From positions 192,001 through 256,000 of the forward strand of contig CAWBEI010000003.1 of NCBI GenBank assembly GCA_963787835.1: DNA of 64,000 nucleotides, read 5' to 3'. The translations under genes and the position numbers were made by a program. Under the pieces are notes generated by a model. The model had not been told where the DNA came from and did no database searches. It saw only the letters and a list, made by a program, of their open reading frames with translations. Position 1 is the first letter of the stretch. Every line of letters begins with the position of its first letter. This document shows positions 1 through 64,000 of this stretch, piece after piece. The DNA is from Ignavibacteriota bacterium. Lineage in GTDB: Bacteria > Bacteroidota > Ignavibacteria > Palsa-1295.

Positions 1-18
1 GGCAAAACATACGCATTT

Positions 19-103
19 GGAGAGGTGGCAGAGTGGTCGAATGCGGCAGTCTCGAAAACTGTTGTACCTTCGGGTACCGTGAGTTCGAATCTCACCCTCT
101 CCG
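19..103 (+). tRNA. tRNA-Ser(CGA)
   Basis: Acceptor stem GGAGAGG/CCTCTCC-G, anticodon arm GCAGT-CT CGA AA-ACTGT, long variable arm GTACC-TTCG-GGTAC, T-loop GTTCGAATC; CCA not encoded. Confidence 0.96.
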
Positions 104-311
104 CAGTCCTTTTTCTCTAAATTATGGTTATTGAGCCAACTTTAGTGTCTTCCCAGATAAAACCCCTTCAAATACACTCAATCCACACTTTTTGATCTGG
201 GATGAAATCGCAAATCTCCTATGCAGGCAATTAAGAATTAGAACGGACGAATCCATCTGAGGCTTGCCTGCTAAAATAGTCTATTCGCGATCCAGAGACT
301 ATTGACTGAAT

Positions 312-337
312 GGAACAAATCCAGTCACCACCACGTA
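312..337 (+). promoter_or_regulatory. possible ECF-sigma promoter (GGAAC-N17-CGTA)
   Basis: GGAAC at 312-316, 17-nt spacer, CGTA at 334-337, about 85 nt upstream of the ATG at 424; resembles a generic ECF consensus only. Confidence 0.3.
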
Positions 338-423
338 CTTCTGTTCGAATTTTGGCAATGAGCACTTCTTTATAATAAATGTGTGTGCTCATAAATCTGT
401 TTCATCTACCTTACTTTACCCGC

Positions 424-1137
424 ATGAAAACTTGTCGTTTCCTGTTCCCAGCAATTTTTATTCTCTTGAGCTTTTCCGCAGTCCACGCTCAGACCGTCGA
501 TGACATTATCTCGAAACACATCACCGCGATTGGTGGCGCAGATGCCTGGAAAAAAATTAATTCCGTAAAACTTGTTGGTTCCGTCACCACCCAACAAGGT
601 ATGGATATTACTGTTAGCATTATGGGAGTTCAAAATAAAGAAGCTCGCACCGAGATAACCATGATGGGAATGACCGGATATACCATCAGCACGCCCACCA
701 GCGGTTGGGTGTATATGCCATTTGGTGGGCAGCAAAAACCCGAAGCATTAACTGCCGATCAAGTTAAGGATGTGCAAGATCAACTCGATTTTCAGGGCGC
801 GCTTATCGATTACATGCAAAAAGGTTACACCGCCGAGTTAGTCGGCAAGGAGGATGTCGAAGGGACCGAGTGCTGGAAGGTGAAGCTGAACATGAAAAAT
901 GGTAAGGTAAGAACGGATTATTTCGACCCCGATAGTTACTTCCTCATCCGAGAAGTCGATAAAACAATGGTGGATGGAAAAGAACAAGAATCAACAGTCG
1001 ATTACAGCAACTTCCAAAAACTTCCCGAAGGCATTACCTTCCCTATGACCATGAATAACGGCCAGGGAGATTTTGTGATCAAGAAAGCAGAGATCAATAT
1101 CCCGCTTGCCGATAGCCTTTTTAAGGCCCCGCAATAA
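424..1137 (+). CDS. secreted LolA-like / outer-membrane lipoprotein-sorting family protein
   Basis: Signal peptide ending VHA-Q, then QTVDDIISKHITAIGG, VEGTECWKVKL and YSNFQKLPEGITFP motifs typical of this Bacteroidota family; start moved to ATG 424. Confidence 0.7.
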   Translation: MKTCRFLFPAIFILLSFSAVHAQTVDDIISKHITAIGGADAWKKINSVKLVGSVTTQQGMDITVSIMGVQNKEARTEITMMGMTGYTISTPTSGWVYMPFGGQQKPEALTADQVKDVQDQLDFQGALIDYMQKGYTAELVGKEDVEGTECWKVKLNMKNGKVRTDYFDPDSYFLIREVDKTMVDGKEQESTVDYSNFQKLPEGITFPMTMNNGQGDFVIKKAEINIPLADSLFKAPQ

Positions 1138-1228
1138 TAATGTTCCAGCAATGTTATTCCCCGCGAAAGTGGAAATGACATTCCGTACCATTCGCATGGA
1201 TTTTAAGTTACTCATCCTGTCAATCAAA

Positions 1229-4200
1229 ATGAAGTATTGTTTACCGTTTTTTCTCCTCTTTTTTCTCAGCACCTCTGCAGGAGCCCAAACCAAGATCAAT
1301 TCCTCCACCTTCGGTATGATGGAGGCACGCCATTTGGGTCCCGGCACCATGAGCGGTCGGATCACCGCTATCGCCGGAGACGATAGCGACGGAAAAACCA
1401 TCTACATTGGAACTGCGGGCGGTGGAGTATGGAAGACCACCAATGCCGGCGTCTCCTTGAAGTCTATGTTCGATAAGTATTGCCAGAGCATCGGAGCGAT
1501 CGCGGTCGATCAGAGGCATCATGGCGTCGTGTATGCGGGAACGGGCGAGAGCAATATGCGAAATTCCGTCTCTGTTGGGGATGGATTGTACCGCACAGAT
1601 GACGGTGGTGAGAATTGGGTGAAGGTCGGTCTTGACAGCACGGAGCATATCTCAAAGATCGTGATCGATCCTAAACATTCGAATGTCATCTATGTAGCAG
1701 CCCCCGGCCCACTTTGGAATGACAGCAAACAGCGTGGATTATATAAATCCACGGACGATGGAAAGACGTGGGATAAAGTTCTCTACATTAATGAGAAAAC
1801 AGGCTGCGCCGATATAGCCGTCGATCCCGTGAATACGAATATCGTTTATGCGACGACATGGGAATTCCGTCGCACACCCTACTCCTTTAACTCCGGTGGC
1901 GATGGAAGTGGAATGTATAAATCTACCGACGCCGGAAAAACGTGGAACGAACTGAAGAACGGCCTCCCACCAAAACCATTTGGCCGCATCGCGCTGGCAC
2001 TTTCGCCAAGCGCGCCGAATGATCTGGTCGCGATTGTCGAATCCAAGGAAACCGGACTATACCTCTCTCGAGATGGTGGTGCATCATGGAAACAGCAATC
2101 GTCCACACTCAATGTTACGGCGCGCCCGTTCTATTTTTCGACGATCATGTTCGACCCTCTCGATTCAATGCGTGTGTATCGTCCCGCATTCGAGTTTGCC
2201 TACTCCAACGATGGAGGATATTCCTTTGACGACGCCAGTGGTGATGGCGGCTGGATCCATAGTGACATGCATGCCCTCTGGATCAACCCCAAAAATACGA
2301 ATCAGCTCTATTTGGGAACCGACGGCGGAGTGTATCTTAGTTTGGATAAGGGCGGCTCATGGATATTCCTTCAATCGCTTCCGGTTGGACAGTTCTACCA
2401 TGTAGCCATCGACGAGGCTGATCCCTACCGCATGTACGGGGGATTGCAGGATAATGGTAGCTGGGTAGGACCATCCTCAGCACCGGGGGGAGTTGGGAAC
2501 TCAAACTGGATGGCGATCAATGGCGGCGATGGCTTTTGGGCACAGCCCGATCCGAACGATTCGGATATCGCTTATGCCGAGTCCCAGGGAGGTGAAGCGA
2601 ACAGAATTGATCTTAAGACAACAAAATCTGTCAGCATAAAACCTCAGGAAGCTCAGGGTGAAGAAAAGCTCCGATGGAATTGGAACACTCCGATCGTAAC
2701 CGGTGTCAAGGGAACCCATAATCTTTACATGGGCGCGCAGTATCTTTACCGGTCCACCAATCAAGGCAGGAATTGGGACAAGTTATCTCCCGATCTGACA
2801 ACCAATGATAAGTCGATGCAGCAACAAGATTCCAGCGGAGGGTTGAGCGCGGACAATACTTCAGCGGAAAACCACTGCACGATCTTCACTATTGCCGAAT
2901 CCCCATTTGACGACCAAAATATCTGGGCGGGCACCGACGATGGCAATTTGCAGGTCACGACTAATGGCGGAAAATCATGGACGAATGTTGCGAAGAATGT
3001 TGCTGATTGTGGTGTCGCAGCGCAATCATGGGTCAGCAGTATCGAGCCTTCCCGTTTTGACAAGCGAACGGTCTATGCCACCTTCGATAATCACATGATG
3101 GGTGATATGCGAACCTATCTCGCAAAAACGACCGATATGGGTGTGACCTGGCACATGATCTCCAGTACCGAGTTCACTGGTTTTGCCCATAAGATCAAAG
3201 AAGATCTTGTCAATAAGGATCTGCTTTTTCTGGGAACCGAGATGGGGTTATTCGCCACGCTCGATGGCGGCTCGAACTGGTTCAGAATGAAGAATAATAT
3301 CCCTTGGTATGTTTCCGTGCGAGATATTCAGATCCATCCGAAAACCCATGACTTGATTCTCGCTACGCATGGCAGGGGAGTTATCGTCGTCGATGACATC
3401 ACTCCGATGCGCTCCTTAACCCGCGACATTATTGATAAAGACGTGTATCTGGTTCCAACGGAGCCGATCATTCTCAGCAATGGCAAATTCGGCGACGGAG
3501 GGTTCCCGAGCACCGGCGGATGGAATTCTGGAAATTCCCCATCTTCCTACCCTGCTCCCATTCAATACTATTTGAAAGACCGGATTAATACCGGTAATGC
3601 CAATCTTGAGATCTTCGATGCCAATGGTAAGCTGATCCAGATACTTCCAGCATCAAAGCGCAAGGGAATCAATAAAGTCAACTGGAATTTACGAATGAAG
3701 CCCCCGGCCGTTGCAACCGGTGGTACAAAGCTCGATGGAGGTGGCTTCCTCGGGCCGATGGTGATGCCTGGTATCTACACCGTAAAGCTTATCATTGGAG
3801 ATAAAGCATATACCAGCCAATTAACGCTTGTCCATGATTCCGCCAACAAAAATTTTTCGTTCGAGGACCGGGCGCTTCAATTTGATGTCGCAATGCAATG
3901 TTACACAATGCATGAACGGCTGGCTCATGTTGTCGATGACATCAATGCAAAGCAAAAATGGATCAAACAGCAATTGGATTCCGTCAAGGACGAAAACACA
4001 AAAAAACGCCTCACGGAATTTAACGGCAAGCTTGAAAACTTGAGAACAACTCTGCTTGCCTCAAAGCAAAAATCCATTTTCGCCGATGAAAAGAAATTGC
4101 GTGAAGACATCAGCGATGTCTATGGCTCCGTGGCGGGAAGCGAAGCACGGCCTTCCAATCTTCAGATCGATCGTGTCAAGGTGTTGCAAGATCGTGTTGC

Positions 4201-4261
4201 CAAAGCAGAAAAGGATGACCTCGCTCTCAATGCGGAGTATCAGCCTTCGCTAAAATTCTGA
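1229..4261 (+). CDS. VPS10/sortilin-like BNR (Asp-box) repeat beta-propeller protein, putative glycosyl hydrolase
   Basis: Signal peptide, GPGTMSGRITAI, many S/T-x-DGG-x-W Asp-boxes, GGLQDNGSW, ATHGRG; C-terminal helical region. Confidence 0.85.
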   Translation: MKYCLPFFLLFFLSTSAGAQTKINSSTFGMMEARHLGPGTMSGRITAIAGDDSDGKTIYIGTAGGGVWKTTNAGVSLKSMFDKYCQSIGAIAVDQRHHGVVYAGTGESNMRNSVSVGDGLYRTDDGGENWVKVGLDSTEHISKIVIDPKHSNVIYVAAPGPLWNDSKQRGLYKSTDDGKTWDKVLYINEKTGCADIAVDPVNTNIVYATTWEFRRTPYSFNSGGDGSGMYKSTDAGKTWNELKNGLPPKPFGRIALALSPSAPNDLVAIVESKETGLYLSRDGGASWKQQSSTLNVTARPFYFSTIMFDPLDSMRVYRPAFEFAYSNDGGYSFDDASGDGGWIHSDMHALWINPKNTNQLYLGTDGGVYLSLDKGGSWIFLQSLPVGQFYHVAIDEADPYRMYGGLQDNGSWVGPSSAPGGVGNSNWMAINGGDGFWAQPDPNDSDIAYAESQGGEANRIDLKTTKSVSIKPQEAQGEEKLRWNWNTPIVTGVKGTHNLYMGAQYLYRSTNQGRNWDKLSPDLTTNDKSMQQQDSSGGLSADNTSAENHCTIFTIAESPFDDQNIWAGTDDGNLQVTTNGGKSWTNVAKNVADCGVAAQSWVSSIEPSRFDKRTVYATFDNHMMGDMRTYLAKTTDMGVTWHMISSTEFTGFAHKIKEDLVNKDLLFLGTEMGLFATLDGGSNWFRMKNNIPWYVSVRDIQIHPKTHDLILATHGRGVIVVDDITPMRSLTRDIIDKDVYLVPTEPIILSNGKFGDGGFPSTGGWNSGNSPSSYPAPIQYYLKDRINTGNANLEIFDANGKLIQILPASKRKGINKVNWNLRMKPPAVATGGTKLDGGGFLGPMVMPGIYTVKLIIGDKAYTSQLTLVHDSANKNFSFEDRALQFDVAMQCYTMHERLAHVVDDINAKQKWIKQQLDSVKDENTKKRLTEFNGKLENLRTTLLASKQKSIFADEKKLREDISDVYGSVAGSEARPSNLQIDRVKVLQDRVAKAEKDDLALNAEYQPSLKF

Positions 4262-4293
4262 TACGGCAATATAACTTTGATCTTGGCCCTGCA

Positions 4294-5598
4294 CTATCGC
4301 GCTTCAAGTTTCCTCACTGCAAATAACGAAGCAACCGAGAGTGCCAACACCAGCCCATAGAGTATGCCGTATCCTGCAAGATCGAGCAACGCGCCCGCTA
4401 AGGCCGTCAACATAAGTGGCAACGACATCAAGCTGTTGAAAAGGCCAATGTAAGTCGAGCGGTCGTGCTCGGGGCTGATCTCGATGATATAGGTCATTCC
4501 ACCGATGGATGTACCAGCATCGAATGCCGCCGCGATCGAGAATACGGAGGCATAAAACAATTTCGGAAGAGGCAGCCAAAGGTAGAGTAAGACGATGACC
4601 GGCAGTGCGACGTTGACAATGGTTGCTGCTTCCAGACATACTTTCGCGCTGCGACGATCGGTCAGCCGTTCCCAGAAGAAATTTCCCACGATCGTCCCGA
4701 TGCAATCGGCGGCAACAAACATTCCGAGGTCGCTCGTTTGAAATCCGAGCCGCTTATGTGCAAAGATAACAAGGAAAGGTACGCCGATCGTAGCGGTTGA
4801 CATCAACATTCGTGTGTTGATATAGGTCGAGTAACGCTTGTCTGTCTTGTAGATTTTCCACCCTCCCCGAAAATGCTCCAGGAGGGTTCTCCGGTCGGGA
4901 ACTGTACCCGTCCGTGGCTCGCGCATGAATGCCATAAAACCGAGACCCACGCTCACGATAATGGCGGATGCCAGAAAAACAAAACCGAAATTTGTTGGGA
5001 ATCGAAATCCGGCGAGAAGCAGTGAGATCGCCCCCGCGCCGAGCGTCACGGAAAGGATCGAAGCGAGCGATATGCGAAGCCCAAAGAACCGTCCGCGACG
5101 TTTAGCCGGAATAGTCTTGGCTACAAGTTCCAGGAAGACGACCCCGCTCAGTCCCGACCCTGCCGCAAAGATGGCATACAGCAGCACCGCGAATGCCAGA
5201 AGCACTGCCGCGCTCGGCGACCAAAGGGTAACTGCTGCAAGCGAAAAGAGCGCTGCACCGCGTATCCACCATCCGAACCGATACATTGGAAGTTTTTTCG
5301 GCCAGTGCACCACGAACGATGCTACGATGAACTGTGGCAGATACCAGCCGATCGATTCGAACTGCGAAACAATTCCAATGAGCGCACTCGATGAAGTCAG
5401 GTGCGAAAAAAAACTCGGAATGATCGTCGAATGAGAGATGAACGACGTCCCAAGGCCGTAGAGCGCACCGTTCGTGACTCCTAAACGAAAATTCCGTCGT
5501 TCATTTTTCGCCGACAGTTTCAGGAATTTTGCTTCCTGCGGTGCCGGTTCGCCAGATAATTCTATTCGTGCTTCGGAATCGAATGCAGACTCGGACAT
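4294..5598 (-). CDS. MFS transporter
   Basis: About 12 hydrophobic segments, KTIPAKRRGRFFG and SPEHDRSTYIG loop motifs. Confidence 0.85.
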   Translation of the reverse strand: MSESAFDSEARIELSGEPAPQEAKFLKLSAKNERRNFRLGVTNGALYGLGTSFISHSTIIPSFFSHLTSSSALIGIVSQFESIGWYLPQFIVASFVVHWPKKLPMYRFGWWIRGAALFSLAAVTLWSPSAAVLLAFAVLLYAIFAAGSGLSGVVFLELVAKTIPAKRRGRFFGLRISLASILSVTLGAGAISLLLAGFRFPTNFGFVFLASAIIVSVGLGFMAFMREPRTGTVPDRRTLLEHFRGGWKIYKTDKRYSTYINTRMLMSTATIGVPFLVIFAHKRLGFQTSDLGMFVAADCIGTIVGNFFWERLTDRRSAKVCLEAATIVNVALPVIVLLYLWLPLPKLFYASVFSIAAAFDAGTSIGGMTYIIEISPEHDRSTYIGLFNSLMSLPLMLTALAGALLDLAGYGILYGLVLALSVASLFAVRKLEAR

Positions 5599-5770
5599 AG
5601 TTCAGACGGTCCCCTGCTCTGTCATTCTTATTTGATCATTTGGTTTGTAATTGGACTGTGACGCAGGGAGATCGTCAACGATTTAGATAGAAGCAAAATT
5701 CACAACAAACGGGATATCGTATTGCAATTAGCAATATCTCAGACCTGATCTACCGCGTATCACCTTATCA

Positions 5771-6580
5771 TCACTTAGCTACAATCACACGGCGAGTAAA
5801 TGCCTCTCCATTACTAGTGCGAATCGAGAGAAAATATGTCCCGTTCGAAAGACTGGTAAGATCGAGCGGTGTCTCGCCAGCAAGTACCGCGGATTCGGTA
5901 TGAACGACCCTGCCGGACAGATCAGAAACTTCGATCTGTGCTTCTCCAGAAAGGCTTTTCGAGGAAAGTGTAATCGGGCCACGGGAAGGATTCGGATAAA
6001 TGCTAAGATTGCTTGCAACCTCAGCATTTGATGCCACCCCGGCGGCACTCACGACAGTAATGTTATCAACAATGGTATTCCAATGATCTCCAGCATCCGC
6101 TTCTCCATTATCATTCACGGCGTTACCTGCTGCATAGATGTGAGCTACCCCAGGCGTTGTGGGGGCTGTATATTGAAAGTTCCAAACCGCGCTATCAGTT
6201 CCGGCGGTAAAAACATTTGTCTGAGTATGGGTTAATTCCCCGCCATACGATTGAAGAAGGTTAGATTCTGTGGCATTGATAGAGAGCGTACCACCTTTAC
6301 TGGTCGAAATATCGCACCCTGCTCCTTTTTCAGATGGGTTCGCAACAGAAATTGTAAAGTCATACGTCTGCCCGACAACAATTTGCGGAGCGGAAGTATA
6401 TATTTTCACAACGGTTGCTGTCGATTTAGAACCATGGCAGCTGCAGCCATACGTCGAATAGCCAGTAACGCCAGTACTATACCCTGAAGCCTGGTGAACA
6501 GAGTATGCCGCGATAAGCCCCAGCGGAAGAAGAAGAAAAAATCCCTTCCGAATTCGAAAAAAAAGCTTGGATGAACGCAT
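5771..6580 (-). CDS. Reeler-like (choice-of-anchor V type) domain protein with T9SS type-A C-terminal domain
   Basis: Signal peptide, GCSCHG, ELTH, WNFQYTAP, AAGNAVN; CTD IYPNPS...GTYFLSI; start ATG 6580. Confidence 0.75.
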   Translation of the reverse strand: MRSSKLFFRIRKGFFLLLPLGLIAAYSVHQASGYSTGVTGYSTYGCSCHGSKSTATVVKIYTSAPQIVVGQTYDFTISVANPSEKGAGCDISTSKGGTLSINATESNLLQSYGGELTHTQTNVFTAGTDSAVWNFQYTAPTTPGVAHIYAAGNAVNDNGEADAGDHWNTIVDNITVVSAAGVASNAEVASNLSIYPNPSRGPITLSSKSLSGEAQIEVSDLSGRVVHTESAVLAGETPLDLTSLSNGTYFLSIRTSNGEAFTRRVIVAK

Positions 6581-6867
6581 GAGGTGAACGATCGGCCTGG
6601 TGAAAATAGTAAGCCCTGTAGCCAGAATAAGGATCAATTACTGGCCTCGGTTTGAGGAAGTTTTAAAAGAAGCGCGACCGAGATGTTTTATGAGAATAGT
6701 CTGGTTTGATAGCCTGGAAAACCCGCCTCGAACTGCCAATTCGCCTGTTGAAACAATGGTCGTTTAATCATCTTTTTATTATAACGCCTCATCGCCAATA
6801 TTATAACATCGAAAGCAAAATCTGGTAATAGGAGTATTTGCTGTGCGCATCACCAAGAATGCTTAAT

Positions 6868-7737
6868 TCATCTCTGAATCACAATTCTCCGCGAGAAAGG
6901 CGATCCAATATGCGGCTGAACATTGAGAATGTAAGCACCAGCGGCGATACTTGAAATATCTGCGCTATGTTTGCCATCGAGCGCCATCTGTTGTCCGTAC
7001 CGCACTATGCGGCCAGAGGCGTCTGCCAGTGTGTAGGAACCTTCATCGCCGGGTATGCCATCGCCAATAAAAAGCTCGTTAGATGCTGGATTCGGAAAGA
7101 CCTGAACAGCATTCATCGCGGCAGCAGGTGTAACCCCATCGTTCGCCTGGACAGTAACATAGAATGTGACGTCATTCCAATAATCCGAATCATTCGCCGT
7201 GGAGCTGTCACCATTAACGGCATTACCGGCCACATAGAATGTATCGATACCGGGTGTGGGCCGGGCAGTATAGAGGAACGTCCAAACGGCAGAATCGCTG
7301 TTCGGCCCATTCACATTAAACCACTGTGGAATCGAGTGCGATACTGACCACAAGCCAGAAAGTGCGGTGTCAATATTTGTGAGGAAGGTAGTTGTCGAAC
7401 CGGGCGTTAGTGCAAGCGATGCCGGCGTATCGATGTCAACATCGAATCCCGCAGCCACATCTACTGGATTCGCATTCGCGACGCTGAGGGTCAAGGTGTA
7501 GGTTTTCCCGGCGATCACTTTCGCAGGAGTGTAGAGATTCAGAACAGTTGTGGGCGATGCGAACGGTGCGTGACACGAAGGACCGCCGCAACCACCTAAC
7601 ACTGCGTATCCCGCCACAGCAGATGACCCTGTATAATGGCTGAATACGTCGTGAACGGAGTACCCTGCTACCAGAACAAAAGTGACTAATAAGAGGAGAC
7701 CTTTGCTAAATCCGCGTAATAATCTGGGAAGCTTCAT
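6868..7737 (-). CDS. Reeler-like (choice-of-anchor V type) domain protein with T9SS type-A CTD, paralog of the neighbouring gene
   Basis: CGGPSCH, DSAVWTFLYTA, VAGNAVNGD; CTD VFPNPA...GAYILNV; start ATG 7737. Confidence 0.75.
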   Translation of the reverse strand: MKLPRLLRGFSKGLLLLVTFVLVAGYSVHDVFSHYTGSSAVAGYAVLGGCGGPSCHAPFASPTTVLNLYTPAKVIAGKTYTLTLSVANANPVDVAAGFDVDIDTPASLALTPGSTTTFLTNIDTALSGLWSVSHSIPQWFNVNGPNSDSAVWTFLYTARPTPGIDTFYVAGNAVNGDSSTANDSDYWNDVTFYVTVQANDGVTPAAAMNAVQVFPNPASNELFIGDGIPGDEGSYTLADASGRIVRYGQQMALDGKHSADISSIAAGAYILNVQPHIGSPFSRRIVIQR

Positions 7738-7905
7738 GGACGATGTTTTTCTGTTAAGTTTGGGAGAAACCAAATTGTTCGATATGTCTGTAAGATAGAA
7801 GCAGAGTTCGTCGAAACAAGCATCTTCCGCTTATCATTTCCAAACCCTTTTAGGAAAGACACTTCCATCGCCTCCCAAATTACACACCGACTAACAATTT
7901 CACCA

Positions 7906-8298
7906 TTAGCCCGGCAAAAAAAGAAAATGCGTCAGCAGCTTGGCCACAAGATAGATTCCACTGAGCAATAAGATCGCTGCTACAAGAGCTGCAGGTACAA
8001 TGGAGTACTCCCGCACCGTCTCCACCTTATTGATCTCCGAAAGATGATATTCAACATGCCGAGGAGTATCGACCGTAACCCCTTCGATCGTCCCGGCGTG
8101 CCTATTGTACCATCCCAGGTCAGCATTGAATACTACGACCTTGCCATTCTTCAGCATGAGTCTCGAAATGTTCGGAGCTGAAGAAGGCTGTATCTCGCGC
8201 ACGGGCGATACAGCGCGGCAACCCGCAACAAGCATCACCGCAAACACAGCGAAGAACGCCAGACGCTTCATCCGGCGATCGGGAAAAATATCTGTCAC
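7906..8298 (-). CDS. hypothetical lipoprotein with C-terminal TM helix
   Basis: MKRLAFFAVFAVMLVAG-C lipobox, hydrophobic C-terminus; overlaps the stop of the upstream gene. Confidence 0.65.
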   Translation of the reverse strand: MTDIFPDRRMKRLAFFAVFAVMLVAGCRAVSPVREIQPSSAPNISRLMLKNGKVVVFNADLGWYNRHAGTIEGVTVDTPRHVEYHLSEINKVETVREYSIVPAALVAAILLLSGIYLVAKLLTHFLFLPG

Positions 8299-9050
8299 GC
8301 CAATGTTAACGTTGAATTCCTTCTCGTTAGTGTCTCAAATTGCTCGACAAAATTGCTCCGAACTGCCTCAGCGCATTCCGGTATCGTGATCATCCGCGAA
8401 AAAACATCCGAAAGCGTCGCCGTCTCACGAATAAGTGTTTCTCGCATTTTGATCCGCTCAGATTCCGAAATAGCAAGAAGTTCTGGCAGTTGAAGATGGT
8501 CTTTATTTAGAAGAATTGAGCCATGCTGCAATACCACTTCTCCAAACCTTCGCTGTGCCGAGCCGATCACCTTTCTTCCATCCCACGTAACTTCATGGCG
8601 TGCCGCGCTGGCAAAACATGCGATGGGCAAGCTCGTCTTCTGCCCCGATTCACCTGTTCGCGGCGTAACTTCCAGAGATCGATCCGAACCACCCAGTGTG
8701 CCGATCGAAGCGACTAATGCATTCACTATCCGGTTATGCACGGCATAAAGCCCCTCTGCAGGATGTGCCCGGGTAATGACGGCATACGTAAGCTCATTCG
8801 CATGCAGCACTGCCCTGCCGCCAGTTGGACGCCGCACCACATCGATCCCGCGCTCGCGGCAGCCATCCAAATTGATCGTTTCTATTTTCTGCTGATACCC
8901 GATCGAAACCGCCGATGGCTGCCAGGAGTATAACCTTAATACACTCGGCAACGAAGCATCCTCGATCCGCTCGCGAGTAAGCTCCTCGTCGCGGGACATG
9001 TGGTGCGCGCCGGTTCGTTCGAAATCCTCTTCGATATGCCAGTGGTTCAA
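8295..9050 (-). CDS. lipoate-protein ligase A / octanoyltransferase (LipM-like) family
   Basis: VLRLYSW...SIGYQQ, VVRRPTGGRAVLH, KVIGSAQRR, LQHGSI; TTG start. Confidence 0.9.
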   Translation of the reverse strand: MNHWHIEEDFERTGAHHMSRDEELTRERIEDASLPSVLRLYSWQPSAVSIGYQQKIETINLDGCRERGIDVVRRPTGGRAVLHANELTYAVITRAHPAEGLYAVHNRIVNALVASIGTLGGSDRSLEVTPRTGESGQKTSLPIACFASAARHEVTWDGRKVIGSAQRRFGEVVLQHGSILLNKDHLQLPELLAISESERIKMRETLIRETATLSDVFSRMITIPECAEAVRSNFVEQFETLTRRNSTLTLA

Positions 9051-9160
9051 ATTAAGAATTAAAAATTAAGAATTAATAGTTATGAATGAAAGTTTCTAAC
9101 CAAGCGATAAGTCACATCTTATATCCTTAACTCTTAATTCTTAATTTTTAATTCTTAATT
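9050..9160. repeat. perfect 27-bp inverted repeat built from TTAATTY heptamers
   Basis: AATTAAGAATTAAAAATTAAGAATTAA (9050-9076) and its exact reverse complement (9134-9160). Confidence 0.9.
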
Positions 9161-9167
9161 CTCATAA

Positions 9168-10268
9168 TTGCCCATTAAGCTTCTCGACCGCTATGTGCTC
9201 CGGCAGTTCTTTACTGCCGTCGTCGTTTCGATGGCGGGTTTTATTATCATTTACATCGCGGTCGATCTGATGGAGAAGCTCGATAAGTTTCTCGATCATC
9301 ATCTCCCATTTAGTGTCGTTCTCGAGTATTACATCAATTTTACACCGCAGATCATCGCACTGATCTTGCCGGTGTGCCTGTTGCTGGGGTCGCTGTTCGC
9401 AACCGGCAAGATGTCAATGTCAAGCGAGATCGTCGCGATGCGTTCCGGCGGCATCTCGCTATACCGCTTGATGGCTCCGTTCGTCATTTCCTCGGCGTTG
9501 GTCTGTGTGGGTTCCGTCTATTTTATTGGATGGATCCTTCCCAGAGCCAATGTCAAAGTCGAAGAAATTATTCGTGACAAATTAGGTGATGACCGCATCG
9601 CCACGCAGCAGATGGATCTGTATCTTCAGGATTCGCCATCGCGCATTGTTTCGATGTCCGATTATTCCTGGGGCCAGCGACGCGGCATGAAGGTATCCGT
9701 TCAGGAATTCGATCCGAAGAATATCACCCACATGATAAGCCGCATCGACGCTTCCATCATTTCCTGGGATTCCACTCGGAATATCTGGCACCTCACGGAT
9801 GCAACGCTTCGAACCTTCCGAACCGATACCACTGCGGAGATCACCAGGCCTCTTTCCGCCGCCGAAAGCAATATGCACTTCAGTTTCCTTCCCGGTGAAC
9901 TGAAAGACCGTTTGCTCAAGATGGATGAAATGACGAATCCCGAACTCGCGAAACGCATCGCCCTCAAACGCCGGTCCGGTCAGGATGTCGCGCAGGACGA
10001 AGTGGATTATCAGAGCAAGTACGCCCTTGCGTTCACCTCGCTCATCGTCGTGCTGTTCGGAGTTCCCTTTGCCTCGAAGAAAAAGCGCGGCGGACTAAGC
10101 TTCGAGTTCTCCATTGCCATTGCGATCGCGTTCGTATATCTTGCATTCTCGAAAGTATTTCAGGCATTCGGATATACCGGCGAAGTACCGCCAACCGTCA
10201 CCGCCTGGCTCGCCAATTTCCTGTTCTTCATCGGATCGCTCATCGTGATCTGGAAAGCACAGAAATAA
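9168..10268 (+). CDS. LPS export ABC transporter permease, LptF/LptG family
   Basis: LLDRYVLRQF, SEIVAMRSGGISLYRL, periplasmic jellyroll region, AWLANFLF; TTG start. Confidence 0.9.
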   Translation: MPIKLLDRYVLRQFFTAVVVSMAGFIIIYIAVDLMEKLDKFLDHHLPFSVVLEYYINFTPQIIALILPVCLLLGSLFATGKMSMSSEIVAMRSGGISLYRLMAPFVISSALVCVGSVYFIGWILPRANVKVEEIIRDKLGDDRIATQQMDLYLQDSPSRIVSMSDYSWGQRRGMKVSVQEFDPKNITHMISRIDASIISWDSTRNIWHLTDATLRTFRTDTTAEITRPLSAAESNMHFSFLPGELKDRLLKMDEMTNPELAKRIALKRRSGQDVAQDEVDYQSKYALAFTSLIVVLFGVPFASKKKRGGLSFEFSIAIAIAFVYLAFSKVFQAFGYTGEVPPTVTAWLANFLFFIGSLIVIWKAQK

Positions 10269-10667
10269 CGAAGCATCGTTAGGATAGTGTTGCTGCCAAT
10301 CTTGACACCAGGCACTCATAGCTTCCCAAAGAAATAGGTGCCCATCATCTCTCAATTGCATTGTCATTTAATGAACTATTTTTCCATTCCGATCAATAAT
10401 TCATGAACTTATGCAACATGGCGATTCCGAACCCGTTTCGCACTCTTCGATCAATTTTCAATGAACTCCCCCATCCTTCCCTAATCCTGAGAATCGTGTA
10501 AATCGTGGTCTGATTCATACTTCATAATTCATACTTTCCCCGGAGGGTGCCTATCAAAGCAACGCCAATATACGGACATATTTTAACAATGTCAAGGATT
10601 TCTAAAATTAATCTTTTTATATTCCTTGCCGTGTGCATGGAAGCGCTGCTCCCATGTCACTCCACAA

Positions 10668-10753
10668 TGTAGCGCCGGCGTCCCCGCCGGTCCCCAATTC
10701 AATGAACCCGGATTGGGGGGGGGGGGGGGACAGGCGAGGACGCCTGCGCTACA
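10668..10753. repeat. REPIN-like doublet of GTAG-type REP palindromes enclosing a G15 tract
   Basis: TGTAGCGCCGGCGTCCCCGCCGGTCCCC (10668-10695) versus inverted copy ending 10753 (25/28 identical); poly-G at 10715-10729. Confidence 0.75.
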
Positions 10754-10862
10754 GTATTTCTAGCCCGGAACCACCTTTACCCGAAGAATCTTAGATAGAT
10801 GTGTATTCCTTCATGCAAATCTCGTCCGTGAAATCGAGAGGGTTTGGGAAAGTGGTAAAGTT

Positions 10863-11801
10863 ATGCTGAAAACATCGTCATTCGTGATCACTGCCGTTCT
10901 CTTGCTCGGCAGCCATCGCGTAAGCGGGCAGACAATGAGTAGCCTCCACGATGTAGCGGAGCGTAAGGGTATGTCGCCACTAAGTGTGCAGGATACCAAC
11001 GTTTCGTCTTGTTCAGCACTTGGCGCCAGCGAGGGCCTGGTAACAGATGGCCTCTACGATCAGGCATATGATTCGGCATGCTCTTACCTCAGCCATTGCT
11101 ACTACCAGTCCATTGCCGCCACTGAAGGTTTTGGTGCATTGCTTGATGCAGCTGTAGATACTACACTCACCCCAATAGGCCGAGCTTCAATGAAAAGCTT
11201 TCTCTTGTCTGTTCTACCTCTTAGAAGCGATGACGACTGGTTTTGCCACTGCGTAAATGCAATAGGTGCTTCGTTCTTCGGGGACACGAATCAGACGCGA
11301 GAGGATTTAAGCCTTTTATATTGGCTTATGAATAATCCTCGCTGTGCTGCTTATCAGGCTGGAATTGCTGGGAGCTACACAAATGAACGCAAGGACGATT
11401 ACCACCTTTGGCAAGATACTATGCACTACCCGGAAAAATACGACTCCACGCTTCTCACCATGCAGCAAATGGGACTCGATACGGTCCTGAAAATTTCTGC
11501 AACCGAGGGGGTTTCACCAGAAGCGATGGGCACGCAGATTCTACTCAATGCACACATCACTTCAAATCCGTTTACGAATGAAACGAACTTATCGCTTTTA
11601 ATCGGACGTGAAGCTTATGTAACGATTCAGGTATTCGATCTTCTCGGTCGCCAAATATCTGGCGTAGGCTACGAGGGCGTGTTCGAACAAGGTTCCCGCG
11701 TCATCCCTCTTGCAATGGATGCCGCGCCGCCGGGTATCTATTACCTCCGCATCTCAACCACCAACAATGAGGCACAAACGCTGAAGCTGACGAAGAAATA
11801 A
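10863..11801 (+). CDS. secreted Cys-containing protein of unknown function with T9SS type-A CTD
   Basis: Signal peptide; six Cys in the N-domain; CTD SNPF...IQVFDLLGR...GIYYLRI. Confidence 0.75.
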   Translation: MLKTSSFVITAVLLLGSHRVSGQTMSSLHDVAERKGMSPLSVQDTNVSSCSALGASEGLVTDGLYDQAYDSACSYLSHCYYQSIAATEGFGALLDAAVDTTLTPIGRASMKSFLLSVLPLRSDDDWFCHCVNAIGASFFGDTNQTREDLSLLYWLMNNPRCAAYQAGIAGSYTNERKDDYHLWQDTMHYPEKYDSTLLTMQQMGLDTVLKISATEGVSPEAMGTQILLNAHITSNPFTNETNLSLLIGREAYVTIQVFDLLGRQISGVGYEGVFEQGSRVIPLAMDAAPPGIYYLRISTTNNEAQTLKLTKK

Positions 11802-11805
11802 ACCA

Positions 11806-11845
11806 CTCACGCCCCAACCTCTCCCTACAGGGGAGAGATTTTTTT
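11806..11845 (+). terminator. hairpin terminator / REP-like CTCTCCC...GGGAGAG element between convergent genes
   Basis: CTCTCCC-TACAG-GGGAGAG followed by a T-run. Confidence 0.6.
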
Positions 11846-11860
11846 ATCTCAATTCCCCAT

Positions 11861-13726
11861 TCATTTCTTCTTCCCTTTCGCATCCATACCCGGCTTTGGC
11901 TTTGTTTCGTTAAATAGCTCAACAAGGTTTCGTTCCGAGAGGAACTGGATGATCTGGTGCTTTACATCTTCGGGGGAAATGGCGTCCGTAAGCACTTTGG
12001 CCGTAAGCGCTTTGCATTCTTCATAATTAAGACTTCGCACCCTGTTGGAAAGGGCATGCACCGCAGAAGGGGTCACGGAAATTTCCTGTATTCCCATGCC
12101 AACTAAAAGTGGGGTTGCAAGCGCGTAGCTGCCAAGCTCACCACAGATCGAAACAGGTTTGCCATGGCGCAGCCCTGCGGCAATCGTAGTCTGTATCAGC
12201 CGCAGCACTGCCGGATGCAATTCCTGATAGAGCGTCGAGATGAGATCATTCCCACGATCGACCGCCAATGTGTATTGCGTAAGATCGTTCGAGCCAATAG
12301 AAAAGTAATCGACGTACGGCACGAAGGTTTCCGCCATGATCGCCGCGCTTGGAACCTCGACCATAATGCCAACGGGGATATGTTCATCGAACTGTTCCCC
12401 GTTCCTTCGCAGGTCGTGTTTTGCCTGGGCAACGAAGTCGAGCGCGCGTTTCTGTTCATCGACGGTCGTGACCATAGGAAACATGATCTTCAGATTCCCG
12501 CGAACGGACGCCCGCAGGATCGCGCGCAATTGCGCAGAAAATAATTCCGGCTCATCCAAAGAGATCCTAAGTCCGCGCCAGCCGAGGAAGGGGTTATCCT
12601 CTCTATATGATCCGCTGAGCACTTTATCGCCACCGACATCGAACGTTCGGAGTGTCACGCTCGCCGGGAAAAAGCGATCGGCGATCTCGATGTACAGCGC
12701 GGTTTGCTCTTCTTCGGATGGGAACTCATCATGCAAAAGCAGAAAATGCTCGGTTCGAACAAGCCCAAGCCCCAACTGCTTTTGTCCATCGGCAGTGGCT
12801 GTAACCTCACTGAGTTTTTCTGCTTCCGCGATCGAGACCTCATTGCCAAACTCAAGATTCAAGAACAGCGTAACCGCATGTCCATCCTTCGTAAGTGCAG
12901 CAGGAGCATCCTCATTGGTAATGGTAAGCCCGGGATCACCGCTCGCGCGGAGTGCAAAACTTTGTTCGCGCTCATATTCTTTGAGGGTCTGCGCGTCCGG
13001 CCGGATAATGAGTTCCCCTAGATCGCCATCGAGAATAATGATATCCCCTGTTTCCACTTGAGCGGCAGAGGAATGCAGCGAAACAAGCGCCGGAATTCCG
13101 AGCGAGCGGGCAAGAATAGCAACATGGCTCGTTATTCCCCCACCATCGATCGCAAAACCAAGCATCGAAGAGCGGGAAAATAGAATAGCATCCGCGGGCG
13201 TGAGCATGTCGGCAACAAGGATCGAAGGCGCTTCGATCTTGGACTGCCATTTCTTGCTATCGAGCAAATACCGCAGCAATCGTTGCTTGATATCTTCAAT
13301 ATCCTGGGCACGTTCGCGCATCAGGAGATTGTCCCCAGATTCGAGCATTCTCTGATGGGCAGAAAATTCGACATCCACCACGTATGCTGCCGGTTTAAGC
13401 TCATGCTTGACGCGCTGGCGGATCGTACTCAGAATAAATTCATCCGAGACCATCATCATTTGCGCCTCGAAAATGAACGAAGCAGATGCTCCAACCTTTT
13501 GCTCGGCCACGCGGCGCACTTTCTCGATCTCCTGCCGCGCTTTGTTGACCGCCGCATCGAAGGATTCGATCTCAGAGCCTACTTCATTCAGATCGAGATC
13601 GCGATTCTCAGCACTGAGCAGTGTGCGAACATACCGATGCGCAGGACCAATGGCAACGCCACGGCTTGCCGCGATTCCGCTGAATCGCAGCATCTCTTTC
13701 GCCTCTGTATGCCGGTGCTGAGTCAT
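11861..13726 (-). CDS. ptsI: phosphoenolpyruvate-protein phosphotransferase (PTS enzyme I)
   Basis: GIAASRGVAIG, phospho-His motif GGITSHVAILARSLGIP, RTFDVGGDK, NPFLGWRGLR, SIGSNDLTQY, ICGELG; start uncertain (13726 chosen). Confidence 0.95.
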   Translation of the reverse strand: MTQHRHTEAKEMLRFSGIAASRGVAIGPAHRYVRTLLSAENRDLDLNEVGSEIESFDAAVNKARQEIEKVRRVAEQKVGASASFIFEAQMMMVSDEFILSTIRQRVKHELKPAAYVVDVEFSAHQRMLESGDNLLMRERAQDIEDIKQRLLRYLLDSKKWQSKIEAPSILVADMLTPADAILFSRSSMLGFAIDGGGITSHVAILARSLGIPALVSLHSSAAQVETGDIIILDGDLGELIIRPDAQTLKEYEREQSFALRASGDPGLTITNEDAPAALTKDGHAVTLFLNLEFGNEVSIAEAEKLSEVTATADGQKQLGLGLVRTEHFLLLHDEFPSEEEQTALYIEIADRFFPASVTLRTFDVGGDKVLSGSYREDNPFLGWRGLRISLDEPELFSAQLRAILRASVRGNLKIMFPMVTTVDEQKRALDFVAQAKHDLRRNGEQFDEHIPVGIMVEVPSAAIMAETFVPYVDYFSIGSNDLTQYTLAVDRGNDLISTLYQELHPAVLRLIQTTIAAGLRHGKPVSICGELGSYALATPLLVGMGIQEISVTPSAVHALSNRVRSLNYEECKALTAKVLTDAISPEDVKHQIIQFLSERNLVELFNETKPKPGMDAKGKKK

Positions 13727-13763
13727 AGGGTAGTGCCCCAAGTAAATGAGTACTCGCTACTCG

Positions 13764-14033
13764 TTATATTTCCTCTTCAAAACCTTTTTGAAAATAATCC
13801 ACCAGTTCCTGCATGGCCGCTTCTTCATCGGGGCCGTCGCATTCCAATTCAAGCTGGCTGCCTTGCGCAGCCGCCAGCGTCATGACGCCAATAATGGATT
13901 TGCCATTAATTCGAAATCCATCCTTAATAATGAAAAATTCCGACTGGAACTTGCTCGCGAGTTTCACGATCGCGGCGGCGGGCCGGGTATGCAGCCCGGC
14001 GCGATTGATAATGGTCACCGTCTTCTGAATCAC
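13764..14033 (-). CDS. ptsH: phosphocarrier protein HPr
   Basis: GLHTRPAA (His15) and NGKSIIGVMTL (Ser46); GTG start at 14033. Confidence 0.95.
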   Translation of the reverse strand: MIQKTVTIINRAGLHTRPAAAIVKLASKFQSEFFIIKDGFRINGKSIIGVMTLAAAQGSQLELECDGPDEEAAMQELVDYFQKGFEEEI

Positions 14034-14180
14034 AAAAAAATGGGTAGTATGGTTGGATCGTATGAATAACAGGAGGCTCTCTAACACAGATAAGATGGTA
14101 AAATAAGCCCAAAAATAACGATCGGATGGAAAAATTATGAAAGCGTAAATCAAACTCGATGCTGTTTCGGTTAAGGGAGC

Positions 14181-15455
14181 ATGAAATACTCGGTTGCCAT
14201 TGTTGGCGGAGGTGCAGGTGGCATCTTTGCTGCATTATCCGCATCCAGAACCGCTCGCGAGAGCGGTATGGAGCTCGATGTGCACCTCTTCGAACGCAAT
14301 CCCCGTATCGGCATAAAGATCCTCATCTCCGGAGGCGGAAAATGTAATATCACCCACGCTGGGCCCATCGAAGAAGTATTGAAGGAGGGGTTTCCCCGGA
14401 AGATCGAGCAACGGTTTTTGAAAAAGGTCCTGTATCGATTCACCAATCAGGATGTGATCGCACTGCTCGAATGGCATAATGTCAGTGTACACACGCGGGA
14501 TAATGGCCGGGTCTTTCCAAACTCAGGAAGGGCCGATGATGTGTTGAATGCGTTCGAGAATGAACTTCGCCGGTGTGGGGTGATCGTTCACACAAAATCC
14601 CGCATCGAATCGGTGGAAGTTACGGCGGATGGGAATTGGAATGTCGTATCCAATGGGCAGCACATTATCGCCAACGCACTGGTACTCGCGACCGGTGGCA
14701 CAAGCTACTCCAAAACCGGAACGACCGGCGATGGCATCGAGTACGCCCGCATACTTGGACATACGATCGTGCCCATCCGCTCTGCACTGGCGCCGATCTA
14801 TCTGAAGGAAGTTCCGGATCAATCCCTTGTAGGAATTTCATTGCGAGATATTGAGATCGGCATTGTGCAAAATGGAAAAACACACGCTCGGCAGCGAGGC
14901 GATGCTCTCATCACGCATCGCGGGCTTTCCGGTCCGGCAATATTAGGCATCAGTAATGCTGCCAGCATTCTCATGGAAGATGGCTCCATTTCTATCGAAG
15001 CGAGTCTTATTGGCAAAAATGAAAGTGAGGTAAGAGCAACGCTCGTCGAGGCACAACAGTCGCTTCCCCGGCAGCACGTAAAGACCTATCTCGAATCACT
15101 GCTTCCAAATCGCTTTGTGCCTTTCGTTATGGAACAGGCAAATGTTCCCGCTGAAAGAAAATGGCATGAGGTTCAACGCGATGAGCGAACCCGGCTGTGT
15201 ACTGCACTCGTCCGTTATAACTTCGGAGCAGTGTCGGAGATCCCGCTGGAACGCGGGGAAGTAACTTCGGGCGGTGTTGCCCTCGGAGAAATAGATCCGA
15301 ATACGATGATGTCCCGTATTCATTCGGGGTTATTTCTTGCCGGTGAAATGCTCGATGTTGCTGGCGAGATCGGGGGCTATAATCTCCAGGCTGCCTACTC
15401 TACGGGATGGGTCGCGGGGGAAGCTGCGGCAACGTTCCTGTTCTCAAAAAAATAA
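14181..15455 (+). CDS. HI0933/YhiN family NAD(P)/FAD-dependent oxidoreductase
   Basis: IVGGGAGG, KILISGGGKCNITH, GRVFP, ATGG...GTTGDG, VTSGGV, GGYNLQAAYSTG. Confidence 0.92.
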   Translation: MKYSVAIVGGGAGGIFAALSASRTARESGMELDVHLFERNPRIGIKILISGGGKCNITHAGPIEEVLKEGFPRKIEQRFLKKVLYRFTNQDVIALLEWHNVSVHTRDNGRVFPNSGRADDVLNAFENELRRCGVIVHTKSRIESVEVTADGNWNVVSNGQHIIANALVLATGGTSYSKTGTTGDGIEYARILGHTIVPIRSALAPIYLKEVPDQSLVGISLRDIEIGIVQNGKTHARQRGDALITHRGLSGPAILGISNAASILMEDGSISIEASLIGKNESEVRATLVEAQQSLPRQHVKTYLESLLPNRFVPFVMEQANVPAERKWHEVQRDERTRLCTALVRYNFGAVSEIPLERGEVTSGGVALGEIDPNTMMSRIHSGLFLAGEMLDVAGEIGGYNLQAAYSTGWVAGEAAATFLFSKK

Positions 15456-15491
15456 AAGAGCGGCCCGGTAAACGGACCGCTCTTCTCTTTT
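15456..15491 (+). terminator. intrinsic terminator
   Basis: AAGAGCGG/CCGCTCTT stem directly after the stop, followed by a pyrimidine tract. Confidence 0.65.
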
Positions 15492-15546
15492 GCTTCTGCT
15501 TCTTCTCTTCAGGCCACCATGAAAAGGCCTGAAGCAGGACACTTAT

Positions 15547-15975
15547 TTAGTTCTGTGTGACGGGAATCGAAGATTTCGTCACGTCTTCTACTTCGCGCAT
15601 CACCACGGCAAAATCCCGTTTAATTTGCTGCGTTTGTTGAATGGCCGGAGTTTCGATGAGTTCATCTTTCGTGAGGATCGAATCCCCTTCGAGATGCACC
15701 CAATACTTTTTGTTCGGCTGCAGCACGACCAGATACTTCCCAGTCTCGCGGTTCGAGGTGCTGCAGGTGATCTCGCGAGCCGTATCGCCGACTTCACGAA
15801 TGCTGACCTTGACCGACGTTGGCTTTGAACTTTCATCCGAGCGAACGATGCCGCTCATGACGACCACCGCGCGCGAAAATGTTTGCGAACGACCGGCATT
15901 CGGAACCAAGATAGAGGAAATAGCGACAAGAGCTGTGGCGCTCGCTATTTTTAAGAATGTTGATTTCATGTTCAT
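15547..15975 (-). CDS. secreted hypothetical protein (carboxypeptidase-regulatory-like beta-sandwich)
   Basis: Signal peptide MNMKSTFLKIASATALVA; SGIVR...SNRETGKYLVVLQPNKKY pattern; start ATG 15975. Confidence 0.55.
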   Translation of the reverse strand: MNMKSTFLKIASATALVAISSILVPNAGRSQTFSRAVVVMSGIVRSDESSKPTSVKVSIREVGDTAREITCSTSNRETGKYLVVLQPNKKYWVHLEGDSILTKDELIETPAIQQTQQIKRDFAVVMREVEDVTKSSIPVTQN

Positions 15976-16431
15976 TGTAAGAATAAGGCTATTGTAGAGA
16001 GGAGTGAATATGAGGATGGCAAAACGACCAGGCCCGAGAGGAGGGCGCATGTACTGAACATCTTGAGGAGGAATGCTCAGACCCGCGCTTCTACGCATCA
16101 TCGTCGATGCTGTTACCTGATGTGTGCCACAAAAATAGGAATCTGGAATTGCGCCACAGTTACCGCTATTTTTCGATTCCATTAGTTTGTTCATGTTCAC
16201 TAAAAGCTGCAAATCGCACTACTGGTAGTATATTGTTCCAATAGGATGCCAACGTTCAGAATGCGCTTTATGAGCGTTAAACGGAACTTTGAGGAATTTT
16301 CGATCTTCGTGAAACATTTTAAATGCGCGCTTCTGTGGACAATTCTTTGTTGGACTGTATAGAACGCTTCGTGTGTTATCTTTTCCTTAATTCGAGAAAA
16401 AGAACGAAACTTTATTCTATCAGCCGGAAAC

Positions 16432-17289
16432 TTGCTCTTTCAGAAAAATAATATCGCCGTACTCTTCGCGCTCGTCGGCGCGATGGCAACGGGCTGTGCT
16501 TCTACCCCGAAGCTGACAACAACGAACCCCGAACGCCACATCGAGGCCAGCGATCAGGCGCTTGGGAATGTTCGTTCGTGGCTCGCTGCTCGATCGCTTA
16601 TCGCCAGAAGCATGAGCGTAGCCGGTGACGTTACGTTCGATCAAAATGGAGAATCGAACTCCGCAAGTTTTGCAATGAAAAGCAAACGGCTCGATGCGAA
16701 CGGCAACCGTATCGATTCGCTGAGTATAGAAGTATTGGGACCGTTTGGAATTAAACTTGCGCGGTTTCTGGCTTCTCCCGAGCAATACACCTTCTATGAT
16801 ATTTTGCACGGCCAACGCGTGACCGGTGCGACCGATGCACAATCACTGGAAGCGCTGACTCAATTACAGGGCGTCTCGCTTGGGATGATGAGCGATCTTA
16901 TCTACGGCCTTCCTTCAACCGAGACACGGTCAGAGGCAGACGAGCACTTCTATTCGAACGGTAGTTCCCATTACACGCTTGTGGTCCACGAAGCAGAAAC
17001 GAACACTACGTCGGCGCTTGACCTCGAAGGTGTTTTGCCGAACGATTCGGTAAAAGGCGACCTTATGGTCGTTCGCTATCGAAGGTGGAATGGAACGATC
17101 GATCCAAAGACGGTTTCATTCCCGCCCTCGCTTACCATCCATTTTTCGGAACCGATCGTAGTCAACGGCATTTCCGTTCCACAACATATCGATGCAACGG
17201 CCGGCCCAAACAAACTGACACTGACCTACGATCACATCGATGTGAACTCCCCTTCACTCACTGTAAAAATTAAAATGCCTTCGCAATGA
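16432..17289 (+). CDS. DUF4292/LolB-like lipoprotein
   Basis: Lipobox ATG-C; DSLSIEVLGPFGIKLAR motif; first gene of the ABC operon. Confidence 0.65.
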   Translation: MLFQKNNIAVLFALVGAMATGCASTPKLTTTNPERHIEASDQALGNVRSWLAARSLIARSMSVAGDVTFDQNGESNSASFAMKSKRLDANGNRIDSLSIEVLGPFGIKLARFLASPEQYTFYDILHGQRVTGATDAQSLEALTQLQGVSLGMMSDLIYGLPSTETRSEADEHFYSNGSSHYTLVVHEAETNTTSALDLEGVLPNDSVKGDLMVVRYRRWNGTIDPKTVSFPPSLTIHFSEPIVVNGISVPQHIDATAGPNKLTLTYDHIDVNSPSLTVKIKMPSQ

Positions 17290-18062
17290 TAGAAATTCTA
17301 CATCTCTCCAAACGCTATGGCACTACGCTCGCCGTCGAGGATCTTTCTCTTGAGATCGGTGCCGGAGAAATTTTCGCGCTGCTCGGCCCAAACGGCGCGG
17401 GGAAATCTTCGACTGTTAAAGTATTGACCGGGCTTTCACGACCGACAACGGGAATTGTTCGCATTGCCGGTTTCGATGTGGTCGAGGAACCCCTCGAGGT
17501 AAAAAATCGAGTCGGTTATGTACCGGAAAATGCGATACTCTATGAGAGCCTCACTGCGGATGAGTACCTTGACCTCGCGGGTACGCTCCGACATATTGAT
17601 AGAAAAAGACTTGCTGAACAGCGTGAAGAGCTTTTCTCTCTGTTCGAACTTTCGAAAGAAGACCGAAAAAAATTACTCTCTGAATTTTCGAAAGGGATGA
17701 AGCAAAAGGTGTTGCTCATCTCCGCTCTCATTCACAATCCGGAAGTATTAATTTTAGATGAACCGCTTTCTGGCCTCGATGCGAATGCCGCGCTCATTTT
17801 TAAAGAGGTGATTCGAAAATTTGCACATGGTACTTCAGGAAAGACCATCTTCTTTTGCTCCCACGTTCTGGATGTTGTTGAGCGGTTATGTGACCGGATC
17901 GCGATTATGAATCACGGTAAGCTTATTGCGATCGGCACACCACAAGAGTTGCTTGAAGAATCCGGCGAGGCGTCGCTCGAACTGGCATTTCACAAACTCA
18001 CCGGTGGCGCGGACATCGAGCGCTCGACCGATGAAGTGATGCGCGCACTTTCGCAGGAGTAA
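17286..18062 (+). CDS. ABC transporter ATP-binding protein
   Basis: Walker A GPNGAGKS, signature FSKGMKQK, Walker B LILDEP, H-loop SH. Confidence 0.95.
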   Translation: MIEILHLSKRYGTTLAVEDLSLEIGAGEIFALLGPNGAGKSSTVKVLTGLSRPTTGIVRIAGFDVVEEPLEVKNRVGYVPENAILYESLTADEYLDLAGTLRHIDRKRLAEQREELFSLFELSKEDRKKLLSEFSKGMKQKVLLISALIHNPEVLILDEPLSGLDANAALIFKEVIRKFAHGTSGKTIFFCSHVLDVVERLCDRIAIMNHGKLIAIGTPQELLEESGEASLELAFHKLTGGADIERSTDEVMRALSQE

Positions 18063-18066
18063 AATC

Positions 18067-19719
18067 ATGTTCTCATCCATTGATTTCCGGCAAGTCCTGA
18101 TCCTTACACGTTACGCGCTTACCAGCGAGTGGCGCAAGTCGAGCACGCGCTCCTTCGGCCGCAAACGCAAGATGAGCCGTGCGTGGGCGTATTGGACGAT
18201 CGTTATCTATCTCCTCATCGGCGCGCTTAGTATTCGATTGTTCATCGAAAATACTTCCGGGGAAGCATTGGTCACTGCCATTGGCATCTTCATGCTTTAT
18301 GCCGGCCTTGTGATCGCGAGCAATATCTTCATGTCCTTTGGAACCGGATTTCTTTCTCCTGACGAGGCACAGATCATTTCGCTCATGCCGGTTTCGAGCG
18401 AGACGTTCTTTTTCTCACGTCTGGCAGTGCTAATATGTTACACAACCATCATTTCGCTCTTGCTTTCCATTGGACCATTCATTGGATTTGAGTTCTTTCT
18501 TCGCACAGGTTCTTTTTCGGTGTTGATGCAAAACCTGATGTTCCTCGTTGCAATGGTGCTTTCGGGTATTGCTGCTTCGATGGCAGTGATCGTGGTGTAT
18601 GGGATCTTATTAAGCCAGTTTGGAAAATCCAGAGTTTCAAAAGTGGCGGGCTATGTGCAGTTCGCGGGATCGTTCATTTCGACGATGAGCTTAATAGTTC
18701 TTTCGCAAGTTCGGCATAATATCGATCTTCACGCATTCACGTTCGATGCCCATCCCTGGATCGCTTTTTTCCCTTCGTATTGGTTTGCCTCATTAGCAAC
18801 GATTGGGAATGGAACAACCTCCGCGATCCATCTTCCACTTACTATTGCATCGTTGATTTTTCTTACAATGCTTGCAGGAGCATCCCATATTCTGCTGGGG
18901 AAAAAATACCAAGCGGAAATTGAAGAACTTACTGCTTCCGCCGCAAAATCGGCAAAGCAAAAAAAATCGGATCGCGATTCCGTGCTGTATCGCGTTGCCA
19001 CGAGCCTTGCACGTTCAGACGAAGCACGCGCCACGTTTCAGGTGCTTCGCGCGCAATTCCGTTATGATTCGAAATTTCGGATGCAGTTGCTTGCCTCGTT
19101 CGCACCCACTGTTATTTATCTCATCGTTGCCATCGTCCTCGGTGGCATTGTCGATCCATTCGGCAGTAATTGGGGAGGAATTGCAAGATCGAATTTATTC
19201 TATTTTTCTGCGATGCTCATGCCTCTCATTTCCATACAGACCATTTCACAAAGCGAAAATTATAAGTCAGCATGGATCTTTTTTTCATCTCCTATTGACC
19301 GGGCGAAACTTCTGCTCGCTGTTCGCAACGCGATCTTCGTCTCGATCCTGCTGCCCTATACCCTGGTCCTCGCCATCATTCTTTCCATTTATATGCCAGT
19401 CTTTCATGCGGTCGCTCATGCGTTAGTGCTTGCTTCTATTGGTGGACTGATCTTTCAATGCTATTTGATGCTCAATCCCAAAATGCCATTTGCGCAAGAA
19501 CGCCGACCGAACCGTGGCGGATTTGTTATGGCATCCGGCATTATTCTTCTCGCCCTGCTTGCCTTGGGGCTGCTCGGAATCACAATTTTTTATGGCTATC
19601 GTTCGCAAACGCGTTTCTGGCCGATCTTCACACTGATAATCACGCTATCGGTTTTATTGGAAAAAGCCGTTCATGTACGCGTCCGAAAAAGACTGGATCG
19701 CGAGGAATTCGATGGGTGA
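18067..19719 (+). CDS. ABC-2 type exporter permease (two-module membrane protein)
   Basis: More than 10 TM segments, ISLMPVS and FFSSPI motifs, 4 bp downstream of the ATPase gene. Confidence 0.75.
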   Translation: MFSSIDFRQVLILTRYALTSEWRKSSTRSFGRKRKMSRAWAYWTIVIYLLIGALSIRLFIENTSGEALVTAIGIFMLYAGLVIASNIFMSFGTGFLSPDEAQIISLMPVSSETFFFSRLAVLICYTTIISLLLSIGPFIGFEFFLRTGSFSVLMQNLMFLVAMVLSGIAASMAVIVVYGILLSQFGKSRVSKVAGYVQFAGSFISTMSLIVLSQVRHNIDLHAFTFDAHPWIAFFPSYWFASLATIGNGTTSAIHLPLTIASLIFLTMLAGASHILLGKKYQAEIEELTASAAKSAKQKKSDRDSVLYRVATSLARSDEARATFQVLRAQFRYDSKFRMQLLASFAPTVIYLIVAIVLGGIVDPFGSNWGGIARSNLFYFSAMLMPLISIQTISQSENYKSAWIFFSSPIDRAKLLLAVRNAIFVSILLPYTLVLAIILSIYMPVFHAVAHALVLASIGGLIFQCYLMLNPKMPFAQERRPNRGGFVMASGIILLALLALGLLGITIFYGYRSQTRFWPIFTLIITLSVLLEKAVHVRVRKRLDREEFDG

Positions 19720-20016
19720 GAGAAGTGTAGATGAAATTTATAACTCTTTATTTATCATGGACTTTCGAAGACCAATAGACTGAATGTATTTCTCAATCAA
19801 TATGTATTAATCACGCCTATTTATTGGGTGTAAGTGATTCACCGCCCATGACAGATTCTTCTTTAGACCCAGAAAAATTCGAACATTTCAAGCAAAAATT
19901 GCAGGTTCAGGATGATGTTGCAACGCCGTGGTAAAACTCACTAATGACCCAGTTAGTTTTTGAGGGGTTCGCTGTTTGCTTTCGTATCTTTGTGCAGTCT
20001 TTTTCATTGCGTAGCT

Positions 20017-21138
20017 GTGCGTTTTAAGATTTCCCTAACTTTTTCACTATTTCTGTTCGCTTTCTCCGGCATTGCGGGAAGATGCTTGTGCGGTGCCGAT
20101 GCTAACGCCCAGGAGCCAACTTCCGCTGCTACTGAAAGTCAGATAGTCGATTGCGGAACAGCACTTTCACGAGCCGAACACGCCTATGAACTCGGTAAAT
20201 TTCATGAGGTGCTCGATATCCTTTCTCCGTGTTTACCGGATGGATTAGCGGAAGACGATATTTGGCGCGGCTACCGCCTTCGCGCTATCGCGTACCTGAT
20301 GCTCGATAGTCCCGATAGCGCAGAGGATGCCATTCGCTATATGCTTCGAAAAAATCCGGACTATCGCGCAATTCCGGAAGTCGATCCTTACGAGTTCGTC
20401 CGGGCGCTTGCTCCTTATACTGATTACCCTCAATTCGCAATGGGAGTATTTCTCGATGGTTTAGCAACGGAGGTGCAATTGATCCAGGCAAACACTCTGA
20501 CCCAAACTGCCGCAACTTCGGGTGACTATGGCATACCGATCAAGATCAATGCCGGTGCGGAAGCATTATATTCTTTTAACCCAAAATTTTCAACGGGATT
20601 CGATATAGCCCTCCTGTATGAGGACATCGTGCGAAATCTTGATCCGATCCGTGGTGAATCCTCGCAATATACTGAGAATATTTCTTCTGTTGCTCTTCCA
20701 CTGTTTGCCCGATACCGTTTGGATACTTTGCATTTTCTTGGAACACGGATGCAGCCATTTTTCGAAGCTGGTGGATTCGGTCAATGGATCACTCCGATCG
20801 CCGCGAAGATCACGTTAACCGATCAGAGTGGCGTCACAACGCCCTTGCCGGATCCGAACCCCGGCGGGAGCAGAAAATCCTTCAATTATGGATGGACCGT
20901 AAGCGCAGGGATCGTCATTCCATTGCAAGGAGCTGAAATTATAGTCCGCGGAAGATATTGGAATGGGCTTACCGATCTAACCCAACCCTCGGCGCGCTAC
21001 TCCAACAGCCTTTTTTTACCTGCCTATTATGAGGCAGATGATATTGCGCTTCGAAATTTTGAGCTTTCGATCGGGATCAATCTGCTGTTCGGTTATCGGG
21101 AATATAAATTGGATGATCGACCATCCGGAAAACAATAA
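20017..21138 (+). CDS. outer-membrane beta-barrel (porin/PorT-like) protein with N-terminal TPR-like helical domain
   Basis: Signal peptide, helical repeat AEHAYELGKF...YRLRAIAYL, amphipathic strands (LPLFARY, GRYWNGLTDL, FELSIGINLLF); GTG 20017 chosen because TATCTTTG lies at 19985. Confidence 0.6.
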   Translation: MRFKISLTFSLFLFAFSGIAGRCLCGADANAQEPTSAATESQIVDCGTALSRAEHAYELGKFHEVLDILSPCLPDGLAEDDIWRGYRLRAIAYLMLDSPDSAEDAIRYMLRKNPDYRAIPEVDPYEFVRALAPYTDYPQFAMGVFLDGLATEVQLIQANTLTQTAATSGDYGIPIKINAGAEALYSFNPKFSTGFDIALLYEDIVRNLDPIRGESSQYTENISSVALPLFARYRLDTLHFLGTRMQPFFEAGGFGQWITPIAAKITLTDQSGVTTPLPDPNPGGSRKSFNYGWTVSAGIVIPLQGAEIIVRGRYWNGLTDLTQPSARYSNSLFLPAYYEADDIALRNFELSIGINLLFGYREYKLDDRPSGKQ

Positions 21139-22454
21139 TGGTGCGAATGAGAGTAACAGTTTTTCTTCTTACACTCGCACTGTCCGGCGTGGAGTGCAAG
21201 GCTCCGCTAAGTTCTGGTGCTACTCCGCAGAGCTACATCCGGTTGCTGGACGTCGATCCACCTGTTGCCGGGCCGAACGGCGTGGCTTCGACTCCGCTTG
21301 CAGTCATGCGGCAATCCCCGGATGGCAACATCCTTTTTCTCTATACCGCAACCGTTCCCGGCGCGGTTACGACCTCTATCGAGCTTACGGAAACGGACGC
21401 GAATGGGAATGTTCGTTGGACCAGCCATTTCCCTTCCACCACATCAAACGGCACCGATAGCTATGTGGCCGGAGATTGCATCGCCTTGTCGAATGGAACC
21501 ATTGCAGTGGCCGGTTCGCATCTTGTATCTTCCAATGGAAACGGCAGTAAATTCGAGTTGTTGTTCTTCGATGCCAATGGTAATCTCAAGCTAAATAAGG
21601 AATACGCTCCTGCGGAACCCTCTCTGCCGTTCCTTTTTGTATCTACCATCAGCCAAACCGATCCCGGGGACCTGATCCTCTGCGGCTGGGCAAAGCAATC
21701 AACCAATTCTACCGGTGGAAATAAAGAACTCATTGATCTATGGCTTTCCGGAAGCGGGGATTCTCTTGGGGTTGGTACGATCCTTCCTATCCTTGGTACC
21801 GCCGCTGATAATTATGAACTCCGGGCGATGAGCGCGCTTTCCGGTGATAGTGCCCTTGGCATTGGTTCGGATAAGCAAGGGACGGGCGGCGACGGAGTTC
21901 TCTATCTTTGGCAAGCACCCGATACGATCACCTATGCCGGTTACTTAGCAAATAATGTTAGAACCGGCACGCTTCGGAGTATCATTAGGAAAAAGGGTAC
22001 GTCCTCCTACATTATCGCCGGCGATACAAATTACTTCGCTGGCACCCCCAACACGCCGTGGATCGGACAAGTAGGCCCCCCATTTGCAGGCAATGACAAT
22101 CTTCAAATTCCCACCTGGACGCGAGGGATATTGAAAGACACCGGAACCATTACCAATATTATCCAAACTGCGGATGGCGGTCTGGCGGCAACAGGATATT
22201 CCGTTTCTGCCAGCGATACGTCGCTCACGGTGTTCCGCTTTACGATAAATGGAACGGATGTCTGGCCCTACAAAACGTATCCGTTCAATGGCGGGGACAT
22301 TCCCTACAACATCATTGAATTGCCGAATGGCGATCTCATCGTTGGCGGAGTAACCACAAGTTTCGGCAGCCGCTCTTCCGGCGTTCGGCAAATTTTTTTA
22401 ATACATCTTAAATCGGACGGAACGCCCGGCTTCGTAAATATTATAAGTTCTTGA
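21138..22454 (+). CDS. secreted/lipoprotein beta-propeller hypothetical protein
   Basis: N-terminal hydrophobic segment plus Cys; repeats TDANGNVRW, FDANGNL, IIQTADGGLAATG, IELPNGDLIVGG; TAATG coupling to the upstream gene. Confidence 0.6.
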   Translation: MVRMRVTVFLLTLALSGVECKAPLSSGATPQSYIRLLDVDPPVAGPNGVASTPLAVMRQSPDGNILFLYTATVPGAVTTSIELTETDANGNVRWTSHFPSTTSNGTDSYVAGDCIALSNGTIAVAGSHLVSSNGNGSKFELLFFDANGNLKLNKEYAPAEPSLPFLFVSTISQTDPGDLILCGWAKQSTNSTGGNKELIDLWLSGSGDSLGVGTILPILGTAADNYELRAMSALSGDSALGIGSDKQGTGGDGVLYLWQAPDTITYAGYLANNVRTGTLRSIIRKKGTSSYIIAGDTNYFAGTPNTPWIGQVGPPFAGNDNLQIPTWTRGILKDTGTITNIIQTADGGLAATGYSVSASDTSLTVFRFTINGTDVWPYKTYPFNGGDIPYNIIELPNGDLIVGGVTTSFGSRSSGVRQIFLIHLKSDGTPGFVNIISS

Positions 22455-22582
22455 GGGGACGTGATGAGCACTTCCACACTCTATGGCATACTCTAAGCCT
22501 ATTTTTTCTGGGCAGGCAGTAAAATTGTATTATTTTTGTAATGAATTGTCTCTTCAGAATTCATTCTTTTTCGTCTTTCTTT

Positions 22583-24949
22583 ATGTATTCTTCAAAGCAG
22601 CGTTCGTTAATTGTATTTCTCTGTACAGCATTTTTGCTTGGGATGCCGTTTTTAGGGCGGGCCCAGCAGATAACTCGCGTACACCCATCCAATATCGCGA
22701 TTCGCGGCATTGGCATGGGAAGTACGGCCACAGCGATCGCCGTCGGCGATTCCGCGTATGTCATCTATACCGGCTACGCCGACACGTTCAATCCATGGGA
22801 GCAGAGAAATACCGGTTACCCGACTTCGGTCACGTTCGATGCCGTCGCCTTTGCCGGAGACACGATGAATGCCGTGATCGCCGGCACGCAAGGTGCACTC
22901 GCCTGGACGAGCGATACCGGGGCGACCTGGCATCATGTGTCCGTCGGCACGACGGGAACCATCCGCGCCCTCGCCTATTCTTATAATAATGGTGGCATCG
23001 CGCAAGTCTATAATACCACCGGCGCCATGATCGGCGTGGGAGATGGCGGGCTTATCATCCGCTCGACCGATCAGGGGCACACATGGAGCACGATCACGTC
23101 CGGGACAACCGAGCAGCTCAATGCCATCAGCTTCGGATCGCCGAGCGAGGCCATTGCGGTCGGTAACGATACCACGATCCTGCAAAGCCACGATTCGGGC
23201 AAAACCTGGACGCCAATGAAGTTCCCGTACGACCTTCGTACCGCGTTCGGCGGCATCTACAACAACGTGGTCAAGAAAATAAACTTCACAGCAGTGGTCA
23301 TGGGACTGAACGATAGTATCTGGGTTGCGCTGGAAGGCCCCTCCCCCATACCTCCACTCCTGATCGATAATGGGGCTGCCAAGCAGGATCTGGTCTGTAG
23401 GGTTGTTACTGGCTACGCCAATCCACCCGCCTCATTGAATTACTCCATTACATCGCTCGCATACGTGAATATTCCGGGCTATATGAACGTCGCAGCGTTT
23501 ACCTCGAGCGATGTGATTCTTGTCGATACCGGAGGACAGGGGTGGTATGTGCTCGATTGGTATCAGTTTGGAGGCGATGCCGACGGTGGCGTTGCTCCCG
23601 CTGCGATTCACACACGCGGGGTTGGATACTGGATAACCGAAACCTATTTTAATTTTATGATGGGCGGAGATGATCTCATGATCTATCCCTTTGTCCAATT
23701 TGGGCCTCGAAATGATATCTATCCTTTCGCCCCCTTCTTCTATGGCTTATGGCTTCCCGGACGAGGAGATAACTACATGTGCTATCTTGACCTCGATATT
23801 TCGCAGAGTGGACTTGGATACTCATGTGGGTTAGGTCTGGAAGAACGGGAGACCACCGATGGTGGCTTTACGTGGTCTGATTATCTCCCGAGTTACGATA
23901 CCAGCCTCAACACGAATTCATACTCCTTCGATTGCGTGCATACGCTAAACAATGGCAATGCCATTTTCACTGGCTGGGATGGACTGATCTTCTACTATGA
24001 TCCGCTCGATACGCCAAAATGCCAGATCGTACCAACTGGAACGCAGGAACGATTGGAAGGCATTACATTCCCAACGTCGGATACTGCCTTCAATGTTGGG
24101 GATTTTGGGTCGGTCTTTAGAACTACGGATGAGGGCTTGACGTGGAACCCGATCAACACTCCAACCTCCGAGTATTTGTATTCGGTAGCGTTTGCAAATA
24201 ACGAGATCGGTGTTGCAGCGGGCAATGATGGAGAGATCATCCGGACAACGGATAATGGAAACACCTGGGCGGAAGTAAATAGCATCCTGACCGGTACCTC
24301 CATTGACATCCGAGGCTTGCAAGGGTTCCCCGATGGAACGTTCCTCGCCCGGGCCGGCAACGAGCTCCTTCGCTCGACCGACTTTGGGCAGAACTGGCTT
24401 TCCATCCTGCCATCCAGCATGAGCGACACCGACGGCATGAGCTTCTATTCTCCGCAGATCGGCATTATTGCCGAGCAACCCACCTCCAGCGCGAATTGCC
24501 CCGATACTGCGCACCTGGCTTATACAAGGGATGGAGGCGCAACATGGACCCAATTTGCAGTCCCGATCATCAATTACTACCGCATCCTGTTTCACTGGGT
24601 GAACGACCATGAGGTGCTTATCTATGGATGCTTAGGCATCATCGATGACATCGTTCTTTCAACCAATGGTGTGCAGGTTGCGCGCGTGGATGATAGTTCT
24701 GCGATACAAGTATATCCGAATCCCTCGAATGGCAGTGTGCAGGTTAGCTACACTGCAAAAACGAATGGGCCGGTTTCCATCGGTCTCTATGATGAGACTG
24801 GACGCTTATTGATGCAGATGTTCAATGGGCAGGAGATCGTTGGCGATCATGTCCACTCGTTCGATCTATCGAAAATAACGCAAGGATCCTATTACATCAG
24901 GCTCACGCATGAAGGGAAGACCTCCACTTCGCCCGTGAGCGTGGAGTGA
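22583..24949 (+). CDS. YCF48/BNR-repeat beta-propeller protein with T9SS type-A CTD
   Basis: Repeats VGDGGLIIRSTDQGHTW, TTDGGFTW, TTDNGNTW; CTD VYPNPS...GSYYIRL; ATG 22583 chosen (TATTTTTG at 22531). Confidence 0.85.
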   Translation: MYSSKQRSLIVFLCTAFLLGMPFLGRAQQITRVHPSNIAIRGIGMGSTATAIAVGDSAYVIYTGYADTFNPWEQRNTGYPTSVTFDAVAFAGDTMNAVIAGTQGALAWTSDTGATWHHVSVGTTGTIRALAYSYNNGGIAQVYNTTGAMIGVGDGGLIIRSTDQGHTWSTITSGTTEQLNAISFGSPSEAIAVGNDTTILQSHDSGKTWTPMKFPYDLRTAFGGIYNNVVKKINFTAVVMGLNDSIWVALEGPSPIPPLLIDNGAAKQDLVCRVVTGYANPPASLNYSITSLAYVNIPGYMNVAAFTSSDVILVDTGGQGWYVLDWYQFGGDADGGVAPAAIHTRGVGYWITETYFNFMMGGDDLMIYPFVQFGPRNDIYPFAPFFYGLWLPGRGDNYMCYLDLDISQSGLGYSCGLGLEERETTDGGFTWSDYLPSYDTSLNTNSYSFDCVHTLNNGNAIFTGWDGLIFYYDPLDTPKCQIVPTGTQERLEGITFPTSDTAFNVGDFGSVFRTTDEGLTWNPINTPTSEYLYSVAFANNEIGVAAGNDGEIIRTTDNGNTWAEVNSILTGTSIDIRGLQGFPDGTFLARAGNELLRSTDFGQNWLSILPSSMSDTDGMSFYSPQIGIIAEQPTSSANCPDTAHLAYTRDGGATWTQFAVPIINYYRILFHWVNDHEVLIYGCLGIIDDIVLSTNGVQVARVDDSSAIQVYPNPSNGSVQVSYTAKTNGPVSIGLYDETGRLLMQMFNGQEIVGDHVHSFDLSKITQGSYYIRLTHEGKTSTSPVSVE

Positions 24950-24974
24950 TCGTGATAAGCATCGTCGATGCTGC

Positions 24975-26117
24975 TTATTTCGCCCCGATCACTTCGTAGA
25001 TCTTGATCGGCTCTGCTTTGCCGCGAATGGGCATAGGCCCCAGTTCCCGTGCATTGATAATGTCAGATGCCGAATGATAGGTGTTTTCGCTGATAAGAAT
25101 CGCGTCCGGATGTCCCTTCGTCAGCGCCTCGATCCGTGAGGCTACGTTGACGGTATCGCCAATGGCGGTGTAATCCATCCGGTCTTCCGAGCCAATATTC
25201 CCAACAATGACCTCTCCGGAGTTGATACCGATCCCGATCTGAAGATCGCGGCCAATAACGGCGCGGTTGCGGTCATTAAAATGCTTCAATCCATCGCGAA
25301 TGGCCAGTGCAGCCATGACCGCATTTTCTCCGTTGCCAATATAGGAGACCGGCGCGCCGAAGAGCGCCAGCATTCCATCTCCAATAAATTTATTAACCGT
25401 CCCGTCATGCCGCTTGATGCAACCGGTGAGAAAGGAAAAGAAATCGTTAAGCAGATCGATGACCTTGGTCGGTTCAAGCTGCTCGGCAAGCTCGGTGAAA
25501 TCACGAATATCGGCGAACATCACGCTAACGATGCGGGTCTCAGCTTCCAGAAGCGGCATATCCTCAGTGCGGGACATAAGCTCTTCGAGCACGCGTTCGG
25601 GGATATATTTTTGGAAGAGTTTTACCAATCGTTCCTGATCGAGAACTTTCTGCTGCAACTCAGAGACGAGCCTGCGATTTTTGGCTTGCACCGCATAGTA
25701 TTCCAACGCAGCCTCCAGCGTCATTTTCAATTCTGCCTCATTCCACGGTTTTGTAATGTACCGATAGACACGGCCAGAGTTGATCGCTTTGATGATCGCA
25801 TCAATATCGCTGAAGCCCGTCAGGATCATACGCACGGCATCGGGGCATTCCGGGATGACCGCTTCTAAGAATTGTACGCCCGTCATCTCCGGCATCCGCT
25901 GATCGGTAACGATGAGGTGAATGGGAACTTCACGTATAATTCTCAGCCCCTCGCGGGCACTGATCGCAGTGTGAATCGTAAAATTCCTGCGGAATGCCGC
26001 GCGAAACGAAGTGAGGTTTTGCTCCTCGTCGTCCACATACAGAATGTTGTAGGGTGCACCGTTCTCTCGGTTCATGGTTTCGAATTGGGATTTTGCAGAG
26101 AAGTTTGTTTCTGGCAT
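24975..26117 (-). CDS. response-regulator (REC)-class III adenylate cyclase
   Basis: REC: VDDE, TDQRMP, TGFS, TKPW; cyclase: MFADIRDFT, NKFIGDG, DYTAIGDTVNVASRIE, IRGK. Confidence 0.93.
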   Translation of the reverse strand: MPETNFSAKSQFETMNRENGAPYNILYVDDEEQNLTSFRAAFRRNFTIHTAISAREGLRIIREVPIHLIVTDQRMPEMTGVQFLEAVIPECPDAVRMILTGFSDIDAIIKAINSGRVYRYITKPWNEAELKMTLEAALEYYAVQAKNRRLVSELQQKVLDQERLVKLFQKYIPERVLEELMSRTEDMPLLEAETRIVSVMFADIRDFTELAEQLEPTKVIDLLNDFFSFLTGCIKRHDGTVNKFIGDGMLALFGAPVSYIGNGENAVMAALAIRDGLKHFNDRNRAVIGRDLQIGIGINSGEVIVGNIGSEDRMDYTAIGDTVNVASRIEALTKGHPDAILISENTYHSASDIINARELGPMPIRGKAEPIKIYEVIGAK

Positions 26118-26155
26118 AAAAAATGTATTCGAACGAGCTTTTATAGGATTTAGGA

Positions 26156-27905
26156 TTAACTATTCAATTTCTGTTCGATGGGAAGCGTGATAATAAATTC
26201 GGTTCCATGACCAAATTCACTTTCCACTTCAATGGTACCACCATGTTTTTCGATAATGCCATAGGAAATGGAAAGACCCAGGCCCGTGCCCACACCGACA
26301 TCTTTCGTCGTAAAGAAGGGATCGAAAACTTGTTTACGAACTTCCTCTGGCATTCCCGTTCCACTATCCTTGAATCGAATTTCCACGGAATGGCTATCTT
26401 TTTTTCTGGTCCGGATCCAGATCTTTCCATTTCCGTCGCCTGACTTATTCTCTACAATGGCTTGGATCGCATTGGAAAGAATATTCATAAAGACTTGATT
26501 GAGCTGCCCTGCGAAACACTCTATCTCTGGAATATCTCCATAGTTCTTAATGATCTCCACATGGTCTTTGTATTTATTATGCAGCAATGTCAGCGTGGAA
26601 TCGATCCCCTGGTGAAGATCCGCAAGTTTGATCACCTGTTCGTCCGTTCTGGAGAAGTTCCGAAGTCCTTGCACGATCTCAGCAGTACGGTGGGCCCCTT
26701 CTTCGATGCCATCGAGCAGCGCAGTGATCTCTTTAACCGTGTATTCGAGATCGATGCCGATCTCTCGTTGCTTCAAGTTAGCAAGCGCAGCAGGAATGTC
26801 CTTCGTGGTCTGGAGTGCTCGATAAGCATCGAGGATATCATGGACTTCCCTCAGATTCCGCCGTAGCGGATTGACATTAGCAGAGACAAAGTTGATCGGA
26901 TTATTGATCTCGTGAGCAATGCCGGCGGTGAGCAAACCGAGTGAGGACATCTTCTCTGCCTGCACGAGTTGCCGTTGCGCTGTTTTGAGGTCGCTGAGTG
27001 CTCGATCGAGCTTTTGATAGGACTCCGCGTTATCGAGCGCAACCGCAATGTAAAGGGCAAGAGACTTCAACATATCGAGATGATAGGCCGAGAATGCCCC
27101 TTTGCGATAACTCCCGACGGCCATGACGCCGATCACGGTTCCCTTGGTGAACATTGGGATCGAGATGAGCGAGCGAATGCGTTCTGTTCCGGTTCTTAGT
27201 GGTGCAAGTTCCTGGACGTATCGGGCATAATTCGTTTCTACATCCTCTAAAAATACTTCCCTTCCATGCACCGCCGTCCAGGCTCCAAAGCTGCTGGGCG
27301 AATCGAGCGGAACGTTATACTGCTCGTTCTCGCCTCTGAGGTCGATCGAGAGGATCACATGAAGTTGCTGCGAAGAAGCATCGATCGTCGCCAGTTCGAA
27401 GGATGCTGCGTCCATCATCGTATTGAGCGTCCCAAAGGCGGTGCTTGCGATATCCCGCAAGTGAAGCGAAGCAATGATCTTCTGGCCCAACTCACTTACC
27501 ACGAGAAGATTATCATACGAAAGGCGGAGTTCGTCCGCAATAGATTTCTCCGTGGCGGCTGAAGCTTCGATGGCTTTAAAAGCGATCCTCACTTTCCTGC
27601 GCCTCGCGAAGTTTCCGAACAAGGTTATTGATGTTCGAGGCGATCTCTCCGAACTCCCCCTCTTTATTCATTACAACCAACCGTGCAAGGTCACCATTGT
27701 TCAGGGGACGAGTTTGTTCCGCTAAGTCGGAAACCGGATGAACAAGCTTAGCCCATAGCTGCGAAGCGGTCACATACAGAATGAATGCTGTTGGAATAGC
27801 AGCAATTGCAACCTGAATCCAACTCGCGGAAAACAGAAGCAAGGCGCTTATCACGATCGCCGTAATGAGCGCCGGAATAAGAATAAAAAAAGCCTTTAAT
27901 TTCAT
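26156..27905 (-). CDS. TM-HAMP-GAF sensor histidine kinase, split by a 1-nt frameshift near 27578
   Basis: ORF 27576-27905 is 2 TM plus HAMP; ORF 26156-27622 is GAF, HisKA (AHEINNP) and HATPase (N, DSGTG, FFTTK, GTGLGL); removing one T from CGC TTT T AAA joins them into about 582 aa. Confidence 0.88.
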
Positions 27906-28170
27906 CGGGTTCGTAAAGAAGCGTGCCCAGACAGAGGGTTGGGATTATCACACGGCTTCACCGGTACGTGTACGAAACAAAGGCGGAACTTCATCTTTAT
28001 GACAATTTAAGTACATAACAATTCAAGAATACTAATATACGAAGATTTTCAGCACCAAGACGAGATTTCATCCAAATGCCAAAATATTGTTGTATATTGC
28101 AATATTATTTTGGGTCTTGGACGTTCACCACGCCCTGGATCGAATGGTTGCGGTTCCTAACCCCTGAAAA

Positions 28171-29583
28171 ATGCCGGTTTCTGAGGAATGCATGATATTG
28201 TTCTGTGAGGATTCTTCTGTGCAAAACAGAGGAACTTCGCGTGCCCCTTCCTTTCAGAATCGCGAAGTAAAAAAGCCTCTTATGGAGGTATTACAGCAAA
28301 ATCTCGGGAATGGGGTCAAGAGCGAGACGTGCGAGTCTCGTGATCTACTCGACCGGGTTCGCGACCTGAGAACCTCATCCTTCGATCCTGTAGTAGTGTG
28401 GTTAGAACAATCTGCTTTGGCGGATTCTGAGCGTCGAATCCGGGAATGCCTCGAGGAGATCGGTGACCGAAGATTATTCGTCGTGATTACAACAACGGAC
28501 GACGATAATAGAATGGGCAACCTTGCAAAGGGCATCCATCCCTACTTTCTGGCAAAACCCACCGGTTCTCTTTCCTCCGAGACACAGTTCTGGCGGGTAA
28601 TAAATGCGCTTGCAGTCGATATTTCTCGCTCCGTAGCTACCGAGAGCGAAGATGATTCGAGACCATCTGTTTTTCTTGCACCCGTCGCAGAGCCTATCGA
28701 GCAATTAGCGCGCAAACTGCGCCATGATCTGGAAAGCCGAGGGTTCAATGTCAGGCCAAAAACGAATTCAGAACTCTTGGATCAGGTGGAAGCACTTTTG
28801 GCAAGAAGCGCATTATCGGTACATCTTTTTGGACAAAGCAATGCAAGTCTTATCGAGCGCGGGGCACAGCAGTCGATGGATGTATTTCGTTCTACGCTTG
28901 CATTCGCAAAAGCTCATCCTGAATTTCGGGTGCTTGGGTGGACGGATGCTCAAGCTTCCGAGGCAGCGACCTCCATGCTCGGCGACCAGATCCTGCGCGA
29001 GTCGAAAGAATTCAGTCTTTCAGCCGAAGTCATTCAAAGTACCTTCGAGGATTTTAAGTCGCTTCTTTATGATCGGTTGGGACAATCGGTGTCTGCATCA
29101 CCTACTATGCCCCCTTTCACTTCTACACCAGTCGTAGGACCAAAGGAAATTCCTGTTGTGGCCGGTATCGCCCACGATGCTCCCGGAGCACAGTTATACG
29201 TCATTTATGACCCGCGCGATGCCGAGGCAGCAAAACCAGTAACGAACTTTCTTCAACATCAGGGTATCGGAGTTCTCTTGCCTGAGTTCCCAACAGAGCA
29301 AAATACGCTCCGTGCCATTCACAATGAGAATCTTCGCCGGTGCGATGGTGTGCTCATTGTCTATGGTGCTGTGCAGGAGCAATGGGTGCGCATGAAACAG
29401 CAAGACCTGCTTCGCGCAGCCGCACTCGGAAGAAAAAAGAATCTATCTGCAAAGGGTGTCTTTTTATGCTCCAACAAGACGGAAGGGAAACTTCGGTTTT
29501 CGGCACCGGACATGATGGTCATCAATGGCTTCGACTCCACAGCCAATCTCGCACCGTTCATCCAGCGACTATCGGCATCGTAA
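28171..29583 (+). CDS. TIR-like/DUF4062-like multidomain protein
   Basis: Two recognisable TIR-like alpha/beta units (SVFLA...LESRGFNV...LSVHLFG; LYVIYDPRD...LRRCDGVLIVYG...WVRMK) and a degenerate N-terminal unit; ends 1 bp before the STAND gene. Confidence 0.6.
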   Translation: MPVSEECMILFCEDSSVQNRGTSRAPSFQNREVKKPLMEVLQQNLGNGVKSETCESRDLLDRVRDLRTSSFDPVVVWLEQSALADSERRIRECLEEIGDRRLFVVITTTDDDNRMGNLAKGIHPYFLAKPTGSLSSETQFWRVINALAVDISRSVATESEDDSRPSVFLAPVAEPIEQLARKLRHDLESRGFNVRPKTNSELLDQVEALLARSALSVHLFGQSNASLIERGAQQSMDVFRSTLAFAKAHPEFRVLGWTDAQASEAATSMLGDQILRESKEFSLSAEVIQSTFEDFKSLLYDRLGQSVSASPTMPPFTSTPVVGPKEIPVVAGIAHDAPGAQLYVIYDPRDAEAAKPVTNFLQHQGIGVLLPEFPTEQNTLRAIHNENLRRCDGVLIVYGAVQEQWVRMKQQDLLRAAALGRKKNLSAKGVFLCSNKTEGKLRFSAPDMMVINGFDSTANLAPFIQRLSAS

Positions 29584-29584
29584 G

Positions 29585-32500
29585 ATGGAAGAAACACCGA
29601 TAGCAACATCCATAGAGACAGCCGGAGGCGGCGGAGGTATGAATCCGTTCCCGGGTTTGCGCCCGTTCGATATTTGGGAGAATTACCTTTTCTTCGGAAG
29701 AGATAAGCAGGTCGATTCACTACTACAGAAGCTTTCCGATCATCATTTTGTCGCCGTAGTTGGAACTTCGGGAAGTGGGAAGTCCTCGCTCGTACGCGCG
29801 GGATTATTGCCCGCGCTCTATGGTGGCTATATGGTATCCGCCGGCTCGACTTGGCATGTTGCTGTGATGCGGCCTGGATCGAGTCCCATTCAAAATCTTG
29901 CCGAAGCGCTTTCTACAGACGATGTTTTTGGCACCACATCCAACAGCAGTTCCCAAACGGAGAGTATAGCTCGCCGTGCGGCAATTTTGGAATCGAGTTC
30001 TCTGGGTCTCGTGCAACTGGTGCGCCAGGCGGCATTGCCTTCGGATGAAAATTTGTTGCTTGTTGTAGATCAGTTCGAAGAACTATTTCGATTCAAGCAA
30101 AATAGGTCGATCGCGGATGCCGCCAATGAAGCATCTGCATTTATCAAGTTACTGCTCGAAGCGGTGCATCAGCGGCAGCTTTTCGATCTATGTGCTTCTG
30201 ACACTTCGAAGCGATTTCCTCGGAGATTGTGCGCAATTCCGCGATCTTCCGGAAGCGATCAACGAAGGCCACTATCTCATTCCGCGTCTGCTTCGCGAAC
30301 AGCAACGCGAAGCGATACTTGGACCTGTTGCGGTCGGTGGCGGAAAAATTTCTCCGCGATTAGTACAGCAGCTTCTCAACGATCTCGGCGATAATCCCGA
30401 TCAGCTTCCGATCATGCAACATGCGCTCATGCGAACATGGGATAAGTGGGAGCACGAGCATGAGCCCGGGGAGCCGATCGACTTCCGGCATTATGAAGCC
30501 ATCGGGCGTATGCAGCACGCGCTCAGCGAGCATGCCGACGAGGCATTCAATGAACTTCCGAACGAACGAAGCAAAATGATCGCGGAGGCAATGTTCAAAT
30601 GCCTCACAATGCGTGGGCCAGATAATCGGGGAATTCGTCGTCCAACGAAAATTGCAGAGATCTGCGCAATTGCTGGTGCAGAGCCGAGCGAGGTGATCGA
30701 GGTCGTCGAATATTTCCGGCGACCGGGCAGATCATTCATTATGCCCCCGCATGGTGTGGAACTTACTCCCGAAACCGTGCTTGATATTTCGCATGAGAGC
30801 TTGATGCGCGTATGGGACCGGCTTGTCAAGTGGGTGGACGATGATGCTGTCTCCGCACAGATGTACCTCCGGCTCGTTGGCTCCGCCGATCTTTATGCAA
30901 AGGAGCAGGCCGGCCTTTGGCGCGACCCCGAATTGCAGCAAGCTGTCAACTGGCGCGATACCCACAAACCAAACGAGGCATGGGCCAATCGTTATTCCAC
31001 TGCATTTGGACCCTCGATGCAGTTCCTGATCGATAGCGTAAAACAACGTGAGCAGGAACATGTTGAAAAACGCCGTCGTCGCCGATTAGTAAATGCGTTC
31101 ATTGTGGCGTTCCTTGCCTTTGCCGGGGTGCTTACCGTCTGGGCACTAACAGAACGAAGTTCGGCTACGCGGAACGCCGCTTCCGCAGAACGCCTTCAGA
31201 AGGTTGCGCAAGATCAGGAACAGAAAGCCGAAAAAAGCGCCATCGTGGCTGACGAGCAAAAACGAAGCGCTATTGCGGCCTCGCACGAAGCGGAAGCTCA
31301 AAAGAAGCTGGCCGAGCAACAGCGCGCCTCTGCACTTTCAGAAAAACTGAATGCTGAAAATTCCCGCGCCGATGCGGAGCGATCGAGTGTTGTTGCAAAC
31401 GAACAACGCACTGCTGCTCAAGCCCAAAGCCATATCGCGGACAGCATGAAAAATCTTGCGGAAAAATCTGCGAGCGATGTATCGCGGCTCCGTTATCTTT
31501 CCATCGCCAAGGCGCTTGCAGTAAAAGCGGAACATCTTCAAACTTCTGACCACGATCTTGTAGGGCTTCTCGCATTACAAGCCTACCGGTTTAGTCATGA
31601 GAATGGCGGTTCGGCAATGGATCCCGATATTTTTGGCGCCCTGCATTCGGCGGATAAATTATTGAATGCATCCGCACTCTCACTTCAAGGGCCGCATGGG
31701 AGCAATATTCGTTCCGAACTCTTTCGAAACGATCAGGAACTTGTCTCCGCCAGCACCGATGGTAAGATCGTGGATTGGGATGCGGGTTCACCAAAGGCCA
31801 TTGGATCGCACTCGGCTTCTCGTACACTCGCGCTCAGCCCCGATGGTGCAACGATCTGTGCAGCGGGCAACGATGGCGTTCTTCATCTTTATTCCTTGAC
31901 GAACGGGTCTGTCTCCAATGTTCCTGTTGGAGTTTCCTATGTGGTGCAAGCTCATTATATTGATAATGCTTCCATAGCGCTTTTGAGTAACGATGGACGT
32001 ATTCACATTGTGAATCCCGCGAATGGAAGGGAGTCATCCATCCTTGCTTTGCCGGGGAACATTCGTTCCTTCGATCTAAACAGCAATATCCACGAGCTTG
32101 CCGCCGGTGACGAACTGGGAACGATCGGTATCTGGAATTTAACATCTCTGAATGGGCTAGCATCCAGAACCAGCTCCGTGAATGGCGCTATTTCTGCAAT
32201 CAATTTTAGCCGTGACGGCAAAATGCTTGCAGCTGGCACGCAGAAGGGCGCGATCTACCTTTGGAACACATCCGGCGAGCAGGGGCAATCGCTCCCAAAA
32301 CCGCAAGTAGCAACAACAACCGGTGAGCCGATTCACGCGATCGCCTTCAGTCCTGACGGCAGAATGTTGGCCAGTGGCAGTTCGAATGGCACGGTGCGCC
32401 TTTGGAATCCGGATCGTATGGCGGAGATACCCATCACGCTTGCCGATAACTCTGCATGGATGTGGTCGCTGGCCTTCAGCCCGGATGGCAGCACGCTTGC

Positions 32501-32672
32501 GGCCTCCAGTGCGGATAAATCCATTCATCTCATTCCAGTGCAGCCAGATGCAATTGTACGGCAAGTTCAACAGAAGATCGGACGAAATCTGACCCATAAG
32601 GAATGGGATCAATTCATAGGCTCTGATGTGCCTTATGCGGAAACGATTCCTGAGTTAGGAACGAAGGAATAA
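29585..32672 (+). CDS. nSTAND1-type NTPase - TM - coiled coil - WD40 repeat protein, split by a 1-nt frameshift near 30180
   Basis: NPFPGLRPF, FFGRD, Walker A GTSGSGKSS, Walker B VVDQFEELF, LTLRSDF, LPIMQHAL, ISHESL; TM after RRRRR; WD40 repeats AFSPDG; removing one T at 30180-30183 joins the frames into about 1028 aa. Confidence 0.88.
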
Positions 32673-32695
32673 AACGTCTGTAACTTTATTTACAA

Positions 32696-35029
32696 ATGAA
32701 ACGTCCCACGGTTCGTCCTCTGTCAGTGTATTGTTTTCTTTTGCTTTCAACCGGTGCCACTGCGCAACACATTGCTCAAATTAGCCCCCCAAATATATCC
32801 TTTCGAGGTGTCAGCATTGCAGACTCGACCCATTCGATGGCAGTCGGCGATTCGGCAACGGTAATATTAAGCAATTCCGGTTATATACCGAATTGGCATC
32901 TACTATCCTCCCCATGCAGTAAAAACCACACACTTAATGGCGTGAGTTACTACGACAGCCTTCATGCTATAGTTATTTCAGATATGGGACTCATCTTCGC
33001 GACCTCTGACGAGGGACAAACCTGGAATCCATCCGGAACAGGATTGACACGTCAGACATTGCGTGGTATCACGCATACCGAGGATGGGGCACTGATAACC
33101 GTCGGGGACAGCGGCATCATTTTTCGTTCCACCGATGGAGGGCTGAATTGGAGTCGGATTGCTTCCTCGACGTCGCTCAATATTTACGGACTCTCGATCA
33201 ATGTATCCGGGCACGGTTACTTCGTCGGTCAGAACGGACTGGTGGGAAAAACCACCGATTATGGTAAATCCTGGCCGATCGTAACGGATACGAATGCCTT
33301 CGGGTTTATGGCTACCATCCCATCTACGCTTCGCGCCATAGCGATATGTACGAACGATTCCGCGGTTGCGGTTGGAGACAGTGGCGCGGTTGGCTTTACT
33401 TCTGACGGCATCCATTGGAAGGCGCTGAGTGGATTTCCTCAGTCAAATGTAGATAGTATTGCCTTTTATTATCCTCCGGAATCAATTGCACGGACGTCGT
33501 TTCGTGCAGTCATGTATTGTCCCTTGCGATTTGAATTCGGTCCGGGTACTTGGATCATTTGGGGTGATAACGACATATCGGCTGGAATTGTCGATTCTGC
33601 ACTATTCTATCCAGCTCCAAAAAATAGTATATCTAAGTCTCTTGATAGTTCTGCAGTGCTTGTATTTTCCTTTAATTTCCTTGCGGGAGATGCCGATGGC
33701 GGCAGGGATCTCCTCGCTTTTAGAGTACTTTGTGCGGATTATTTTAGTGTGAATCGCAGGATGGATTTTGGGGGGTCGTTTGAGCAATCATTTCATTGCT
33801 CATTCCCAACCGATTCAACATTGATTCTTTATGCCCAGCCTGGATTTAGGGAAAATTTCCTTTTCGCTTCGATCGATAGCATGGGATTTGGATATGCAAC
33901 ATGCACTGGAGGGTTTTTTCTAAAAACAACGGACAATGGATTTTCATGGGGAATCGTCCGGGTGAACGATACTTCGTTTGCCTATCGCAGCTTTGATGCC
34001 ACGGACATCCACACTATTGATTCCAATCATGCGTTTGCGGTCGGCTGGTCAGGTAACCTTTTTCGAACGACGAATGGCGGCATCACCTGGGATAGCTCCA
34101 ATATCGACAATAACTTAGAACGCCTGCAAGGTATCTCATATCCCGCAAAAGGTGTAGCTGTGGTGGTTGGTGACTTTGGCGCCATCCTTCGAAGCACGAA
34201 CGATGGTGCATCTTGGAATTATATCTCTCAAAGCATCACAGAAAGTTTTCTCGAAGCGGTTGCGTTTTCTTCGCCGGAGATAGGAGTAGCTGTCGGTACA
34301 AGCGCAGAAATATTGCGAACTGCCGATCAAGGGGTGACCTGGACCGAGATCAACAATCCGCTCACAGGGCAGAATGTTTCATTCCGGGAAATTGCCGCAT
34401 TCCCCGATGGCACCTATTATACAACAACAGATTCTATGGGGCTGTGGAGATCGATCGATCAAGGAGAGAATTGGAACCGAGTTATTGCAATCCCTAACAC
34501 GATCAGCTTAGGATTCTATGATGAAAACACCGCAGTTGTTGCGGAAAAGACATGGTCGTCCGCAATTGTTCCTGACACAATGCTGCTCGCATTCACGAGG
34601 AATGGTTTTGCTACAAAGACAGAATTTAATATCCCAATTATCAACAATAATAGAATTGTATTTCATTTCATTGACTCCAATACCTTCCTCTGTTTTGGCT
34701 CGGATGGCTTTGTGGTGAAGGTAGAGATGTCGCAAGGCGGCGCAAGCGTTACGGAGCTTTCATCATCGCAAACCTCGCCGGTACAAGCATTCCCAAATCC
34801 CTGCGTTACACATTCAGTGACGATCGAATATGATCTCGATAACTCAGGCACAACGGCCGTCGAACTTTGGAACACGCTCGGCGAAAAAGTGCAAGCCTTG
34901 TTCACAGCAAATGAATTAGCTGGACATCATTCTCAAGTGCTTAAAATAGATCCCGAATTGCATGGTGCGTTCTTTGTCAAAGTGATTTCTGGGACAGAAG
35001 CAAAGATGCTGCCTATTAGTATCGAATAA
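32696..35029 (+). CDS. YCF48/BNR-repeat beta-propeller protein with T9SS type-A CTD, paralog of 22583-24949
   Basis: VGDSGIIFRSTDGGLNW, TTNGGITW repeats; CTD AFPNP...GAFFVKV. Confidence 0.85.
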   Translation: MKRPTVRPLSVYCFLLLSTGATAQHIAQISPPNISFRGVSIADSTHSMAVGDSATVILSNSGYIPNWHLLSSPCSKNHTLNGVSYYDSLHAIVISDMGLIFATSDEGQTWNPSGTGLTRQTLRGITHTEDGALITVGDSGIIFRSTDGGLNWSRIASSTSLNIYGLSINVSGHGYFVGQNGLVGKTTDYGKSWPIVTDTNAFGFMATIPSTLRAIAICTNDSAVAVGDSGAVGFTSDGIHWKALSGFPQSNVDSIAFYYPPESIARTSFRAVMYCPLRFEFGPGTWIIWGDNDISAGIVDSALFYPAPKNSISKSLDSSAVLVFSFNFLAGDADGGRDLLAFRVLCADYFSVNRRMDFGGSFEQSFHCSFPTDSTLILYAQPGFRENFLFASIDSMGFGYATCTGGFFLKTTDNGFSWGIVRVNDTSFAYRSFDATDIHTIDSNHAFAVGWSGNLFRTTNGGITWDSSNIDNNLERLQGISYPAKGVAVVVGDFGAILRSTNDGASWNYISQSITESFLEAVAFSSPEIGVAVGTSAEILRTADQGVTWTEINNPLTGQNVSFREIAAFPDGTYYTTTDSMGLWRSIDQGENWNRVIAIPNTISLGFYDENTAVVAEKTWSSAIVPDTMLLAFTRNGFATKTEFNIPIINNNRIVFHFIDSNTFLCFGSDGFVVKVEMSQGGASVTELSSSQTSPVQAFPNPCVTHSVTIEYDLDNSGTTAVELWNTLGEKVQALFTANELAGHHSQVLKIDPELHGAFFVKVISGTEAKMLPISIE

Positions 35030-35062
35030 GATTAAAGCTGGCATCGCCAATACCACAAATAG

Positions 35063-38000
35063 TTACCTTGATCGTTGTGCGGCTTCATTTTGCTTGCGAA
35101 TTCGCCGGCAGAGCGTCGTGATCGCACCGCGCGCGATCTCGATGTTATCTATCATCAGATCGTAGAACACTTCCCGATCGAGCTTGAGGAGGGTCGTTTC
35201 TTCCAGTGCCGTTACGGATGCGGATCGAGGCTCGGGATCCAACAGCGCCATTTCACCTACCACATCCCGTGCGTGTAATTCGGAAAGTTGATGTTCGCCA
35301 TCATGAACGCGCACACGCCCCTCGACAATGATATACAGGCAGCTTCCTGTCTCGCCTTTCTCGATGATTCGCTCCCCAACAGAGGCATGAACTTCCTCCA
35401 GCGCCTGCGCAATATGAGAAAGCACCGGATCGGGCGTTTCGTGAAACAAATCGACCGTCTTTAATAAAATGACGCGTTCAAATAAATGTGGCATAGGTTC
35501 CTCGTCCTTGGACTTGTAGTAAAAATGAGCGACCGCAAGGGTCCAGGGTTCGTAAAAATGGTCATCATCGCGCAGGAGATTGTTCCATGCTATCTCGTGG
35601 GAGCCGTGTTCAAGATCCTGTGGAATGATGTCAGCCAGCGTGGTATGGTCGGTAATATGTGCTGAATGCTTAGCTCCATCATGATTGGTCCTTCTAAGAA
35701 AAAGCGTTGCTTCGAGCAATGCAACCACTTCTTTCGCAAGATCCGGAGCGAGGATCTGATCCAGAACTTCAAATGCGTTGGCATGATGCAGATGTTCGCC
35801 GATGAGCAGGCTGTCACGCACCCGGCGTAGCGTTACAGGATCATATTCAAGCTCCAATAGCATCAGCACGCGATCTGCCGCTTGTGCGACCTCATGCGAA
35901 AGCGTGCTTCGAAATAATTCCGACACTGGAAGATTTGTTGAATGTCCATTTGTGGATTCAAGAGAATGAATGATGGTAATAAGCTTGCGGACGCGCCGAA
36001 GTTCCTCAGCTATGATACGTGTGATGATATCAGAATCGTTTATTCGGATACCATTGGTCGTAAGCGCATGCAACGCAGCCAATCGCAGGGTTCCCAGCAC
36101 TCGCGGTGCTTCGTCGATGGTACCACCTACGGTTCCACCGCTGGACGGATTCGGCCAGGTTAACAGTGCGACCAATAACTGAATGGATTGTTCGGAGAAT
36201 GGTGCGTGCTCACCCTTACTCCAATGACCGAGCAGGCGCGCAATTCGTGGTAAGCGGGCACTTCCGACATGTCCCTCCTCGATGTGGTGCGTGAGGTGCG
36301 GCAGCACCGCATTGCCAAAGGCCTGCAGAGCATGCTCGATAAGGATGAGCGTTTGCCGAGTGGTTGCGGGTTGTAGATACAGATCGAGTATTGGTTCGAT
36401 AAGTTGCGGATGAGCAACCAGCGCGGATGCTCGAATCGCAGCAAGCCGCACTTCCGAATTCTCGTCTCGCAGAAGCGCAAGAAGGGAATGATAGAACTGA
36501 CGAACCCCAACTCCGCCTATGATCTTCGCGGCAGAAACGCGCACGCTGGGATCGGTGCTGTGCGCCATGGACTGCACGAATTCACCAGCCACAAGCACCC
36601 CGTCGATCCCTTTATGCTTGATGAGCCCGGCAAGCAGCCCTTCTCGCACGGGGAGTCGTTCATCATCGAGCCACTGCTTCATATCTTCGGCCTCAAGTTC
36701 CGGAGAAACGGCAGAATAGACCCGCAACGTTTGGCCCAGCATCGTTCCATCGTCGTGATTCAGATCGATTTTAGCGTTCGTTAACACAGCATCTAAAATG
36801 GTCTTAGCGCGAAGGCGTTCGGCGGCAGAAAATTCAAGATCATCCACGCGGCGTAGGGCAGCGATTCGAACGGACAATTCACCGTGTGCGAGCAAGTTGG
36901 GTAAGGCGTCGATGAGGAACGTATGTTCGGTCGGAGGAATAAGATGCAAGGCATATTCCACTTCCATCGGATGCGCGCTATGCAGCTTTTCTAAGACCAT
37001 GCTTCGCGCGGCATGATCCCAGACCAGCGCTGATGACATAAGCCGCCGGTGCTTCAACGCCCGGAGCACTGTTCTCTTGTATTCGCGGTCGAACCAAAGA
37101 AGTGTTCCCGCCCACGCTGCAAACACCCCAAGCATTACAAAACTGATCCCACGCAACGAGAAACCAATAGAAACGGAGAGCACATATAACAGGATGGACG
37201 CTGCACCTAACGCAAGCGGTTCAATGATTCCACCAATGGCTTGATGCCCGCGATGCTGAAGGTGTTTCGAGAGCGGTTGCATGGCAATGGCCAATGCAGG
37301 AACCTGAACGGCCTCCGACCACAACTCGACAAGCAACATTCCACCAATGAACGCCCAGATCATGGCGGGTGCGGCACCTGCGACCGATGCAGAATTTGCG
37401 CTAAAGATTAGTCCAGCAACGGTGGTAATGAGTAGTCCGATGGGCAGCACGATGATCGTTCTTGCGAGTCCGAACTTACTGAAGAGTCGCCCAACGACAC
37501 CGACTTTGAGCAACAGACTCGCCAGTTTTGCTACTCCGAGGAACAGTCCGATGAAATTTGCAACTTGTGTGAGGCTTTCTTTTCGTTCCTCGATCTCTCG
37601 AAGAAATCCAAAGTCGATACAGGTCGTTGCAAAGAGCGCCAGGAACGCAACCAGAGACACACTTGCGATATACGTATCCCGCCAAATGAACGTGAGTGAG
37701 TTTTGCTTCCCGTCATGATGCTTCGGCTGTTCGAACGCCGTTCTGGAATGATGTTTTTGTTTCCCATCTGTATGCATTGCCATCAGATGCGAGTAATTTG
37801 AAATGATTTGCTGTAGCACAAAGACACTTATCGCTGTTCCACCGGCGGAGAGAATCAACAACTGCGGTACTTTCAAGAACGAGGTCAATAGCGGGACAGA
37901 AAAATAGCCGAGTATTTTTGCAAGGAACGATCCTGAATCTATCAAACTGAACAGCCGCTTCCCTTGCCGGACATCGAAAAGATGCATGGGAAGCCCCCAA

Positions 38001-38440
38001 AACTCACTTTGAGCTACGAAGATCATAATACGGGACCACACCAATAGCCCAAACGCAATGGCGAGCGGGGGAATCTGCAAGGCGTATTCCTCCATTGCGT
38101 AGAAGGCGACCGTTCCGGCCACGAGCAGGATCAGCGCAAGCCGGAGCACTTGAAATTGACCGATCGCATGCTCTAAGCGTTCGGAGCTATACCCGATCAG
38201 AAGTTCAAGAACCGCAGCCGCCGCAAACGCGCACGGAAGATACACGATCGGAAAGGAATCAAGAAAGATCGGAAGTGCTGCTGAGATCAGATACGCAACC
38301 CCGACCCCGAGAAAGAACGAGTGCGTCCAGAGCAGCGCCACGGGGCGCATCTCATGCGAACGCAAGTTCAGGGTTTGAAGAACTACTCGCTTACCCCAGG
38401 ATGTTCGAAAAGAGCCTTGACGATTTGGAGATGAATCCAT
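35063..38440 (-). CDS. Npt/TLC-like nucleotide translocase (MFS fold) - HEAT repeats - cNMP-binding domain fusion
   Basis: About 12 TM with FWG...FDVRQGKRLFSLI motif; HEAT repeats (LLRDENSEVRLAAIRA); C-terminal cNMP domain with GEMALLDPEPRSASV; start ATG 38440. Confidence 0.82.
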   Translation of the reverse strand: MDSSPNRQGSFRTSWGKRVVLQTLNLRSHEMRPVALLWTHSFFLGVGVAYLISAALPIFLDSFPIVYLPCAFAAAAVLELLIGYSSERLEHAIGQFQVLRLALILLVAGTVAFYAMEEYALQIPPLAIAFGLLVWSRIMIFVAQSEFWGLPMHLFDVRQGKRLFSLIDSGSFLAKILGYFSVPLLTSFLKVPQLLILSAGGTAISVFVLQQIISNYSHLMAMHTDGKQKHHSRTAFEQPKHHDGKQNSLTFIWRDTYIASVSLVAFLALFATTCIDFGFLREIEERKESLTQVANFIGLFLGVAKLASLLLKVGVVGRLFSKFGLARTIIVLPIGLLITTVAGLIFSANSASVAGAAPAMIWAFIGGMLLVELWSEAVQVPALAIAMQPLSKHLQHRGHQAIGGIIEPLALGAASILLYVLSVSIGFSLRGISFVMLGVFAAWAGTLLWFDREYKRTVLRALKHRRLMSSALVWDHAARSMVLEKLHSAHPMEVEYALHLIPPTEHTFLIDALPNLLAHGELSVRIAALRRVDDLEFSAAERLRAKTILDAVLTNAKIDLNHDDGTMLGQTLRVYSAVSPELEAEDMKQWLDDERLPVREGLLAGLIKHKGIDGVLVAGEFVQSMAHSTDPSVRVSAAKIIGGVGVRQFYHSLLALLRDENSEVRLAAIRASALVAHPQLIEPILDLYLQPATTRQTLILIEHALQAFGNAVLPHLTHHIEEGHVGSARLPRIARLLGHWSKGEHAPFSEQSIQLLVALLTWPNPSSGGTVGGTIDEAPRVLGTLRLAALHALTTNGIRINDSDIITRIIAEELRRVRKLITIIHSLESTNGHSTNLPVSELFRSTLSHEVAQAADRVLMLLELEYDPVTLRRVRDSLLIGEHLHHANAFEVLDQILAPDLAKEVVALLEATLFLRRTNHDGAKHSAHITDHTTLADIIPQDLEHGSHEIAWNNLLRDDDHFYEPWTLAVAHFYYKSKDEEPMPHLFERVILLKTVDLFHETPDPVLSHIAQALEEVHASVGERIIEKGETGSCLYIIVEGRVRVHDGEHQLSELHARDVVGEMALLDPEPRSASVTALEETTLLKLDREVFYDLMIDNIEIARGAITTLCRRIRKQNEAAQRSR

Positions 38441-38468
38441 TATCGAACGATAACAAGCATAGAACGCG

Positions 38469-39086
38469 ATGCGTCCCAGCACCATGATTGTTCCTCCGCA
38501 TTCCCTCGTACCCCAGATCGAAACATTCTCACGCGAGATCATCGCCACATTACCGGCCGGATATACCTACCATTGTATCGAACACACCGAGATGGTCGTG
38601 AGGCACACAACGATGATAGCGGATTCGATCCAGCTAACCGAAGAGCAGACGGCACTGCTCATCATGGCGGCCTGGCTTCACGATGTGGGGTTTCGCATCC
38701 GGTATAAGGGGCATGAAAGAGATAGCTGCGTTGCTGCACGAGAAAAGCTTGCGGATGTACTAACTCCCGAGGATATGGCGACCATTGAAGAAGCCATTAT
38801 GGGAACGGAGATTCCTCAGCGCGCGACCCATCCTATCTCACAAGCGCTTTGCGACGCCGATCTGTTGTACTTAGGTGGCGATCACTTCTTTGATTGGAGC
38901 GCGCGGCTGCGCGAAGAGCATCAGAAGGTTCTTGGACGTGAATACAGCGATCAACAATGGATCGAATTTAACATTGACTTCGTCCGCAATCATACATTCT
39001 TCACAGCATTTGCTCGGGAACATTATGGCGAGGGTCTTTTAAAAAATCTGGATGCGTTGGAACTGATGAGAGCGGAGTCCCTCTGA
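38469..39086 (+). CDS. HD-domain metal-dependent phosphohydrolase
   Basis: YHCIEHT, AAWLHDVG, GHERDS, LCDADL. Confidence 0.88.
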   Translation: MRPSTMIVPPHSLVPQIETFSREIIATLPAGYTYHCIEHTEMVVRHTTMIADSIQLTEEQTALLIMAAWLHDVGFRIRYKGHERDSCVAAREKLADVLTPEDMATIEEAIMGTEIPQRATHPISQALCDADLLYLGGDHFFDWSARLREEHQKVLGREYSDQQWIEFNIDFVRNHTFFTAFAREHYGEGLLKNLDALELMRAESL

Positions 39087-39306
39087 TCGAAGGCTTCTCC
39101 GACTTGGAAGCCCCTCTCACATGTGTTGTTTGGAGCAAAGCATCTTGGTTATTTCACACAACAATCATTTGAAGTATTGAGGAGGAAGGTTTACTCACTG
39201 GAATCACAGACCGGCTCATGTCGGATATTTGTAATATTTGTCAGTCAACTAATGTCAAAAGATAAACTATTAAATATCCATAAACAGTTGATTATATTTA
39301 ACTTAA

Positions 39307-39328
39307 GCGGAGGACCTGGGATTCGAAC
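39307..39328 (-). repeat. att copy of the tRNA-Ser(TGA) 3' end
   Basis: GCGGAGGACCTGGGATTCGAAC matches 47839-47860 with one mismatch. Confidence 0.88.
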
Positions 39329-39456
39329 GTCAAGTGCCGGAAGACAAACGATACCATTCTTCTTTACGTCTCTATGTTGCTACTATCCATTTGAACCATG
39401 GGTCCGGCTTGTGAATTTTGACAAATCGAACTTTTTTGATCTATTCAACTCTTTGC

Positions 39457-40044
39457 ATGACGATGGACTCGCGAACCGATCTCGACCTCCTAACTGCAAT
39501 TCAGGAACGCGCAGATAACAGCGCGTTGGGAGCTCTCTACGACCGTTATGGGCGAAAGGTCTATGTATTGGCCTATGGTATTTTGCGGTGCAAACCGGAC
39601 GCAGAGGACATACTGCAAGAGGTATTTGAGCGCGTTTGGAAGAAAAGCCACACCTATAATAGTACGCTTGGTAGCGTGAAAAGCTGGCTGCTCCGTATCA
39701 CACATAATCGTTCTATAAATAGGCTTAAAGCGCGTGCAATACGGGCAACCCATTCGGGCTACACTTCAGAGGGTGCGTATGGAGATTCCTTTACCGGCAG
39801 GATGCCAGAGAACATTTTAGATGCTTCCGAGATCGACATGGATTTCGACATTGGGATATTTGTTCGCAAAGCACTTGACTATTTACCCGAAGAGCAACGG
39901 CGGCTGATCGAACTGGCATTCTTCAAAGGGCTATCCCATTCGGAAATTGCTGAAACTGAGCAGATTCCGCTTGGCACCGTGAAGACTCGGATACGCAGCG
40001 GCATCGCTCGATTACGAACGGAATTAAAATTTTTAAGAACGTAG
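39457..40044 (+). CDS. ECF sigma-70 factor (RpoE/SigK-like)
   Basis: ALYDRYG, AEDILQEVF..VW, SWLLRITHNRSIN, region 4 GLSHSEIAE...PLGTVKTRIR. Confidence 0.93.
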   Translation: MTMDSRTDLDLLTAIQERADNSALGALYDRYGRKVYVLAYGILRCKPDAEDILQEVFERVWKKSHTYNSTLGSVKSWLLRITHNRSINRLKARAIRATHSGYTSEGAYGDSFTGRMPENILDASEIDMDFDIGIFVRKALDYLPEEQRRLIELAFFKGLSHSEIAETEQIPLGTVKTRIRSGIARLRTELKFLRT

Positions 40045-40149
40045 CGAACATTTGCGATAAAAATAGTAATAAGGAACAATACAAGAATCCGAGAGCATAG
40101 AGATAGCTGTAATAAAAAGAATAAGCTCTCGATCAGCGATCAGCACATA

Positions 40150-40782
40150 ATGGCGGAACAGAAACAACAGAGCAATGGAAACGGTCAAGACCCTTTAATG
40201 GGCAAAGAGCCACTAATGGGCAAAGAGCCACGCATCTCCAATGATGCGTTGCTCGGCTATCTTCAGGGCGAACTTCGGCTTCCGGACATGGAAGCGTTCG
40301 AGGCCGCCTCTGTAAATGATCCTGAACAAATGGAGTCGATTCGAGTCTATTCCGAATTGCTCGATTCCTTAACGGATCTATTGCCTGAACCTGAGATGCC
40401 TATCGGAGACGATATGCGGACGCGGATAATGTCTATTGCAGACTCCAAGCCGATCTCCCAAGTCATTCGTGCTCACCAAGGCCAGTGGATCGATTCTGGT
40501 ATGCCGGGATTTGAGTTCAAACTGCTGTATCAGGATCCGGAATCGAAGAAGAGTACGGTCCTCGCTCGTATCGCGGCAGGTGCACGAATGCCGCATCATC
40601 GCCATCAAGGCACAGAGGAATGTCTTATTATCGAAGGCAGCTTATGGACGGATGGCGTTCTGCTTGAAGCCGGAGATTTTATCGTGACGCAGGATCAAAC
40701 CGAGCATGAAGATACGTGGTCGCCTCATGGAGCGCTGGCACTTATAAAAACATATCTGGAGGATGAAATATTATCGAGTTAA
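40150..40782 (+). CDS. anti-sigma factor with ChrR-like cupin domain
   Basis: Follows the ECF gene; N-terminal LLGYLQGEL anti-sigma helix; cupin HHRHQGTEECLIIEG...GDF...H. Confidence 0.8.
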   Translation: MAEQKQQSNGNGQDPLMGKEPLMGKEPRISNDALLGYLQGELRLPDMEAFEAASVNDPEQMESIRVYSELLDSLTDLLPEPEMPIGDDMRTRIMSIADSKPISQVIRAHQGQWIDSGMPGFEFKLLYQDPESKKSTVLARIAAGARMPHHRHQGTEECLIIEGSLWTDGVLLEAGDFIVTQDQTEHEDTWSPHGALALIKTYLEDEILSS

Positions 40783-40804
40783 CCATTTTAGCTTTGTTTC
40801 TGAG

Positions 40805-40836
40805 AAAGGCCGGAGAAAACTCCGGCCTTTTGTATT
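40805..40836 (+). terminator. intrinsic terminator
   Basis: AAAGGCCGGAG-AAAA-CTCCGGCCTTT plus T-rich tail. Confidence 0.8.
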
Positions 40837-40842
40837 TTGATA

Positions 40843-40867
40843 AATCCAGTGACCCAATGTAGGTGTA
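40843..40867 (+). promoter_or_regulatory. candidate ECF promoter for the DUF4331 operon
   Basis: AATCC-N16-TGTA about 75 nt upstream of ATG 40942; resembles RpoE/SigK-type ATCC...CGTA promoters. Confidence 0.35.
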
Positions 40868-40941
40868 TTAGTCAGAGCAATCCTCTTTTTTATCGTCAGG
40901 CAAAAGAGTGGAAAGTCTTTTAACTAATCACAAACATTTCT

Positions 40942-43026
40942 ATGCGTACACTTGCTAACTCATTCCGACTGCTCTTACCCTCAGCGGCGGTGCTTGCAGT
41001 AGTTCTCTTTGCCGCTCCTCAGGCCCAGGCGTCGAGCCATCGCGAAGCGCCACTGATCTCGAACGATCCCCTTGCGGATAACACGGATCTCTATGCCTTC
41101 GTATCTCCGGACGATCCGAATATGGTCACGATCATCGCGGACTACATCCCGTTTGAAGCTCCGCAAGGCGGACCGAACTTCGCAACGTTCGGGACAAACA
41201 TTCATTATGAAGTCCACATCAAAAATAATGCGATGACGGCAGGTGATGACATCACCTACCGGTTCACATTTTCCCAAACGAATCAGGATCCGACCACTTT
41301 CTTCAATATTCGTCTCGGAAAGCAAAATCTGATGACGACGTATGATTGCGAGAAATCAACCGATGGTGGAAACACCTGGACGACGATCGTGGCAAATGGA
41401 ACGGTTCCACCGCCGAACATCGGACCGCGTTCGATCGAGGGTGCTGCTGGACTTAATACGCCTTACGCGACCTTGATGCAAAATGCCGTTGCGAACGCTT
41501 CTGGCACTGGCGGCGAGACGATCTTTTGCGGACCGATCGATGACCCATTCTTTGTCGATTTAGGTGGAATCTTCGATCTAGGCGGATTTAATAAGCATGG
41601 CAAGGACGGTCTTGCCGGTTTCAACTGCCACACGATCGCGCTCAAAATTCCTATCTCTTCGCTTCAGAAAGATGGAAAGACTGTTTCGGAGGCTGCTAAT
41701 ATCTTAGACGGTAATTTCGTGATCGGCGTGTGGGCTTCTGCTTCGCGCATGAAATTCCGCACGATCAATGGTGATGGCACATACACCGATAGCGGTTCCT
41801 ATGTGCAGGTCAGCCGTCTTGGAATGCCACTTACGAACGAAGCCATCATTCCGATCGGAATGAAAGACAAGTGGAACTCTGGAACTCCCTATACCGATGC
41901 ATCCGGTGCCTACAATGCTAATTTCGTAAACCCGGAATTAGCACTCTATGTCGGAAATGGCGCGTATAGCGCTGCCGTTCCAGGACTTGCAAATCTTCGC
42001 CTCGATACCAATTCGCTCGGCGGAGGCTTCGATTTCCGAAATGGAAAGATAGGACTTTATGGCCTCTATGGTGCTGCGGCAACAAAGGGCACTGCCCTTG
42101 ATACTGCAAGTTTCGGGAAGATCCTTCTGGAACCAAATGCTCCCCGTTCGGTCGATCTACTGCCGATCTTCTACACCGGCGTGCCGAATATCGCGCCGTA
42201 TCAACTTGCAACCGGCAAAGCAGGTAATCCACTCGCAGCAGGTAAACCGTTCATCAATAATTTCCTGCCGACGCTCGGCGATATGCTGCGATTGAACATG
42301 GCCGTTCCCGCTACACCGCGAAACAGCCCTGATTTCAGCAGCGAAGGCCTCATTCAGGCGGCTGTGCTTGGCTTGACCGATTCACGCTTCAATGTGAATG
42401 CCACACTTCAGGATATTCCCAACATGGATGGGTTCCCGAACGGGCGACGCCTGGAAGACGATGTTACGACCATCGAAATGCAAGCCGTCGGCGGCCTGGT
42501 CTTGAATGCTATCGGCCTCTGGACGGACGATTATGTGCCCGGCTCATCGAAATCGCCGGTAACTCCATACCTTCTTGGCAAATTAGGCTGGGACGCCGGC
42601 GTAACGAAAAACGATGTACCGCTCCAAGCAACGTTTCCATACGTTGCCGCACCGCATCGTGGTTCGCTCGGACTAATGACCGATACTTCCACGATCGTCA
42701 TGGGAACTGCGGATGTTCACAATATCCCAGAGTCCATTGGTATTCATGCACCGGGCGGTCAGTTCACCGGTCAGAATTATCCGAATCCTGCGACAAGCCA
42801 ATCGACAACATTCCAATTCCATATCTCCGCCGTAGCTCCGGTGAGTGTAACGATCGTCGATGTCAATGGGATGCAGGTTGCGACGGCTTTCGCGCAACAG
42901 TGCACTCCTGGCGATTACACCTCCGCGTGGCAACTCCCACAAGGGCTTGCCTCCGGTGATTATTTTGCGGTGCTCTCGGTGGATGGGGAGCAAGTTTCGA
43001 CAATGCGATTTGTCGTAAACAAATAA
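40942..43026 (+). CDS. DUF4331 family protein with T9SS type-A CTD
   Basis: AQA-SSHREAP...DNTDLYAF, DDPFFVDLG, QVSRLGMPL, GFPNGRRLEDDV, FPY; CTD QNYPNP...ASGDYF. Confidence 0.9.
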   Translation: MRTLANSFRLLLPSAAVLAVVLFAAPQAQASSHREAPLISNDPLADNTDLYAFVSPDDPNMVTIIADYIPFEAPQGGPNFATFGTNIHYEVHIKNNAMTAGDDITYRFTFSQTNQDPTTFFNIRLGKQNLMTTYDCEKSTDGGNTWTTIVANGTVPPPNIGPRSIEGAAGLNTPYATLMQNAVANASGTGGETIFCGPIDDPFFVDLGGIFDLGGFNKHGKDGLAGFNCHTIALKIPISSLQKDGKTVSEAANILDGNFVIGVWASASRMKFRTINGDGTYTDSGSYVQVSRLGMPLTNEAIIPIGMKDKWNSGTPYTDASGAYNANFVNPELALYVGNGAYSAAVPGLANLRLDTNSLGGGFDFRNGKIGLYGLYGAAATKGTALDTASFGKILLEPNAPRSVDLLPIFYTGVPNIAPYQLATGKAGNPLAAGKPFINNFLPTLGDMLRLNMAVPATPRNSPDFSSEGLIQAAVLGLTDSRFNVNATLQDIPNMDGFPNGRRLEDDVTTIEMQAVGGLVLNAIGLWTDDYVPGSSKSPVTPYLLGKLGWDAGVTKNDVPLQATFPYVAAPHRGSLGLMTDTSTIVMGTADVHNIPESIGIHAPGGQFTGQNYPNPATSQSTTFQFHISAVAPVSVTIVDVNGMQVATAFAQQCTPGDYTSAWQLPQGLASGDYFAVLSVDGEQVSTMRFVVNK

Positions 43027-43115
43027 GATCCATCCTCTATCTCGCTTGGTTGCGCGTGGCATCTCGGATGCCACGCGCACCCTTCCGAAAAAATAACCAT
43101 ATCATTTTTATTGCA

Positions 43116-44456
43116 ATGAATCGTAGATCAATGCTCTGGATCGTTCCGATCGCAGTAGTAGCAATCGCTTCCATCGTGTTCCTTGCTTGGCCTTCTAAAA
43201 AAACGGCGCTTGCTATGCCGGATCTCCTGCCCCGACCTGGAGAAACAACCCCTTCTGCGGAATTCTTGAAAAGCGAGGCGGATGTAAAAAAATACCGCAT
43301 AGAGCTTGCTGAACATCCAGATAAAAGTGAGGATTATGTTAAGCTTGCCGAGATTTATTTGCAAGAGTCGCGGGTGACGGCGAATCACCATTTCTACATT
43401 CCAGTGGCTTCCGCGCTTCTCGACGAAACGCTTCGTCGGGACACGAATAATTTCGAGGCGCTCGTCACGAACGCGGGACTTCAAATGACGCTGCATCAAT
43501 TTCAGAAGGCCGATGACATGGTCACCAGCGCTATTCGTCAAAATCCGTATAACGCCACTTCGTATGGTGTGCTCTGCGATGCGAATGTTGAGCTTGGGAA
43601 TTATCATGAAGCGGTGACCGCATGTGACAGCATGATGTCCAAGCGCCCCGATCTCCGTTCCTACGCACGAGCATCGTATTTGCGTCAGCTTATGGGAAAG
43701 GACTCCTCGGCCATTCAGGCCATGCTGCTGGCCGCCGATGCCGGTCTTTCCGGAAGCGAGAGCCGATCCTGGGCGCTCTATCAGCTTGGTAACCTTTTTA
43801 TTCAAGCTGGCAAGTTCGACACGGCCGCGTTTATTTTCAATGGGATTTTAGAAGAGCGCCCTGGTTATGCCTATGCAAAGAGCGGACTTGCAATGATCCA
43901 CCTTGCGAAGGGCGAATATACGGATGCGATCCGCGAACTTGCATCGGCCATGCAGGCATTGCCGGAACATATTTTTCTCGAACAGCTTGCCGACGTTTAT
44001 ATCGCAATGGGAGATACCGCGAATGCGCGGACGTTAGAAACCAGGGTATTCGCCGCATTCGATCAGCATGAACAGGATGGCTGGAATGTCGATCGCGAAT
44101 ACGCGCAGTTTGCCGCCGACCATAATGTGCGATTGGGCGAAGCTGTCACTCGAGCAGAACGGGAATGGAAACGCCGCCCGAATAATGCGGATGCCATTGA
44201 AACATACGCGTGGTCGCTCTTGAAAAATGGCGATGCTCAAAAAGCGGAAACCATCATGGAGTTCGGATTGAAGTCCGGGATCGTCACACCGACGATGCAC
44301 TATCATGCAGCAGTTATTTATGCGTCGTTGGGCAGAACTGCCGAGGCTCAGGAAGAATGGCGATCCGCCATCCTTCGAGTGCCGTGTGTAAAACCGGCGC
44401 TGGTGCGTGACGCGAAATCGTTCCTGACGAACAGGGAACGCCTTTCCATGAACTAA
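43116..44456 (+). CDS. membrane-anchored tetratricopeptide repeat protein
   Basis: N-terminal TM, multiple TPRs (DANVELGNYHEA, AWSLLKNG); start ATG 43116. Confidence 0.85.
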   Translation: MNRRSMLWIVPIAVVAIASIVFLAWPSKKTALAMPDLLPRPGETTPSAEFLKSEADVKKYRIELAEHPDKSEDYVKLAEIYLQESRVTANHHFYIPVASALLDETLRRDTNNFEALVTNAGLQMTLHQFQKADDMVTSAIRQNPYNATSYGVLCDANVELGNYHEAVTACDSMMSKRPDLRSYARASYLRQLMGKDSSAIQAMLLAADAGLSGSESRSWALYQLGNLFIQAGKFDTAAFIFNGILEERPGYAYAKSGLAMIHLAKGEYTDAIRELASAMQALPEHIFLEQLADVYIAMGDTANARTLETRVFAAFDQHEQDGWNVDREYAQFAADHNVRLGEAVTRAEREWKRRPNNADAIETYAWSLLKNGDAQKAETIMEFGLKSGIVTPTMHYHAAVIYASLGRTAEAQEEWRSAILRVPCVKPALVRDAKSFLTNRERLSMN

Positions 44457-44467
44457 CGCGCATACCA

Positions 44468-44962
44468 ATGCTCTCGTTGATCTTTGCACGGATGTTTTTA
44501 CTATGTGCCTTTCATGCGGTGCACATTAGTTACGGTGATTTTTCCGTCACGCAAAATTCAGTGCATGACCGATCATCCGTGCTGAGTGGTAGTTTTACGT
44601 TTTACAAAGACGATTGGGCGAAGGCAACCGAGCATTGGTTCGGTCGATCGATGACAAACGAGCCGAAGGCAGTACAGGACTGGATGGAATCCGAATATCT
44701 CAAGGGGCATGTCCGCTTTTGGTTGGATGGCTACAGCACTCCGGTTCACTTCGATCTGCGGGTAAAAGAAGATGCGGCGCAATCGATCACTTACGAGTTT
44801 ACCGCTCCAGTTTCCTCCGATCATCATGTGGTCATCATAGATTCGCGCGCGGTGCTTTCTGAATATAGCGATCAGATGAATTTGATGACCGTGAAAGTTC
44901 GCGGCAAATCGACGAACATTATTTTTACAAGCGATCATACAACCTCAATCATAAAACTTTAA
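44468..44962 (+). CDS. DUF6702-like secreted protein
   Basis: Short signal, then HAVHISY; C-terminal SDQMNLMTV; precedes HupE/UreJ. Confidence 0.6.
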   Translation: MLSLIFARMFLLCAFHAVHISYGDFSVTQNSVHDRSSVLSGSFTFYKDDWAKATEHWFGRSMTNEPKAVQDWMESEYLKGHVRFWLDGYSTPVHFDLRVKEDAAQSITYEFTAPVSSDHHVVIIDSRAVLSEYSDQMNLMTVKVRGKSTNIIFTSDHTTSIIKL

Positions 44963-44967
44963 CGATC

Positions 44968-45525
44968 ATGTTCACACAATTTATCCAGATCGGGTTCCAG
45001 CATATTCTCGAGGGGTATGATCACTTGCTTTTTCTTACGGCACTTGTGCTCGTAAGCCGCCGTTGGCAGGATCTACTAAGTGTTATTTCCGCATTCACGA
45101 TCGCACATACAACGACGATCGTGCTGTGCGTGTTCGGCGTACTCTCGCTTCCGTCCCTTCTTACAGAATCACTTATTGCGGCCTCGATCGCTTATGCAGG
45201 AATTGAAAATATGTTTCGAAAAAATTTCGATACGCGTTGGGTGATCGCCGGAGCATTCGGGCTTATTCATGGCGCGGGGTTTTCCGGGCATCTTGTCAGT
45301 GTGTTACAACCGTTGCTTGGGACGGGCCAAGTATGGGGACCGATCTTCGGTTTTACCTTTGGCATCGAAATGGGGCAGCTTGCTGTGATCACGCTCATCT
45401 ATCCCGCAGTGATGCTGGCTCGTTATTTCGGGAGAGAGCGGGTTTTTGTGCGAGCATTCTCCGCGCTTATTGCGATGGCAGGTACCGCCCTTCTAATAAT
45501 GCGGCTCTCCGGCTCTTCTTTGTGA
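44968..45525 (+). CDS. HupE/UreJ family membrane protein
   Basis: GFQHILEGYDHLLFL, AFTIAHT, ESLIAASI, FGLIHGAGF, GIEMGQL. Confidence 0.9.
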   Translation: MFTQFIQIGFQHILEGYDHLLFLTALVLVSRRWQDLLSVISAFTIAHTTTIVLCVFGVLSLPSLLTESLIAASIAYAGIENMFRKNFDTRWVIAGAFGLIHGAGFSGHLVSVLQPLLGTGQVWGPIFGFTFGIEMGQLAVITLIYPAVMLARYFGRERVFVRAFSALIAMAGTALLIMRLSGSSL

Positions 45526-45573
45526 TCGGATCGAACATCCATTCGACGCAATGGGCTGTATAACATTCGTCAC

Positions 45574-47631
45574 ATGATACGAATGTTAATCCTCCGAACC
45601 TCCTTCGCAGCTCTATTCATTTCCGCGGCTCTTTCAGGGTTATGGAATCCGGCACACGCCCAATCCAAAGTAGACACGATCCATGAAAAGGAGCAAGTAG
45701 TCACCGTCACCGCAGAGCGCCCGCTTTCTGCGGCCTCGGACAAAAGTTTCCGCGATTCTGATTTTGAGCTTCGACCACGTAACTCCGCGCAAGATATGCT
45801 CCGGCTCGTTCCGGGACTGGTGCTTGCACAGCATGCGGGCGGCGGAAAAGCGGAACAGATCTTTTTGCGCGGATTCGATGCCGATCACGGAACCGACGTG
45901 AATATCTCCGTTGACGACGTTCCAGTTAATATGCTTAGTCATGGACATGGGCAAGGTTATGCCGATCTTCATTTTATCATACCAGAAACGATCCAGGAAG
46001 TAGATGTGGTCAAAGGTCCGTATTCTCCTCGCTATGGCGATCTTGCAACGGCAGGGGTGATTGCCTTCCAAACGAAAGATTCGCTCAAATATAACGAGTT
46101 GAAACTTGAAGGTGGGTCCTTCGATGAATATCGAGCGCTCGCGCTCATCAAAGGCCCATCTTCACAAACGATCCAATCCTATTTTGGCACCGATCTATTC
46201 TATACGCGAGGACCGTTCGACGTTGCCCAGGATTTTCATCGTCTTAATCTGTTCGCAAAGACCGATGCTGCGCTCAGCGACGATGCAAAACTTTCCGCGA
46301 GTCTTTTTTCTTTTAGTTCCTCCTGGAATGCGAATGGCCAGATTCCGGAGCGCGCCGTCGCAGATGGCCTCATCGACCGTTTCGGTTCGCTCGATTCAAC
46401 AGAAGGCGGCGCAACATCACGCACCACCGCCAACATCACATACACATCAGGAGGAGAATCCCCTCTGACACTTACCGCCTCTTACACCGATTATCATTTT
46501 CGGCTGTTTAGCGATTTTACTTTTTATCTTGTTGATACCACTCAAGGAGACGAAGTGGAACAGACAGATTCACGCACCCTGCTTGCGTTTCGGGGGGAAC
46601 GAACACTTCCCTGGATCTTAGGCGACGCCATCATGAATACAAAGATCGGTGTCAGCACACGAAGCGATGATATTCAAGCTGCCATCTATCATGATTCTGC
46701 GCGCGTCCGACTCAACAATGTAGTAGATGCGGCCATTCAGGAGCGGGAAACAGGGCCATATATTCAGCAGGAGATCGGGCTTGGATGGATTCAATTCATT
46801 CTTGGGCTTCGCGCAGACTATGCAACGGTCGATGTACAGAATTTGCTAAATTCCGGCGCACAGCCAAACGGTATCAACCAGCAGATCATCCTTTCGCCGA
46901 AAGCGAATGCAAGCATTCCAATAAGCAATGACGCCACAGCATTTCTGAATTTTGGCTATGGGTTTCATTCCAACGACGCGCGTGCCATTGTGCAATCTCC
47001 GGGAATTCCGACCTTACCGCGAGCGCTTGGCAGCGAGATCGGTTTACGGTATGGCGAACCTTCGGAATTCTTTTCCTGCTCATCCTCGCTATGGTATCTT
47101 TACCTTCAAAGCGAACTTGTCTGGGACGGCGATGAAGGAACACTTATTGCACAAGGAAGTACACGTAGGGAAGGCATCGATCTCGAAGCACGCATTCGTC
47201 CAACAGAATGGCTCACGTTCGGGGGGGATGCAACGATTTCCGAGGGGCGGTTCGTCGATTCTGCAGTTGGCAATAATTACATTCCTCTTGCACCAAATTT
47301 TACGCTTACGGGAAATGCCGTCGCCAAGTGGGATGATTTTTCCGCTGCCTTGCGCTTGAGACACGTCGGCGACCGACCTGCCAATACCGACAATTCTATT
47401 GTTGCAAAGGGGTATTCGATTTTCGATCTTTCACTCACCTATCATACAGGGCCCTATGAATTGTACGCAAACGTCGAGAACGTATTCAACACAGTTTGGA
47501 ACGAGGCTCAATTCGCGACCGTAAGCCGTATTTATGTTCACGGCGTGCTTGAGGCAAATCCGGTGGATGATCTCAGCTTTACGGCTGGAACCCCAATCTC
47601 CGTAAGGACAGGAATCGCCTTTAGTTTTTGA
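45574..47631 (+). CDS. TonB-dependent receptor
   Basis: Plug QHAGGGKAEQIFLRGFDADHGTD...SHGHGQGYADL, VVKGPY; barrel strands; C-terminal F. Confidence 0.92.
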   Translation: MIRMLILRTSFAALFISAALSGLWNPAHAQSKVDTIHEKEQVVTVTAERPLSAASDKSFRDSDFELRPRNSAQDMLRLVPGLVLAQHAGGGKAEQIFLRGFDADHGTDVNISVDDVPVNMLSHGHGQGYADLHFIIPETIQEVDVVKGPYSPRYGDLATAGVIAFQTKDSLKYNELKLEGGSFDEYRALALIKGPSSQTIQSYFGTDLFYTRGPFDVAQDFHRLNLFAKTDAALSDDAKLSASLFSFSSSWNANGQIPERAVADGLIDRFGSLDSTEGGATSRTTANITYTSGGESPLTLTASYTDYHFRLFSDFTFYLVDTTQGDEVEQTDSRTLLAFRGERTLPWILGDAIMNTKIGVSTRSDDIQAAIYHDSARVRLNNVVDAAIQERETGPYIQQEIGLGWIQFILGLRADYATVDVQNLLNSGAQPNGINQQIILSPKANASIPISNDATAFLNFGYGFHSNDARAIVQSPGIPTLPRALGSEIGLRYGEPSEFFSCSSSLWYLYLQSELVWDGDEGTLIAQGSTRREGIDLEARIRPTEWLTFGGDATISEGRFVDSAVGNNYIPLAPNFTLTGNAVAKWDDFSAALRLRHVGDRPANTDNSIVAKGYSIFDLSLTYHTGPYELYANVENVFNTVWNEAQFATVSRIYVHGVLEANPVDDLSFTAGTPISVRTGIAFSF

Positions 47632-47839
47632 CGAGGTGTTGGAGAACCATTAATTAATTCTTTCCAATATGTGGTCTGCATGGGCAAATCGGTAGACCAT
47701 TTTTATCCCCACAATCCCGAGATGAGCAAAAGCATTGACTCGACAGAATTTGTTGCCACATTGTTGCCAAACAAATTAAATTAGAAAATTTTGAAAGGCA
47801 ATAAATCATTGATATTGAATGACTTACGGCGATTTTCTG

Positions 47840-47921
47840 CGGAGGACCCGGGATTCGAACTCGGAAGCCCTTGCGGGCGGCAGTTTTCAAGACTGCTGCA
47901 GTACCATTGTGCCAGTCCTCC
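47840..47921 (-). tRNA. tRNA-Ser(TGA)
   Basis: Reverse complement: acceptor GGAGGAC/GTCCTCC-G, anticodon arm GCAGT-CT TGA AA-ACTGC, variable arm GCCC-GCAA-GGGC, T-loop TTCGAAT; one A-C mismatch in the T-stem. Confidence 0.93.
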
Positions 47922-48021
47922 ATTCTGCGGGTCGGTAACGCCTAAGCCGGCGTGGGAGTGCCAAACGGCAAGTGTAATTGAGGAGTTTGGAATCAAAGCG
48001 GGCAAAATTTCGATAAAAGAG

Positions 48022-48029
48022 TATCTTTG
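48022..48029 (+). promoter_or_regulatory. Bacteroidota-type -7 promoter element TAnnTTTG upstream of pckA
   Basis: TATCTTTG 37 nt before the ATG; same motif upstream of icd (63361), 20017 and 22583. Confidence 0.55.
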
Positions 48030-48066
48030 TAGCTACAACGGGCCTTGTGCCCCTTAATTTTACATT

Positions 48067-49686
48067 ATGAATACTCCTGAAACTCACGCAGCAGACGTCC
48101 AATCAGCCCAGAGCCTCCTCCATAAGAATCTTTCCGACCATGGTGTTTCTCATAGCCAGATCAATTTTAATTTAGGCACGGAAGAGCTTTATGCCGAAGC
48201 GCTTTCGCGTGGCGAGGGGCAGCTTGCTGCTAACGAAGCACTCGTCGTCTCGACCGGAAAATTTACTGGCCGCTCGCCGAAAGATAAGTTTATCGTCGAA
48301 AATGCACCGAGCAAATCCAATGTCTGGTGGGGCAAAACCAATCAGCCGATAAGCGAGGAGAATTTCGAGCGGCTGTATCAGAAAATGGTGAAAGCGATGA
48401 ACGAAAAAGAACTTTTCGTCGCCGATCTTTTCGCTGGCGCGGAAAAGAAATACCAGCTTCCGCTTCGTGTAATAAATGAGTATGCGTGGCATAATCTTTT
48501 CTGTCACGATCTTTTCATCCGCCCCGCGCAGGCCGAGCTTGCCGAGCATCGCCCGCAATTCACGATCATCGCGCTGCCAAGCGTGAAGGCCGATCCTGCA
48601 ACGGACGGTACCAACTCAGAGACGTTCATTCTGCTCAATTTCGAGCGCGGACTTATTCTCATCGGTGGAACGGAATACTCCGGCGAGATGAAAAAAGGGA
48701 TTTTTACCACACTAAATTATATGCTTCCGCTCAAGGGAGTGATGTCTATGCACTGCTCTGCAAATATAGGTGAAGCAGGTGATGTGGCACTCTTCTTTGG
48801 TCTTTCCGGCACCGGCAAAACGACACTTTCCGCAGATCCAAAACGACGCCTCATCGGTGATGATGAACATGGATGGTCGGATAACGGTGTGTTCAACTTC
48901 GAAGGCGGATGCTACGCGAAGTGCATCAAACTTTCGAAAGAGCAGGAACCACAAATCTGGAATGCGATCAAGCGCGGCGCTGTGCTCGAAAATGTTGTGC
49001 TCGATGCCAACCGTGTCCCGGATTACAACGACACCTCGAAAACGGAGAACACGCGCTGCGCCTACCCATTGGATTTCATCGAGAATTCCGTCGAGCCTTC
49101 TGTGGGTGGGCATCCGAAAAATATTATTTTCCTCACAGCAGATGCATTCGGCGTACTTCCGCCGATCTCAAAGCTTACCAAAGAGCAAGCGATGTATCAT
49201 TTTATCTCTGGATATACAGCAAAGGTCGCTGGCACCGAACGTGGCGTGACCGAACCGGAGCCGAATTTCTCCACATGCTTCGGCGCACCCTTTATGGTGC
49301 ATCATCCGAATGTGTATGCCGGTCTGCTTGGAAAGAAGATCGAGGAGCACAATGTCCGTTGCTGGCTTGTCAATACCGGATGGACGGGCGGACCGTATGG
49401 CGTGGGTAAACGCATGCACTTGCCTTACACGCGCGCGATGGTCGAGCAAGCGCTGGCTGGCAATCTCGATAATGTAAAGACGGTAAAAGATCCAATTTTC
49501 GGCATGGAAATTCCGCAGCAAGTTCCCGGAGTGCCGGATGAAGTGCTCAACCCGCGAAATACGTGGGCCGACAAATCGGCCTACGATAAGCAAGCTGCTG
49601 ATCTAGCCCGCCGCTTCGTGGAAAACTTCAAGAAATATGAAGAAGGGACAAGCGAGGCCATCAAGAATGCTGCCCCAAAGGCGTAA
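48067..49686 (+). CDS. pckA: phosphoenolpyruvate carboxykinase (ATP)
   Basis: [53 protein letters not shown]. Confidence 0.97.
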
Positions 49687-49741
49687 TACTTCCGCCAAAA
49701 CTCTGAAGCGAAACAGAAGCTCAAAATTCTAATTTTTTTGG

Positions 49742-49777
49742 ATCATCCCGGATTTTTTAGTCCGGGATGATTTTTTT
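49742..49777 (+). terminator. intrinsic terminator of pckA
   Basis: ATCATCCCGGA/TCCGGGATGAT stem plus T-run. Confidence 0.8.
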
Positions 49778-49831
49778 CGTATTTTTGAACGAGAGATGAG
49801 TGTGTTGTAAAAGCTCATCTCACATAACACT

Positions 49832-50350
49832 ATGGTAACAGCTATTCTTTTTGGCCTTTATTCTGCTGGCGTTGCGATCGTGGTCACCTTAATTGGGTAC
49901 TTTACGGGCATGTACAAAACTGACGCCATGAATTGGCTTCCATGGGTAGGCGTCCCGTTCTTCATCCTCTTTATTTGGATGGCTATGAATGAGCGAAAGC
50001 GAGAGGATTTCGGAGGTGAGATTTCCTACGGTCAGGCATTCATCACCGGCTTGCTCGTCGGGGTTTTTGCAGGGATAGCCATGGGAATTTTCATGTATAT
50101 TTATGCAACCTCTATCAATCCTGGAATGATGGATATGGTCACTCAAAAGCAAGTTGCAGCGATGCGGGCGCAGAACATGTCCTCCGATCAAATTCAAAAA
50201 GCCCAATCGTACATGAAGATGTTTACATCACCCACTGCGATGTTGATCACGACGTTTATTGGGGATGTTATTATGGCAACGATCTTTTCGCTCATTGTCG
50301 CCATTTTTGTAAGGTCGAAAGAAGGCGAATCCGAAATCAAGACCGTTTAA
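49832..50350 (+). CDS. DUF4199 family membrane protein
   Basis: 4 TM with GGEISYGQAF..G and YIY..INP motifs. Confidence 0.8.
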   Translation: MVTAILFGLYSAGVAIVVTLIGYFTGMYKTDAMNWLPWVGVPFFILFIWMAMNERKREDFGGEISYGQAFITGLLVGVFAGIAMGIFMYIYATSINPGMMDMVTQKQVAAMRAQNMSSDQIQKAQSYMKMFTSPTAMLITTFIGDVIMATIFSLIVAIFVRSKEGESEIKTV

Positions 50351-50414
50351 CGAAAAAATTTAGCCTCCTGCAATTTCGGCGCAAACGAAAGTTTGCATAT
50401 CATGTTCTTCTCGC

Positions 50415-52118
50415 ATGTCCGAAACTTTCCAGGTAACAGCCCTTAAATGGCGCCCCATGCGATTCGATGACGTGGTCGGTCAGGATCACGTCACGCGCAC
50501 GCTAAAAAACGCCATTGCATCCGACCGGCTTGCTCACGCGTTCCTATTCACCGGTCAACGCGGCTGCGGCAAAACCACTGTTGCTCGTATTCTTGCCAAA
50601 GCCGTTAATTGCCCGAACGCAGCATCGAATGGCTACGAACCATGCAATTATTGCGAGAACTGCCTTGCCATTACCGAAGGCCGCTCGATGGATGTGGCGG
50701 AGATCGATGGCGCTTCTAATACCGGAGTTGATGACGTCCGCATGTTACGCGATAACGTCAAGTATCCGCCGCTGACGGGAAAGTACAAAGTTGTTATCAT
50801 CGACGAAATTCACATGCTTTCTAACAATGCATTTAACGCACTGTTAAAGACGTTAGAAGAGCCGCCGCGTCATCTCATTTTTGTTTTCGCTACTACGGAA
50901 GTTCAAAAAGTCCTCCCGACGATTCTTTCCCGCACCCAGCGTTACGATTTCCGGCGTATTCAGCTTGAAGAGATCACCCGACGTTTGCGAACAATCGCCG
51001 AGGCTGATGGAATTACGATCGAGGATGATGCGCTCATCATCATTGCAAAAAAAGCCGATGGTTCCATGCGAGATGCGCAATCCTTGATGGATCAGGTAAT
51101 TGCATATTGCGGAATGACCGTGGAAACTTCTCGCCTGCGCGAAGCCCTCAACCTCATAGATCTTGATTTTTATTTCGAGGTAAGCGAAGCAATTGCGGAC
51201 CGCACTCCCAAACGCGCCTTTGAACTGAGCGGCGAAATTATATCGCGTGGGTACGATGTGGAGGAATTTTTTTCTGGCTTGCTTGAGCATTTCCGGAATA
51301 TCCTGACCGTCCGCATTACAGGGACTACCAAGCAATTAGAGGTCTCAAAAGCGCATCAGGAGCGATATTCCAATCATGCCGAGCAATTCAACGAGGCTGA
51401 TGTACTTCGACTCGTTCGGCTGGGACAAACGGCATTCGAGCGCCTGAAATCTACCCACGACCCACGTATTGTTCTTGAAGTGGCTCTGGTTGAAATGATG
51501 ATGCTGGAACGAGCCATCGAAGTATCACAGCTTATTGAGGAAGTTCGTGCGCTTCGTGGAGTTGCTCCAATGAGCCTACCTCAGAACCCCGCCACGCCGG
51601 AAAAAAAAAGTAGCAACATAGCGGCAGGCCCAGCAAATGGAAGTTTGCCTCCCTCCATTCCTAAAATATCTGCAGCGGCTCCATCTTCAAAGCCACAAAT
51701 AGTTCAAGAGGCCGTTCCCGAACAAAAAGAAACACTCGATACCGATACTGTTGCTTCCCGCTGGCTGGAGTTTGGAGATTTCTTAAGAACAAGATCCCGC
51801 CCGCTTTGGTCTATTCTTCCTGAACTGGAATTCTGCGGCGTTCGCCGAGCTACGATCTACTTTGGAGTTCCCGGCGCAGCGCAGAAGGGCATGCTGATGA
51901 ATATGAAGGACGAGATGCAACTTGCCCTGAAAGAATTCTTCGGCGCGCCTTTACAATTCGAGGCCGGCCCCAAAAGCGAAATGCATGTAAAAGCCGGCTC
52001 GCCGGTGGTGATGAATCCTGAAATTGTTGCCCTGGTCGCACCTGAATCAAAGCCATCCACTGTAGAACGATCGGAATTGGAAATGGCACTTCTTGAATTG
52101 GGAGCGCAGGAAGTGTGA
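50415..52118 (+). CDS. dnaX: DNA polymerase III subunit gamma/tau
   Basis: KWRPMRFDDVVGQ, GQRGCGKTT, Zn Cys cluster, IDEIHML, NALLKTLEEPP, GSMRDA. Confidence 0.97.
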   Translation: MSETFQVTALKWRPMRFDDVVGQDHVTRTLKNAIASDRLAHAFLFTGQRGCGKTTVARILAKAVNCPNAASNGYEPCNYCENCLAITEGRSMDVAEIDGASNTGVDDVRMLRDNVKYPPLTGKYKVVIIDEIHMLSNNAFNALLKTLEEPPRHLIFVFATTEVQKVLPTILSRTQRYDFRRIQLEEITRRLRTIAEADGITIEDDALIIIAKKADGSMRDAQSLMDQVIAYCGMTVETSRLREALNLIDLDFYFEVSEAIADRTPKRAFELSGEIISRGYDVEEFFSGLLEHFRNILTVRITGTTKQLEVSKAHQERYSNHAEQFNEADVLRLVRLGQTAFERLKSTHDPRIVLEVALVEMMMLERAIEVSQLIEEVRALRGVAPMSLPQNPATPEKKSSNIAAGPANGSLPPSIPKISAAAPSSKPQIVQEAVPEQKETLDTDTVASRWLEFGDFLRTRSRPLWSILPELEFCGVRRATIYFGVPGAAQKGMLMNMKDEMQLALKEFFGAPLQFEAGPKSEMHVKAGSPVVMNPEIVALVAPESKPSTVERSELEMALLELGAQEV

Positions 52119-52119
52119 T

Positions 52120-52766
52120 ATGATGACCGAACCAAATCTTTCTAATGCTACTTGTTATTATCGAACACGGGAATCCCGCTGGCTCTTGATGATTATAGTA
52201 ATTGTTGGATTTGCTTTCTCCGCTTATGAGACAATCTCTGGCATCAATCAAGGACTTCAGTGGTATCAATTAACCTATAATCCATTTCGTTATTATTCCT
52301 ATCATTATTATCATTATCATTTAGGCCCTCCTCTATTCGTTTGGCTTTTGCTTGCGTTATTCTTTGTAATTCTCTTGATCCTAAATGTTCCTGCATTTTC
52401 TACTCCGGACCCACACTTGCAATCTCTAAAGAAGGCATATACTATGAGTTTCTTAGTAGAAAGCTAATATTGATTGGATGGGATGATATTGCCCGATTGA
52501 CAGCATCGGACGTTACTTGGCGCGGTTCTACGATCCATAATATTTTTATTGAACTAAAAGATTCGCACAAAACCCTTGAACATATTAAAGAGCGATCAGG
52601 AACGGTTCCATTTGTTTTCGGACTTCAATTTGGTTTCAGAGACCCTACAAAGCCATTACGCATTTTAGCAGACAACATCGAAAATGCCACGCGAGATCAA
52701 ATTTTGGATCAATTAGGGACACAACTTTCAGAGTACCGAAAACATAATTCGGTTCATGGAACATAG
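52120..52766 (+). pseudogene. STM3941-like membrane protein, frameshifted in a T4 run at 52396-52399
   Basis: 2-TM N-part (52120-52467) and C-part PTLAISKEGI...IGWDDI (to 52766) join if one T is added (about 215 aa); AT-rich. Confidence 0.55.
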
Positions 52767-52772
52767 ATCCAG

Positions 52773-52798
52773 TGGATTCCCGCTTTCGCGGGAATGAC
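52773..52798. repeat. REP-like palindrome TGGATTCCCGCTTTCGCGGGAATGAC; probable terminator between convergent genes
   Basis: ATTCCCGC-TTTC-GCGGGAAT hairpin matching the ATTCCC-N8-GGGAAT pattern. Confidence 0.65.
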
Positions 52799-52801
52799 AT
52801 T

Positions 52802-53047
52802 TTAAGCCACTTTTGCCGCCTTGGCCAGCTTCGATTTCTTATTGGCGGCGAAATTCTTGTGGACAAGTCCCTTGCGGGCGAGCTTATCCAAACGGCTCTG
52901 GATCGTCTTGAGATCGGTGGGCGCACCCTCCGGGGATTCTGCAAATCCCTTCAAAAGTTTACGTAAATCGACCTTTTGGCCCTTATTGGCCGTGCGGCGC
53001 TTCTCCGAAAGACGAACGCGGCGTACCGCTCCTTTATGCTGAGGCAT
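52802..53047 (-). CDS. rpsT: 30S ribosomal protein S20
   Basis: MPQHKGAVRRVRLSEKRR..N...LDKLARKGLVHKNFAANKKSKL. Confidence 0.95.
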   Translation of the reverse strand: MPQHKGAVRRVRLSEKRRTANKGQKVDLRKLLKGFAESPEGAPTDLKTIQSRLDKLARKGLVHKNFAANKKSKLAKAAKVA

Positions 53048-53117
53048 GAATTAATCTAATGTAAAATTTCTATTCGAATTGGAGCCGACAAACGCCGGAA
53101 TTGCCCTCTTTAGTTCA

Positions 53118-53262
53118 GACTGGGATTCATAGGATTTTTAGGGATTCATGAGATAGGAAAAATCGCTCATTCTAAACTCGAAAACGTCTTCTTGTAATAA
53201 AGATTGAAAAACCTTACCAATCCCCATCGCATGAATCCCCAAAAATCTCACGAATCCCAGTC
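53118..53262. repeat. inverted-repeat extragenic element (GACTGGGATT...AATCCCAGTC), copy 1
   Basis: 33-bp arms at 53118-53150 and 53230-53262 with 4 mismatches. Confidence 0.8.
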
Positions 53263-54535
53263 ACGTCTTCAATTTCCGCTTCTTCGCTGCAGGGAAAAGC
53301 ACGTTATTCAATATCAAACGGTAGCCCGGCGAATTTTTATGCAACTTCAAGTCTGTCGGCGGATCACCCACCTGGTGCGTGTATGCCTCCGGATCATGCC
53401 CGCCATAGAAGCAGAAAAAGCCGCGACCGTAGTTAGAGTAAAGATATTTCACCTGATCGGTCCCCTCCCGCTGGCCTAAAATGGTCACATCTTTCTTGAT
53501 AAGCTCTTTATGGAATCCGGTGGTCTGCCCCATGAATCCTTTTACCACATTAGTGTGATCCTGCGTAAGCATAGTCGGGACGGGATCGTATTTCGCGGAA
53601 AAATCGAACAGCGTGAAATAGTCGTTATCTTTCGAGCCAACCTCGTTCGGCTGAATATCGATGTCGCTGAACTCATACGCGAACGGGTTTGGATTCACTT
53701 TGAAATTTTCGAATGCGAACGTCTTGGAATAATCAAGCTTTGACTGATAATTCGGATCGACCGGATCGCCATCGAATTCTGCTGCACAAATGTCATCGTT
53801 CTCAGCAGCAAGGGCAATGTCATAGGTATCGGTTGCCGAGCACATGGCAAACATGAAGCCGCCATTGGCAACGAACTCCTTGATCTTCCGTGCAACGGCT
53901 TTTTTTTCCTCACTCACTTTTGCATAGCCTAATTTTTTTGCTTCATCTTCCAGCATTCGCACTTGCGCCTGATACCATGGCGCTGAACTATAATTCCCGT
54001 AGAATTTTCCATATTGTCCCGTAAAATCTTCGTGATGGAGATGCAGCCAGTCATATTGCTTCAGCTTATCTCCCAGGACTTCATCGTCCCATATCTTATC
54101 GTAGGGGACTTCGGCGTATTCCAGCGCCAGTGTTACGGCATCGTCCCACGGCTGAAATCCAGGTGGAACATAAACGGCGATCTTCGGCGCTTTTTCCAGC
54201 TTTACAACATCCATGTTCTTCGCAGGCTCCTGCACCAGATCGTAGATGGATTTCGCGGCTCCGGCATCGACCGTCTCGAACGATACGCCTCGGATACGGC
54301 ATTCGGCAGCCAGCAGATCGGAATAATCGGCCATAAAGCTTCCGCCTCGGTAATTCAATAGCCAATCGACTGCCAGCCCTTTCTGCAGTGCCCAGAAGGT
54401 GATTCCGTAGGCTTTCAGATGGTCCGTCTGATCGAGATCCATCGGAATAAGCAGCTTATTTTGAGCAATGCTAACGGAAGATGATAAAAGAAGTAATGCC
54501 GTGACCAGCGGCAGGAGGAATTTTCGAACGTTCAT
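53261..54535 (-). CDS. conserved secreted Bacteroidota protein (often annotated asparagine synthetase B; class I GATase-like fold)
   Basis: Signal peptide; HLKAYG, WLLNYRGGSF, WDDAVTL, DWLHLHHEDFTGQYGKF, AMCSATD, GHDPE, NSPGYRLILNN. Confidence 0.8.
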   Translation of the reverse strand: MNVRKFLLPLVTALLLLSSSVSIAQNKLLIPMDLDQTDHLKAYGITFWALQKGLAVDWLLNYRGGSFMADYSDLLAAECRIRGVSFETVDAGAAKSIYDLVQEPAKNMDVVKLEKAPKIAVYVPPGFQPWDDAVTLALEYAEVPYDKIWDDEVLGDKLKQYDWLHLHHEDFTGQYGKFYGNYSSAPWYQAQVRMLEDEAKKLGYAKVSEEKKAVARKIKEFVANGGFMFAMCSATDTYDIALAAENDDICAAEFDGDPVDPNYQSKLDYSKTFAFENFKVNPNPFAYEFSDIDIQPNEVGSKDNDYFTLFDFSAKYDPVPTMLTQDHTNVVKGFMGQTTGFHKELIKKDVTILGQREGTDQVKYLYSNYGRGFFCFYGGHDPEAYTHQVGDPPTDLKLHKNSPGYRLILNNVLFPAAKKRKLKT

Positions 54536-54582
54536 ACAAATACTAACTTCGAGCGCCTCAAAAGGATTGCCAGTTCAAAGCT

Positions 54583-54813
54583 TTATTGCTTTAATTCTTT
54601 GTCATTATTTACCATCCATCGCCTGAGCGCAACCACGCCCCATAATCCCTCCACAATCGCAAACGGAACGGAGTCGATAAGCACCGCATACGTACTGGCC
54701 CCGAAACAGGAGATAGCGAATACCAGCCGCCACACTCTTCCCCGCTTGTCGAGCAGGTACGATAGGAACATCATCGTAACACAGGTAAAACCAAACGCCT
54801 CTGTAACAGTCAT
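54583..54813 (-). CDS. small membrane protein (CBU_0592-like)
   Basis: 3 TM, PFAIVEGLW motif; start ATG 54813. Confidence 0.6.
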   Translation of the reverse strand: MTVTEAFGFTCVTMMFLSYLLDKRGRVWRLVFAISCFGASTYAVLIDSVPFAIVEGLWGVVALRRWMVNNDKELKQ

Positions 54814-54897
54814 TGCATATCTCGAACAATTCTTCAGAGAAGACACGTTCTTTCCTTGTAACTTTCGCTCTCTTGATGTGTTTTAATAGTAGTCTTT

Positions 54898-55416
54898 ATG
54901 AAAGCAATTCTCTTCACACTATTTGTTGGAAGTGCGCTTCTTTGCGGCTCGTGCGGCGGCACGAACTATATCGTAACGGATTCCGCGCCGGACTATATCA
55001 CGCGCGATTCCCTCAATAATTCCGTTGCGGTCGTAGCCGCGCAGCCGGTTCTTCATCCGGCCCATGTTGTTTCATTCGGGAATTATCTTTTCGTCAACGA
55101 ACCGTATCAGGGATGGCACATCATCAATAACACGAATCCCGCAGCCCCGAGCAACGTGGCATACATTTCTGCTCCCGGCAGCCTCGATGCAACTGCATCC
55201 AGCGGCTATCTCTATCTTCAAAATTCGGTGGATCTTGTGGTCTTGAGTATTGCAAATCCAGCACAACCGGTTGTAGTGAAACGAATGCAAAATGTTCTGA
55301 ATATTCCGGCCTCACCGCATGACCCGACCGGGTATGATTCCCCAGCCGATGGCTTGGAAATCATTAATTGGCACGATACAACTGTTTCGGAGACTCTGGG
55401 CGGCCTATACTTCTGA
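54898..55416 (+). CDS. LVIVD-repeat lipoprotein
   Basis: Lipobox GS-C; YLFVNEPYQGWHIINNTNPAAP, DLVVLSIANP. Confidence 0.75.
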   Translation: MKAILFTLFVGSALLCGSCGGTNYIVTDSAPDYITRDSLNNSVAVVAAQPVLHPAHVVSFGNYLFVNEPYQGWHIINNTNPAAPSNVAYISAPGSLDATASSGYLYLQNSVDLVVLSIANPAQPVVVKRMQNVLNIPASPHDPTGYDSPADGLEIINWHDTTVSETLGGLYF

Positions 55417-56192
55417 TGAAAAAACTCAGTGTTGTTCACCTGATCGCTCTGTTGCTCTTCGTCATCTGCGGATGCTTTCAACAGGCAACTCCACCAACGG
55501 AGCATGTTGCGAGTTGCAGTACGTCGGGATGGGCCTACAGCCTCGTGAGTAACGGAAATTATATTCAAGTAGCAGACTATACGAGTCTCTATTCACTATC
55601 GAATCCGGCAGATCCCACACCCTCCGGATACTCAGCGTTCGGCTTATACGATACCACATTCATGGATAGCGCCAATGAATATAATTGCTTTGGAAGCCGT
55701 TTTGAGTTTGGCCCTATTGCATCGACAAGCTATCCGCTTACGGTAACGATATTATCGGGATATGCCCGGCACATTGCAATAGCCGATAGCCTTATCTACA
55801 TCATTCGGCACACGACCTACCCGGGAACCAACGTATTCTGCCAGCAGGCGGTCGATTCCGTGAACGGGCTCGATGTTGACCAATTCGACCCGCATCAACC
55901 GAATGACACTTCGGAATTTGCTACCCTTCTGACAAAGATCCCATTCACCGACCCAACCGACATAGCCATTCAGGGCAGCACGCTTTTTGTGTTAGATGCT
56001 TCGACGGGATTGCAAATATTTAGTCTTTCAAATCCAGCGAACCCGGCGCTTATCGCGCAAGCTCCGAACGTGCAGGGCTATCATATTCAGGTTACCTCGC
56101 AATCGACACTTCTGGTCACATCTGCCACCGGACTCGCACAATATGATATCTCCAATCCCGCCTCGGTAATTTTGCTTAGCAAGATACAGTAA
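55416..56192 (+). CDS. LVIVD-repeat lipoprotein
   Basis: TGATG coupling; lipobox ICG-C; GLQIFSLSNPANP, YDISNPAS. Confidence 0.72.
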   Translation: MKKLSVVHLIALLLFVICGCFQQATPPTEHVASCSTSGWAYSLVSNGNYIQVADYTSLYSLSNPADPTPSGYSAFGLYDTTFMDSANEYNCFGSRFEFGPIASTSYPLTVTILSGYARHIAIADSLIYIIRHTTYPGTNVFCQQAVDSVNGLDVDQFDPHQPNDTSEFATLLTKIPFTDPTDIAIQGSTLFVLDASTGLQIFSLSNPANPALIAQAPNVQGYHIQVTSQSTLLVTSATGLAQYDISNPASVILLSKIQ

Positions 56193-56216
56193 AGTATACT
56201 GGCTTACCTACGTCTG

Positions 56217-56885
56217 CTACTTCACAATAAACTTGGCAATCTCATAGCCGCTGCCGGTTCCGAAATGTCCGGTGGAATCGCGCTGGGGCAGCACGTTCTG
56301 TTCGAGGAGAATTCCGGTCGTGGTATCGTACCATTCTTTTAGCGTCTCGCCCTGTATTCCCGCAGCGGTAGGACCGGTATATACATCGAACGTCTCGGAG
56401 TTGAATTGCTGCCCAGCAAAGAGCAGAGGGTCAGGGCCGGTATAGGTGTACCATGTGCTGTTGGCGGGGTTGGGATCGATAGAGGCGAATGTGTGCATAC
56501 TGTCCATTGGAACGGTGATCCATGTTCCGCTTTGTCCCGCCCCCGGATTCATATAATACGAAATGTTACCGCTCGTATCGTAATTGACATACTGAAACAG
56601 GAAATTCGGCGTAAACTCCGTTACGTACGTCTCGCCAAACATCGAAATGCCTGTGGCGAGCACCGTATCGCCATAGAGCGTGCTTGAATCAACACTCCTG
56701 ACGGTGCCGGTGGAATCGACCGTGACCCGATAATACAGGAATGAACTGCCAACTCCCGGAGATACCGGCTTGACCGGCAAAGCCGGGGCCGGACTTGTTG
56801 AATTCGATTTACATCCGGCCAGGAAAGAAATTGCGACAGCGACGAGAACGACAGCCAGAGGGTATTCTTTTAGATTCATTTGCAT
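56217..56885 (-). CDS. hypothetical lipoprotein
   Basis: Lipobox LAG-C; PGVGSSFLY start and EWYDTTTGILL end of a beta-rich domain. Confidence 0.7.
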   Translation of the reverse strand: MQMNLKEYPLAVVLVAVAISFLAGCKSNSTSPAPALPVKPVSPGVGSSFLYYRVTVDSTGTVRSVDSSTLYGDTVLATGISMFGETYVTEFTPNFLFQYVNYDTSGNISYYMNPGAGQSGTWITVPMDSMHTFASIDPNPANSTWYTYTGPDPLLFAGQQFNSETFDVYTGPTAAGIQGETLKEWYDTTTGILLEQNVLPQRDSTGHFGTGSGYEIAKFIVK

Positions 56886-56953
56886 TTGATTCGCGTGTTG
56901 ACAACCTTAGCTCACAAATAGTTGCCAAGCACAGCGCCAAACCTGCGAATTTC

Positions 56954-57631
56954 TCAATATTGCAGCTTCGGATGCCAATCCGCGCCACGGCCTTCGGGAG
57001 TGTAGTCGAACAAATTCCAAACGGGCCAGATTATATCGACATGACGATGATGCTGACCCGGATCGGCAGGAGCAAAGAGCAATTCCGTTGCATACGTATG
57101 GAATATCCCATCCGGAGTTTTCGAAAACACATTAAGTATAGGCAACTGATTTCCTTTTTCATTTTCGCCGAGATAATCGTGATTGTACGTGTTGGAGAAC
57201 GAGGAAAGCAACCGCACGTTGCGCCAGCCTCGCCCGCTCGCCCATTCCAGCGTTTTCTCGATAGGCGCTTTCGTTACCACGACAAAATTGATCTTGTCGC
57301 GCACATGCGTCGTAGAGCCATCAAGCCCATCAACGATGGAGTTACAGCTCGGGCAAGGGAACTTGTCATCCGGATGGTACATCATGCTATAGATCACGAG
57401 GGATGGTTTACCCTCCGCGAACAATTCCGAAAATTTCGTGGTACGCTTCTCGCCATTCACCATTTCATCGAACACATAATCTTCCTTCAGTTTGCCGCCG
57501 ATGGGAAGTTCGCGTCGCATCTGTGCAACACGCTCGGTGTGGCGGCGCAGCGCGATCTCTTCTTCGAGCAGCGCATTTCTGGCATCGCGGTACTGTTGAT
57601 CCTCGTTAGGAAAATTTTTGGTGTGTAGCAT
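56954..57631 (-). CDS. DUF899 family thioredoxin-like protein
   Basis: ARNALLEEE...RRELP, CPSC, DYTPEGRG. Confidence 0.9.
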   Translation of the reverse strand: MLHTKNFPNEDQQYRDARNALLEEEIALRRHTERVAQMRRELPIGGKLKEDYVFDEMVNGEKRTTKFSELFAEGKPSLVIYSMMYHPDDKFPCPSCNSIVDGLDGSTTHVRDKINFVVVTKAPIEKTLEWASGRGWRNVRLLSSFSNTYNHDYLGENEKGNQLPILNVFSKTPDGIFHTYATELLFAPADPGQHHRHVDIIWPVWNLFDYTPEGRGADWHPKLQY

Positions 57632-57643
57632 AATGGAAAGCGT

Positions 57644-57741
57644 GACTGCGATTCGTTAGATTTTTAGGGATTCTTAGGATGATAATTGTAAACACTTATT
57701 TCCATCACAAAAATCTCCTAAAAATCTCACAAATCCCAGTC
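57644..57741. repeat. inverted-repeat extragenic element, copy 2
   Basis: GACTGCGATTCGTTAGATTTTTAGG at 57644 and CCTAAAAATCTCACAAATCCCAGTC ending at 57741; same family as 53118-53262. Confidence 0.78.
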
Positions 57742-59720
57742 TAAAAAGAATCCCCTCTCAACTTCCGTGCTCTATCGCGGGCATCATTGACGAAATTGGA
57801 GTTGGGGTATCTCGCAAGAAAATCCTCGTATAATCTTTCAGCCCTCGGCTTGTCGTGCATGTCGCGCTCGACGATCTCCGCCTCGCGAAATGCCGCCACA
57901 TCCAACAGCGGACTGGAAAGCAATTTTGTTTGCATGGAGTCTAACTCGCGTATAGCCTCCTCGGCTCGCCCCAGCTTTACAAGCACGGCTGCGCTTCGGA
58001 GCGCGGCGTTATCGGCAAGCGGCGCATTGATCTCCGTATCGATGATGGCACGGAAGGCTGCTTCCGCCTCAGCATACTTATGGGCTTGTTCCGCAAGCGC
58101 GCCTTTCGCAAAATACCTAAGCGAGGGCAACCCACCCGGCGTATTGCCTTGCTCAATAATGCCGACGAGCGCAATGGCGTCATTCGCATAATCGCTCGAA
58201 GCATCGGCGGCAACTGTTTCGAGCAGGACCGTGGATGTATCAAAATTCCCCTGATAATATTGCCCCAACGCCCGGTCGTACATAATGTGATTGCGGATCT
58301 CCCTTTCATTTTGAGGATGATACGTTCCAAGCATCTCCTCAATATGTTGAAGCCGGGCATTCGCCAATGGGAAATCTTCCGAAGCATACGCAATATCCAC
58401 CAATCGGAACGCCGCTTGCCGCACCAGGTCGCTGAGGCCATTATGCGTGTGTGCAACAGCAGATTCCAGATCCTTCGCCGCGCGCGTCAGATCGAACAGA
58501 TCGGTATAGGCAAGGTTACCGGCGTGCAACAGCGCGTCCAGCGATAACTCGTTCATAACCCCACTCGCCGCAAATGATTCATATCTCGAGATGAGCGCGG
58601 CAATAGAATCCTTCCAGAATGGGCGGTCATCATTGGGCTTAGAGTGATAATATGCTTCCCAAGTTTTGAGCGAACCAAGTTCAGCCTGTTGCACATAAAA
58701 ATCCTGCCCACGGCTTGCTTTGAGTCTGCGCGATGCTTCTGCATACGCCGTCGCAGCGACATCCAGGGCGCCTTCACTTCGCGCCCGTTCCGCGAACGCC
58801 AGCAACTCCCCTCCCTCATATCCCGGAGTTCCCGATGTGAGATCGTCGAGCTGGATCATCGTCTGAAGCGCTTTGGCATAGTCCTTCTTCTCACCATAGA
58901 GCCAGGAAAGCAATCGCAAATTTGCGCGCGTGGGGCCACCGGAAGCCGTTGCGTCAGCCGAGAGGATCTCCCCTTCAAGCGCGCCAAGCACGGTTGCGCG
59001 GGAAAGAGAATCGGTCAGGTATTCGGCAAGGCGCTGCTCGACCATCCCCACATTTCCCTCACCCTCTTTTAAGATCGTGATAAATTCTTTGGATGCGCGG
59101 TCGAACTCTCCAAGCCGGAGATACACTCCGGCGATCTGGCTCGAGCAAATATCGCCATAGCCATTGGTCGCCGCGGAACTCGGGGCATTCTTACGCATCG
59201 CATCGAGCAATTCAAGCGCATCCTGATTGTAGGAAACATCCATCATCGCATAGACGATGGGAAAAAGGGCAGTGCAATCCTTTGCATTGATCAACCCCTC
59301 CGCCTGTTGAAATTTAGCGAGAGATTCCGTTCGCTTCCCCATCCATGCCTCGATGCGAGCGGAAAGCAGAAGAATATCGACCGAGCTATCCGTCTGAAGC
59401 CGCACATTTACGATCTTTTCTGCATCGTCGAACCGCTTAAGTGCAACCAGGGATCGCAGGTATCCATCGAATACGGTTTCGTCCCTCGGACTTAAGGTGT
59501 ATAGCTCCCCATAGACCCGCGCAGCATTTGCAGGATCGTGGTTCTCTTCATACACTTCCGCAATTTGAAGCTTCTGATTAAACTCCGCTGGACTTAACCT
59601 CGGCGCCTCACGAGGCTCACCCTCTGGATTGCCGGGGTTTTGAGCAATCGCAGCCAACGGCAACGTCAACAACGCAGCCACCAGTGATATAAAGAGTCCT
59701 ATCTTGTGCAACCGTGACAT
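57741..59720 (-). CDS. secreted tetratricopeptide repeat protein
   Basis: Signal peptide, multiple TPRs, SDYANDA, YEDFLARYPNSNFVNDARDRARKLRGD; start ATG 59720. Confidence 0.85.
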   Translation of the reverse strand: MSRLHKIGLFISLVAALLTLPLAAIAQNPGNPEGEPREAPRLSPAEFNQKLQIAEVYEENHDPANAARVYGELYTLSPRDETVFDGYLRSLVALKRFDDAEKIVNVRLQTDSSVDILLLSARIEAWMGKRTESLAKFQQAEGLINAKDCTALFPIVYAMMDVSYNQDALELLDAMRKNAPSSAATNGYGDICSSQIAGVYLRLGEFDRASKEFITILKEGEGNVGMVEQRLAEYLTDSLSRATVLGALEGEILSADATASGGPTRANLRLLSWLYGEKKDYAKALQTMIQLDDLTSGTPGYEGGELLAFAERARSEGALDVAATAYAEASRRLKASRGQDFYVQQAELGSLKTWEAYYHSKPNDDRPFWKDSIAALISRYESFAASGVMNELSLDALLHAGNLAYTDLFDLTRAAKDLESAVAHTHNGLSDLVRQAAFRLVDIAYASEDFPLANARLQHIEEMLGTYHPQNEREIRNHIMYDRALGQYYQGNFDTSTVLLETVAADASSDYANDAIALVGIIEQGNTPGGLPSLRYFAKGALAEQAHKYAEAEAAFRAIIDTEINAPLADNAALRSAAVLVKLGRAEEAIRELDSMQTKLLSSPLLDVAAFREAEIVERDMHDKPRAERLYEDFLARYPNSNFVNDARDRARKLRGDSF

Positions 59721-59823
59721 GACCAGAGGTAATCGGCGTGATGAATGTGAGCTATCTAGAAAATTCAACCTGCTATCCGAACGATCGGTTTCACCGATTC
59801 GATGATGGAAATTTCATCAATGA

Positions 59824-60669
59824 TCAATGCAAAATAAGCAGTCTCTGAAACTGATGAGTTGACCCGGCTTGGAATTCCAGAGAATAGACACCATCGCTCA
59901 TCCCTGTCAGACTAATGGGAAATTCATGCCATCCAAAGCCATCATTCTTCATCGAAAGAGATTGAGAGAGGATCCCAGCAGAATTATAAAGCTGAAATGT
60001 AACCGGGATAATGGAAATAGCTGAGTCTTCCGCAATAAAATAAGAAACAAGAATGCTTCCGGAAGCAGGATTTGGAGTGCATTGCATAATGCTGCTCGTT
60101 GGTGTAACCCCGGAAGTTACCACCGGAGAGCATGCATCGATAACCAGCAAGCGGCCGGTATCGGACACGACGATGGGATCCAACAAACTGGCACCGGCGG
60201 AATCAACGATAAATCCGGAATTTGAAAACGTTGGCGCCTGGCTCAGCACATGGAATTGCATTTGCAGGATCTCCCCAGGTCCCTTGAGCGGTGTGCTGCT
60301 CGAAGAATTTCCCGTGACATAGAGTATTCCCGGTGTCGTAACAGATTTGGTAAAGAACCAGTCCGGCGCGGGAGTATTGGCACCATTTCTTACATTGATA
60401 AATTCCAAAATATCGGGATTATAGCTGATGATCTCGCCAAATGAAATGATGGGCTTGAGCGCGCCGGGGAGCGTATCCTTTATGATCTGGGAGATGATCA
60501 CATCGGTATCGGCAAATACCACATAATTTGTGGCAATAGAAAGATGAATGGTATCCTTGCCAGCAAGCGGCTGATCCCCATCACCGGTAGAATTCGCGTG
60601 AGCGATCTGCCCGACAAAAAGAAAAGCGATCGCGGCAAGCAATGCGAATGGAAAGTGCTTATAGATCAT
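59824..60669 (-). CDS. cohesin-like domain protein with T9SS type-A CTD
   Basis: ISYNPDILEF...LKGPGEILQMQFHV cohesin-like strands; CTD TPNPA...SDGVYSLEF. Confidence 0.65.
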   Translation of the reverse strand: MIYKHFPFALLAAIAFLFVGQIAHANSTGDGDQPLAGKDTIHLSIATNYVVFADTDVIISQIIKDTLPGALKPIISFGEIISYNPDILEFINVRNGANTPAPDWFFTKSVTTPGILYVTGNSSSSTPLKGPGEILQMQFHVLSQAPTFSNSGFIVDSAGASLLDPIVVSDTGRLLVIDACSPVVTSGVTPTSSIMQCTPNPASGSILVSYFIAEDSAISIIPVTFQLYNSAGILSQSLSMKNDGFGWHEFPISLTGMSDGVYSLEFQAGSTHQFQRLLILH

Positions 60670-60812
60670 CCTCACGGATGTGATAGGCAAATGAGAGTTG
60701 TGAAGTTCCGGAAGATGGCCCAGAAGTAGATTATATTCAGGTAAACCAACCGGGCTTCCAGTGAGTTTACATGCCCTTTAGTACCATCCCATAGCGTCAC
60801 TCTATCATTTTC

Positions 60813-61370
60813 ATGAATCTCATCCTATTTGGCCCACCCGGCGTGGGCAAAGGCACACAGGCCATGCGCCTTGCCGCCGCCCATAATCTGATCCATATCT
60901 CCACCGGCGATATTCTACGCGCCGCCATTGCCGAAGGATCCCCGCTGGGTATGACGGCAAGAACCTTCGTGGAATCCGGCGGGCTGGTACCCGATGACAT
61001 CATTATCGGTCTCGTCCGCGAAGTACTTGAAATGAAGCCAGAATCAAAAGGCTTTCTGCTCGATGGCTTCCCACGCACGCTTGAACAGGCAAGTGCGCTT
61101 GACGATCTGTTCCACGAGCTTGGCATTGCCGATGTGCACATTATCATGCTCGCTGCGCCGGAGCAGGAGCTTCTCGATCGTATGATCCGCCGCGGAATTG
61201 AACAAGGACGTAAGGATGATACCGTGGAAACGATACGGCACCGTCTCGAAGTATATAACGCACAGACGGAACCGGTGAGATCGTATTATGAAGAACGACG
61301 AGGTGTCACACTGGTCGATGGTCTTGGTTCAGTTGATGATGTAACCGCCAGGATCGAGAGCGTTCTTTAA
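60813..61370 (+). CDS. adk: adenylate kinase (short type)
   Basis: GPPGVGKGTQA, HISTGDILR, LVPD, FLLDGFPRT, RKDD. Confidence 0.97.
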   Translation: MNLILFGPPGVGKGTQAMRLAAAHNLIHISTGDILRAAIAEGSPLGMTARTFVESGGLVPDDIIIGLVREVLEMKPESKGFLLDGFPRTLEQASALDDLFHELGIADVHIIMLAAPEQELLDRMIRRGIEQGRKDDTVETIRHRLEVYNAQTEPVRSYYEERRGVTLVDGLGSVDDVTARIESVL

Positions 61371-61391
61371 AACGAGCATCATGTACTTACG

Positions 61392-61955
61392 ATGAGGATC
61401 ATTGCTGGGGAATTTCGAAGCCGAGTGCTCGTTGCTCCGAAAGGCAATGCTACCCGTCCGACGACAGACCGCGCGAGAGAATCGTTATTCAATGTCCTGA
61501 ATAATCTCATCTCCTTCGACCGCATTCGTGTGCTCGATCTTTACGCCGGTTCCGGCGCGTTTTCGTTCGAAGCGCTTAGCCGTGGAGCCAAACATGCCAC
61601 GCTCGTCGAACGCGATCGTCATGCAATCCTTGCCATAAATGCCAATGCGAAGACCCTCCAGGTTACAGATCGTGTTTCCGTGTTCCATTCCGATGTGATC
61701 GCGTTCCTCCGAAGGCAGACGAAGCAGTTCGATCTCATTTTTGCTGATGCACCGTATGAGGACAAGCAATCACGCGAACTCTTGCCTACATTACTATCGG
61801 AGAAGGCCACCCGCGACGGGCTTTGTATCATCGAGCACCGCACCGGCGATTCCATTGTTTTAGCAAACGGCTCAACCTTGCTTCGGGAGCTAAACTCCGG
61901 AGAAGCGAGCTTTACTATCTTTCAGAAACAACCAATCTCGATCCCAGCCACATGA
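61392..61955 (+). CDS. rsmD: 16S rRNA (guanine(966)-N2)-methyltransferase
   Basis: MRIIAG, TRPTTDRARESLFN, LDLYAGSG, EALSRGA, DAPY. Confidence 0.93.
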   Translation: MRIIAGEFRSRVLVAPKGNATRPTTDRARESLFNVLNNLISFDRIRVLDLYAGSGAFSFEALSRGAKHATLVERDRHAILAINANAKTLQVTDRVSVFHSDVIAFLRRQTKQFDLIFADAPYEDKQSRELLPTLLSEKATRDGLCIIEHRTGDSIVLANGSTLLRELNSGEASFTIFQKQPISIPAT

Positions 61956-62452
61956 AGATCGCCATCTATCCGGGAACATTTGACCCCATCACGAACGGCC
62001 ACCTGGACATTATCGAGCGAGCCAGCGAACTCTTCGATCAGGTGATCGTCGCACTGGCAAAGAACAGCCAAAAATCACCCCTGTTCTCGGAGCCGGAACG
62101 GTTGCGGCTGATCGAGCAAAGCCTTTTGGAATACTGTCCGCAACGCACAAACATTCGAGCCGATGCTTTCCAGGGGCTGCTCGTCGAGTATGCCGATTCA
62201 AAAGGAGCGACGGCGGTTGTTCGGGGACTTCGGGCCTTGAGCGATTTCGAATATGAGTTCCAAATGGCACTGATGAATCGCAAGCTGGCACCGAATGTAA
62301 GCACGATCTTTCTGATGCCGCACGAAGAATACACGTATTTGAACTCCACGATCATCCGCGAGCTTGCACGGTATGGCAAAGACGTTTCAAGTTTCGTTCC
62401 GAACTCGGTTTCCAATGCGCTTCGGGAAAAATTTGAAATTAAATATCATTAG
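61952..62452 (+). CDS. coaD: pantetheine-phosphate adenylyltransferase
   Basis: IYPGTFDPITNGHLD, VRGLRALSDFEYE; ATG 61952 overlaps the rsmD stop. Confidence 0.97.
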   Translation: MKIAIYPGTFDPITNGHLDIIERASELFDQVIVALAKNSQKSPLFSEPERLRLIEQSLLEYCPQRTNIRADAFQGLLVEYADSKGATAVVRGLRALSDFEYEFQMALMNRKLAPNVSTIFLMPHEEYTYLNSTIIRELARYGKDVSSFVPNSVSNALREKFEIKYH

Positions 62453-62473
62453 ACCTATCCAACACAAACATAT

Positions 62474-63319
62474 TTGGAAGCGCCGCAACATATCGGGAAA
62501 CATCCTCTCCTTCTCAATGAGAAGCACGCCGTGGAGATACTCACCATCTTCATTCGCGAGGAGGTGCGGCGGACCGGGCTTAGTAAAGCTGTGATCGGGC
62601 TATCGGGTGGGGTCGATTCCGCGCTCTCGACCTATCTTTCTGTTCGAGCCTTAGGTGCAGAGAATGTCCATGTGCTCCTGATGCCATATCGAACCTCATC
62701 CCCGGAAAGTATCAAGGATGCCACCGACGTCGTGAACGCACTTGGAGTCTCTTCAGAAATACTCGATATTTCCAATGCGGCGGACGCCTTTTTTGCTTCA
62801 GATAGTTCCATGGACAAAAGGCGCCGGGGAAATATCATGGCTCGATTAAGAATGATCGCATTATACGATCGATCCCAGGTGATGAGTTCACTCGTCATTG
62901 GCACGTCCAACAAGACAGAATCGCTGCTCGGTTACACTACGATCTATGGCGATAATGCGAGTGCGATCAACCCACTTGGCGATCTTTACAAAACTCAGGT
63001 CTGGCAGCTTGCAAAATATGTAGGCGTACCGGAGCAAATAATAACCAAACCTCCATCGGCAGACCTTTGGCCGGGGCAGACGGATGAATCGGAACTCGGA
63101 ATATCGTATCATGAAGTTGATGAACTGCTTTTTTACATGATCGATCTCCGCGAACGCGATGAACAGCTAATGAAGCGTGGATACAGATTGGATCACATTA
63201 ACCATATCCGCCAGATCGTACAACGAACCCAATACAAACGCCGATTGCCGCTTATCGCAAAATTATCGAGCCGCACTATTAATACAGATTTTCGCTATCC
63301 GAGGGATTGGGGGACGTAA
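62474..63319 (+). CDS. nadE: NH3-dependent NAD+ synthetase
   Basis: GLSGGVDSA, NIMARLRM, GTSNKTE, LGDLYKTQV, PSADLWPGQTDE. Confidence 0.95.
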   Translation: MEAPQHIGKHPLLLNEKHAVEILTIFIREEVRRTGLSKAVIGLSGGVDSALSTYLSVRALGAENVHVLLMPYRTSSPESIKDATDVVNALGVSSEILDISNAADAFFASDSSMDKRRRGNIMARLRMIALYDRSQVMSSLVIGTSNKTESLLGYTTIYGDNASAINPLGDLYKTQVWQLAKYVGVPEQIITKPPSADLWPGQTDESELGISYHEVDELLFYMIDLRERDEQLMKRGYRLDHINHIRQIVQRTQYKRRLPLIAKLSSRTINTDFRYPRDWGT

Positions 63320-63410
63320 GAGATTTGCCGGACTATCCCTTGCGATAGTTCAATATGTCGTATTTTTGTAGTGGTTTCCTCCCTCAGTAACCAATATTTT
63401 AAATTAAAAC

Positions 63411-64000
63411 ATGAGCATTGACGCAAAAAAATTAGCAAAACCCTCTCGCGGCGAGAAGATCCGCATGACCTCCAATGGGCTGGAAGTGCCTGCCAATCCT
63501 ATCATTCCATTCATCGAAGGCGATGGCACCGGACCGGATATATGGCGTGCCTCCGTCCGCGTATTCGATGCTGCCGTCGAAAAAGCTTACGGCGGTAAGC
63601 GGAAAATTGAATGGTACGAAGTGTTTGCCGGCGAGAAAGCCAACGAAGTCTATGGCGAAAATACCTGGCTTCCGAATGAAACGCTGGACGTGATGCGGGA
63701 ATATCTCGTCGGCATTAAAGGTCCGCTTACCACCCCCATCGGCGGCGGCATTACAAGCTTGAATGTTGCTCTTCGACAGCAGTTGGATCTGTATGTATGC
63801 CTGCGTCCGGTACGGTATTTTTCCGGAGTCCCATCGCCGGTGAAGCGTCCGGAATTGGTTGATATGGTGATCTTCCGCGAGAACACCGAAGACATTTACG
63901 CTGGCATCGAATGGGCTGCCGGAAGCGATGAATCAAACAAAGTCCTCGACTTTATCGAGAAAGAATTCCCGAAAGCGTTCGGCAAGATCCGGTTCGGAAC
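63411..64000 (+). CDS. icd: NADP-dependent isocitrate dehydrogenase (truncated by window end)
   Basis: Translated by hand from ATG 63411: [50 protein letters not shown]. Confidence 0.95.

What the first reader, a model, noticed from the sequence alone, without database searches (positions are those of the whole stretch)
24975..39086. Self-contained cyclic-nucleotide circuit clustered with an NLR-like STAND receptor and a cNMP-binding nucleotide translocase
Seen: within 14 kb lie a TM-HAMP-GAF histidine kinase 38 bp upstream of a REC-cyclase (intact phospho-Asp; Lys and DYT residues of class IIIb adenylyl cyclases), a divergent TIR-like plus nSTAND1-TM-WD40 operon, a translocase-HEAT-cNMP fusion with an intact GE...RSA phosphate-binding cassette, and a stand-alone HD hydrolase. 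Established: these domain classes can respectively make, bind and hydrolyse nucleotide signals, and STAND/TIR proteins act in bacterial threat sensing. Inference: this is one writer-reader-eraser cAMP module wired to an envelope-sensing STAND receptor, with a membrane transporter rather than a CRP-type regulator as output. I know of no characterised system with this architecture.
Basis: partly seen in the sequence, partly recalled or inferred. Interest (0 to 1): 0.85.

Follow-up and report, generated by a model that had tools for sequence, protein, structure and literature searches.

The report
cAMP circuit grafted onto STAND operon
This stretch is the meeting point of two separately conserved gene sets, an NLR-like ATPase operon predicted to span the cell envelope, here carrying a kinase and a likely cAMP-making enzyme, and a transporter-plus-hydrolase pair that likely reads and removes cAMP; the two became neighbours only recently, so they probably share a signal but are not one ancient unit.

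Summary
All named genes and motifs are real; the kinase and the STAND gene each carry a one-base frameshift that relatives lack. The 14 kb is not one conserved module. Module A (19960-35029, wider than the finding) is a lineage-specific version of a Bacteroidota operon: translocase-HEAT-cNMP, triple-TIR, nSTAND1-TM-WD40, outer-membrane barrel, lipoprotein, T9SS cargo (STAND and translocase together in 28 of 40 sampled loci, never with cyclase or HD). In this genus it lacks the native translocase and holds a kinase plus REC-cyclase; its TIR lacks the catalytic Glu. Module B is a translocase of another clade with an intact cNMP site plus the HD gene; it lies near a cyclase in 33 of 80 loci, and HD and cyclase have the same distribution in 15 of 15 genus genomes. 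In both other genomes with module A, B lies elsewhere; only a close relative shares the junction. The genome has no CRP and no other canonical cNMP domain, so a cyclase-translocase-HD circuit is likely; control by the STAND protein is untested, and anti-phage defence is unlikely. Earlier scan notes describe each module separately.

The parts
19960..21138 (+). Module A: outer-membrane beta-barrel (OMP_b-brl_2) with a conserved ~100-aa two-cysteine helical N-domain
   Evidence: Pfam; N-domain shared with barrels and TonB receptors that follow this STAND clade
21138..22454 (+). Module A: predicted beta-propeller lipoprotein
   Evidence: No Pfam hit; Atlas look-alikes are propeller proteins; homologs in 22 of 40 operon loci
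22541..24949 (+). Module A: T9SS-sorted BNR/YCF48 propeller protein, copy 1
   Evidence: Pfam/NCBIfam; tandem arrays of 6 copies in G006 and 8 in G008 at the same cassette
24975..26117 (-). Receiver-class III adenylate cyclase (likely writer)
   Evidence: Pfam; best PDB match CyaB 3r5g, E 1.8e-36; catalytic motifs intact; 81-95% identical in G008, G006, L037
26156..27905 (-). 2TM-HAMP-GAF histidine kinase, split by a one-base frameshift near 27579; almost no periplasmic loop
   Evidence: intact 582-658 aa in L037, G006, G008
28171..29583 (+). Triple-domain TIR / DUF4062-like / TIR-like protein, catalytic Glu motif missing (likely adaptor)
   Evidence: 3169 representatives at E<=0.001; three alpha/beta domains in the model, pLDDT 70; motif absent in 12 of 12 close homologs
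29585..32672 (+). nSTAND1 NTPase-TM-coiled coil-WD40, split by a one-base frameshift near 30180; Walker A and B intact
   Evidence: intact 1047/1046 aa in G006/G008; sister to the 30-row operon clade, support 95
32696..35029 (+). Module A: T9SS-sorted BNR/YCF48 propeller protein, copy 2 (29% identical to copy 1)
35063..38548 (-). Module B: NTT-HEAT-cNBD protein with intact GE...RSA motif (likely reader; substrate unknown; probable start at 38440)
   Evidence: model matches AtNTT1 9j3l; HD/cyclase clade in the tree; only cNMP domain over cut-off in the genome
38469..39086 (+). Module B: stand-alone HD protein with all metal ligands (candidate phosphodiesterase)
   Evidence: within 1 kb of the translocase in 42 of 80 loci; same distribution as cyclases in 15 genus genomes

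Best explanation
The locus joins two separately conserved modules that likely work in one cAMP circuit: a kinase would phosphorylate the receiver-cyclase, the cAMP would bind and regulate the translocase-like protein, and the HD protein would remove it, while the STAND operon around the kinase and cyclase is predicted to be an envelope-spanning sensor whose control over them is untested. Shown: the genes, motifs, gene orders, trees and distributions. Inferred: Asp72 phosphorylation by the adjacent kinase; cAMP as product; binding to the cNBD; hydrolysis by HD; topology of module A (T9SS propellers outside, barrel and lipoprotein at the outer membrane, WD40 in the periplasm on a coiled-coil stalk, NTPase and an inactive TIR adaptor in the cytoplasm). 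History: the genus version of the STAND operon lacks its native pseudo-cNMP translocase and carries the kinase/cyclase pair; the cAMP-type translocase/HD pair moved beside it recently.
For: Cassette cyclase-kinase-TIR-STAND in the same order in G006, G008, L037 and contig X3. Translocase scan, best 80 of 579: HD in 44, cyclase in 33 (24 within 3 kb); of 48 loci of 20 kb or more, both in 22 and cyclase without HD in 1. The neighbouring cyclases fall in several unrelated groups. Genus: HD and cyclase both present in the same 10 and absent in the same 5 of 15 genomes, translocase in 8 of the 10; in G003, G010 and G011 the only cyclase lies by the pair. cNMP motif intact in 85 of 95 non-STAND rows, 0 of 27 STAND-operon rows. 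G000: 2 cyclases, 1 cNMP domain over cut-off, no CRP over cut-off. G006 and G014 keep the pair beside an operon that lies on another contig in G000.
Against: No biochemical test. Related genomes are not independent, so all counts overstate. G000 has a second cyclase in a chemosensory cluster that could be the true writer. 15 of 48 long translocase loci have neither HD nor cyclase; G005 and G013 have HD and cyclase but no translocase found (85-89% complete). The HD's closest other relatives are HD-PycTM fusions and it has no PDB relative, so its substrate is unknown. Two frameshifts in about 4,600 codons against a background of 1 in 40 genes may mean decay in this strain.
Confidence: 0.55

Rival explanations
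1. Chance neighbours: the STAND operon with its kinase and cyclase works independently of the translocase/HD pair, which serves another cyclase or another nucleotide and landed here by rearrangement.
For: Pair is elsewhere in 2 of 2 other cassette genomes; its flanks differ among genus genomes; translocase is not of the STAND-operon clade; the window cyclase is not grouped with other translocase-flanking cyclases.
Against: The pair repeatedly sits beside unrelated cyclases; it is the only canonical cNMP reader in the genome; it fills a slot that a translocase holds in 28 of 40 operon loci; junction shared by contig X3.
Confidence: 0.3
2. Anti-phage or anti-predator defence: the STAND senses an invader and the cyclic nucleotide triggers a lethal membrane effector, as in Pycsar, CBASS or Avs.
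For: nSTAND1 was defined in conflict systems (PMC8195603, passages); patchy in the class (5 of 251); expanding propeller arrays; G006 cassette ends at a tRNA and integrase-like gene; HD relatives fused to PycTM.
Against: TIR catalytic motif absent in 12 of 12 close homologs and at the third domain in 35 of 35 rows; PADLOC hits only shared cyclase/cNMP domains; the parent operon is syntenic across many families of one order; cyclase has purine-type residues and sits behind a two-component kinase.
Confidence: 0.08
3. One reading: all six genes form one conserved, co-evolved module.
For: All parts within 14 kb here and on contig X3; translocase beside STAND in 28 of 40 loci.
Against: 0 of 40 STAND-operon loci carry cyclase or HD; 1 of 80 translocase loci of the scan carries nSTAND1; separated in G006 and G008.
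Confidence: 0.05

Closest known systems
NTT-HEAT-cNBD fusions (Major, Embley, Williams 2017, PMC5381601; passages read)
   Same: Same three-domain architecture; the paper already suggests that the cNBD could bind cAMP to tune transport and says the function is unknown.
   Different: The passages seen do not mention HD or cyclase neighbours, a STAND operon, or the split into an intact-cNBD clade and a dead-cNBD clade.
nSTAND1 conflict systems (Kaur et al. 2021, PMC8195603; passages read)
   Same: nSTAND1 NTPase with a TIR-type partner gene and a repeat sensor domain.
   Different: Described there with FGS/lectin domains and active effectors; here TM + WD40, inactive TIR, outer-membrane barrel, lipoprotein, T9SS cargo and a kinase/cyclase pair.
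Class III adenylate cyclases such as Pseudomonas CyaB (PDB 3r5g) and receiver-cyclase two-component outputs
   Same: Catalytic and purine-selecting residues kept.
   Different: No CRP in the genome; the only canonical reader is a membrane carrier-like protein.
Pycsar / Avs antiphage systems (recalled; PADLOC models)
   Same: Cyclase plus cNMP-binding membrane protein; STAND sensor.
   Different: Only domain-level hits; no PycTM or active TIR effector; phosphorelay input.
Canonical ATP/ADP translocases AtNTT1 and Chlamydia NTT1 (PDB 9j3l, 9j3n)
   Same: Same fold and profile match E 2e-18.
   Different: Several lysines of the canonical carriers are replaced in the family profile, so ATP/ADP exchange is not established.

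Membership tests
NTT-HEAT-cNBD fusions | NTT-fold membrane domain | tested here: met
   Model best matches 9j3l/9j3n; profile hits both at E<=4e-18; TLC Pfam hit in relative L033
NTT-HEAT-cNBD fusions | HEAT repeats then a C-terminal cNBD | tested here: met
   Pfam; GE...RSA at 1098-1110
Canonical ATP/ADP translocases | Conserved basic residues lining the nucleotide site (their importance is recalled, no paper found) | tested here: not met
   Three lysine positions of 9j3n/9j3j are replaced in the family profile
Canonical ATP/ADP translocases | Nucleotide transport activity | not testable with these tools
   Needs uptake assays
nSTAND1 clade | PF20703 domain with intact Walker A/B | tested here: met
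   Two halves at 144 and 165 bits, cut-off 27; motifs
nSTAND1 counter-invader systems | Enzymatically active effector (TIR NADase, caspase, nuclease) | tested here: not met
   TIR Glu motif absent in 12 of 12 close homologs; G008 ORF lacks the first domain
Bacteroidota envelope STAND operon (undescribed; earlier scan notes) | TIR3, STAND-TM-WD40, N-domain barrel, lipoprotein and T9SS cargo together | tested here: met
   All present within 15 kb, rearranged; STAND is sister to the operon clade
Bacteroidota envelope STAND operon (undescribed; earlier scan notes) | Native translocase with a dead cNMP motif | tested here: not met
   Window translocase is in the other clade with intact motif
Class III adenylate cyclase | Two metal Asp, Lys and Thr/Asp for adenine, Asn/Arg (roles recalled) | tested here: met
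Pycsar | PycC-type pyrimidine cyclase beside PycTM or PycTIR | tested here: not met
   Partial domain hits only; cyclase closer to CyaB; no effector gene
cNMP phosphodiesterase | Hydrolysis of 3',5'-cNMP | not testable with these tools
   Metal ligands intact; only guilt by association

The most novel reading that the evidence does not exclude
An NLR-like STAND receptor reads the state of secreted surface propellers across the envelope, drives the adjacent kinase and cyclase through an inactive TIR scaffold, and the resulting cAMP gates a carrier that has replaced the operon's native cAMP-blind carrier: the same output reached first by direct contact and now by a second messenger.
Probability: 0.2. 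Interest if true: 0.82.

Novelty: new variant of a known kind. Interest (0 to 1): 0.58.

Why it matters
NTT-HEAT-cNBD proteins have had no function since their description in 2017. This genome offers a clean test: no CRP, one canonical cNMP reader, an adjacent cyclase and a candidate new phosphodiesterase. The split into an intact-cNBD clade travelling with cyclases and HD, and a dead-cNBD clade fixed in STAND operons, gives two testable modes of control. If the STAND operon drives the cyclase, it would be an NLR-type protein used for ordinary envelope signalling rather than cell suicide.

Tried and rejected
Complex prediction of the WD40 region with the barrel N-domain: tool not available, so that contact is untested. 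Search for long fusions of the HD: none among 2069 candidates, weak evidence. Read mapping: near-identical contigs miss both frameshift sites; RNA run X6 covers pieces of most genes at 90-98% likeness, but contigs cannot show expression. Promoter/terminator scan: at chance level (19 vs 21; 25 vs 21). Fold search of the TIR model: only generic alpha/beta matches, no TIR structure among the best. Metagenome scan with the close TIR alignment: 2 loci only. Phylum search with the single translocase: 8 of 301, low sensitivity. My first 'OMP' hits on L094 and L119 were TonB receptors sharing only the N-domain. Fisher tests treat kin as independent and are not used as proof. The translocase tree is the quick version; 17 duplicate or partial loci were dropped before building it. 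Papers: no description of either neighbourhood found in searches (listings only, except passages of three papers); supplements of PMC8195603, PMC7159879 and PMC5381601, which list gene neighbourhoods, were not read and may bear on novelty.
Full report
Observation. ORF and Pfam scans confirm every gene named. The receiver-cyclase keeps Asp72, both metal aspartates, Lys243, DYT and Asn/Arg (roles recalled) and is closest to CyaB among solved structures. The kinase has two TM helices with a loop of about five residues, so it is not itself a periplasmic sensor. The kinase and STAND genes each carry one extra base in a four-base run; G006, L037 and contig X3 lack it. Background in this assembly is 1 split gene in 40 tested, and near-identical short-read contigs miss both sites, so assembly error is plausible but not shown. 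The closest named translocase records carry Kapaibacterium, Ignavibacteriota or Bacteroidetes titles, which places the lineage among Bacteroidota relatives of Kapabacteria.

Two modules, not one. The TIR-like gene was found in 3 of 61 genomes including this one. In G006 and G008 the order cyclase, kinase, TIR, STAND is the same and is flanked by tandem T9SS propeller genes (2 here, 6 in G006, 8 in G008). The translocase/HD pair is 670 kb away in G006 and on another contig in G008. G006 and G014 keep the pair beside an operon that lies on contig C2 in this genome, so the move is recent. One 11.7-kb contig of run X3, 86-98% identical by piece, runs from the cyclase into the translocase, so the junction is not a misassembly.

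Module A. The gene at 19960 has a conserved two-cysteine helical N-domain found in 116 of 301 genomes of the order of G161 (called Cytophagales in earlier scan notes). I fetched 40 loci around such hits (37, 3; chosen for strong scores, long contigs and family spread). With profiles built here, nSTAND1 was in 32, a translocase in 29, both in 28, the triple-TIR in 24, the lipoprotein in 22, all four core genes in 22, cyclase and HD in 0. The usual order is translocase, TIR, STAND-TM-WD40, barrel, lipoprotein, giant T9SS protein. The window STAND is sister to this clade (FastTree support 95). In the window's class the STAND is rare, 5 of 251. The TIR protein belongs to a large family, models as three alpha/beta domains, and has lost the WCxxE motif in 12 of 12 close homologs; the motif is in 30 of 63 broad members. 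Some operons carry a HAMP-SpoIIE phosphatase between translocase and TIR (3 checked), and kinase/receiver pairs follow the barrel in L094 and L185, so a replaceable signalling enzyme beside the STAND recurs; here it is a kinase plus cyclase. The trans-envelope topology is inferred from one TM helix, the coiled coil and the exported neighbours; no contact was tested.

Module B. Among the best 80 of 579 translocase hits, HD was present in 44 (42 within 1 kb), a class III cyclase in 33 (24 within 3 kb), nSTAND1 in 1; among the 48 loci of 20 kb or more, 22 had both, 10 HD only, 1 cyclase only and 15 neither. Kinase plus receiver-cyclase beside the translocase also occurs in L031, L053, L079 and L089, and the cyclases belong to several unrelated groups. 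In the genus, HD and cyclase share the same 10 of 15 genomes and the translocase is in 8 of those 10. The tree separates a 6-row clade holding the four STAND-linked translocases from a 70-row clade holding the window's. The GE...R[ST][AG] motif is in 0 of 27 STAND-operon rows and 85 of 95 others. This genome (98% complete) has two cyclases, one cNMP domain over cut-off and no CRP over cut-off. The membrane domain has the NTT fold but lacks several lysines of the canonical carriers, so its substrate is open. The HD keeps its metal ligands; its other relatives are fused to PycTM.

Mechanism. Most likely the kinase phosphorylates the cyclase, cAMP binds the carrier's cNBD and changes transport or its HEAT-mediated contacts, and HD ends the signal (all inferred; 0.55). 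Whether the STAND feeds the kinase is untested (about 0.2). That a cAMP-competent carrier now sits where the parent operon keeps a cAMP-blind one is suggestive but could be chance (0.3). Defence is unlikely (0.08): no active effector, only domain-level PADLOC hits.

Known work. PMC5381601 (passages) describes the fusion and already proposes cAMP control. PMC8195603 (passages) defines nSTAND1; PMC7159879 (passages) showed nothing matching. Searches found no description of either neighbourhood; supplements were not read. Earlier notes of this scan, seen after my own tests, describe both modules in other genomes; none was returned for the hybrid. What is new here is the kinase/cyclase-bearing variant with propeller arrays, the two-clade split of the cNMP site, and the recent junction. 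Verdict: observation confirmed, interpretation partly supported, new variant, interest 0.58.

Noticed in passing
window 39418-47631: ECF sigma factor, ChrR-type anti-sigma, DUF4331 T9SS protein, TPR protein, DUF6702, HupE/UreJ and a TonB receptor in one direction, right after the HD gene.
   Followed up: no
L142 (G000:C2:1862000-1876000): The genome's second cyclase, REC-REC-cyclase, lies between a CheA-like kinase and CheB.
   Followed up: partly
L143 3611-6657: Kinase with a weak cNMP-like domain next to a receiver-thioredoxin-reductase fusion.
   Followed up: no
L135-L139, L141: Relatives of the HD are HD-PycTM fusions in several families of the class; no paper holds both terms.
   Followed up: partly
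L177 8275-11928: A multi-TIR-WD40 fusion without STAND sits directly before the N-domain barrel.
   Followed up: no
L163 1900-8000: N-domain barrel and translocase flank a phage tail-tube (gp19) gene, without STAND.
   Followed up: no
L004 4040-5790: In G006 the propeller array ends at a tRNA-Ser and an integrase-like ORF.
   Followed up: no
L181: In G008 the barrel, lipoprotein, a 1597-aa protein and a second propeller array lie on another contig than the STAND cassette.
   Followed up: partly
L011 4766-9874: Kinase-AAA-GAF-cyclase of 1702 aa directly downstream of the translocase in G003.
   Followed up: partly
window 54898-56192: Two same-strand ORFs overlap by about 48 bases; possibly another frameshift.
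   Followed up: no
window 19-104 and 47839-47921: Two tRNA-Ser genes.
   Followed up: no

Follow-up and report, generated by a model that had tools for sequence, protein, structure and literature searches.

How does a block of genes that is framed by a tRNA gene and a copy of that gene's 3' end, and that encodes no integrase, reach its site and come to be shared by distant species? The question arises from a window of 64,000 nucleotides (the whole stretch of DNA analyzed here), for which a first-pass annotation had proposed an 8.55 kb cargo island at tRNA-Ser(TGA) that had either lost its integrase or was mobilized in trans. The sequence comparisons described below indicate that the block most likely crossed a species gap recently without an integrase of its own.

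The genome that holds the block (G000; 3.57 Mb, GC 50.1%) was compared with genomes of its family (G labels; n = 35 for the scan for att arm and core) and with metagenome stretches (L labels). GTDB scans drew on a set from which close genomes may be left out. Four of the six listed runs (X1, X2, X5, and X6) provided low-depth contigs of low, patchy coverage, in which a missing signal proves nothing; X6 is an RNA run and gives no showing of block expression.

The tRNA-Ser(TGA) target and the bracketed unit

Two repeat copies (39307-39328 and 47839-47860), 21/22 identical and in the same orientation, lie 8532 apart, start to start. The right copy constitutes the last 22 nt of tRNA-Ser(TGA), from the T-arm to just beyond the acceptor stem, and represents the tRNA-side att core. 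Because this 3' end lies on the minus strand, the left copy falls downstream of the tRNA, as a displaced 3' fragment predicts.

47839-47921, minus strand: tRNA-Ser(TGA), the target gene (ARAGORN), the sole tRNA-Ser(TGA) found in the genome
39307-39328, minus strand: displaced tRNA-Ser 3' end, the distal att core (21/22), where homology to genome G002 starts exactly

Beyond these two, the window holds no match to the 22-nt repeat when up to 3 mismatches are allowed, nor does the whole genome (3.57 Mb) with up to 4, and none of 100 shuffles contained any match. The shuffles and the uniqueness in the genome rule out a chance origin of the repeat. No third core copy was found between 19,000 and 39,300 of the window at up to 6 mismatches. 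The duplicated tRNA end that had been reported is thus confirmed, and a 22-mer frequent genome-wide, which had been named as grounds for doubt, is not what the genome holds. The bracketed unit is real; as an island, however, it is only the tRNA-proximal portion of a variable region of ~28 kb, at about 19.7-47.8 kb of the window. With a GC content of 49.8%, close to that of the genome, the block carries no compositional signal.

Seven genes lie between the repeat copies, preceded by a promoter-like motif:

39346-39370, plus strand: ECF-promoter-like motif AAAC-N17-CGTC 5' of the sigma gene, the sole pattern match in 39301-47900
39418-40044, plus strand: ECF sigma factor, SigK-like (Pfam Sigma70_r2 and r4_2; under every specific NCBIfam cut-off)
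40150-40782, plus strand: ChrR-type cupin protein, likely anti-sigma factor (PF12973; TIGR02451 under cut-off)
40942-43026, plus strand: DUF4331 protein with C-terminal T9SS sorting domain (PF14224, E 1e-124; TIGR04183)
43050-44456, plus strand: TPR protein
44468-44962, plus strand: DUF6702 protein (PF20420)
44968-45525, plus strand: HupE/UreJ-family membrane protein (PF13795)
45574-47631, plus strand: TonB-dependent receptor (PF07715; TonB receptor models under cut-off)

From its predicted products, the cargo probably forms an ECF/anti-sigma operon under its own control that would supply a secreted DUF4331 protein together with an uptake system in the outer membrane. The motif at 39346-39370, which fits what we take to be the ECF promoter consensus, could be the autoregulatory promoter of the sigma gene. 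Given the HupE/UreJ member in the operon, the substrate taken up is possibly a metal. Of the 14 other genomes in the genus, only G002 has full-length DUF4331, vs 8 of 10 genomes in sister genera, where neither a tRNA-Ser nor an arm turned up in the sequence stretches examined. Literature searches found no paper on DUF4331, no related paper on the HupE/UreJ-ECF-TonB-TPR combination, and, under an approximate lineage name, none on such islands in this lineage.

Architecture of the att sites

By sequence, the tRNA-side att site is complete, and the distal site consists of the core and ~14 bp, with no arm cluster.

47747-47838, no strand: tRNA-proximal att arm, 92 bp, with identical spacing to the core in 12 aligned relatives' sites
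47751-47758 and 47762-47769: two TGTTGCCA direct repeats in the 92-bp arm, likely integrase arm-type sites
47802-47814: IHF-consensus match in the AT-rich stretch that follows the TGTTGCCA repeats
39329-39343, no strand: distal att flank, ~14 bp, also present in the two cassettes of G002 and resembling that of the integrase-bearing form
39237-39306, no strand: arm-like AT-rich stretch outside the unit, abutting the distal core, with an IHF-consensus match at 39281-39293

Both IHF matches (47802-47814 and 39281-39293) are to what we presume to be the IHF consensus. The arm-plus-core pattern is found in 7/35 family genomes, all within this genus (reversed control, 0), and the 92-bp arm also precedes the same tRNA end in seven metagenome stretches; viral contigs contained no match to the pattern. 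A second arm cluster, at core +141 to +168, is present at 4/9 distal ends (L116, L113, G013, and L118) and absent from G000, both G002 cassettes, G010, and G004, the distal end of G010 being cut elsewhere, ~100 bp in. The distal flank pattern retrieved nothing from the GTDB scan, where near genomes may be left out. Arm copies without cores in G003, G010, and L112 indicate that junction decay is common in these arrays. The arm-like stretch at 39237-39306, with no match at E <0.02 in 34 other family genomes, is likely the end of an older tandem neighbor that comprises the HD and cNMP-HEAT genes.

A likely cognate integrase in relatives

As had been noted at the outset, no recombinase lies between the repeats: all seven ORFs fall in other families (0/7), and a loose tblastn search with the cognate integrase of relatives revealed no remnant in 19,000-48,000 of the window (best E 5.6). 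In contrast, a tyrosine integrase and the second arm cluster follow the repeat in three arm-bearing relatives (L116, L113, and G013). The L116 integrase (387 aa; PF00589 and PF13102; catalytic-type motifs) lies directly inside the distal core, as do its matches in L113 (76% over 92 aa) and G013 (70% over 162 aa). It has the SAM_5 domain, and its best matches in the plasmid collection are Bacteroidales site-specific integrases with 31-40% identity. This L116-type enzyme is, from its position, the likely cognate integrase of these att sequences.

No cognate integrase was found in G000, G002, or G003, nor did the GTDB scan, where near genomes may be left out, yield an L116-type enzyme; looking elsewhere in the genome for an integrase that targets tRNA-Ser, as had been advised, did not turn up a cognate one. 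The only non-Xer tyrosine integrase of the genome (C4:18224-19492) is an unlikely helper, with 26% identity to the cognate integrase; it belongs to a separate 22.5 kb unit at tRNA-Ser(GCT), which holds 44 nt duplicated from the 5' half of that tRNA, and the TGTTGCYA motif is missing from the ends of that unit. Two further tyrosine recombinases were identified as XerD, which exceeds its cut-off, and as XerC-like, with XerC the best model at a score under cut-off. A Xer/dif-mobilized module, which would have dif-like ends and integrate at dif, fits poorly, the ends of the block being a tRNA fragment and arms that elsewhere flank a dedicated integrase. The sole serine-resolvase locus is split in two pieces inside the C4 unit, and neither relaxase family, PF03432 or PF01076, occurs in the five genomes tested, G000 included.

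Probable recent transfer between species

The block matches G002 with 93.3% identity over 9226 bp, from 39307 exactly, whereas the backbones of the two species share 69-79% identity. Differences at four-fold sites amount to 0.015-0.31 in the seven cargo genes vs 0.57-0.74 in 10 backbone genes. Cargo far closer than backbone, together with the lack of a cognate integrase in either species, implies that the block has, most likely, moved in the recent past with no integrase of its own. Cargo identity is mosaic, ranging from 77 to 99.6% per 250 bp, and exactly where the arm repeats lie it falls from 99% to 75%. The arm is identical at 69/92 positions (23 differences), whereas the adjoining TonB gene has 17 differences in 2058. 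The two arms of G002 match each other at 77/92 positions and the G000 arm at 69 and 70/92. The left neighbors of the block differ between the species, and each core matches the tRNA variant of its own host.

Other integrase-free units occupy the same target. A second tandem cassette in G002 (B; 8.0 kb) combines other cargo with the same arm and the same short distal flank, and G010 carries a 22 kb unit whose cargo is, by our own reading of the sequences, Kdp-like. Among the sites seen, integrase-free units outnumber integrase-bearing ones. The precise empty tRNA-Ser site that had been suggested as a check was not found in relatives; G014, G005, G001, G008, and G011 have an armless tRNA-Ser(TGA) with unrelated genes downstream. 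Reads across a circular junction, likewise suggested, were not seen in the low, patchy coverage of X1, X2, X5, and X6, nor was a precise empty site.

The arm divergence beside 99% identical cargo, the lack of any circle in these runs, and an X5 contig without the repeat (see below) speak against a self-contained unit.

Explanations for an island without an integrase

The reading that we favor, with guarded confidence, is that the block is a decayed member of a tyrosine-integrase family, similar to cis-mobilizable elements (CIMEs), which last moved passively in tandem with a since-lost helper. A tRNA end and its copy, no integrase, and near-identity in a distant species make a decayed integrative element moved passively by a helper likely. 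The 387-aa integrase would cross over in the T-loop region and thereby restore the tRNA. In an ancestor, a deletion ending ~14 bp from the distal core may have removed the integrase and the arm cluster, the ECF operon taking their place. The remnant would have travelled within a tandem array, excised and integrated by the integrase of a neighbor that used the intact tRNA-side arm, and would have been stranded when this helper was lost or decayed; recombination between tandem arms may have reshuffled its arm. The block is probably immobile in G000 until a helper arrives. Of the original inference, a tRNA-3'-end island of the tyrosine-integrase family stands, with a cognate integrase beside the same att in relatives. 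Loss of the integrase fits well, but there is little to suggest that mobilization in trans operates at present: no cognate enzyme was found in G000 or G002, and the distal end has lost the arm cluster of integrase-bearing relatives.

Some observations sit uneasily with the favored reading. No helper is present now, and the cognate integrase is missing from G000, G002, and G003. Pure site-specific transfer should carry the arm with the cargo, yet the arm diverges. The unit also lies nearest the target gene, unlike the CIMEs of S. salivarius as the available text of one source describes them (PMC7563491). The mosaic identity of the cargo, the X5 contig that lacks the repeat, and the failure of four low-coverage runs to show a circular junction or a precise empty site count against this reading too.

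Alternatively, an old att relic could persist in each lineage, and the cargo could have passed from one species to the other through uptake of DNA and homologous recombination; the conserved arm repeats and the tRNA core would have served as landing pads, and no integrase would have acted in the last move. The mosaic cargo points to such recombination, and the identity drop at the arm repeats, the host-type cores, and the greater closeness of the G002 arms to each other than to that of G000 agree with it. A parallel exists in the vcr islands of Dehalococcoides, with 75% identity in the integration module vs 99.4% in the cargo according to the accessible part of that report (PMC3146451). ComEC is present in 5/5 genomes tested, but also in 10/14 control genomes, and therefore says little. 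On the other hand, homology stops exactly at the distal core, and the left neighbors differ between G000 and G002. Backbones of 69-79% identity and landing pads of ~20-100 bp are poor RecA substrates, and we consider this course of events rather unlikely.

We are more doubtful that the block is a purposely minimal cassette of core and one arm, excised and integrated alone by an integrase supplied in trans from visiting elements. Cassettes A (G000 and G002) and B (G002) do keep the same ~14 bp distal flank and the full proximal arm, A lies closest to the tRNA, where the latest arrival would be, and integrase-free units predominate among the sites seen. However, the cognate integrase is absent from G000 and G002, the arm cluster beside the integrase of relatives is missing here, the G010 distal end is cut at a different point, a pattern expected of random decay, and the four low-coverage runs revealed no circle. 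Very improbable, finally, is that the distal repeat is a scar, left by later insertion and deletion within a larger, older block (cNMP-HEAT, HD, and ECF to TonB). Contigs from the peat run X5 span 36532-47318 with about 88-91% identity over most pieces, and in one of them the HD and ECF genes are separated by 44 letters instead of 327, without the repeat; the variable region also extends to about 19.7 kb. Synteny without the repeat, which had been raised as a possible refutation, is thus seen in that one contig, but the ECF-TonB block of G002 starts exactly at the repeat beside a different neighbor. Furthermore, G014, G003, and G004 carry the HEAT-HD pair elsewhere, unaccompanied by the operon, and the coreless arm copies make junction decay an ordinary event.

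Relation to known mobile elements

Integrase-free islands at tRNA ends are already known and common. CIMEs were described in Streptococcus (Pavlovic 2004 and Bellanger 2011, as cited in PMC5704250 and PMC7563491), and the available portions of the two citing papers also describe their tandem accretion. As characterized there, CIMEs resemble the unit in being att-bounded, cargo only, devoid of integration and transfer genes, and arranged in tandem arrays at a gene 3' end; its 8.5 kb falls inside the 1.2-13 kb given for classical CIMEs. The unit encodes no integrase, relaxase, or conjugation genes, and tandem arrays are seen; neither G000 nor G002 has a helper, and junction reads did not turn up. 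The arm, core, and similar first 14 bp of the distal flank common to L116, L113, and G013 suggest that it is a deletion derivative of an element taken as integrase-encoding only. It differs from CIMEs, to the extent that these sources portray them, in having one complete-looking att site, the distal arm cluster being lost, in sitting nearest the target gene (S. salivarius CIMEs are always the farthest elements from it; PMC7563491), and in the lack of an ICE or IME in its array or, by the relaxase families tested, in the genome.

The ssrA islands of Dehalococcoides, among them 15 that lack integration modules, are similar in several respects, as outlined in the accessible part of PMC3146451: they stand in tandem, they are marked by 20-22 bp duplicated from a t(m)RNA 3' end, crossover takes place close to the T-loop, a conserved motif adjoins the repeat, and cargo that is nearly identical lies next to a target-proximal segment that has diverged. 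Their target is tmRNA, and a multi-gene integration module adjoins the site, whereas here tRNA-Ser is the target and, in relatives, one tyrosine integrase located distally is the recombinase. Islander-type islands (PMC4383910, in the portion available; PMC12424338) likewise have a tRNA and a displaced 3' fragment in the correct orientation, with a size peak near 10 kb. The unit shows the intact tRNA and a same-orientation terminal 3' fragment downstream but has no integrase gene; since Islander-type tools require one, it would be filtered out. Bacteroides NBU2/IntN2 and MTnBf8, at tRNA-Ser 3' ends, use the same target class but differ, on the partial text of PMC8816746 and PMC13597742, from a unit without mob gene or integrase. 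The SAM_5 domain of the cognate integrase and its Bacteroidales matches add to the likeness. An IME or NBU would bring its own integrase and a relaxase or oriT; here there is no integrase, and PF03432 and PF01076 are absent from G000.

Implications for the lineage

Two features remain odd: the distal arm is missing in two different cassettes, and the arm diverged while the cargo did not. A speculative and probably incorrect extension is that the genus runs a cassette exchange at tRNA-Ser(TGA), in which stacked, one-armed, integrase-free cassettes (the ECF/DUF4331 operon, the Kdp-like operon, and secreted-protein sets) would be traded between species by a transient integrase. If each adopted the att arm and tRNA end of its host on arrival, the array would work much as an integron does, except that the genome would not retain the integrase. 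Island finders that require an integrase would miss such a unit. The case is useful rather than surprising: for a soil and peat lineage that has received little study, it offers att anatomy at the level of sequence, a candidate integrase, and evidence that an integrase-free unit recently crossed a species gap.

The tRNA-Ser(TGA) repeat and its cargo

The 22-nucleotide 3′ end (core) of tRNA-Ser(TGA) has two matches in the window, one mismatch apart, and shuffled controls yielded 0 in 100. Across the source genome, G000 (3.57 Mb, 97.9% complete), these are the only copies even when up to four mismatches are allowed. The genome has a single tRNA-Ser(TGA), on the minus strand, and the right copy forms its 3′ end; the left copy is therefore a fragment of that end lying downstream and oriented as integration predicts (PMC4383910).

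39307-39328, displaced (distal) core copy
47747-47838, arm, the 92 bp beside the tRNA
47839-47860, core at the tRNA
47839-47921, minus strand, tRNA-Ser(TGA)

The duplicated tRNA end that the first-pass annotation had placed around the block is thus confirmed, and the 22-mer is rare genome-wide. The 8.5 kb feature is real, with precisely mapped ends. Between the cores lie genes for an ECF sigma factor, a ChrR-type cupin, a DUF4331 protein with a T9SS tail, a TPR protein, DUF6702, HupE/UreJ and a TonB receptor. Neither a recombinase gene nor a remnant was found there, in agreement with the annotation, and the GC content is in line with that of the genome. Inside the distal core come about 14 bp resembling the flank of an integrase-bearing form of the element, then a motif like an ECF promoter, then the sigma gene.

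Another tRNA, tRNA-Ser(CGA), lies at the window start (19-104); no fragment copy of it was found in the genome. G000 also carries dispersed, REP-like short repeats and palindromes (e.g., C5:291592-291659, C2:786189-786576), including a 19-mer in at least eight places, a tandem 17-bp unit and a GC-rich palindrome family.

Attachment sites and a putative cognate integrase

In the arm, TGTTGCCA occurs twice as a direct repeat, alongside an AT-rich stretch. Of the three IHF-consensus matches in the window, two lie close to the cores, at distances of up to 40 bp (the 3.57 Mb genome holds 124). The arm-plus-core pattern recurs in 7 of 35 family genomes, every one in this genus (reversed control, 0), and in 7 metagenome stretches, with constant spacing on alignment; among the metagenome sites, an intact tRNA-Ser(TGA) is present at four, and three are bare-core junctions. 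At three of the sites in these family genomes and metagenome stretches (L116, L113 and G013), a partly inverted arm-repeat cluster lies at +141 to +168 inside the core, followed by a tyrosine integrase; L118 has the cluster with no integrase following. The L116 enzyme (387 aa, PF00589 and PF13102), to which the partial copies in L113 and G013 are 70-76% identical, is the putative cognate integrase of these att sequences, and we infer that it binds TGTTGCCA-type repeats as arm-type sites. Elsewhere in the genus, integrases with 25-56% identity to it show the same layout next to fragments of Arg or Gln tRNAs. We are far more certain that integration by this integrase family left the 39307/47839 repeat than we are of any single transfer route. 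An arm cluster of this kind is absent from the distal side in the window. A very small unit resembling a microCIME occupies L118:27-600: arm, core, distal arm cluster and a proximal-type arm about 435 bp past the core, with no integrase.

The annotation had proposed a search for a tRNA-Ser-targeting integrase. The tyrosine recombinases of G000 (an incomplete assembly) are XerD, a XerC-like protein and a 423-aa integrase, and the cognate enzyme is not among them; the 423-aa protein lies apart, in a 22.5 kb unit at tRNA-Ser(GCT), and is 26% identical to it. Only the Xer pair was found in the incomplete assemblies of two relatives, G002 and G003, and relaxases of two families were not found in five incomplete genomes. 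The 22.5 kb unit (C4:17757-40415; L001, L002), a second island-like one, also contains a split serine resolvase and, beside its integrase, a 44-nt copy of the tRNA-Ser(GCT) 5′ half, preceded by similar sequence over about 150 bp.

The block in related genomes

The block also occurs in G002, a member of the same genus whose backbone is 69-79% identical at the nucleotide level. There it lies between pckA-tRNA-Ser and a core copy without mismatches; homology begins exactly at 39307 and runs at 93.3% over 9226 bp. Differences at four-fold degenerate sites amount to 1.5-31% in the seven cargo genes versus 57-74% in ten backbone genes, so that exchange of the block, already without an integrase, most likely took place well after the two species diverged. 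Beyond it, G002 has a second cassette of 8.0 kb, which shares the arm and the short distal flank, ends in a third copy of the core and holds different cargo. The one-armed ends of two cassettes are an odd detail. A 22 kb unit without integrase occurs in G010, and the arm stands next to still other cargo in G003 and G009.

The tRNA-Ser(TGA) cargo of G009 (L046), G003 (L092) and G010 (L095-L096) matches clusters elsewhere in G000: one at C4:185-198 kb, adjacent to tRNA-Gln(CTG), the other at C2:1274-1288 kb, which we read as Kdp-like. In G009, tRNA-Arg(TCG) lies just inside the arm. Two tRNA-Ser(TGA) copies stand 455 bp apart in L107 (G042:C16), and two near-complete ones 10 kb apart in L106 (G021:C80), one preceded by an arm-like motif.

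ABC genes at 16432-19719 form the shared backbone flank. In G000 about 28 kb separate them from the tRNA, and in G002 and G009 too they stand on the far side of the array; the 8.5 kb unit is thus a portion of a wider variable region. Also in the window are a divergent pair at 35063-39086, a membrane/HEAT/cNMP-binding gene and an HD gene, and, at 28171-32672, a TIR-like protein (below cut-off) and an nSTAND1 NTPase-WD40 gene split across overlapping frames (29525-30394, 30117-32672) by either a frameshift or an assembly error. The HEAT-HD pair is patchy across the genus at differing loci, directly beside tRNA-Ser(CGA) in G004, and is probably a second mobile module.

How the unit may have moved

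We lean, by a modest margin of belief, towards a decayed element. An ancestor would have lost its integrase and distal arm while retaining the tRNA-side arm, and the remnant would have travelled in a tandem array, moved by the integrase of a neighbouring element. As integrases of this family sit at the tRNA-distal end, a distal neighbour could provide both enzyme and missing arm, the unit supplying the tRNA-side arm. Of the annotation's two proposals, integrase loss survives within this reading; a genuinely minimal cassette moved in trans is unlikely, no cognate integrase having been found in G000 or G002.

A lesser possibility is that cargo was exchanged through homologous recombination, with att scaffolds already in place. 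Three findings speak against a simple unit: the contrast between cargo and arm, a contig that joins the HD and ECF genes without the repeat, and the wider variable region around the block. The TonB gene is 99.2% identical between G000 and G002 (17 differences in 2058), the arm only 75% (23 in 92); cores agree with each genome's own tRNA variant, G002's two arms are closer to each other than to that of G000, and cargo identity is a mosaic of 77-99.6% tracts. Homologous recombination or gene conversion has therefore acted on the cargo; the arm-cargo discordance is a second odd detail. It is highly improbable that the repeat is a scar inside an older block. One contig in the peat run X5 (depth 9, one study) joins the HD gene to the ECF gene through 44 letters where G000 has 327; its HD gene and its cupin-DUF4331 stretch are about 91% identical to those of G000. 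In part, this is what the annotation had named as refuting its reading, namely relatives with the block in synteny but no repeat. We read this join as a decayed junction between tandem units, although events may have run in the reverse order, because the stretch left of the G000 core resembles another element's arm, the HEAT-HD pair is found alone elsewhere and coreless arm copies are common in tRNA-Ser(TGA) arrays. Neither an exact empty site nor a circle, both of which the annotation had suggested seeking, was seen for the unit.

Relation to known islands

The unit works like CIMEs, cis-mobilizable elements (PMC5704250, PMC7563491), and the module-less ssrA islands of Dehalococcoides (PMC3146451). 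It has lost integration genes and derives from an integrase-bearing form; of the two functional att sites that define CIMEs, it appears to keep the tRNA-side arm and to lack the distal cluster. Unlike those islands, it is nearest the target gene, and no resident helper was found. Tycheposons (bioRxiv 2020.12.28.424599) share tRNA targeting and cargo but have integrases. Islander and TIGER (PMC4383910, PMC12424338) need an integrase gene and would skip the unit. A literature search covering few subscription papers found none that deals with this family of islands or with DUF4331. The unit belongs to a known kind of island.

Full-length DUF4331 was found in 1 of 14 other genus genomes versus 8 of 10 in sister genera, where the stretches examined around ECF-cupin-DUF4331(-TPR/TonB) clusters contain no tRNA-Ser or arm. 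The ECF-DUF4331 operon thus appears to be native to the family and to circulate as island cargo in this genus.

Follow-up and report, generated by a model that had tools for sequence, protein, structure and literature searches.

A tRNA-Ser-bounded cassette in an Ignavibacteriota bacterium that may load metal onto an exported DUF4331 protein

Seven plus-strand genes centered on an exported DUF4331 protein form a metal-handling module in an Ignavibacteriota genome. They lie in a window of 64,000 nucleotides, the whole stretch of DNA analyzed, and encode, in order, an ECF sigma factor, an anti-sigma factor with a ChrR-type cupin, DUF4331 with a T9SS tail, a TPR protein, a DUF6702 protein, a HupE/UreJ-2 protein, and a TonB-dependent receptor. 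The leading, still tentative explanation is that the cassette exists to make DUF4331 and load it with metal. Loading of an exported protein, if true, would explain nickel-type receptors and permeases in aerobic Bacteroidota without hydrogenase or urease, and would give HupE/UreJ-2 and DUF6702 a client. To our knowledge, nickel enzymes are few in number, and assembly of the familiar ones takes place in the cytoplasm.

The block is flanked on the left by an att remnant at 39307-39328 (no strand), a 22-bp copy of the tRNA-Ser 3′ end with one mismatch, and on the right by the integration site, a minus-strand tRNA-Ser(TGA) gene at 47839-47921. No match to the direct repeat (39307-39328 and 47839-47860) arose in 100 shuffles, and DNA similarity to congener G002 starts exactly at the base of the left remnant. 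The block is patchily distributed across genomes, as islands are. No integrase was found by ORF and profile checks among the seven ORFs filling the block, and composition is not deviant (GC 0.499 vs 0.497). A first-pass annotation had called this segment an island with a metal pathway built around DUF4331; the flanking tRNA repeat supports the former, and the module itself is supported. Every feature that it named is in place, and its gene list left out the TPR gene.

DUF4331 (40942-43026, plus strand, 694 aa) matches PF14224 at 417 bits over model positions 1-421 of 421. It comprises a signal peptide (40942-41031, plus), a beta-sandwich plus helical domain, and a T9SS type A tail at about 42778-43020 (plus). 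The tail passes TIGR04183 (30.6 bits, cut-off 23) and falls under the cut-off of Pfam PF18962 (18.8 vs 27). A T9SS machinery search covering SprA found a match in a 2438-aa frame of the genome, and tail and SprA together support the proposed T9SS link. Elsewhere, outward routing is indicated by T2SS clusters on two Rhodobacterales plasmids and by a C-terminal anchor in Streptomyces. A 13-bp hairpin with perfect pairing and no following T run, read from the sequence at 43051-43079 (plus) between DUF4331 and the TPR gene, is a possible transcript-stabilizing element.

The predicted mature start of DUF4331 is Ser-Ser-His (41032-41040, plus; AQA↓SSHREAP, cleavage at Ala30↓Ser31), with cleavage sites inferred from sequence pattern and homolog conservation. 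SSH follows Ala, Gly, or Ser in 120/120 close homologs, and X-X-His stands at the mature start in 118/150 distant representatives; the other 32 are nearly all N-terminal fragments, with one Ser-Ser-Tyr and one Ser-Asn-His missed by the pattern. Position -1 is Ala, Gly, or Ser in all 229 signal-bearing homologs (120/120 close and 109/109 distant). In nine of the 118, signal-less Met-Ser-Ser-His forms, the His register directly follows Met. Seventeen split forms carry Ala-Asp-His or Ser-Asp-His. The idea of an N-terminal nucleophile was rejected because 16 of these 17 begin with Ala, not Ser. Both the SSH motif and the tail read in the first-pass annotation are present, and the register is conserved in alignments. 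By pattern and conservation, His occupies predicted position 3 with no Pro at positions 2-3, as in ATCUN motifs, and nickel (or copper) is the metal predicted to bind at the Ser-Ser-His end of processed DUF4331.

Conservation reaches far beyond this tip. Among 98 diverse members, His3 is the only His conserved at >70%, and about 25 Asp, Glu, Arg, Asn, or Gln positions over 480 residues are conserved at ≥90%, which looks like more than a simple carrier needs. On the loading reading, surface DUF4331 would probably act as a metalloenzyme or a redox-protective protein. Structural searches were made with two predicted models. Foldseek returned nothing at E≤0.001 for either model, and a sequence search of solved structures returned nothing for DUF4331. 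A wide structural search gave no Z ≥8 for either model, which does not by itself show a novel fold, and no enzyme fold match; the best Z of 7.3 (rmsd 4.9, 200 aligned) and the N-half values of 6.3-6.4 are within the background range.

Both models repeatedly return CBM9/DOMON-like domains, including Sas6 (Z 7.3 and 6.3), CBM9 (Z 5.2), the glucodextranase C-terminal domain (Z 6.2, rmsd 3.4, 106 aligned, 24% identity), and the ethylbenzene dehydrogenase gamma subunit (Z 5.2 and 5.7). DUF4331 could accordingly be a heme- or glycan-binding surface protein with a structural or heme-binding N-terminus, the nickel-type genes being incidental or serving another target. Ser1 and Ser2 are conserved at 95-98% in long forms, beyond what ATCUN requires, which fits such a role. 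However, these matches (Z 5.2-7.3) are level with unrelated immunoglobulin folds, sequence searches give no support, and no second conserved His or Met is present to bind heme. Such a role would also leave unexplained why the gene is linked time and again to a nickel-type receptor and to two Ni/Co permease families that are unrelated to each other, and we consider this the least probable of the readings weighed here.

The family is widespread, with 3,942 clusters matched at 50% identity, and extends to Proteobacteria and Actinomycetota; cultured carriers among its loci include Dyadobacter, Fibrella, and Rufibacter. No main-text mention of DUF4331 was found in the searchable literature, and two context notes stand in one supplement. 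Papers on ATCUN and periplasmic bacterial proteins included none about the family, judged by titles and the starts of abstracts. A text match in a Lipocone preprint proved to be the name of an author.

The TPR protein (43116-44456, plus) carries a membrane anchor at its N-terminus and contains an invariant His. It is the most constant partner of DUF4331, occurring in 30 genomes that all lie within the 37 DUF4331-bearing genomes of a 301-genome phylum sample. HupE/UreJ-2 is missing from 18/40 DUF4331 genomes, and 15/37 have no match to the receptor. The core is DUF4331 plus TPR, and receptor and permease are optional.

The exported DUF6702 protein (44468-44962, plus; PF20420, 35.6 bits, cut-off 24) is a predicted His-tipped Ni/Co/Cu carrier. 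A published DUF6702 protein that has no enzyme activity binds Ni (5.6 pM) in preference to Co and Cu, which it also binds, and PaDUF6702 has further ligands His28 and His32 (PMC12537917, available text). Here, His16-Ala-Val-His19 follows a short signal, so the earlier reading of HAVH after the signal stands; a His-first mature start is less certain than in two relatives reading Ala↓His-Asp-Ile-His because the signal is short and Phe precedes His16. Five bases downstream of this separate gene lies the gene for the inner-membrane HupE/UreJ-2 protein (44968-45525, plus; HupE_UreJ_2, PF13795, 134 bits). Its 185 residues begin at the membrane domain, whereas in most relatives a His-tipped extension comes first. 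The conserved His motifs noted earlier were found, with His12, His19, His47, and His101 each in 25/25 relatives. A sequence search of solved structures found nothing for this protein.

The TonB-dependent receptor (45574-47631, plus) has a His-rich plug, and the plug motifs QH87, DH105, and SH123GH125G reported in the first pass are kept in 38-39 of 39 relatives. These His match those of receptors adjoining hydrogenase, NikR, NiCoT, or urease genes. Receptors of nickel clusters align over 90-100% of the length at about 31-33% identity, and His87, His105, His125, and His465 are common to all seven receptors compared. The family adjoins a nickel enzyme or regulator in 4/6 plasmid loci opened, which were hand-picked from 52, two of them because they are known as hydrogenase plasmids. 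In genome G294, a receptor-family gene ends a urease operon. Among unlinked receptor loci in the phylum, 2/20 have Ni-type neighbors (51 of 141 neighbors scanned). The solved-structure sequence search returned only distant receptors, and the cassette contains no NikR gene. Genomic context suggests nickel as the receptor substrate. The claim that the cassette's parts are of Ni/Co type is therefore supported by a receptor family found beside nickel genes and by DUF6702 as a published binder (PMC12537917, available text).

Capture of metal for the cytoplasm was the purpose first proposed. A surface DUF4331 tip would catch Ni, Cu, or Co and pass it through the receptor and DUF6702 to HupE/UreJ-2. 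Parts are present in every envelope layer, and permeases adjoining DUF4331 in other phyla start Ala↓His in all five read. A NicO-family protein takes the place of HupE in genome G019 and in Streptomyces. His-tipped domains fused to HupE/UreJ-2 have been proposed to feed permeases (PMC12537917, available text). Two heme-copper oxidase subunits in the genome are a possible copper sink. However, no usual nickel sink was found here or in most DUF4331 genomes. The genome (97.9% complete) has no match to NiFe hydrogenase, urease, LarC, or ARD in a search with positive controls that covered these four. A Ni-SOD search gave no match, and neither did its controls. Only two tetrapyrrole methylases are encoded. 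Urease occurs in 2/40 DUF4331 genomes, and hydrogenase-family matches in 4/37 vs 125/264 others. The optional permease and receptor, the ECF-type promoter, the use of the sigma pair before another gene, and the wide conservation of DUF4331 also count against import as the purpose, and this reading is unlikely in our view.

Loading of DUF4331 is favored over scavenging. Since the genome lacks the usual nickel enzymes searched for, the uptake genes plausibly serve DUF4331, the only candidate client adjoining the receptor here. The receptor occurs in 22/37 DUF4331 genomes vs 12/264 others, so the few hydrogenase matches despite the receptor also favor loading; the genomes counted are related to one another, and the pattern is partly one of aerobic vs anaerobic lineages. 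The first-pass annotation had given metallation of DUF4331 by the transport genes as its alternative, which fits the comparative data somewhat better than capture and stays short of an even chance. Counting against loading, HupE/UreJ proteins that have been tested reportedly work as importers (PMC11247825, available text), and it is not obvious why a client exported by Sec should need one in the inner membrane. The copper sink, the DUF4331 genomes without HupE/UreJ-2 or a receptor match, the few Ni-type neighbors of unlinked receptors, and the search that gave no enzyme fold match weigh against it as well. More specifically, DUF4331 could belong to a so far undescribed class of secreted nickel enzymes, its X-X-His N-terminal site set on a fold unlike any solved enzyme. 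A dedicated receptor, a His-tipped chaperone, a TPR loader, and a membrane protein would mature it in the periplasm, and a stress sigma factor would switch it on in aerobes with no other nickel enzyme. We regard this as doubtful, even more so than scavenging.

The ECF sigma factor (39457-40044, plus) has SigK/PRK12519-type proteins as nearest models; these score below their cut-offs, and only the ECF superfamily model passes. A longer TTG start is possible at 39418. The soluble anti-sigma factor (40150-40782, plus) has a C-terminal ChrR-like cupin (PF12973, 64.8 bits) with His150, His152, Glu156, and His186, confirming the His/Glu cupin described earlier. It scores 43.9 against TIGR02451 (ChrR family), below the cut-off of 124.5, and its N-terminal 100 residues contain no His or Cys, so the zinc motif is absent. 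A terminator-like 11-bp hairpin with a T-rich run (40805-40830, plus), read from the sequence, appears to part the sigma pair from the DUF4331 operon. The predicted ECF promoter of that operon (40841-40869, plus) reads AATCC, a 16-base spacer, and TGTAT, where the family consensus has CGTA. A conserved ECF-type promoter stands ahead of DUF4331 genes, which supports the proposed ECF control. A regulon search found the pattern in seven upstream regions among 2,981 ORFs, no excess over control spacers (3-11), and the motif was not found upstream of the sigma gene (score 1.5). Among sequencing runs, compared as contigs, one RNA run has short pieces mostly 90-95% alike over four genes, which does not demonstrate expression.

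The cupin had also been proposed as a metal sensor, and this part fared poorly. The His pair is missing in 5/12 linked anti-sigma factors, RskA-type anti-sigma factors substitute elsewhere, and in congener G010 the gene that follows the sigma pair encodes a secreted truncated globin; a dedicated metal sensor is judged unlikely. The signals described for ChrR-type cupins are singlet oxygen or organic peroxide (PMC7826278, available text). Under oxidative or envelope stress, the operon might instead tie up loose Cu or Ni outside the cytoplasm; DUF4331 would then be a sponge at the cell surface, and the permease might work in export. The G010 globin, a globin gene preceding DUF4331 in G082, and genes for an aldehyde dehydrogenase and an FAD amine-oxidase-family protein (carotenoid desaturase-like, in our reading) diverging from the sigma pair in G015 would suit this role, as would at least two His near the C-terminus in 18/55 DUF4331 representatives. 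However, an energized outer-membrane importer fits detoxification poorly, and a single tip per 545 residues makes a poor sponge. A stress-induced sink is improbable, if marginally less so than the heme- or glycan-binding reading.

On the preferred loading reading, release of a stress-type ECF sigma factor from its cupin anti-sigma would start transcription of the five operon genes from 40841-40869. The TonB receptor would bring Ni(II) to the periplasm, where the His-tipped N-terminus of DUF6702 would hold it. The membrane-anchored TPR protein, with HupE/UreJ-2 adjacent, may act as a folding and loading station for DUF4331 once signal peptidase frees the amine. Loaded DUF4331 would then exit via T9SS and act at the cell surface.

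Parts of the cassette resemble several known systems. Albumin and peptides with the ATCUN (Xaa-Xaa-His) motif bind Cu(II)/Ni(II) in a square-planar 4N site, and the mature N-terminus predicted for DUF4331 would match the motif in its free amine, His at position 3, and absence of Pro at 2-3. The tip differs from such peptides in being part of a folded bacterial protein of 545 residues, where position 5 is a conserved acidic residue and Asp16/Asp19 are also present; the metal might therefore bind in a structured pocket instead of being chelated by the peptide backbone in the classic way. The sigma factor is nearer SigK-type models, as in SigK-RskA (ECF18/19/214), than RpoE-ChrR. The gene contexts given for ECF18s13 and ECF214s1 include DUF4331, and ECF19s19 is described as having a soluble anti-sigma with a cupin (PMC7826278, available text). 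As in RpoE-ChrR (ECF11), a ChrR-like cupin is carried on a soluble anti-sigma and the promoter resembles the consensus GTGATC/CGTA (PMC7826278, available text), whereas the anti-sigma here lacks the His/Cys zinc motif.

Nickel-enzyme clusters such as Cupriavidus necator pHG1 hox, Afipia pHCG3, the Bradyrhizobium hup locus, and the G294 urease operon differ in that hydrogenase, urease, NikR, and HypAB are absent here and the candidate client is Sec/T9SS-exported; they share full-length receptor homology and uptake genes beside a metal client. Their receptors may belong to the Bll6948/Daro_3944 family. The TPR protein, receptor, and ECF factor are absent from the anglerase model (Ang-1/Ang-2), its proteins have His at position 1 where DUF4331 has it at position 3, and its available text contains no mention of DUF4331, ATCUN, or a DUF4331 operon (PMC12537917). 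The cassette nevertheless shares with Anglerase::HupE/UreJ-2 the same two families, a DUF6702 "metal sequesterase" and HupE/UreJ-2, with an exported His-tipped domain next to a membrane domain, here as separate, adjacent genes resembling a split anglerase-permease (PMC12537917, available text).

Seven ORFs on one strand fill positions 39457–47631. In order, they encode an ECF sigma factor, an anti-sigma factor with a ChrR-like cupin, DUF4331, a TPR protein, DUF6702, HupE/UreJ-2, and a TonB-dependent receptor. Successive intergenic gaps are 105, 159, 89, 11, 5, and 48 bases. A terminator-like hairpin (40805–40830) lies 3′ of the anti-sigma gene, so the last five genes, from DUF4331 to the receptor, look like a separate operon. 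The first-pass annotation proposed an ECF-controlled, T9SS-linked nickel, copper, or cobalt capture pathway around DUF4331; its named motifs are all present, and its gene list overlooked the TPR gene. The nearest homologs are labeled Candidatus Kapabacteria and Bacteroidota. The host genome (97.9% complete) has one DUF4331 copy and encodes SprA, TonB proteins, and eight receptor plug domains. The cassette is a real, widespread, uncharacterised envelope module, in unusually complete form here. Its best reading, a tentative one, is a maturation cassette for a predicted secreted X-X-His metalloprotein.

The predicted mature N-terminus of DUF4331 is Ser-Ser-His (SSH), and this register is conserved. 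SSH is preceded by Ala, Gly, or Ser in 120/120 close homologs, and X-X-His occurs in 118 of 150 representatives clustered at 50% (114 SSH, 3 ASH, and 1 TSH). The 32 without a match are nearly all fragments, and one has Tyr for His. A signal peptide is missing from nine of the 118, which start Met-Ser/Thr-Ser-His; Met removal before Ser or Thr is established, so an alternative kind of processing would bring these forms to the same His3 register. Among plasmid members, from Proteobacteria and Actinomycetota, 8/8 start Ala|SSH. Other Bacteroidota encode a split form, ordered as exported N-half, lipoprotein C-half, and TPR, whose N-half starts Ala-Asp-His or Ser-Asp-His (n = 17, with His required by the search pattern itself). 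Among 98 diverse members, His3 is the sole His conserved above 70% (97/98). Residues at least 90% conserved include Glu5, Asp12, Asp16, Asp19, Asp176, Asp182, Arg262, Asn269, Glu270, Asp375, Arg472, Asp476, and Asp477. This pattern fits the free amine and His3 as predicted metal ligands, perhaps with carboxylates.

The mature domain was confidently modeled as a beta-sandwich with a helical C-half (pLDDT 94.6, pTM 0.94; residues 1–10 at 76). In the isolated N-half of the split form, residues 1–10 fell to 47, from a shallower alignment, which hints at packing of the tip against the C-half. Fold searches returned CBM9/DOMON-like matches, weak and tied with immunoglobulin domains. A DOMON-like protein with a non-nickel role is the reading to which these matches would point; it is improbable.

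Neighbors were surveyed at 74 loci from related genomes, many ending at contig edges: TPR was found at 58, the receptor at 41, HupE/UreJ-2 at 27, ECF at 11, the cupin at 5, and DUF6702 at 2. At most loci DUF4331 occurs twice, and a T9SS tail is missing from the first copy. In tandem pairs (L064:8151–9896, L075:9917–11680, and many others), the C-terminus of this first copy is often a conserved aromatic motif with Arg-Phe as last residues, which may serve as a signal for docking of the TPR partner. Across 301 phylum genomes, DUF4331 occurs in 37, TPR in 30 (all within those 37), and the receptor in 34 (22 within the 37). HupE/UreJ-2 is present in 22/40 DUF4331 genomes, and one relative has a NicO-family gene in its place. 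Eight of 35 plasmid DUF4331 loci were examined and have HupE/UreJ (4), a "nickel transporter" (1), type II secretion clusters (2), or TPR alone (1). The two type II clusters, on Rhodobacterales plasmids (L185:5238–13548 and L190:5259–12825), have no TPR or permease nearby. Bacteroidota HupE/UreJ-2 proteins mostly begin signal-Ala|His. The window copy is without this His-tipped extension, and DUF6702 precedes it, as in two relatives; the His tip thus appears to come from DUF6702. Pseudomonas aeruginosa DUF6702 binds Ni, Co, and Cu via His1 (PMC12537917). In two relatives with TPR-DUF6702-HupE inverted, a 254-aa membrane protein, which we read as TauE/SafE-like, follows DUF4331 (L035:9171–9935 and L065:4700–5464).

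The best guess for the metal is nickel, with cobalt or copper possible. Four His are common to 7/7 receptors compared. The receptor matches 52 plasmid records (E ≤ 1e-30); six hand-chosen loci have hydrogenase/NikR/HoxN-type neighbors (4), nearby cobalamin genes (1), or uninformative surroundings (1). Of 20 unlinked receptor copies in the phylum, one ends a urease operon, one lies upstream of a HupE/UreJ-2 fusion, and one is divergent from a Fur-family regulator and catalase-peroxidase; the rest have no metal-related gene among the 51 of 141 neighbors scanned. The host genome has no match to NiFe hydrogenase, urease, LarC, or ARD, nor to Ni-SOD in a search without a positive control. It has two heme-copper oxidase subunits and two tetrapyrrole methylases, by our reading too few for a cobalamin pathway. 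Hydrogenase-family matches occur in 4/37 DUF4331 genomes (2 full length) versus 125/264 others (some weak), and urease in 2/40 DUF4331 genomes, contrasts inflated by kinship and lifestyle. Metal uptake for the cell is a possible but less likely account. Still, a nickel-type receptor goes with DUF4331 in genomes that lack the usual nickel enzymes, which suggests DUF4331 itself as the consumer, as the maturation reading has it.

De novo motif discovery in 103 upstream regions recovered ATCC-N16-CGTA from 33 of them (expected 0.0 from five block shuffles), and a looser form occurs in 59/101. In the window site, a T replaces the C of the −10 box; its score of 9.7 is slightly below that of the weakest training site (9.9). 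A weaker promoter-like site (45534–45562, score 7.4) lies 40 bases upstream of the receptor gene. DUF4331 is directly downstream in 12/16 family genomes with this anti-sigma, 10 of these 12 with the motif. ECF control of the module, as first proposed, is likely. The proposed metal-specific cupin sensor is not: the cupin His pair is missing in 5 of the 12 anti-sigmas, and RskA-type anti-sigmas accompany DUF4331 elsewhere, in our locus comparison and in the PMC7826278 supplement. In G010, the genome with the closest sigma pair (66% and 62% identical), the pair sits upstream of a secreted truncated globin (L123:9909–11794), and the motif recurs there at the distance seen for DUF4331. A globin gene also lies upstream of DUF4331 in another genome (L015). 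Cupins of the ChrR type are sensors of singlet oxygen or peroxide (same supplement), which would suit a metal sink in stress; that reading is improbable.

A 22-bp copy of the 3′ end of tRNA-Ser(TGA) (47839–47921) lies at 39307–39328. Only 1/14 other genomes of the genus, G002, has DUF4331. Its DNA similarity (92%) begins exactly at 39307, and its seven cassette proteins are 92–99% identical to those of the window (PckA, 88%). G002 has a third att copy further left with different cargo. Three congeners (G001, G008, and G014) have no cassette gene in 9–20 kb beside the same tRNA. Counter to a clean boundary, in one contig of a ~90%-alike relative the HD gene of the left flank adjoins the sigma gene, and other sequence takes the place of the att segment. 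The absence of an integrase and GC shift in the block, and the location of the sigma pair and DUF4331 at other sites in other genera of the family, mark it as a stranded insertion of a family-common cassette rather than foreign-looking DNA. At the same tRNA-Ser site in G002, an older insertion (L119:7456–18236) between two further att copies carries a TPR-LuxR regulator, WD40, and Kelch/T9SS-tail proteins, with DUF2961 nearby. Immediately left of the window att repeat, divergent from the HD-domain gene and patchy among congeners, 35063–39086 encodes a large membrane protein that combines HEAT repeats with a cyclic-nucleotide-binding domain. A STAND-type NTPase ORF (29525–30394) overlaps a WD40-repeat-like ORF (30117–32672) in another frame; the pair resembles a single gene split by a frameshift.

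In the searchable papers, neither this combination of genes nor DUF4331 itself is described; the parts are of known kinds. At 12 loci, and absent from the window, small exported proteins (120–160 aa) are encoded directly upstream of the receptor gene (e.g., L041:7081–7443, L067:15078–15455, and L049:15248–15643). Most end in a proline-rich run, one type is His-rich, and three tested had no Pfam match. They resemble the CutF/CruR metal-sensing leader proteins (10.1101/2022.11.11.516240).
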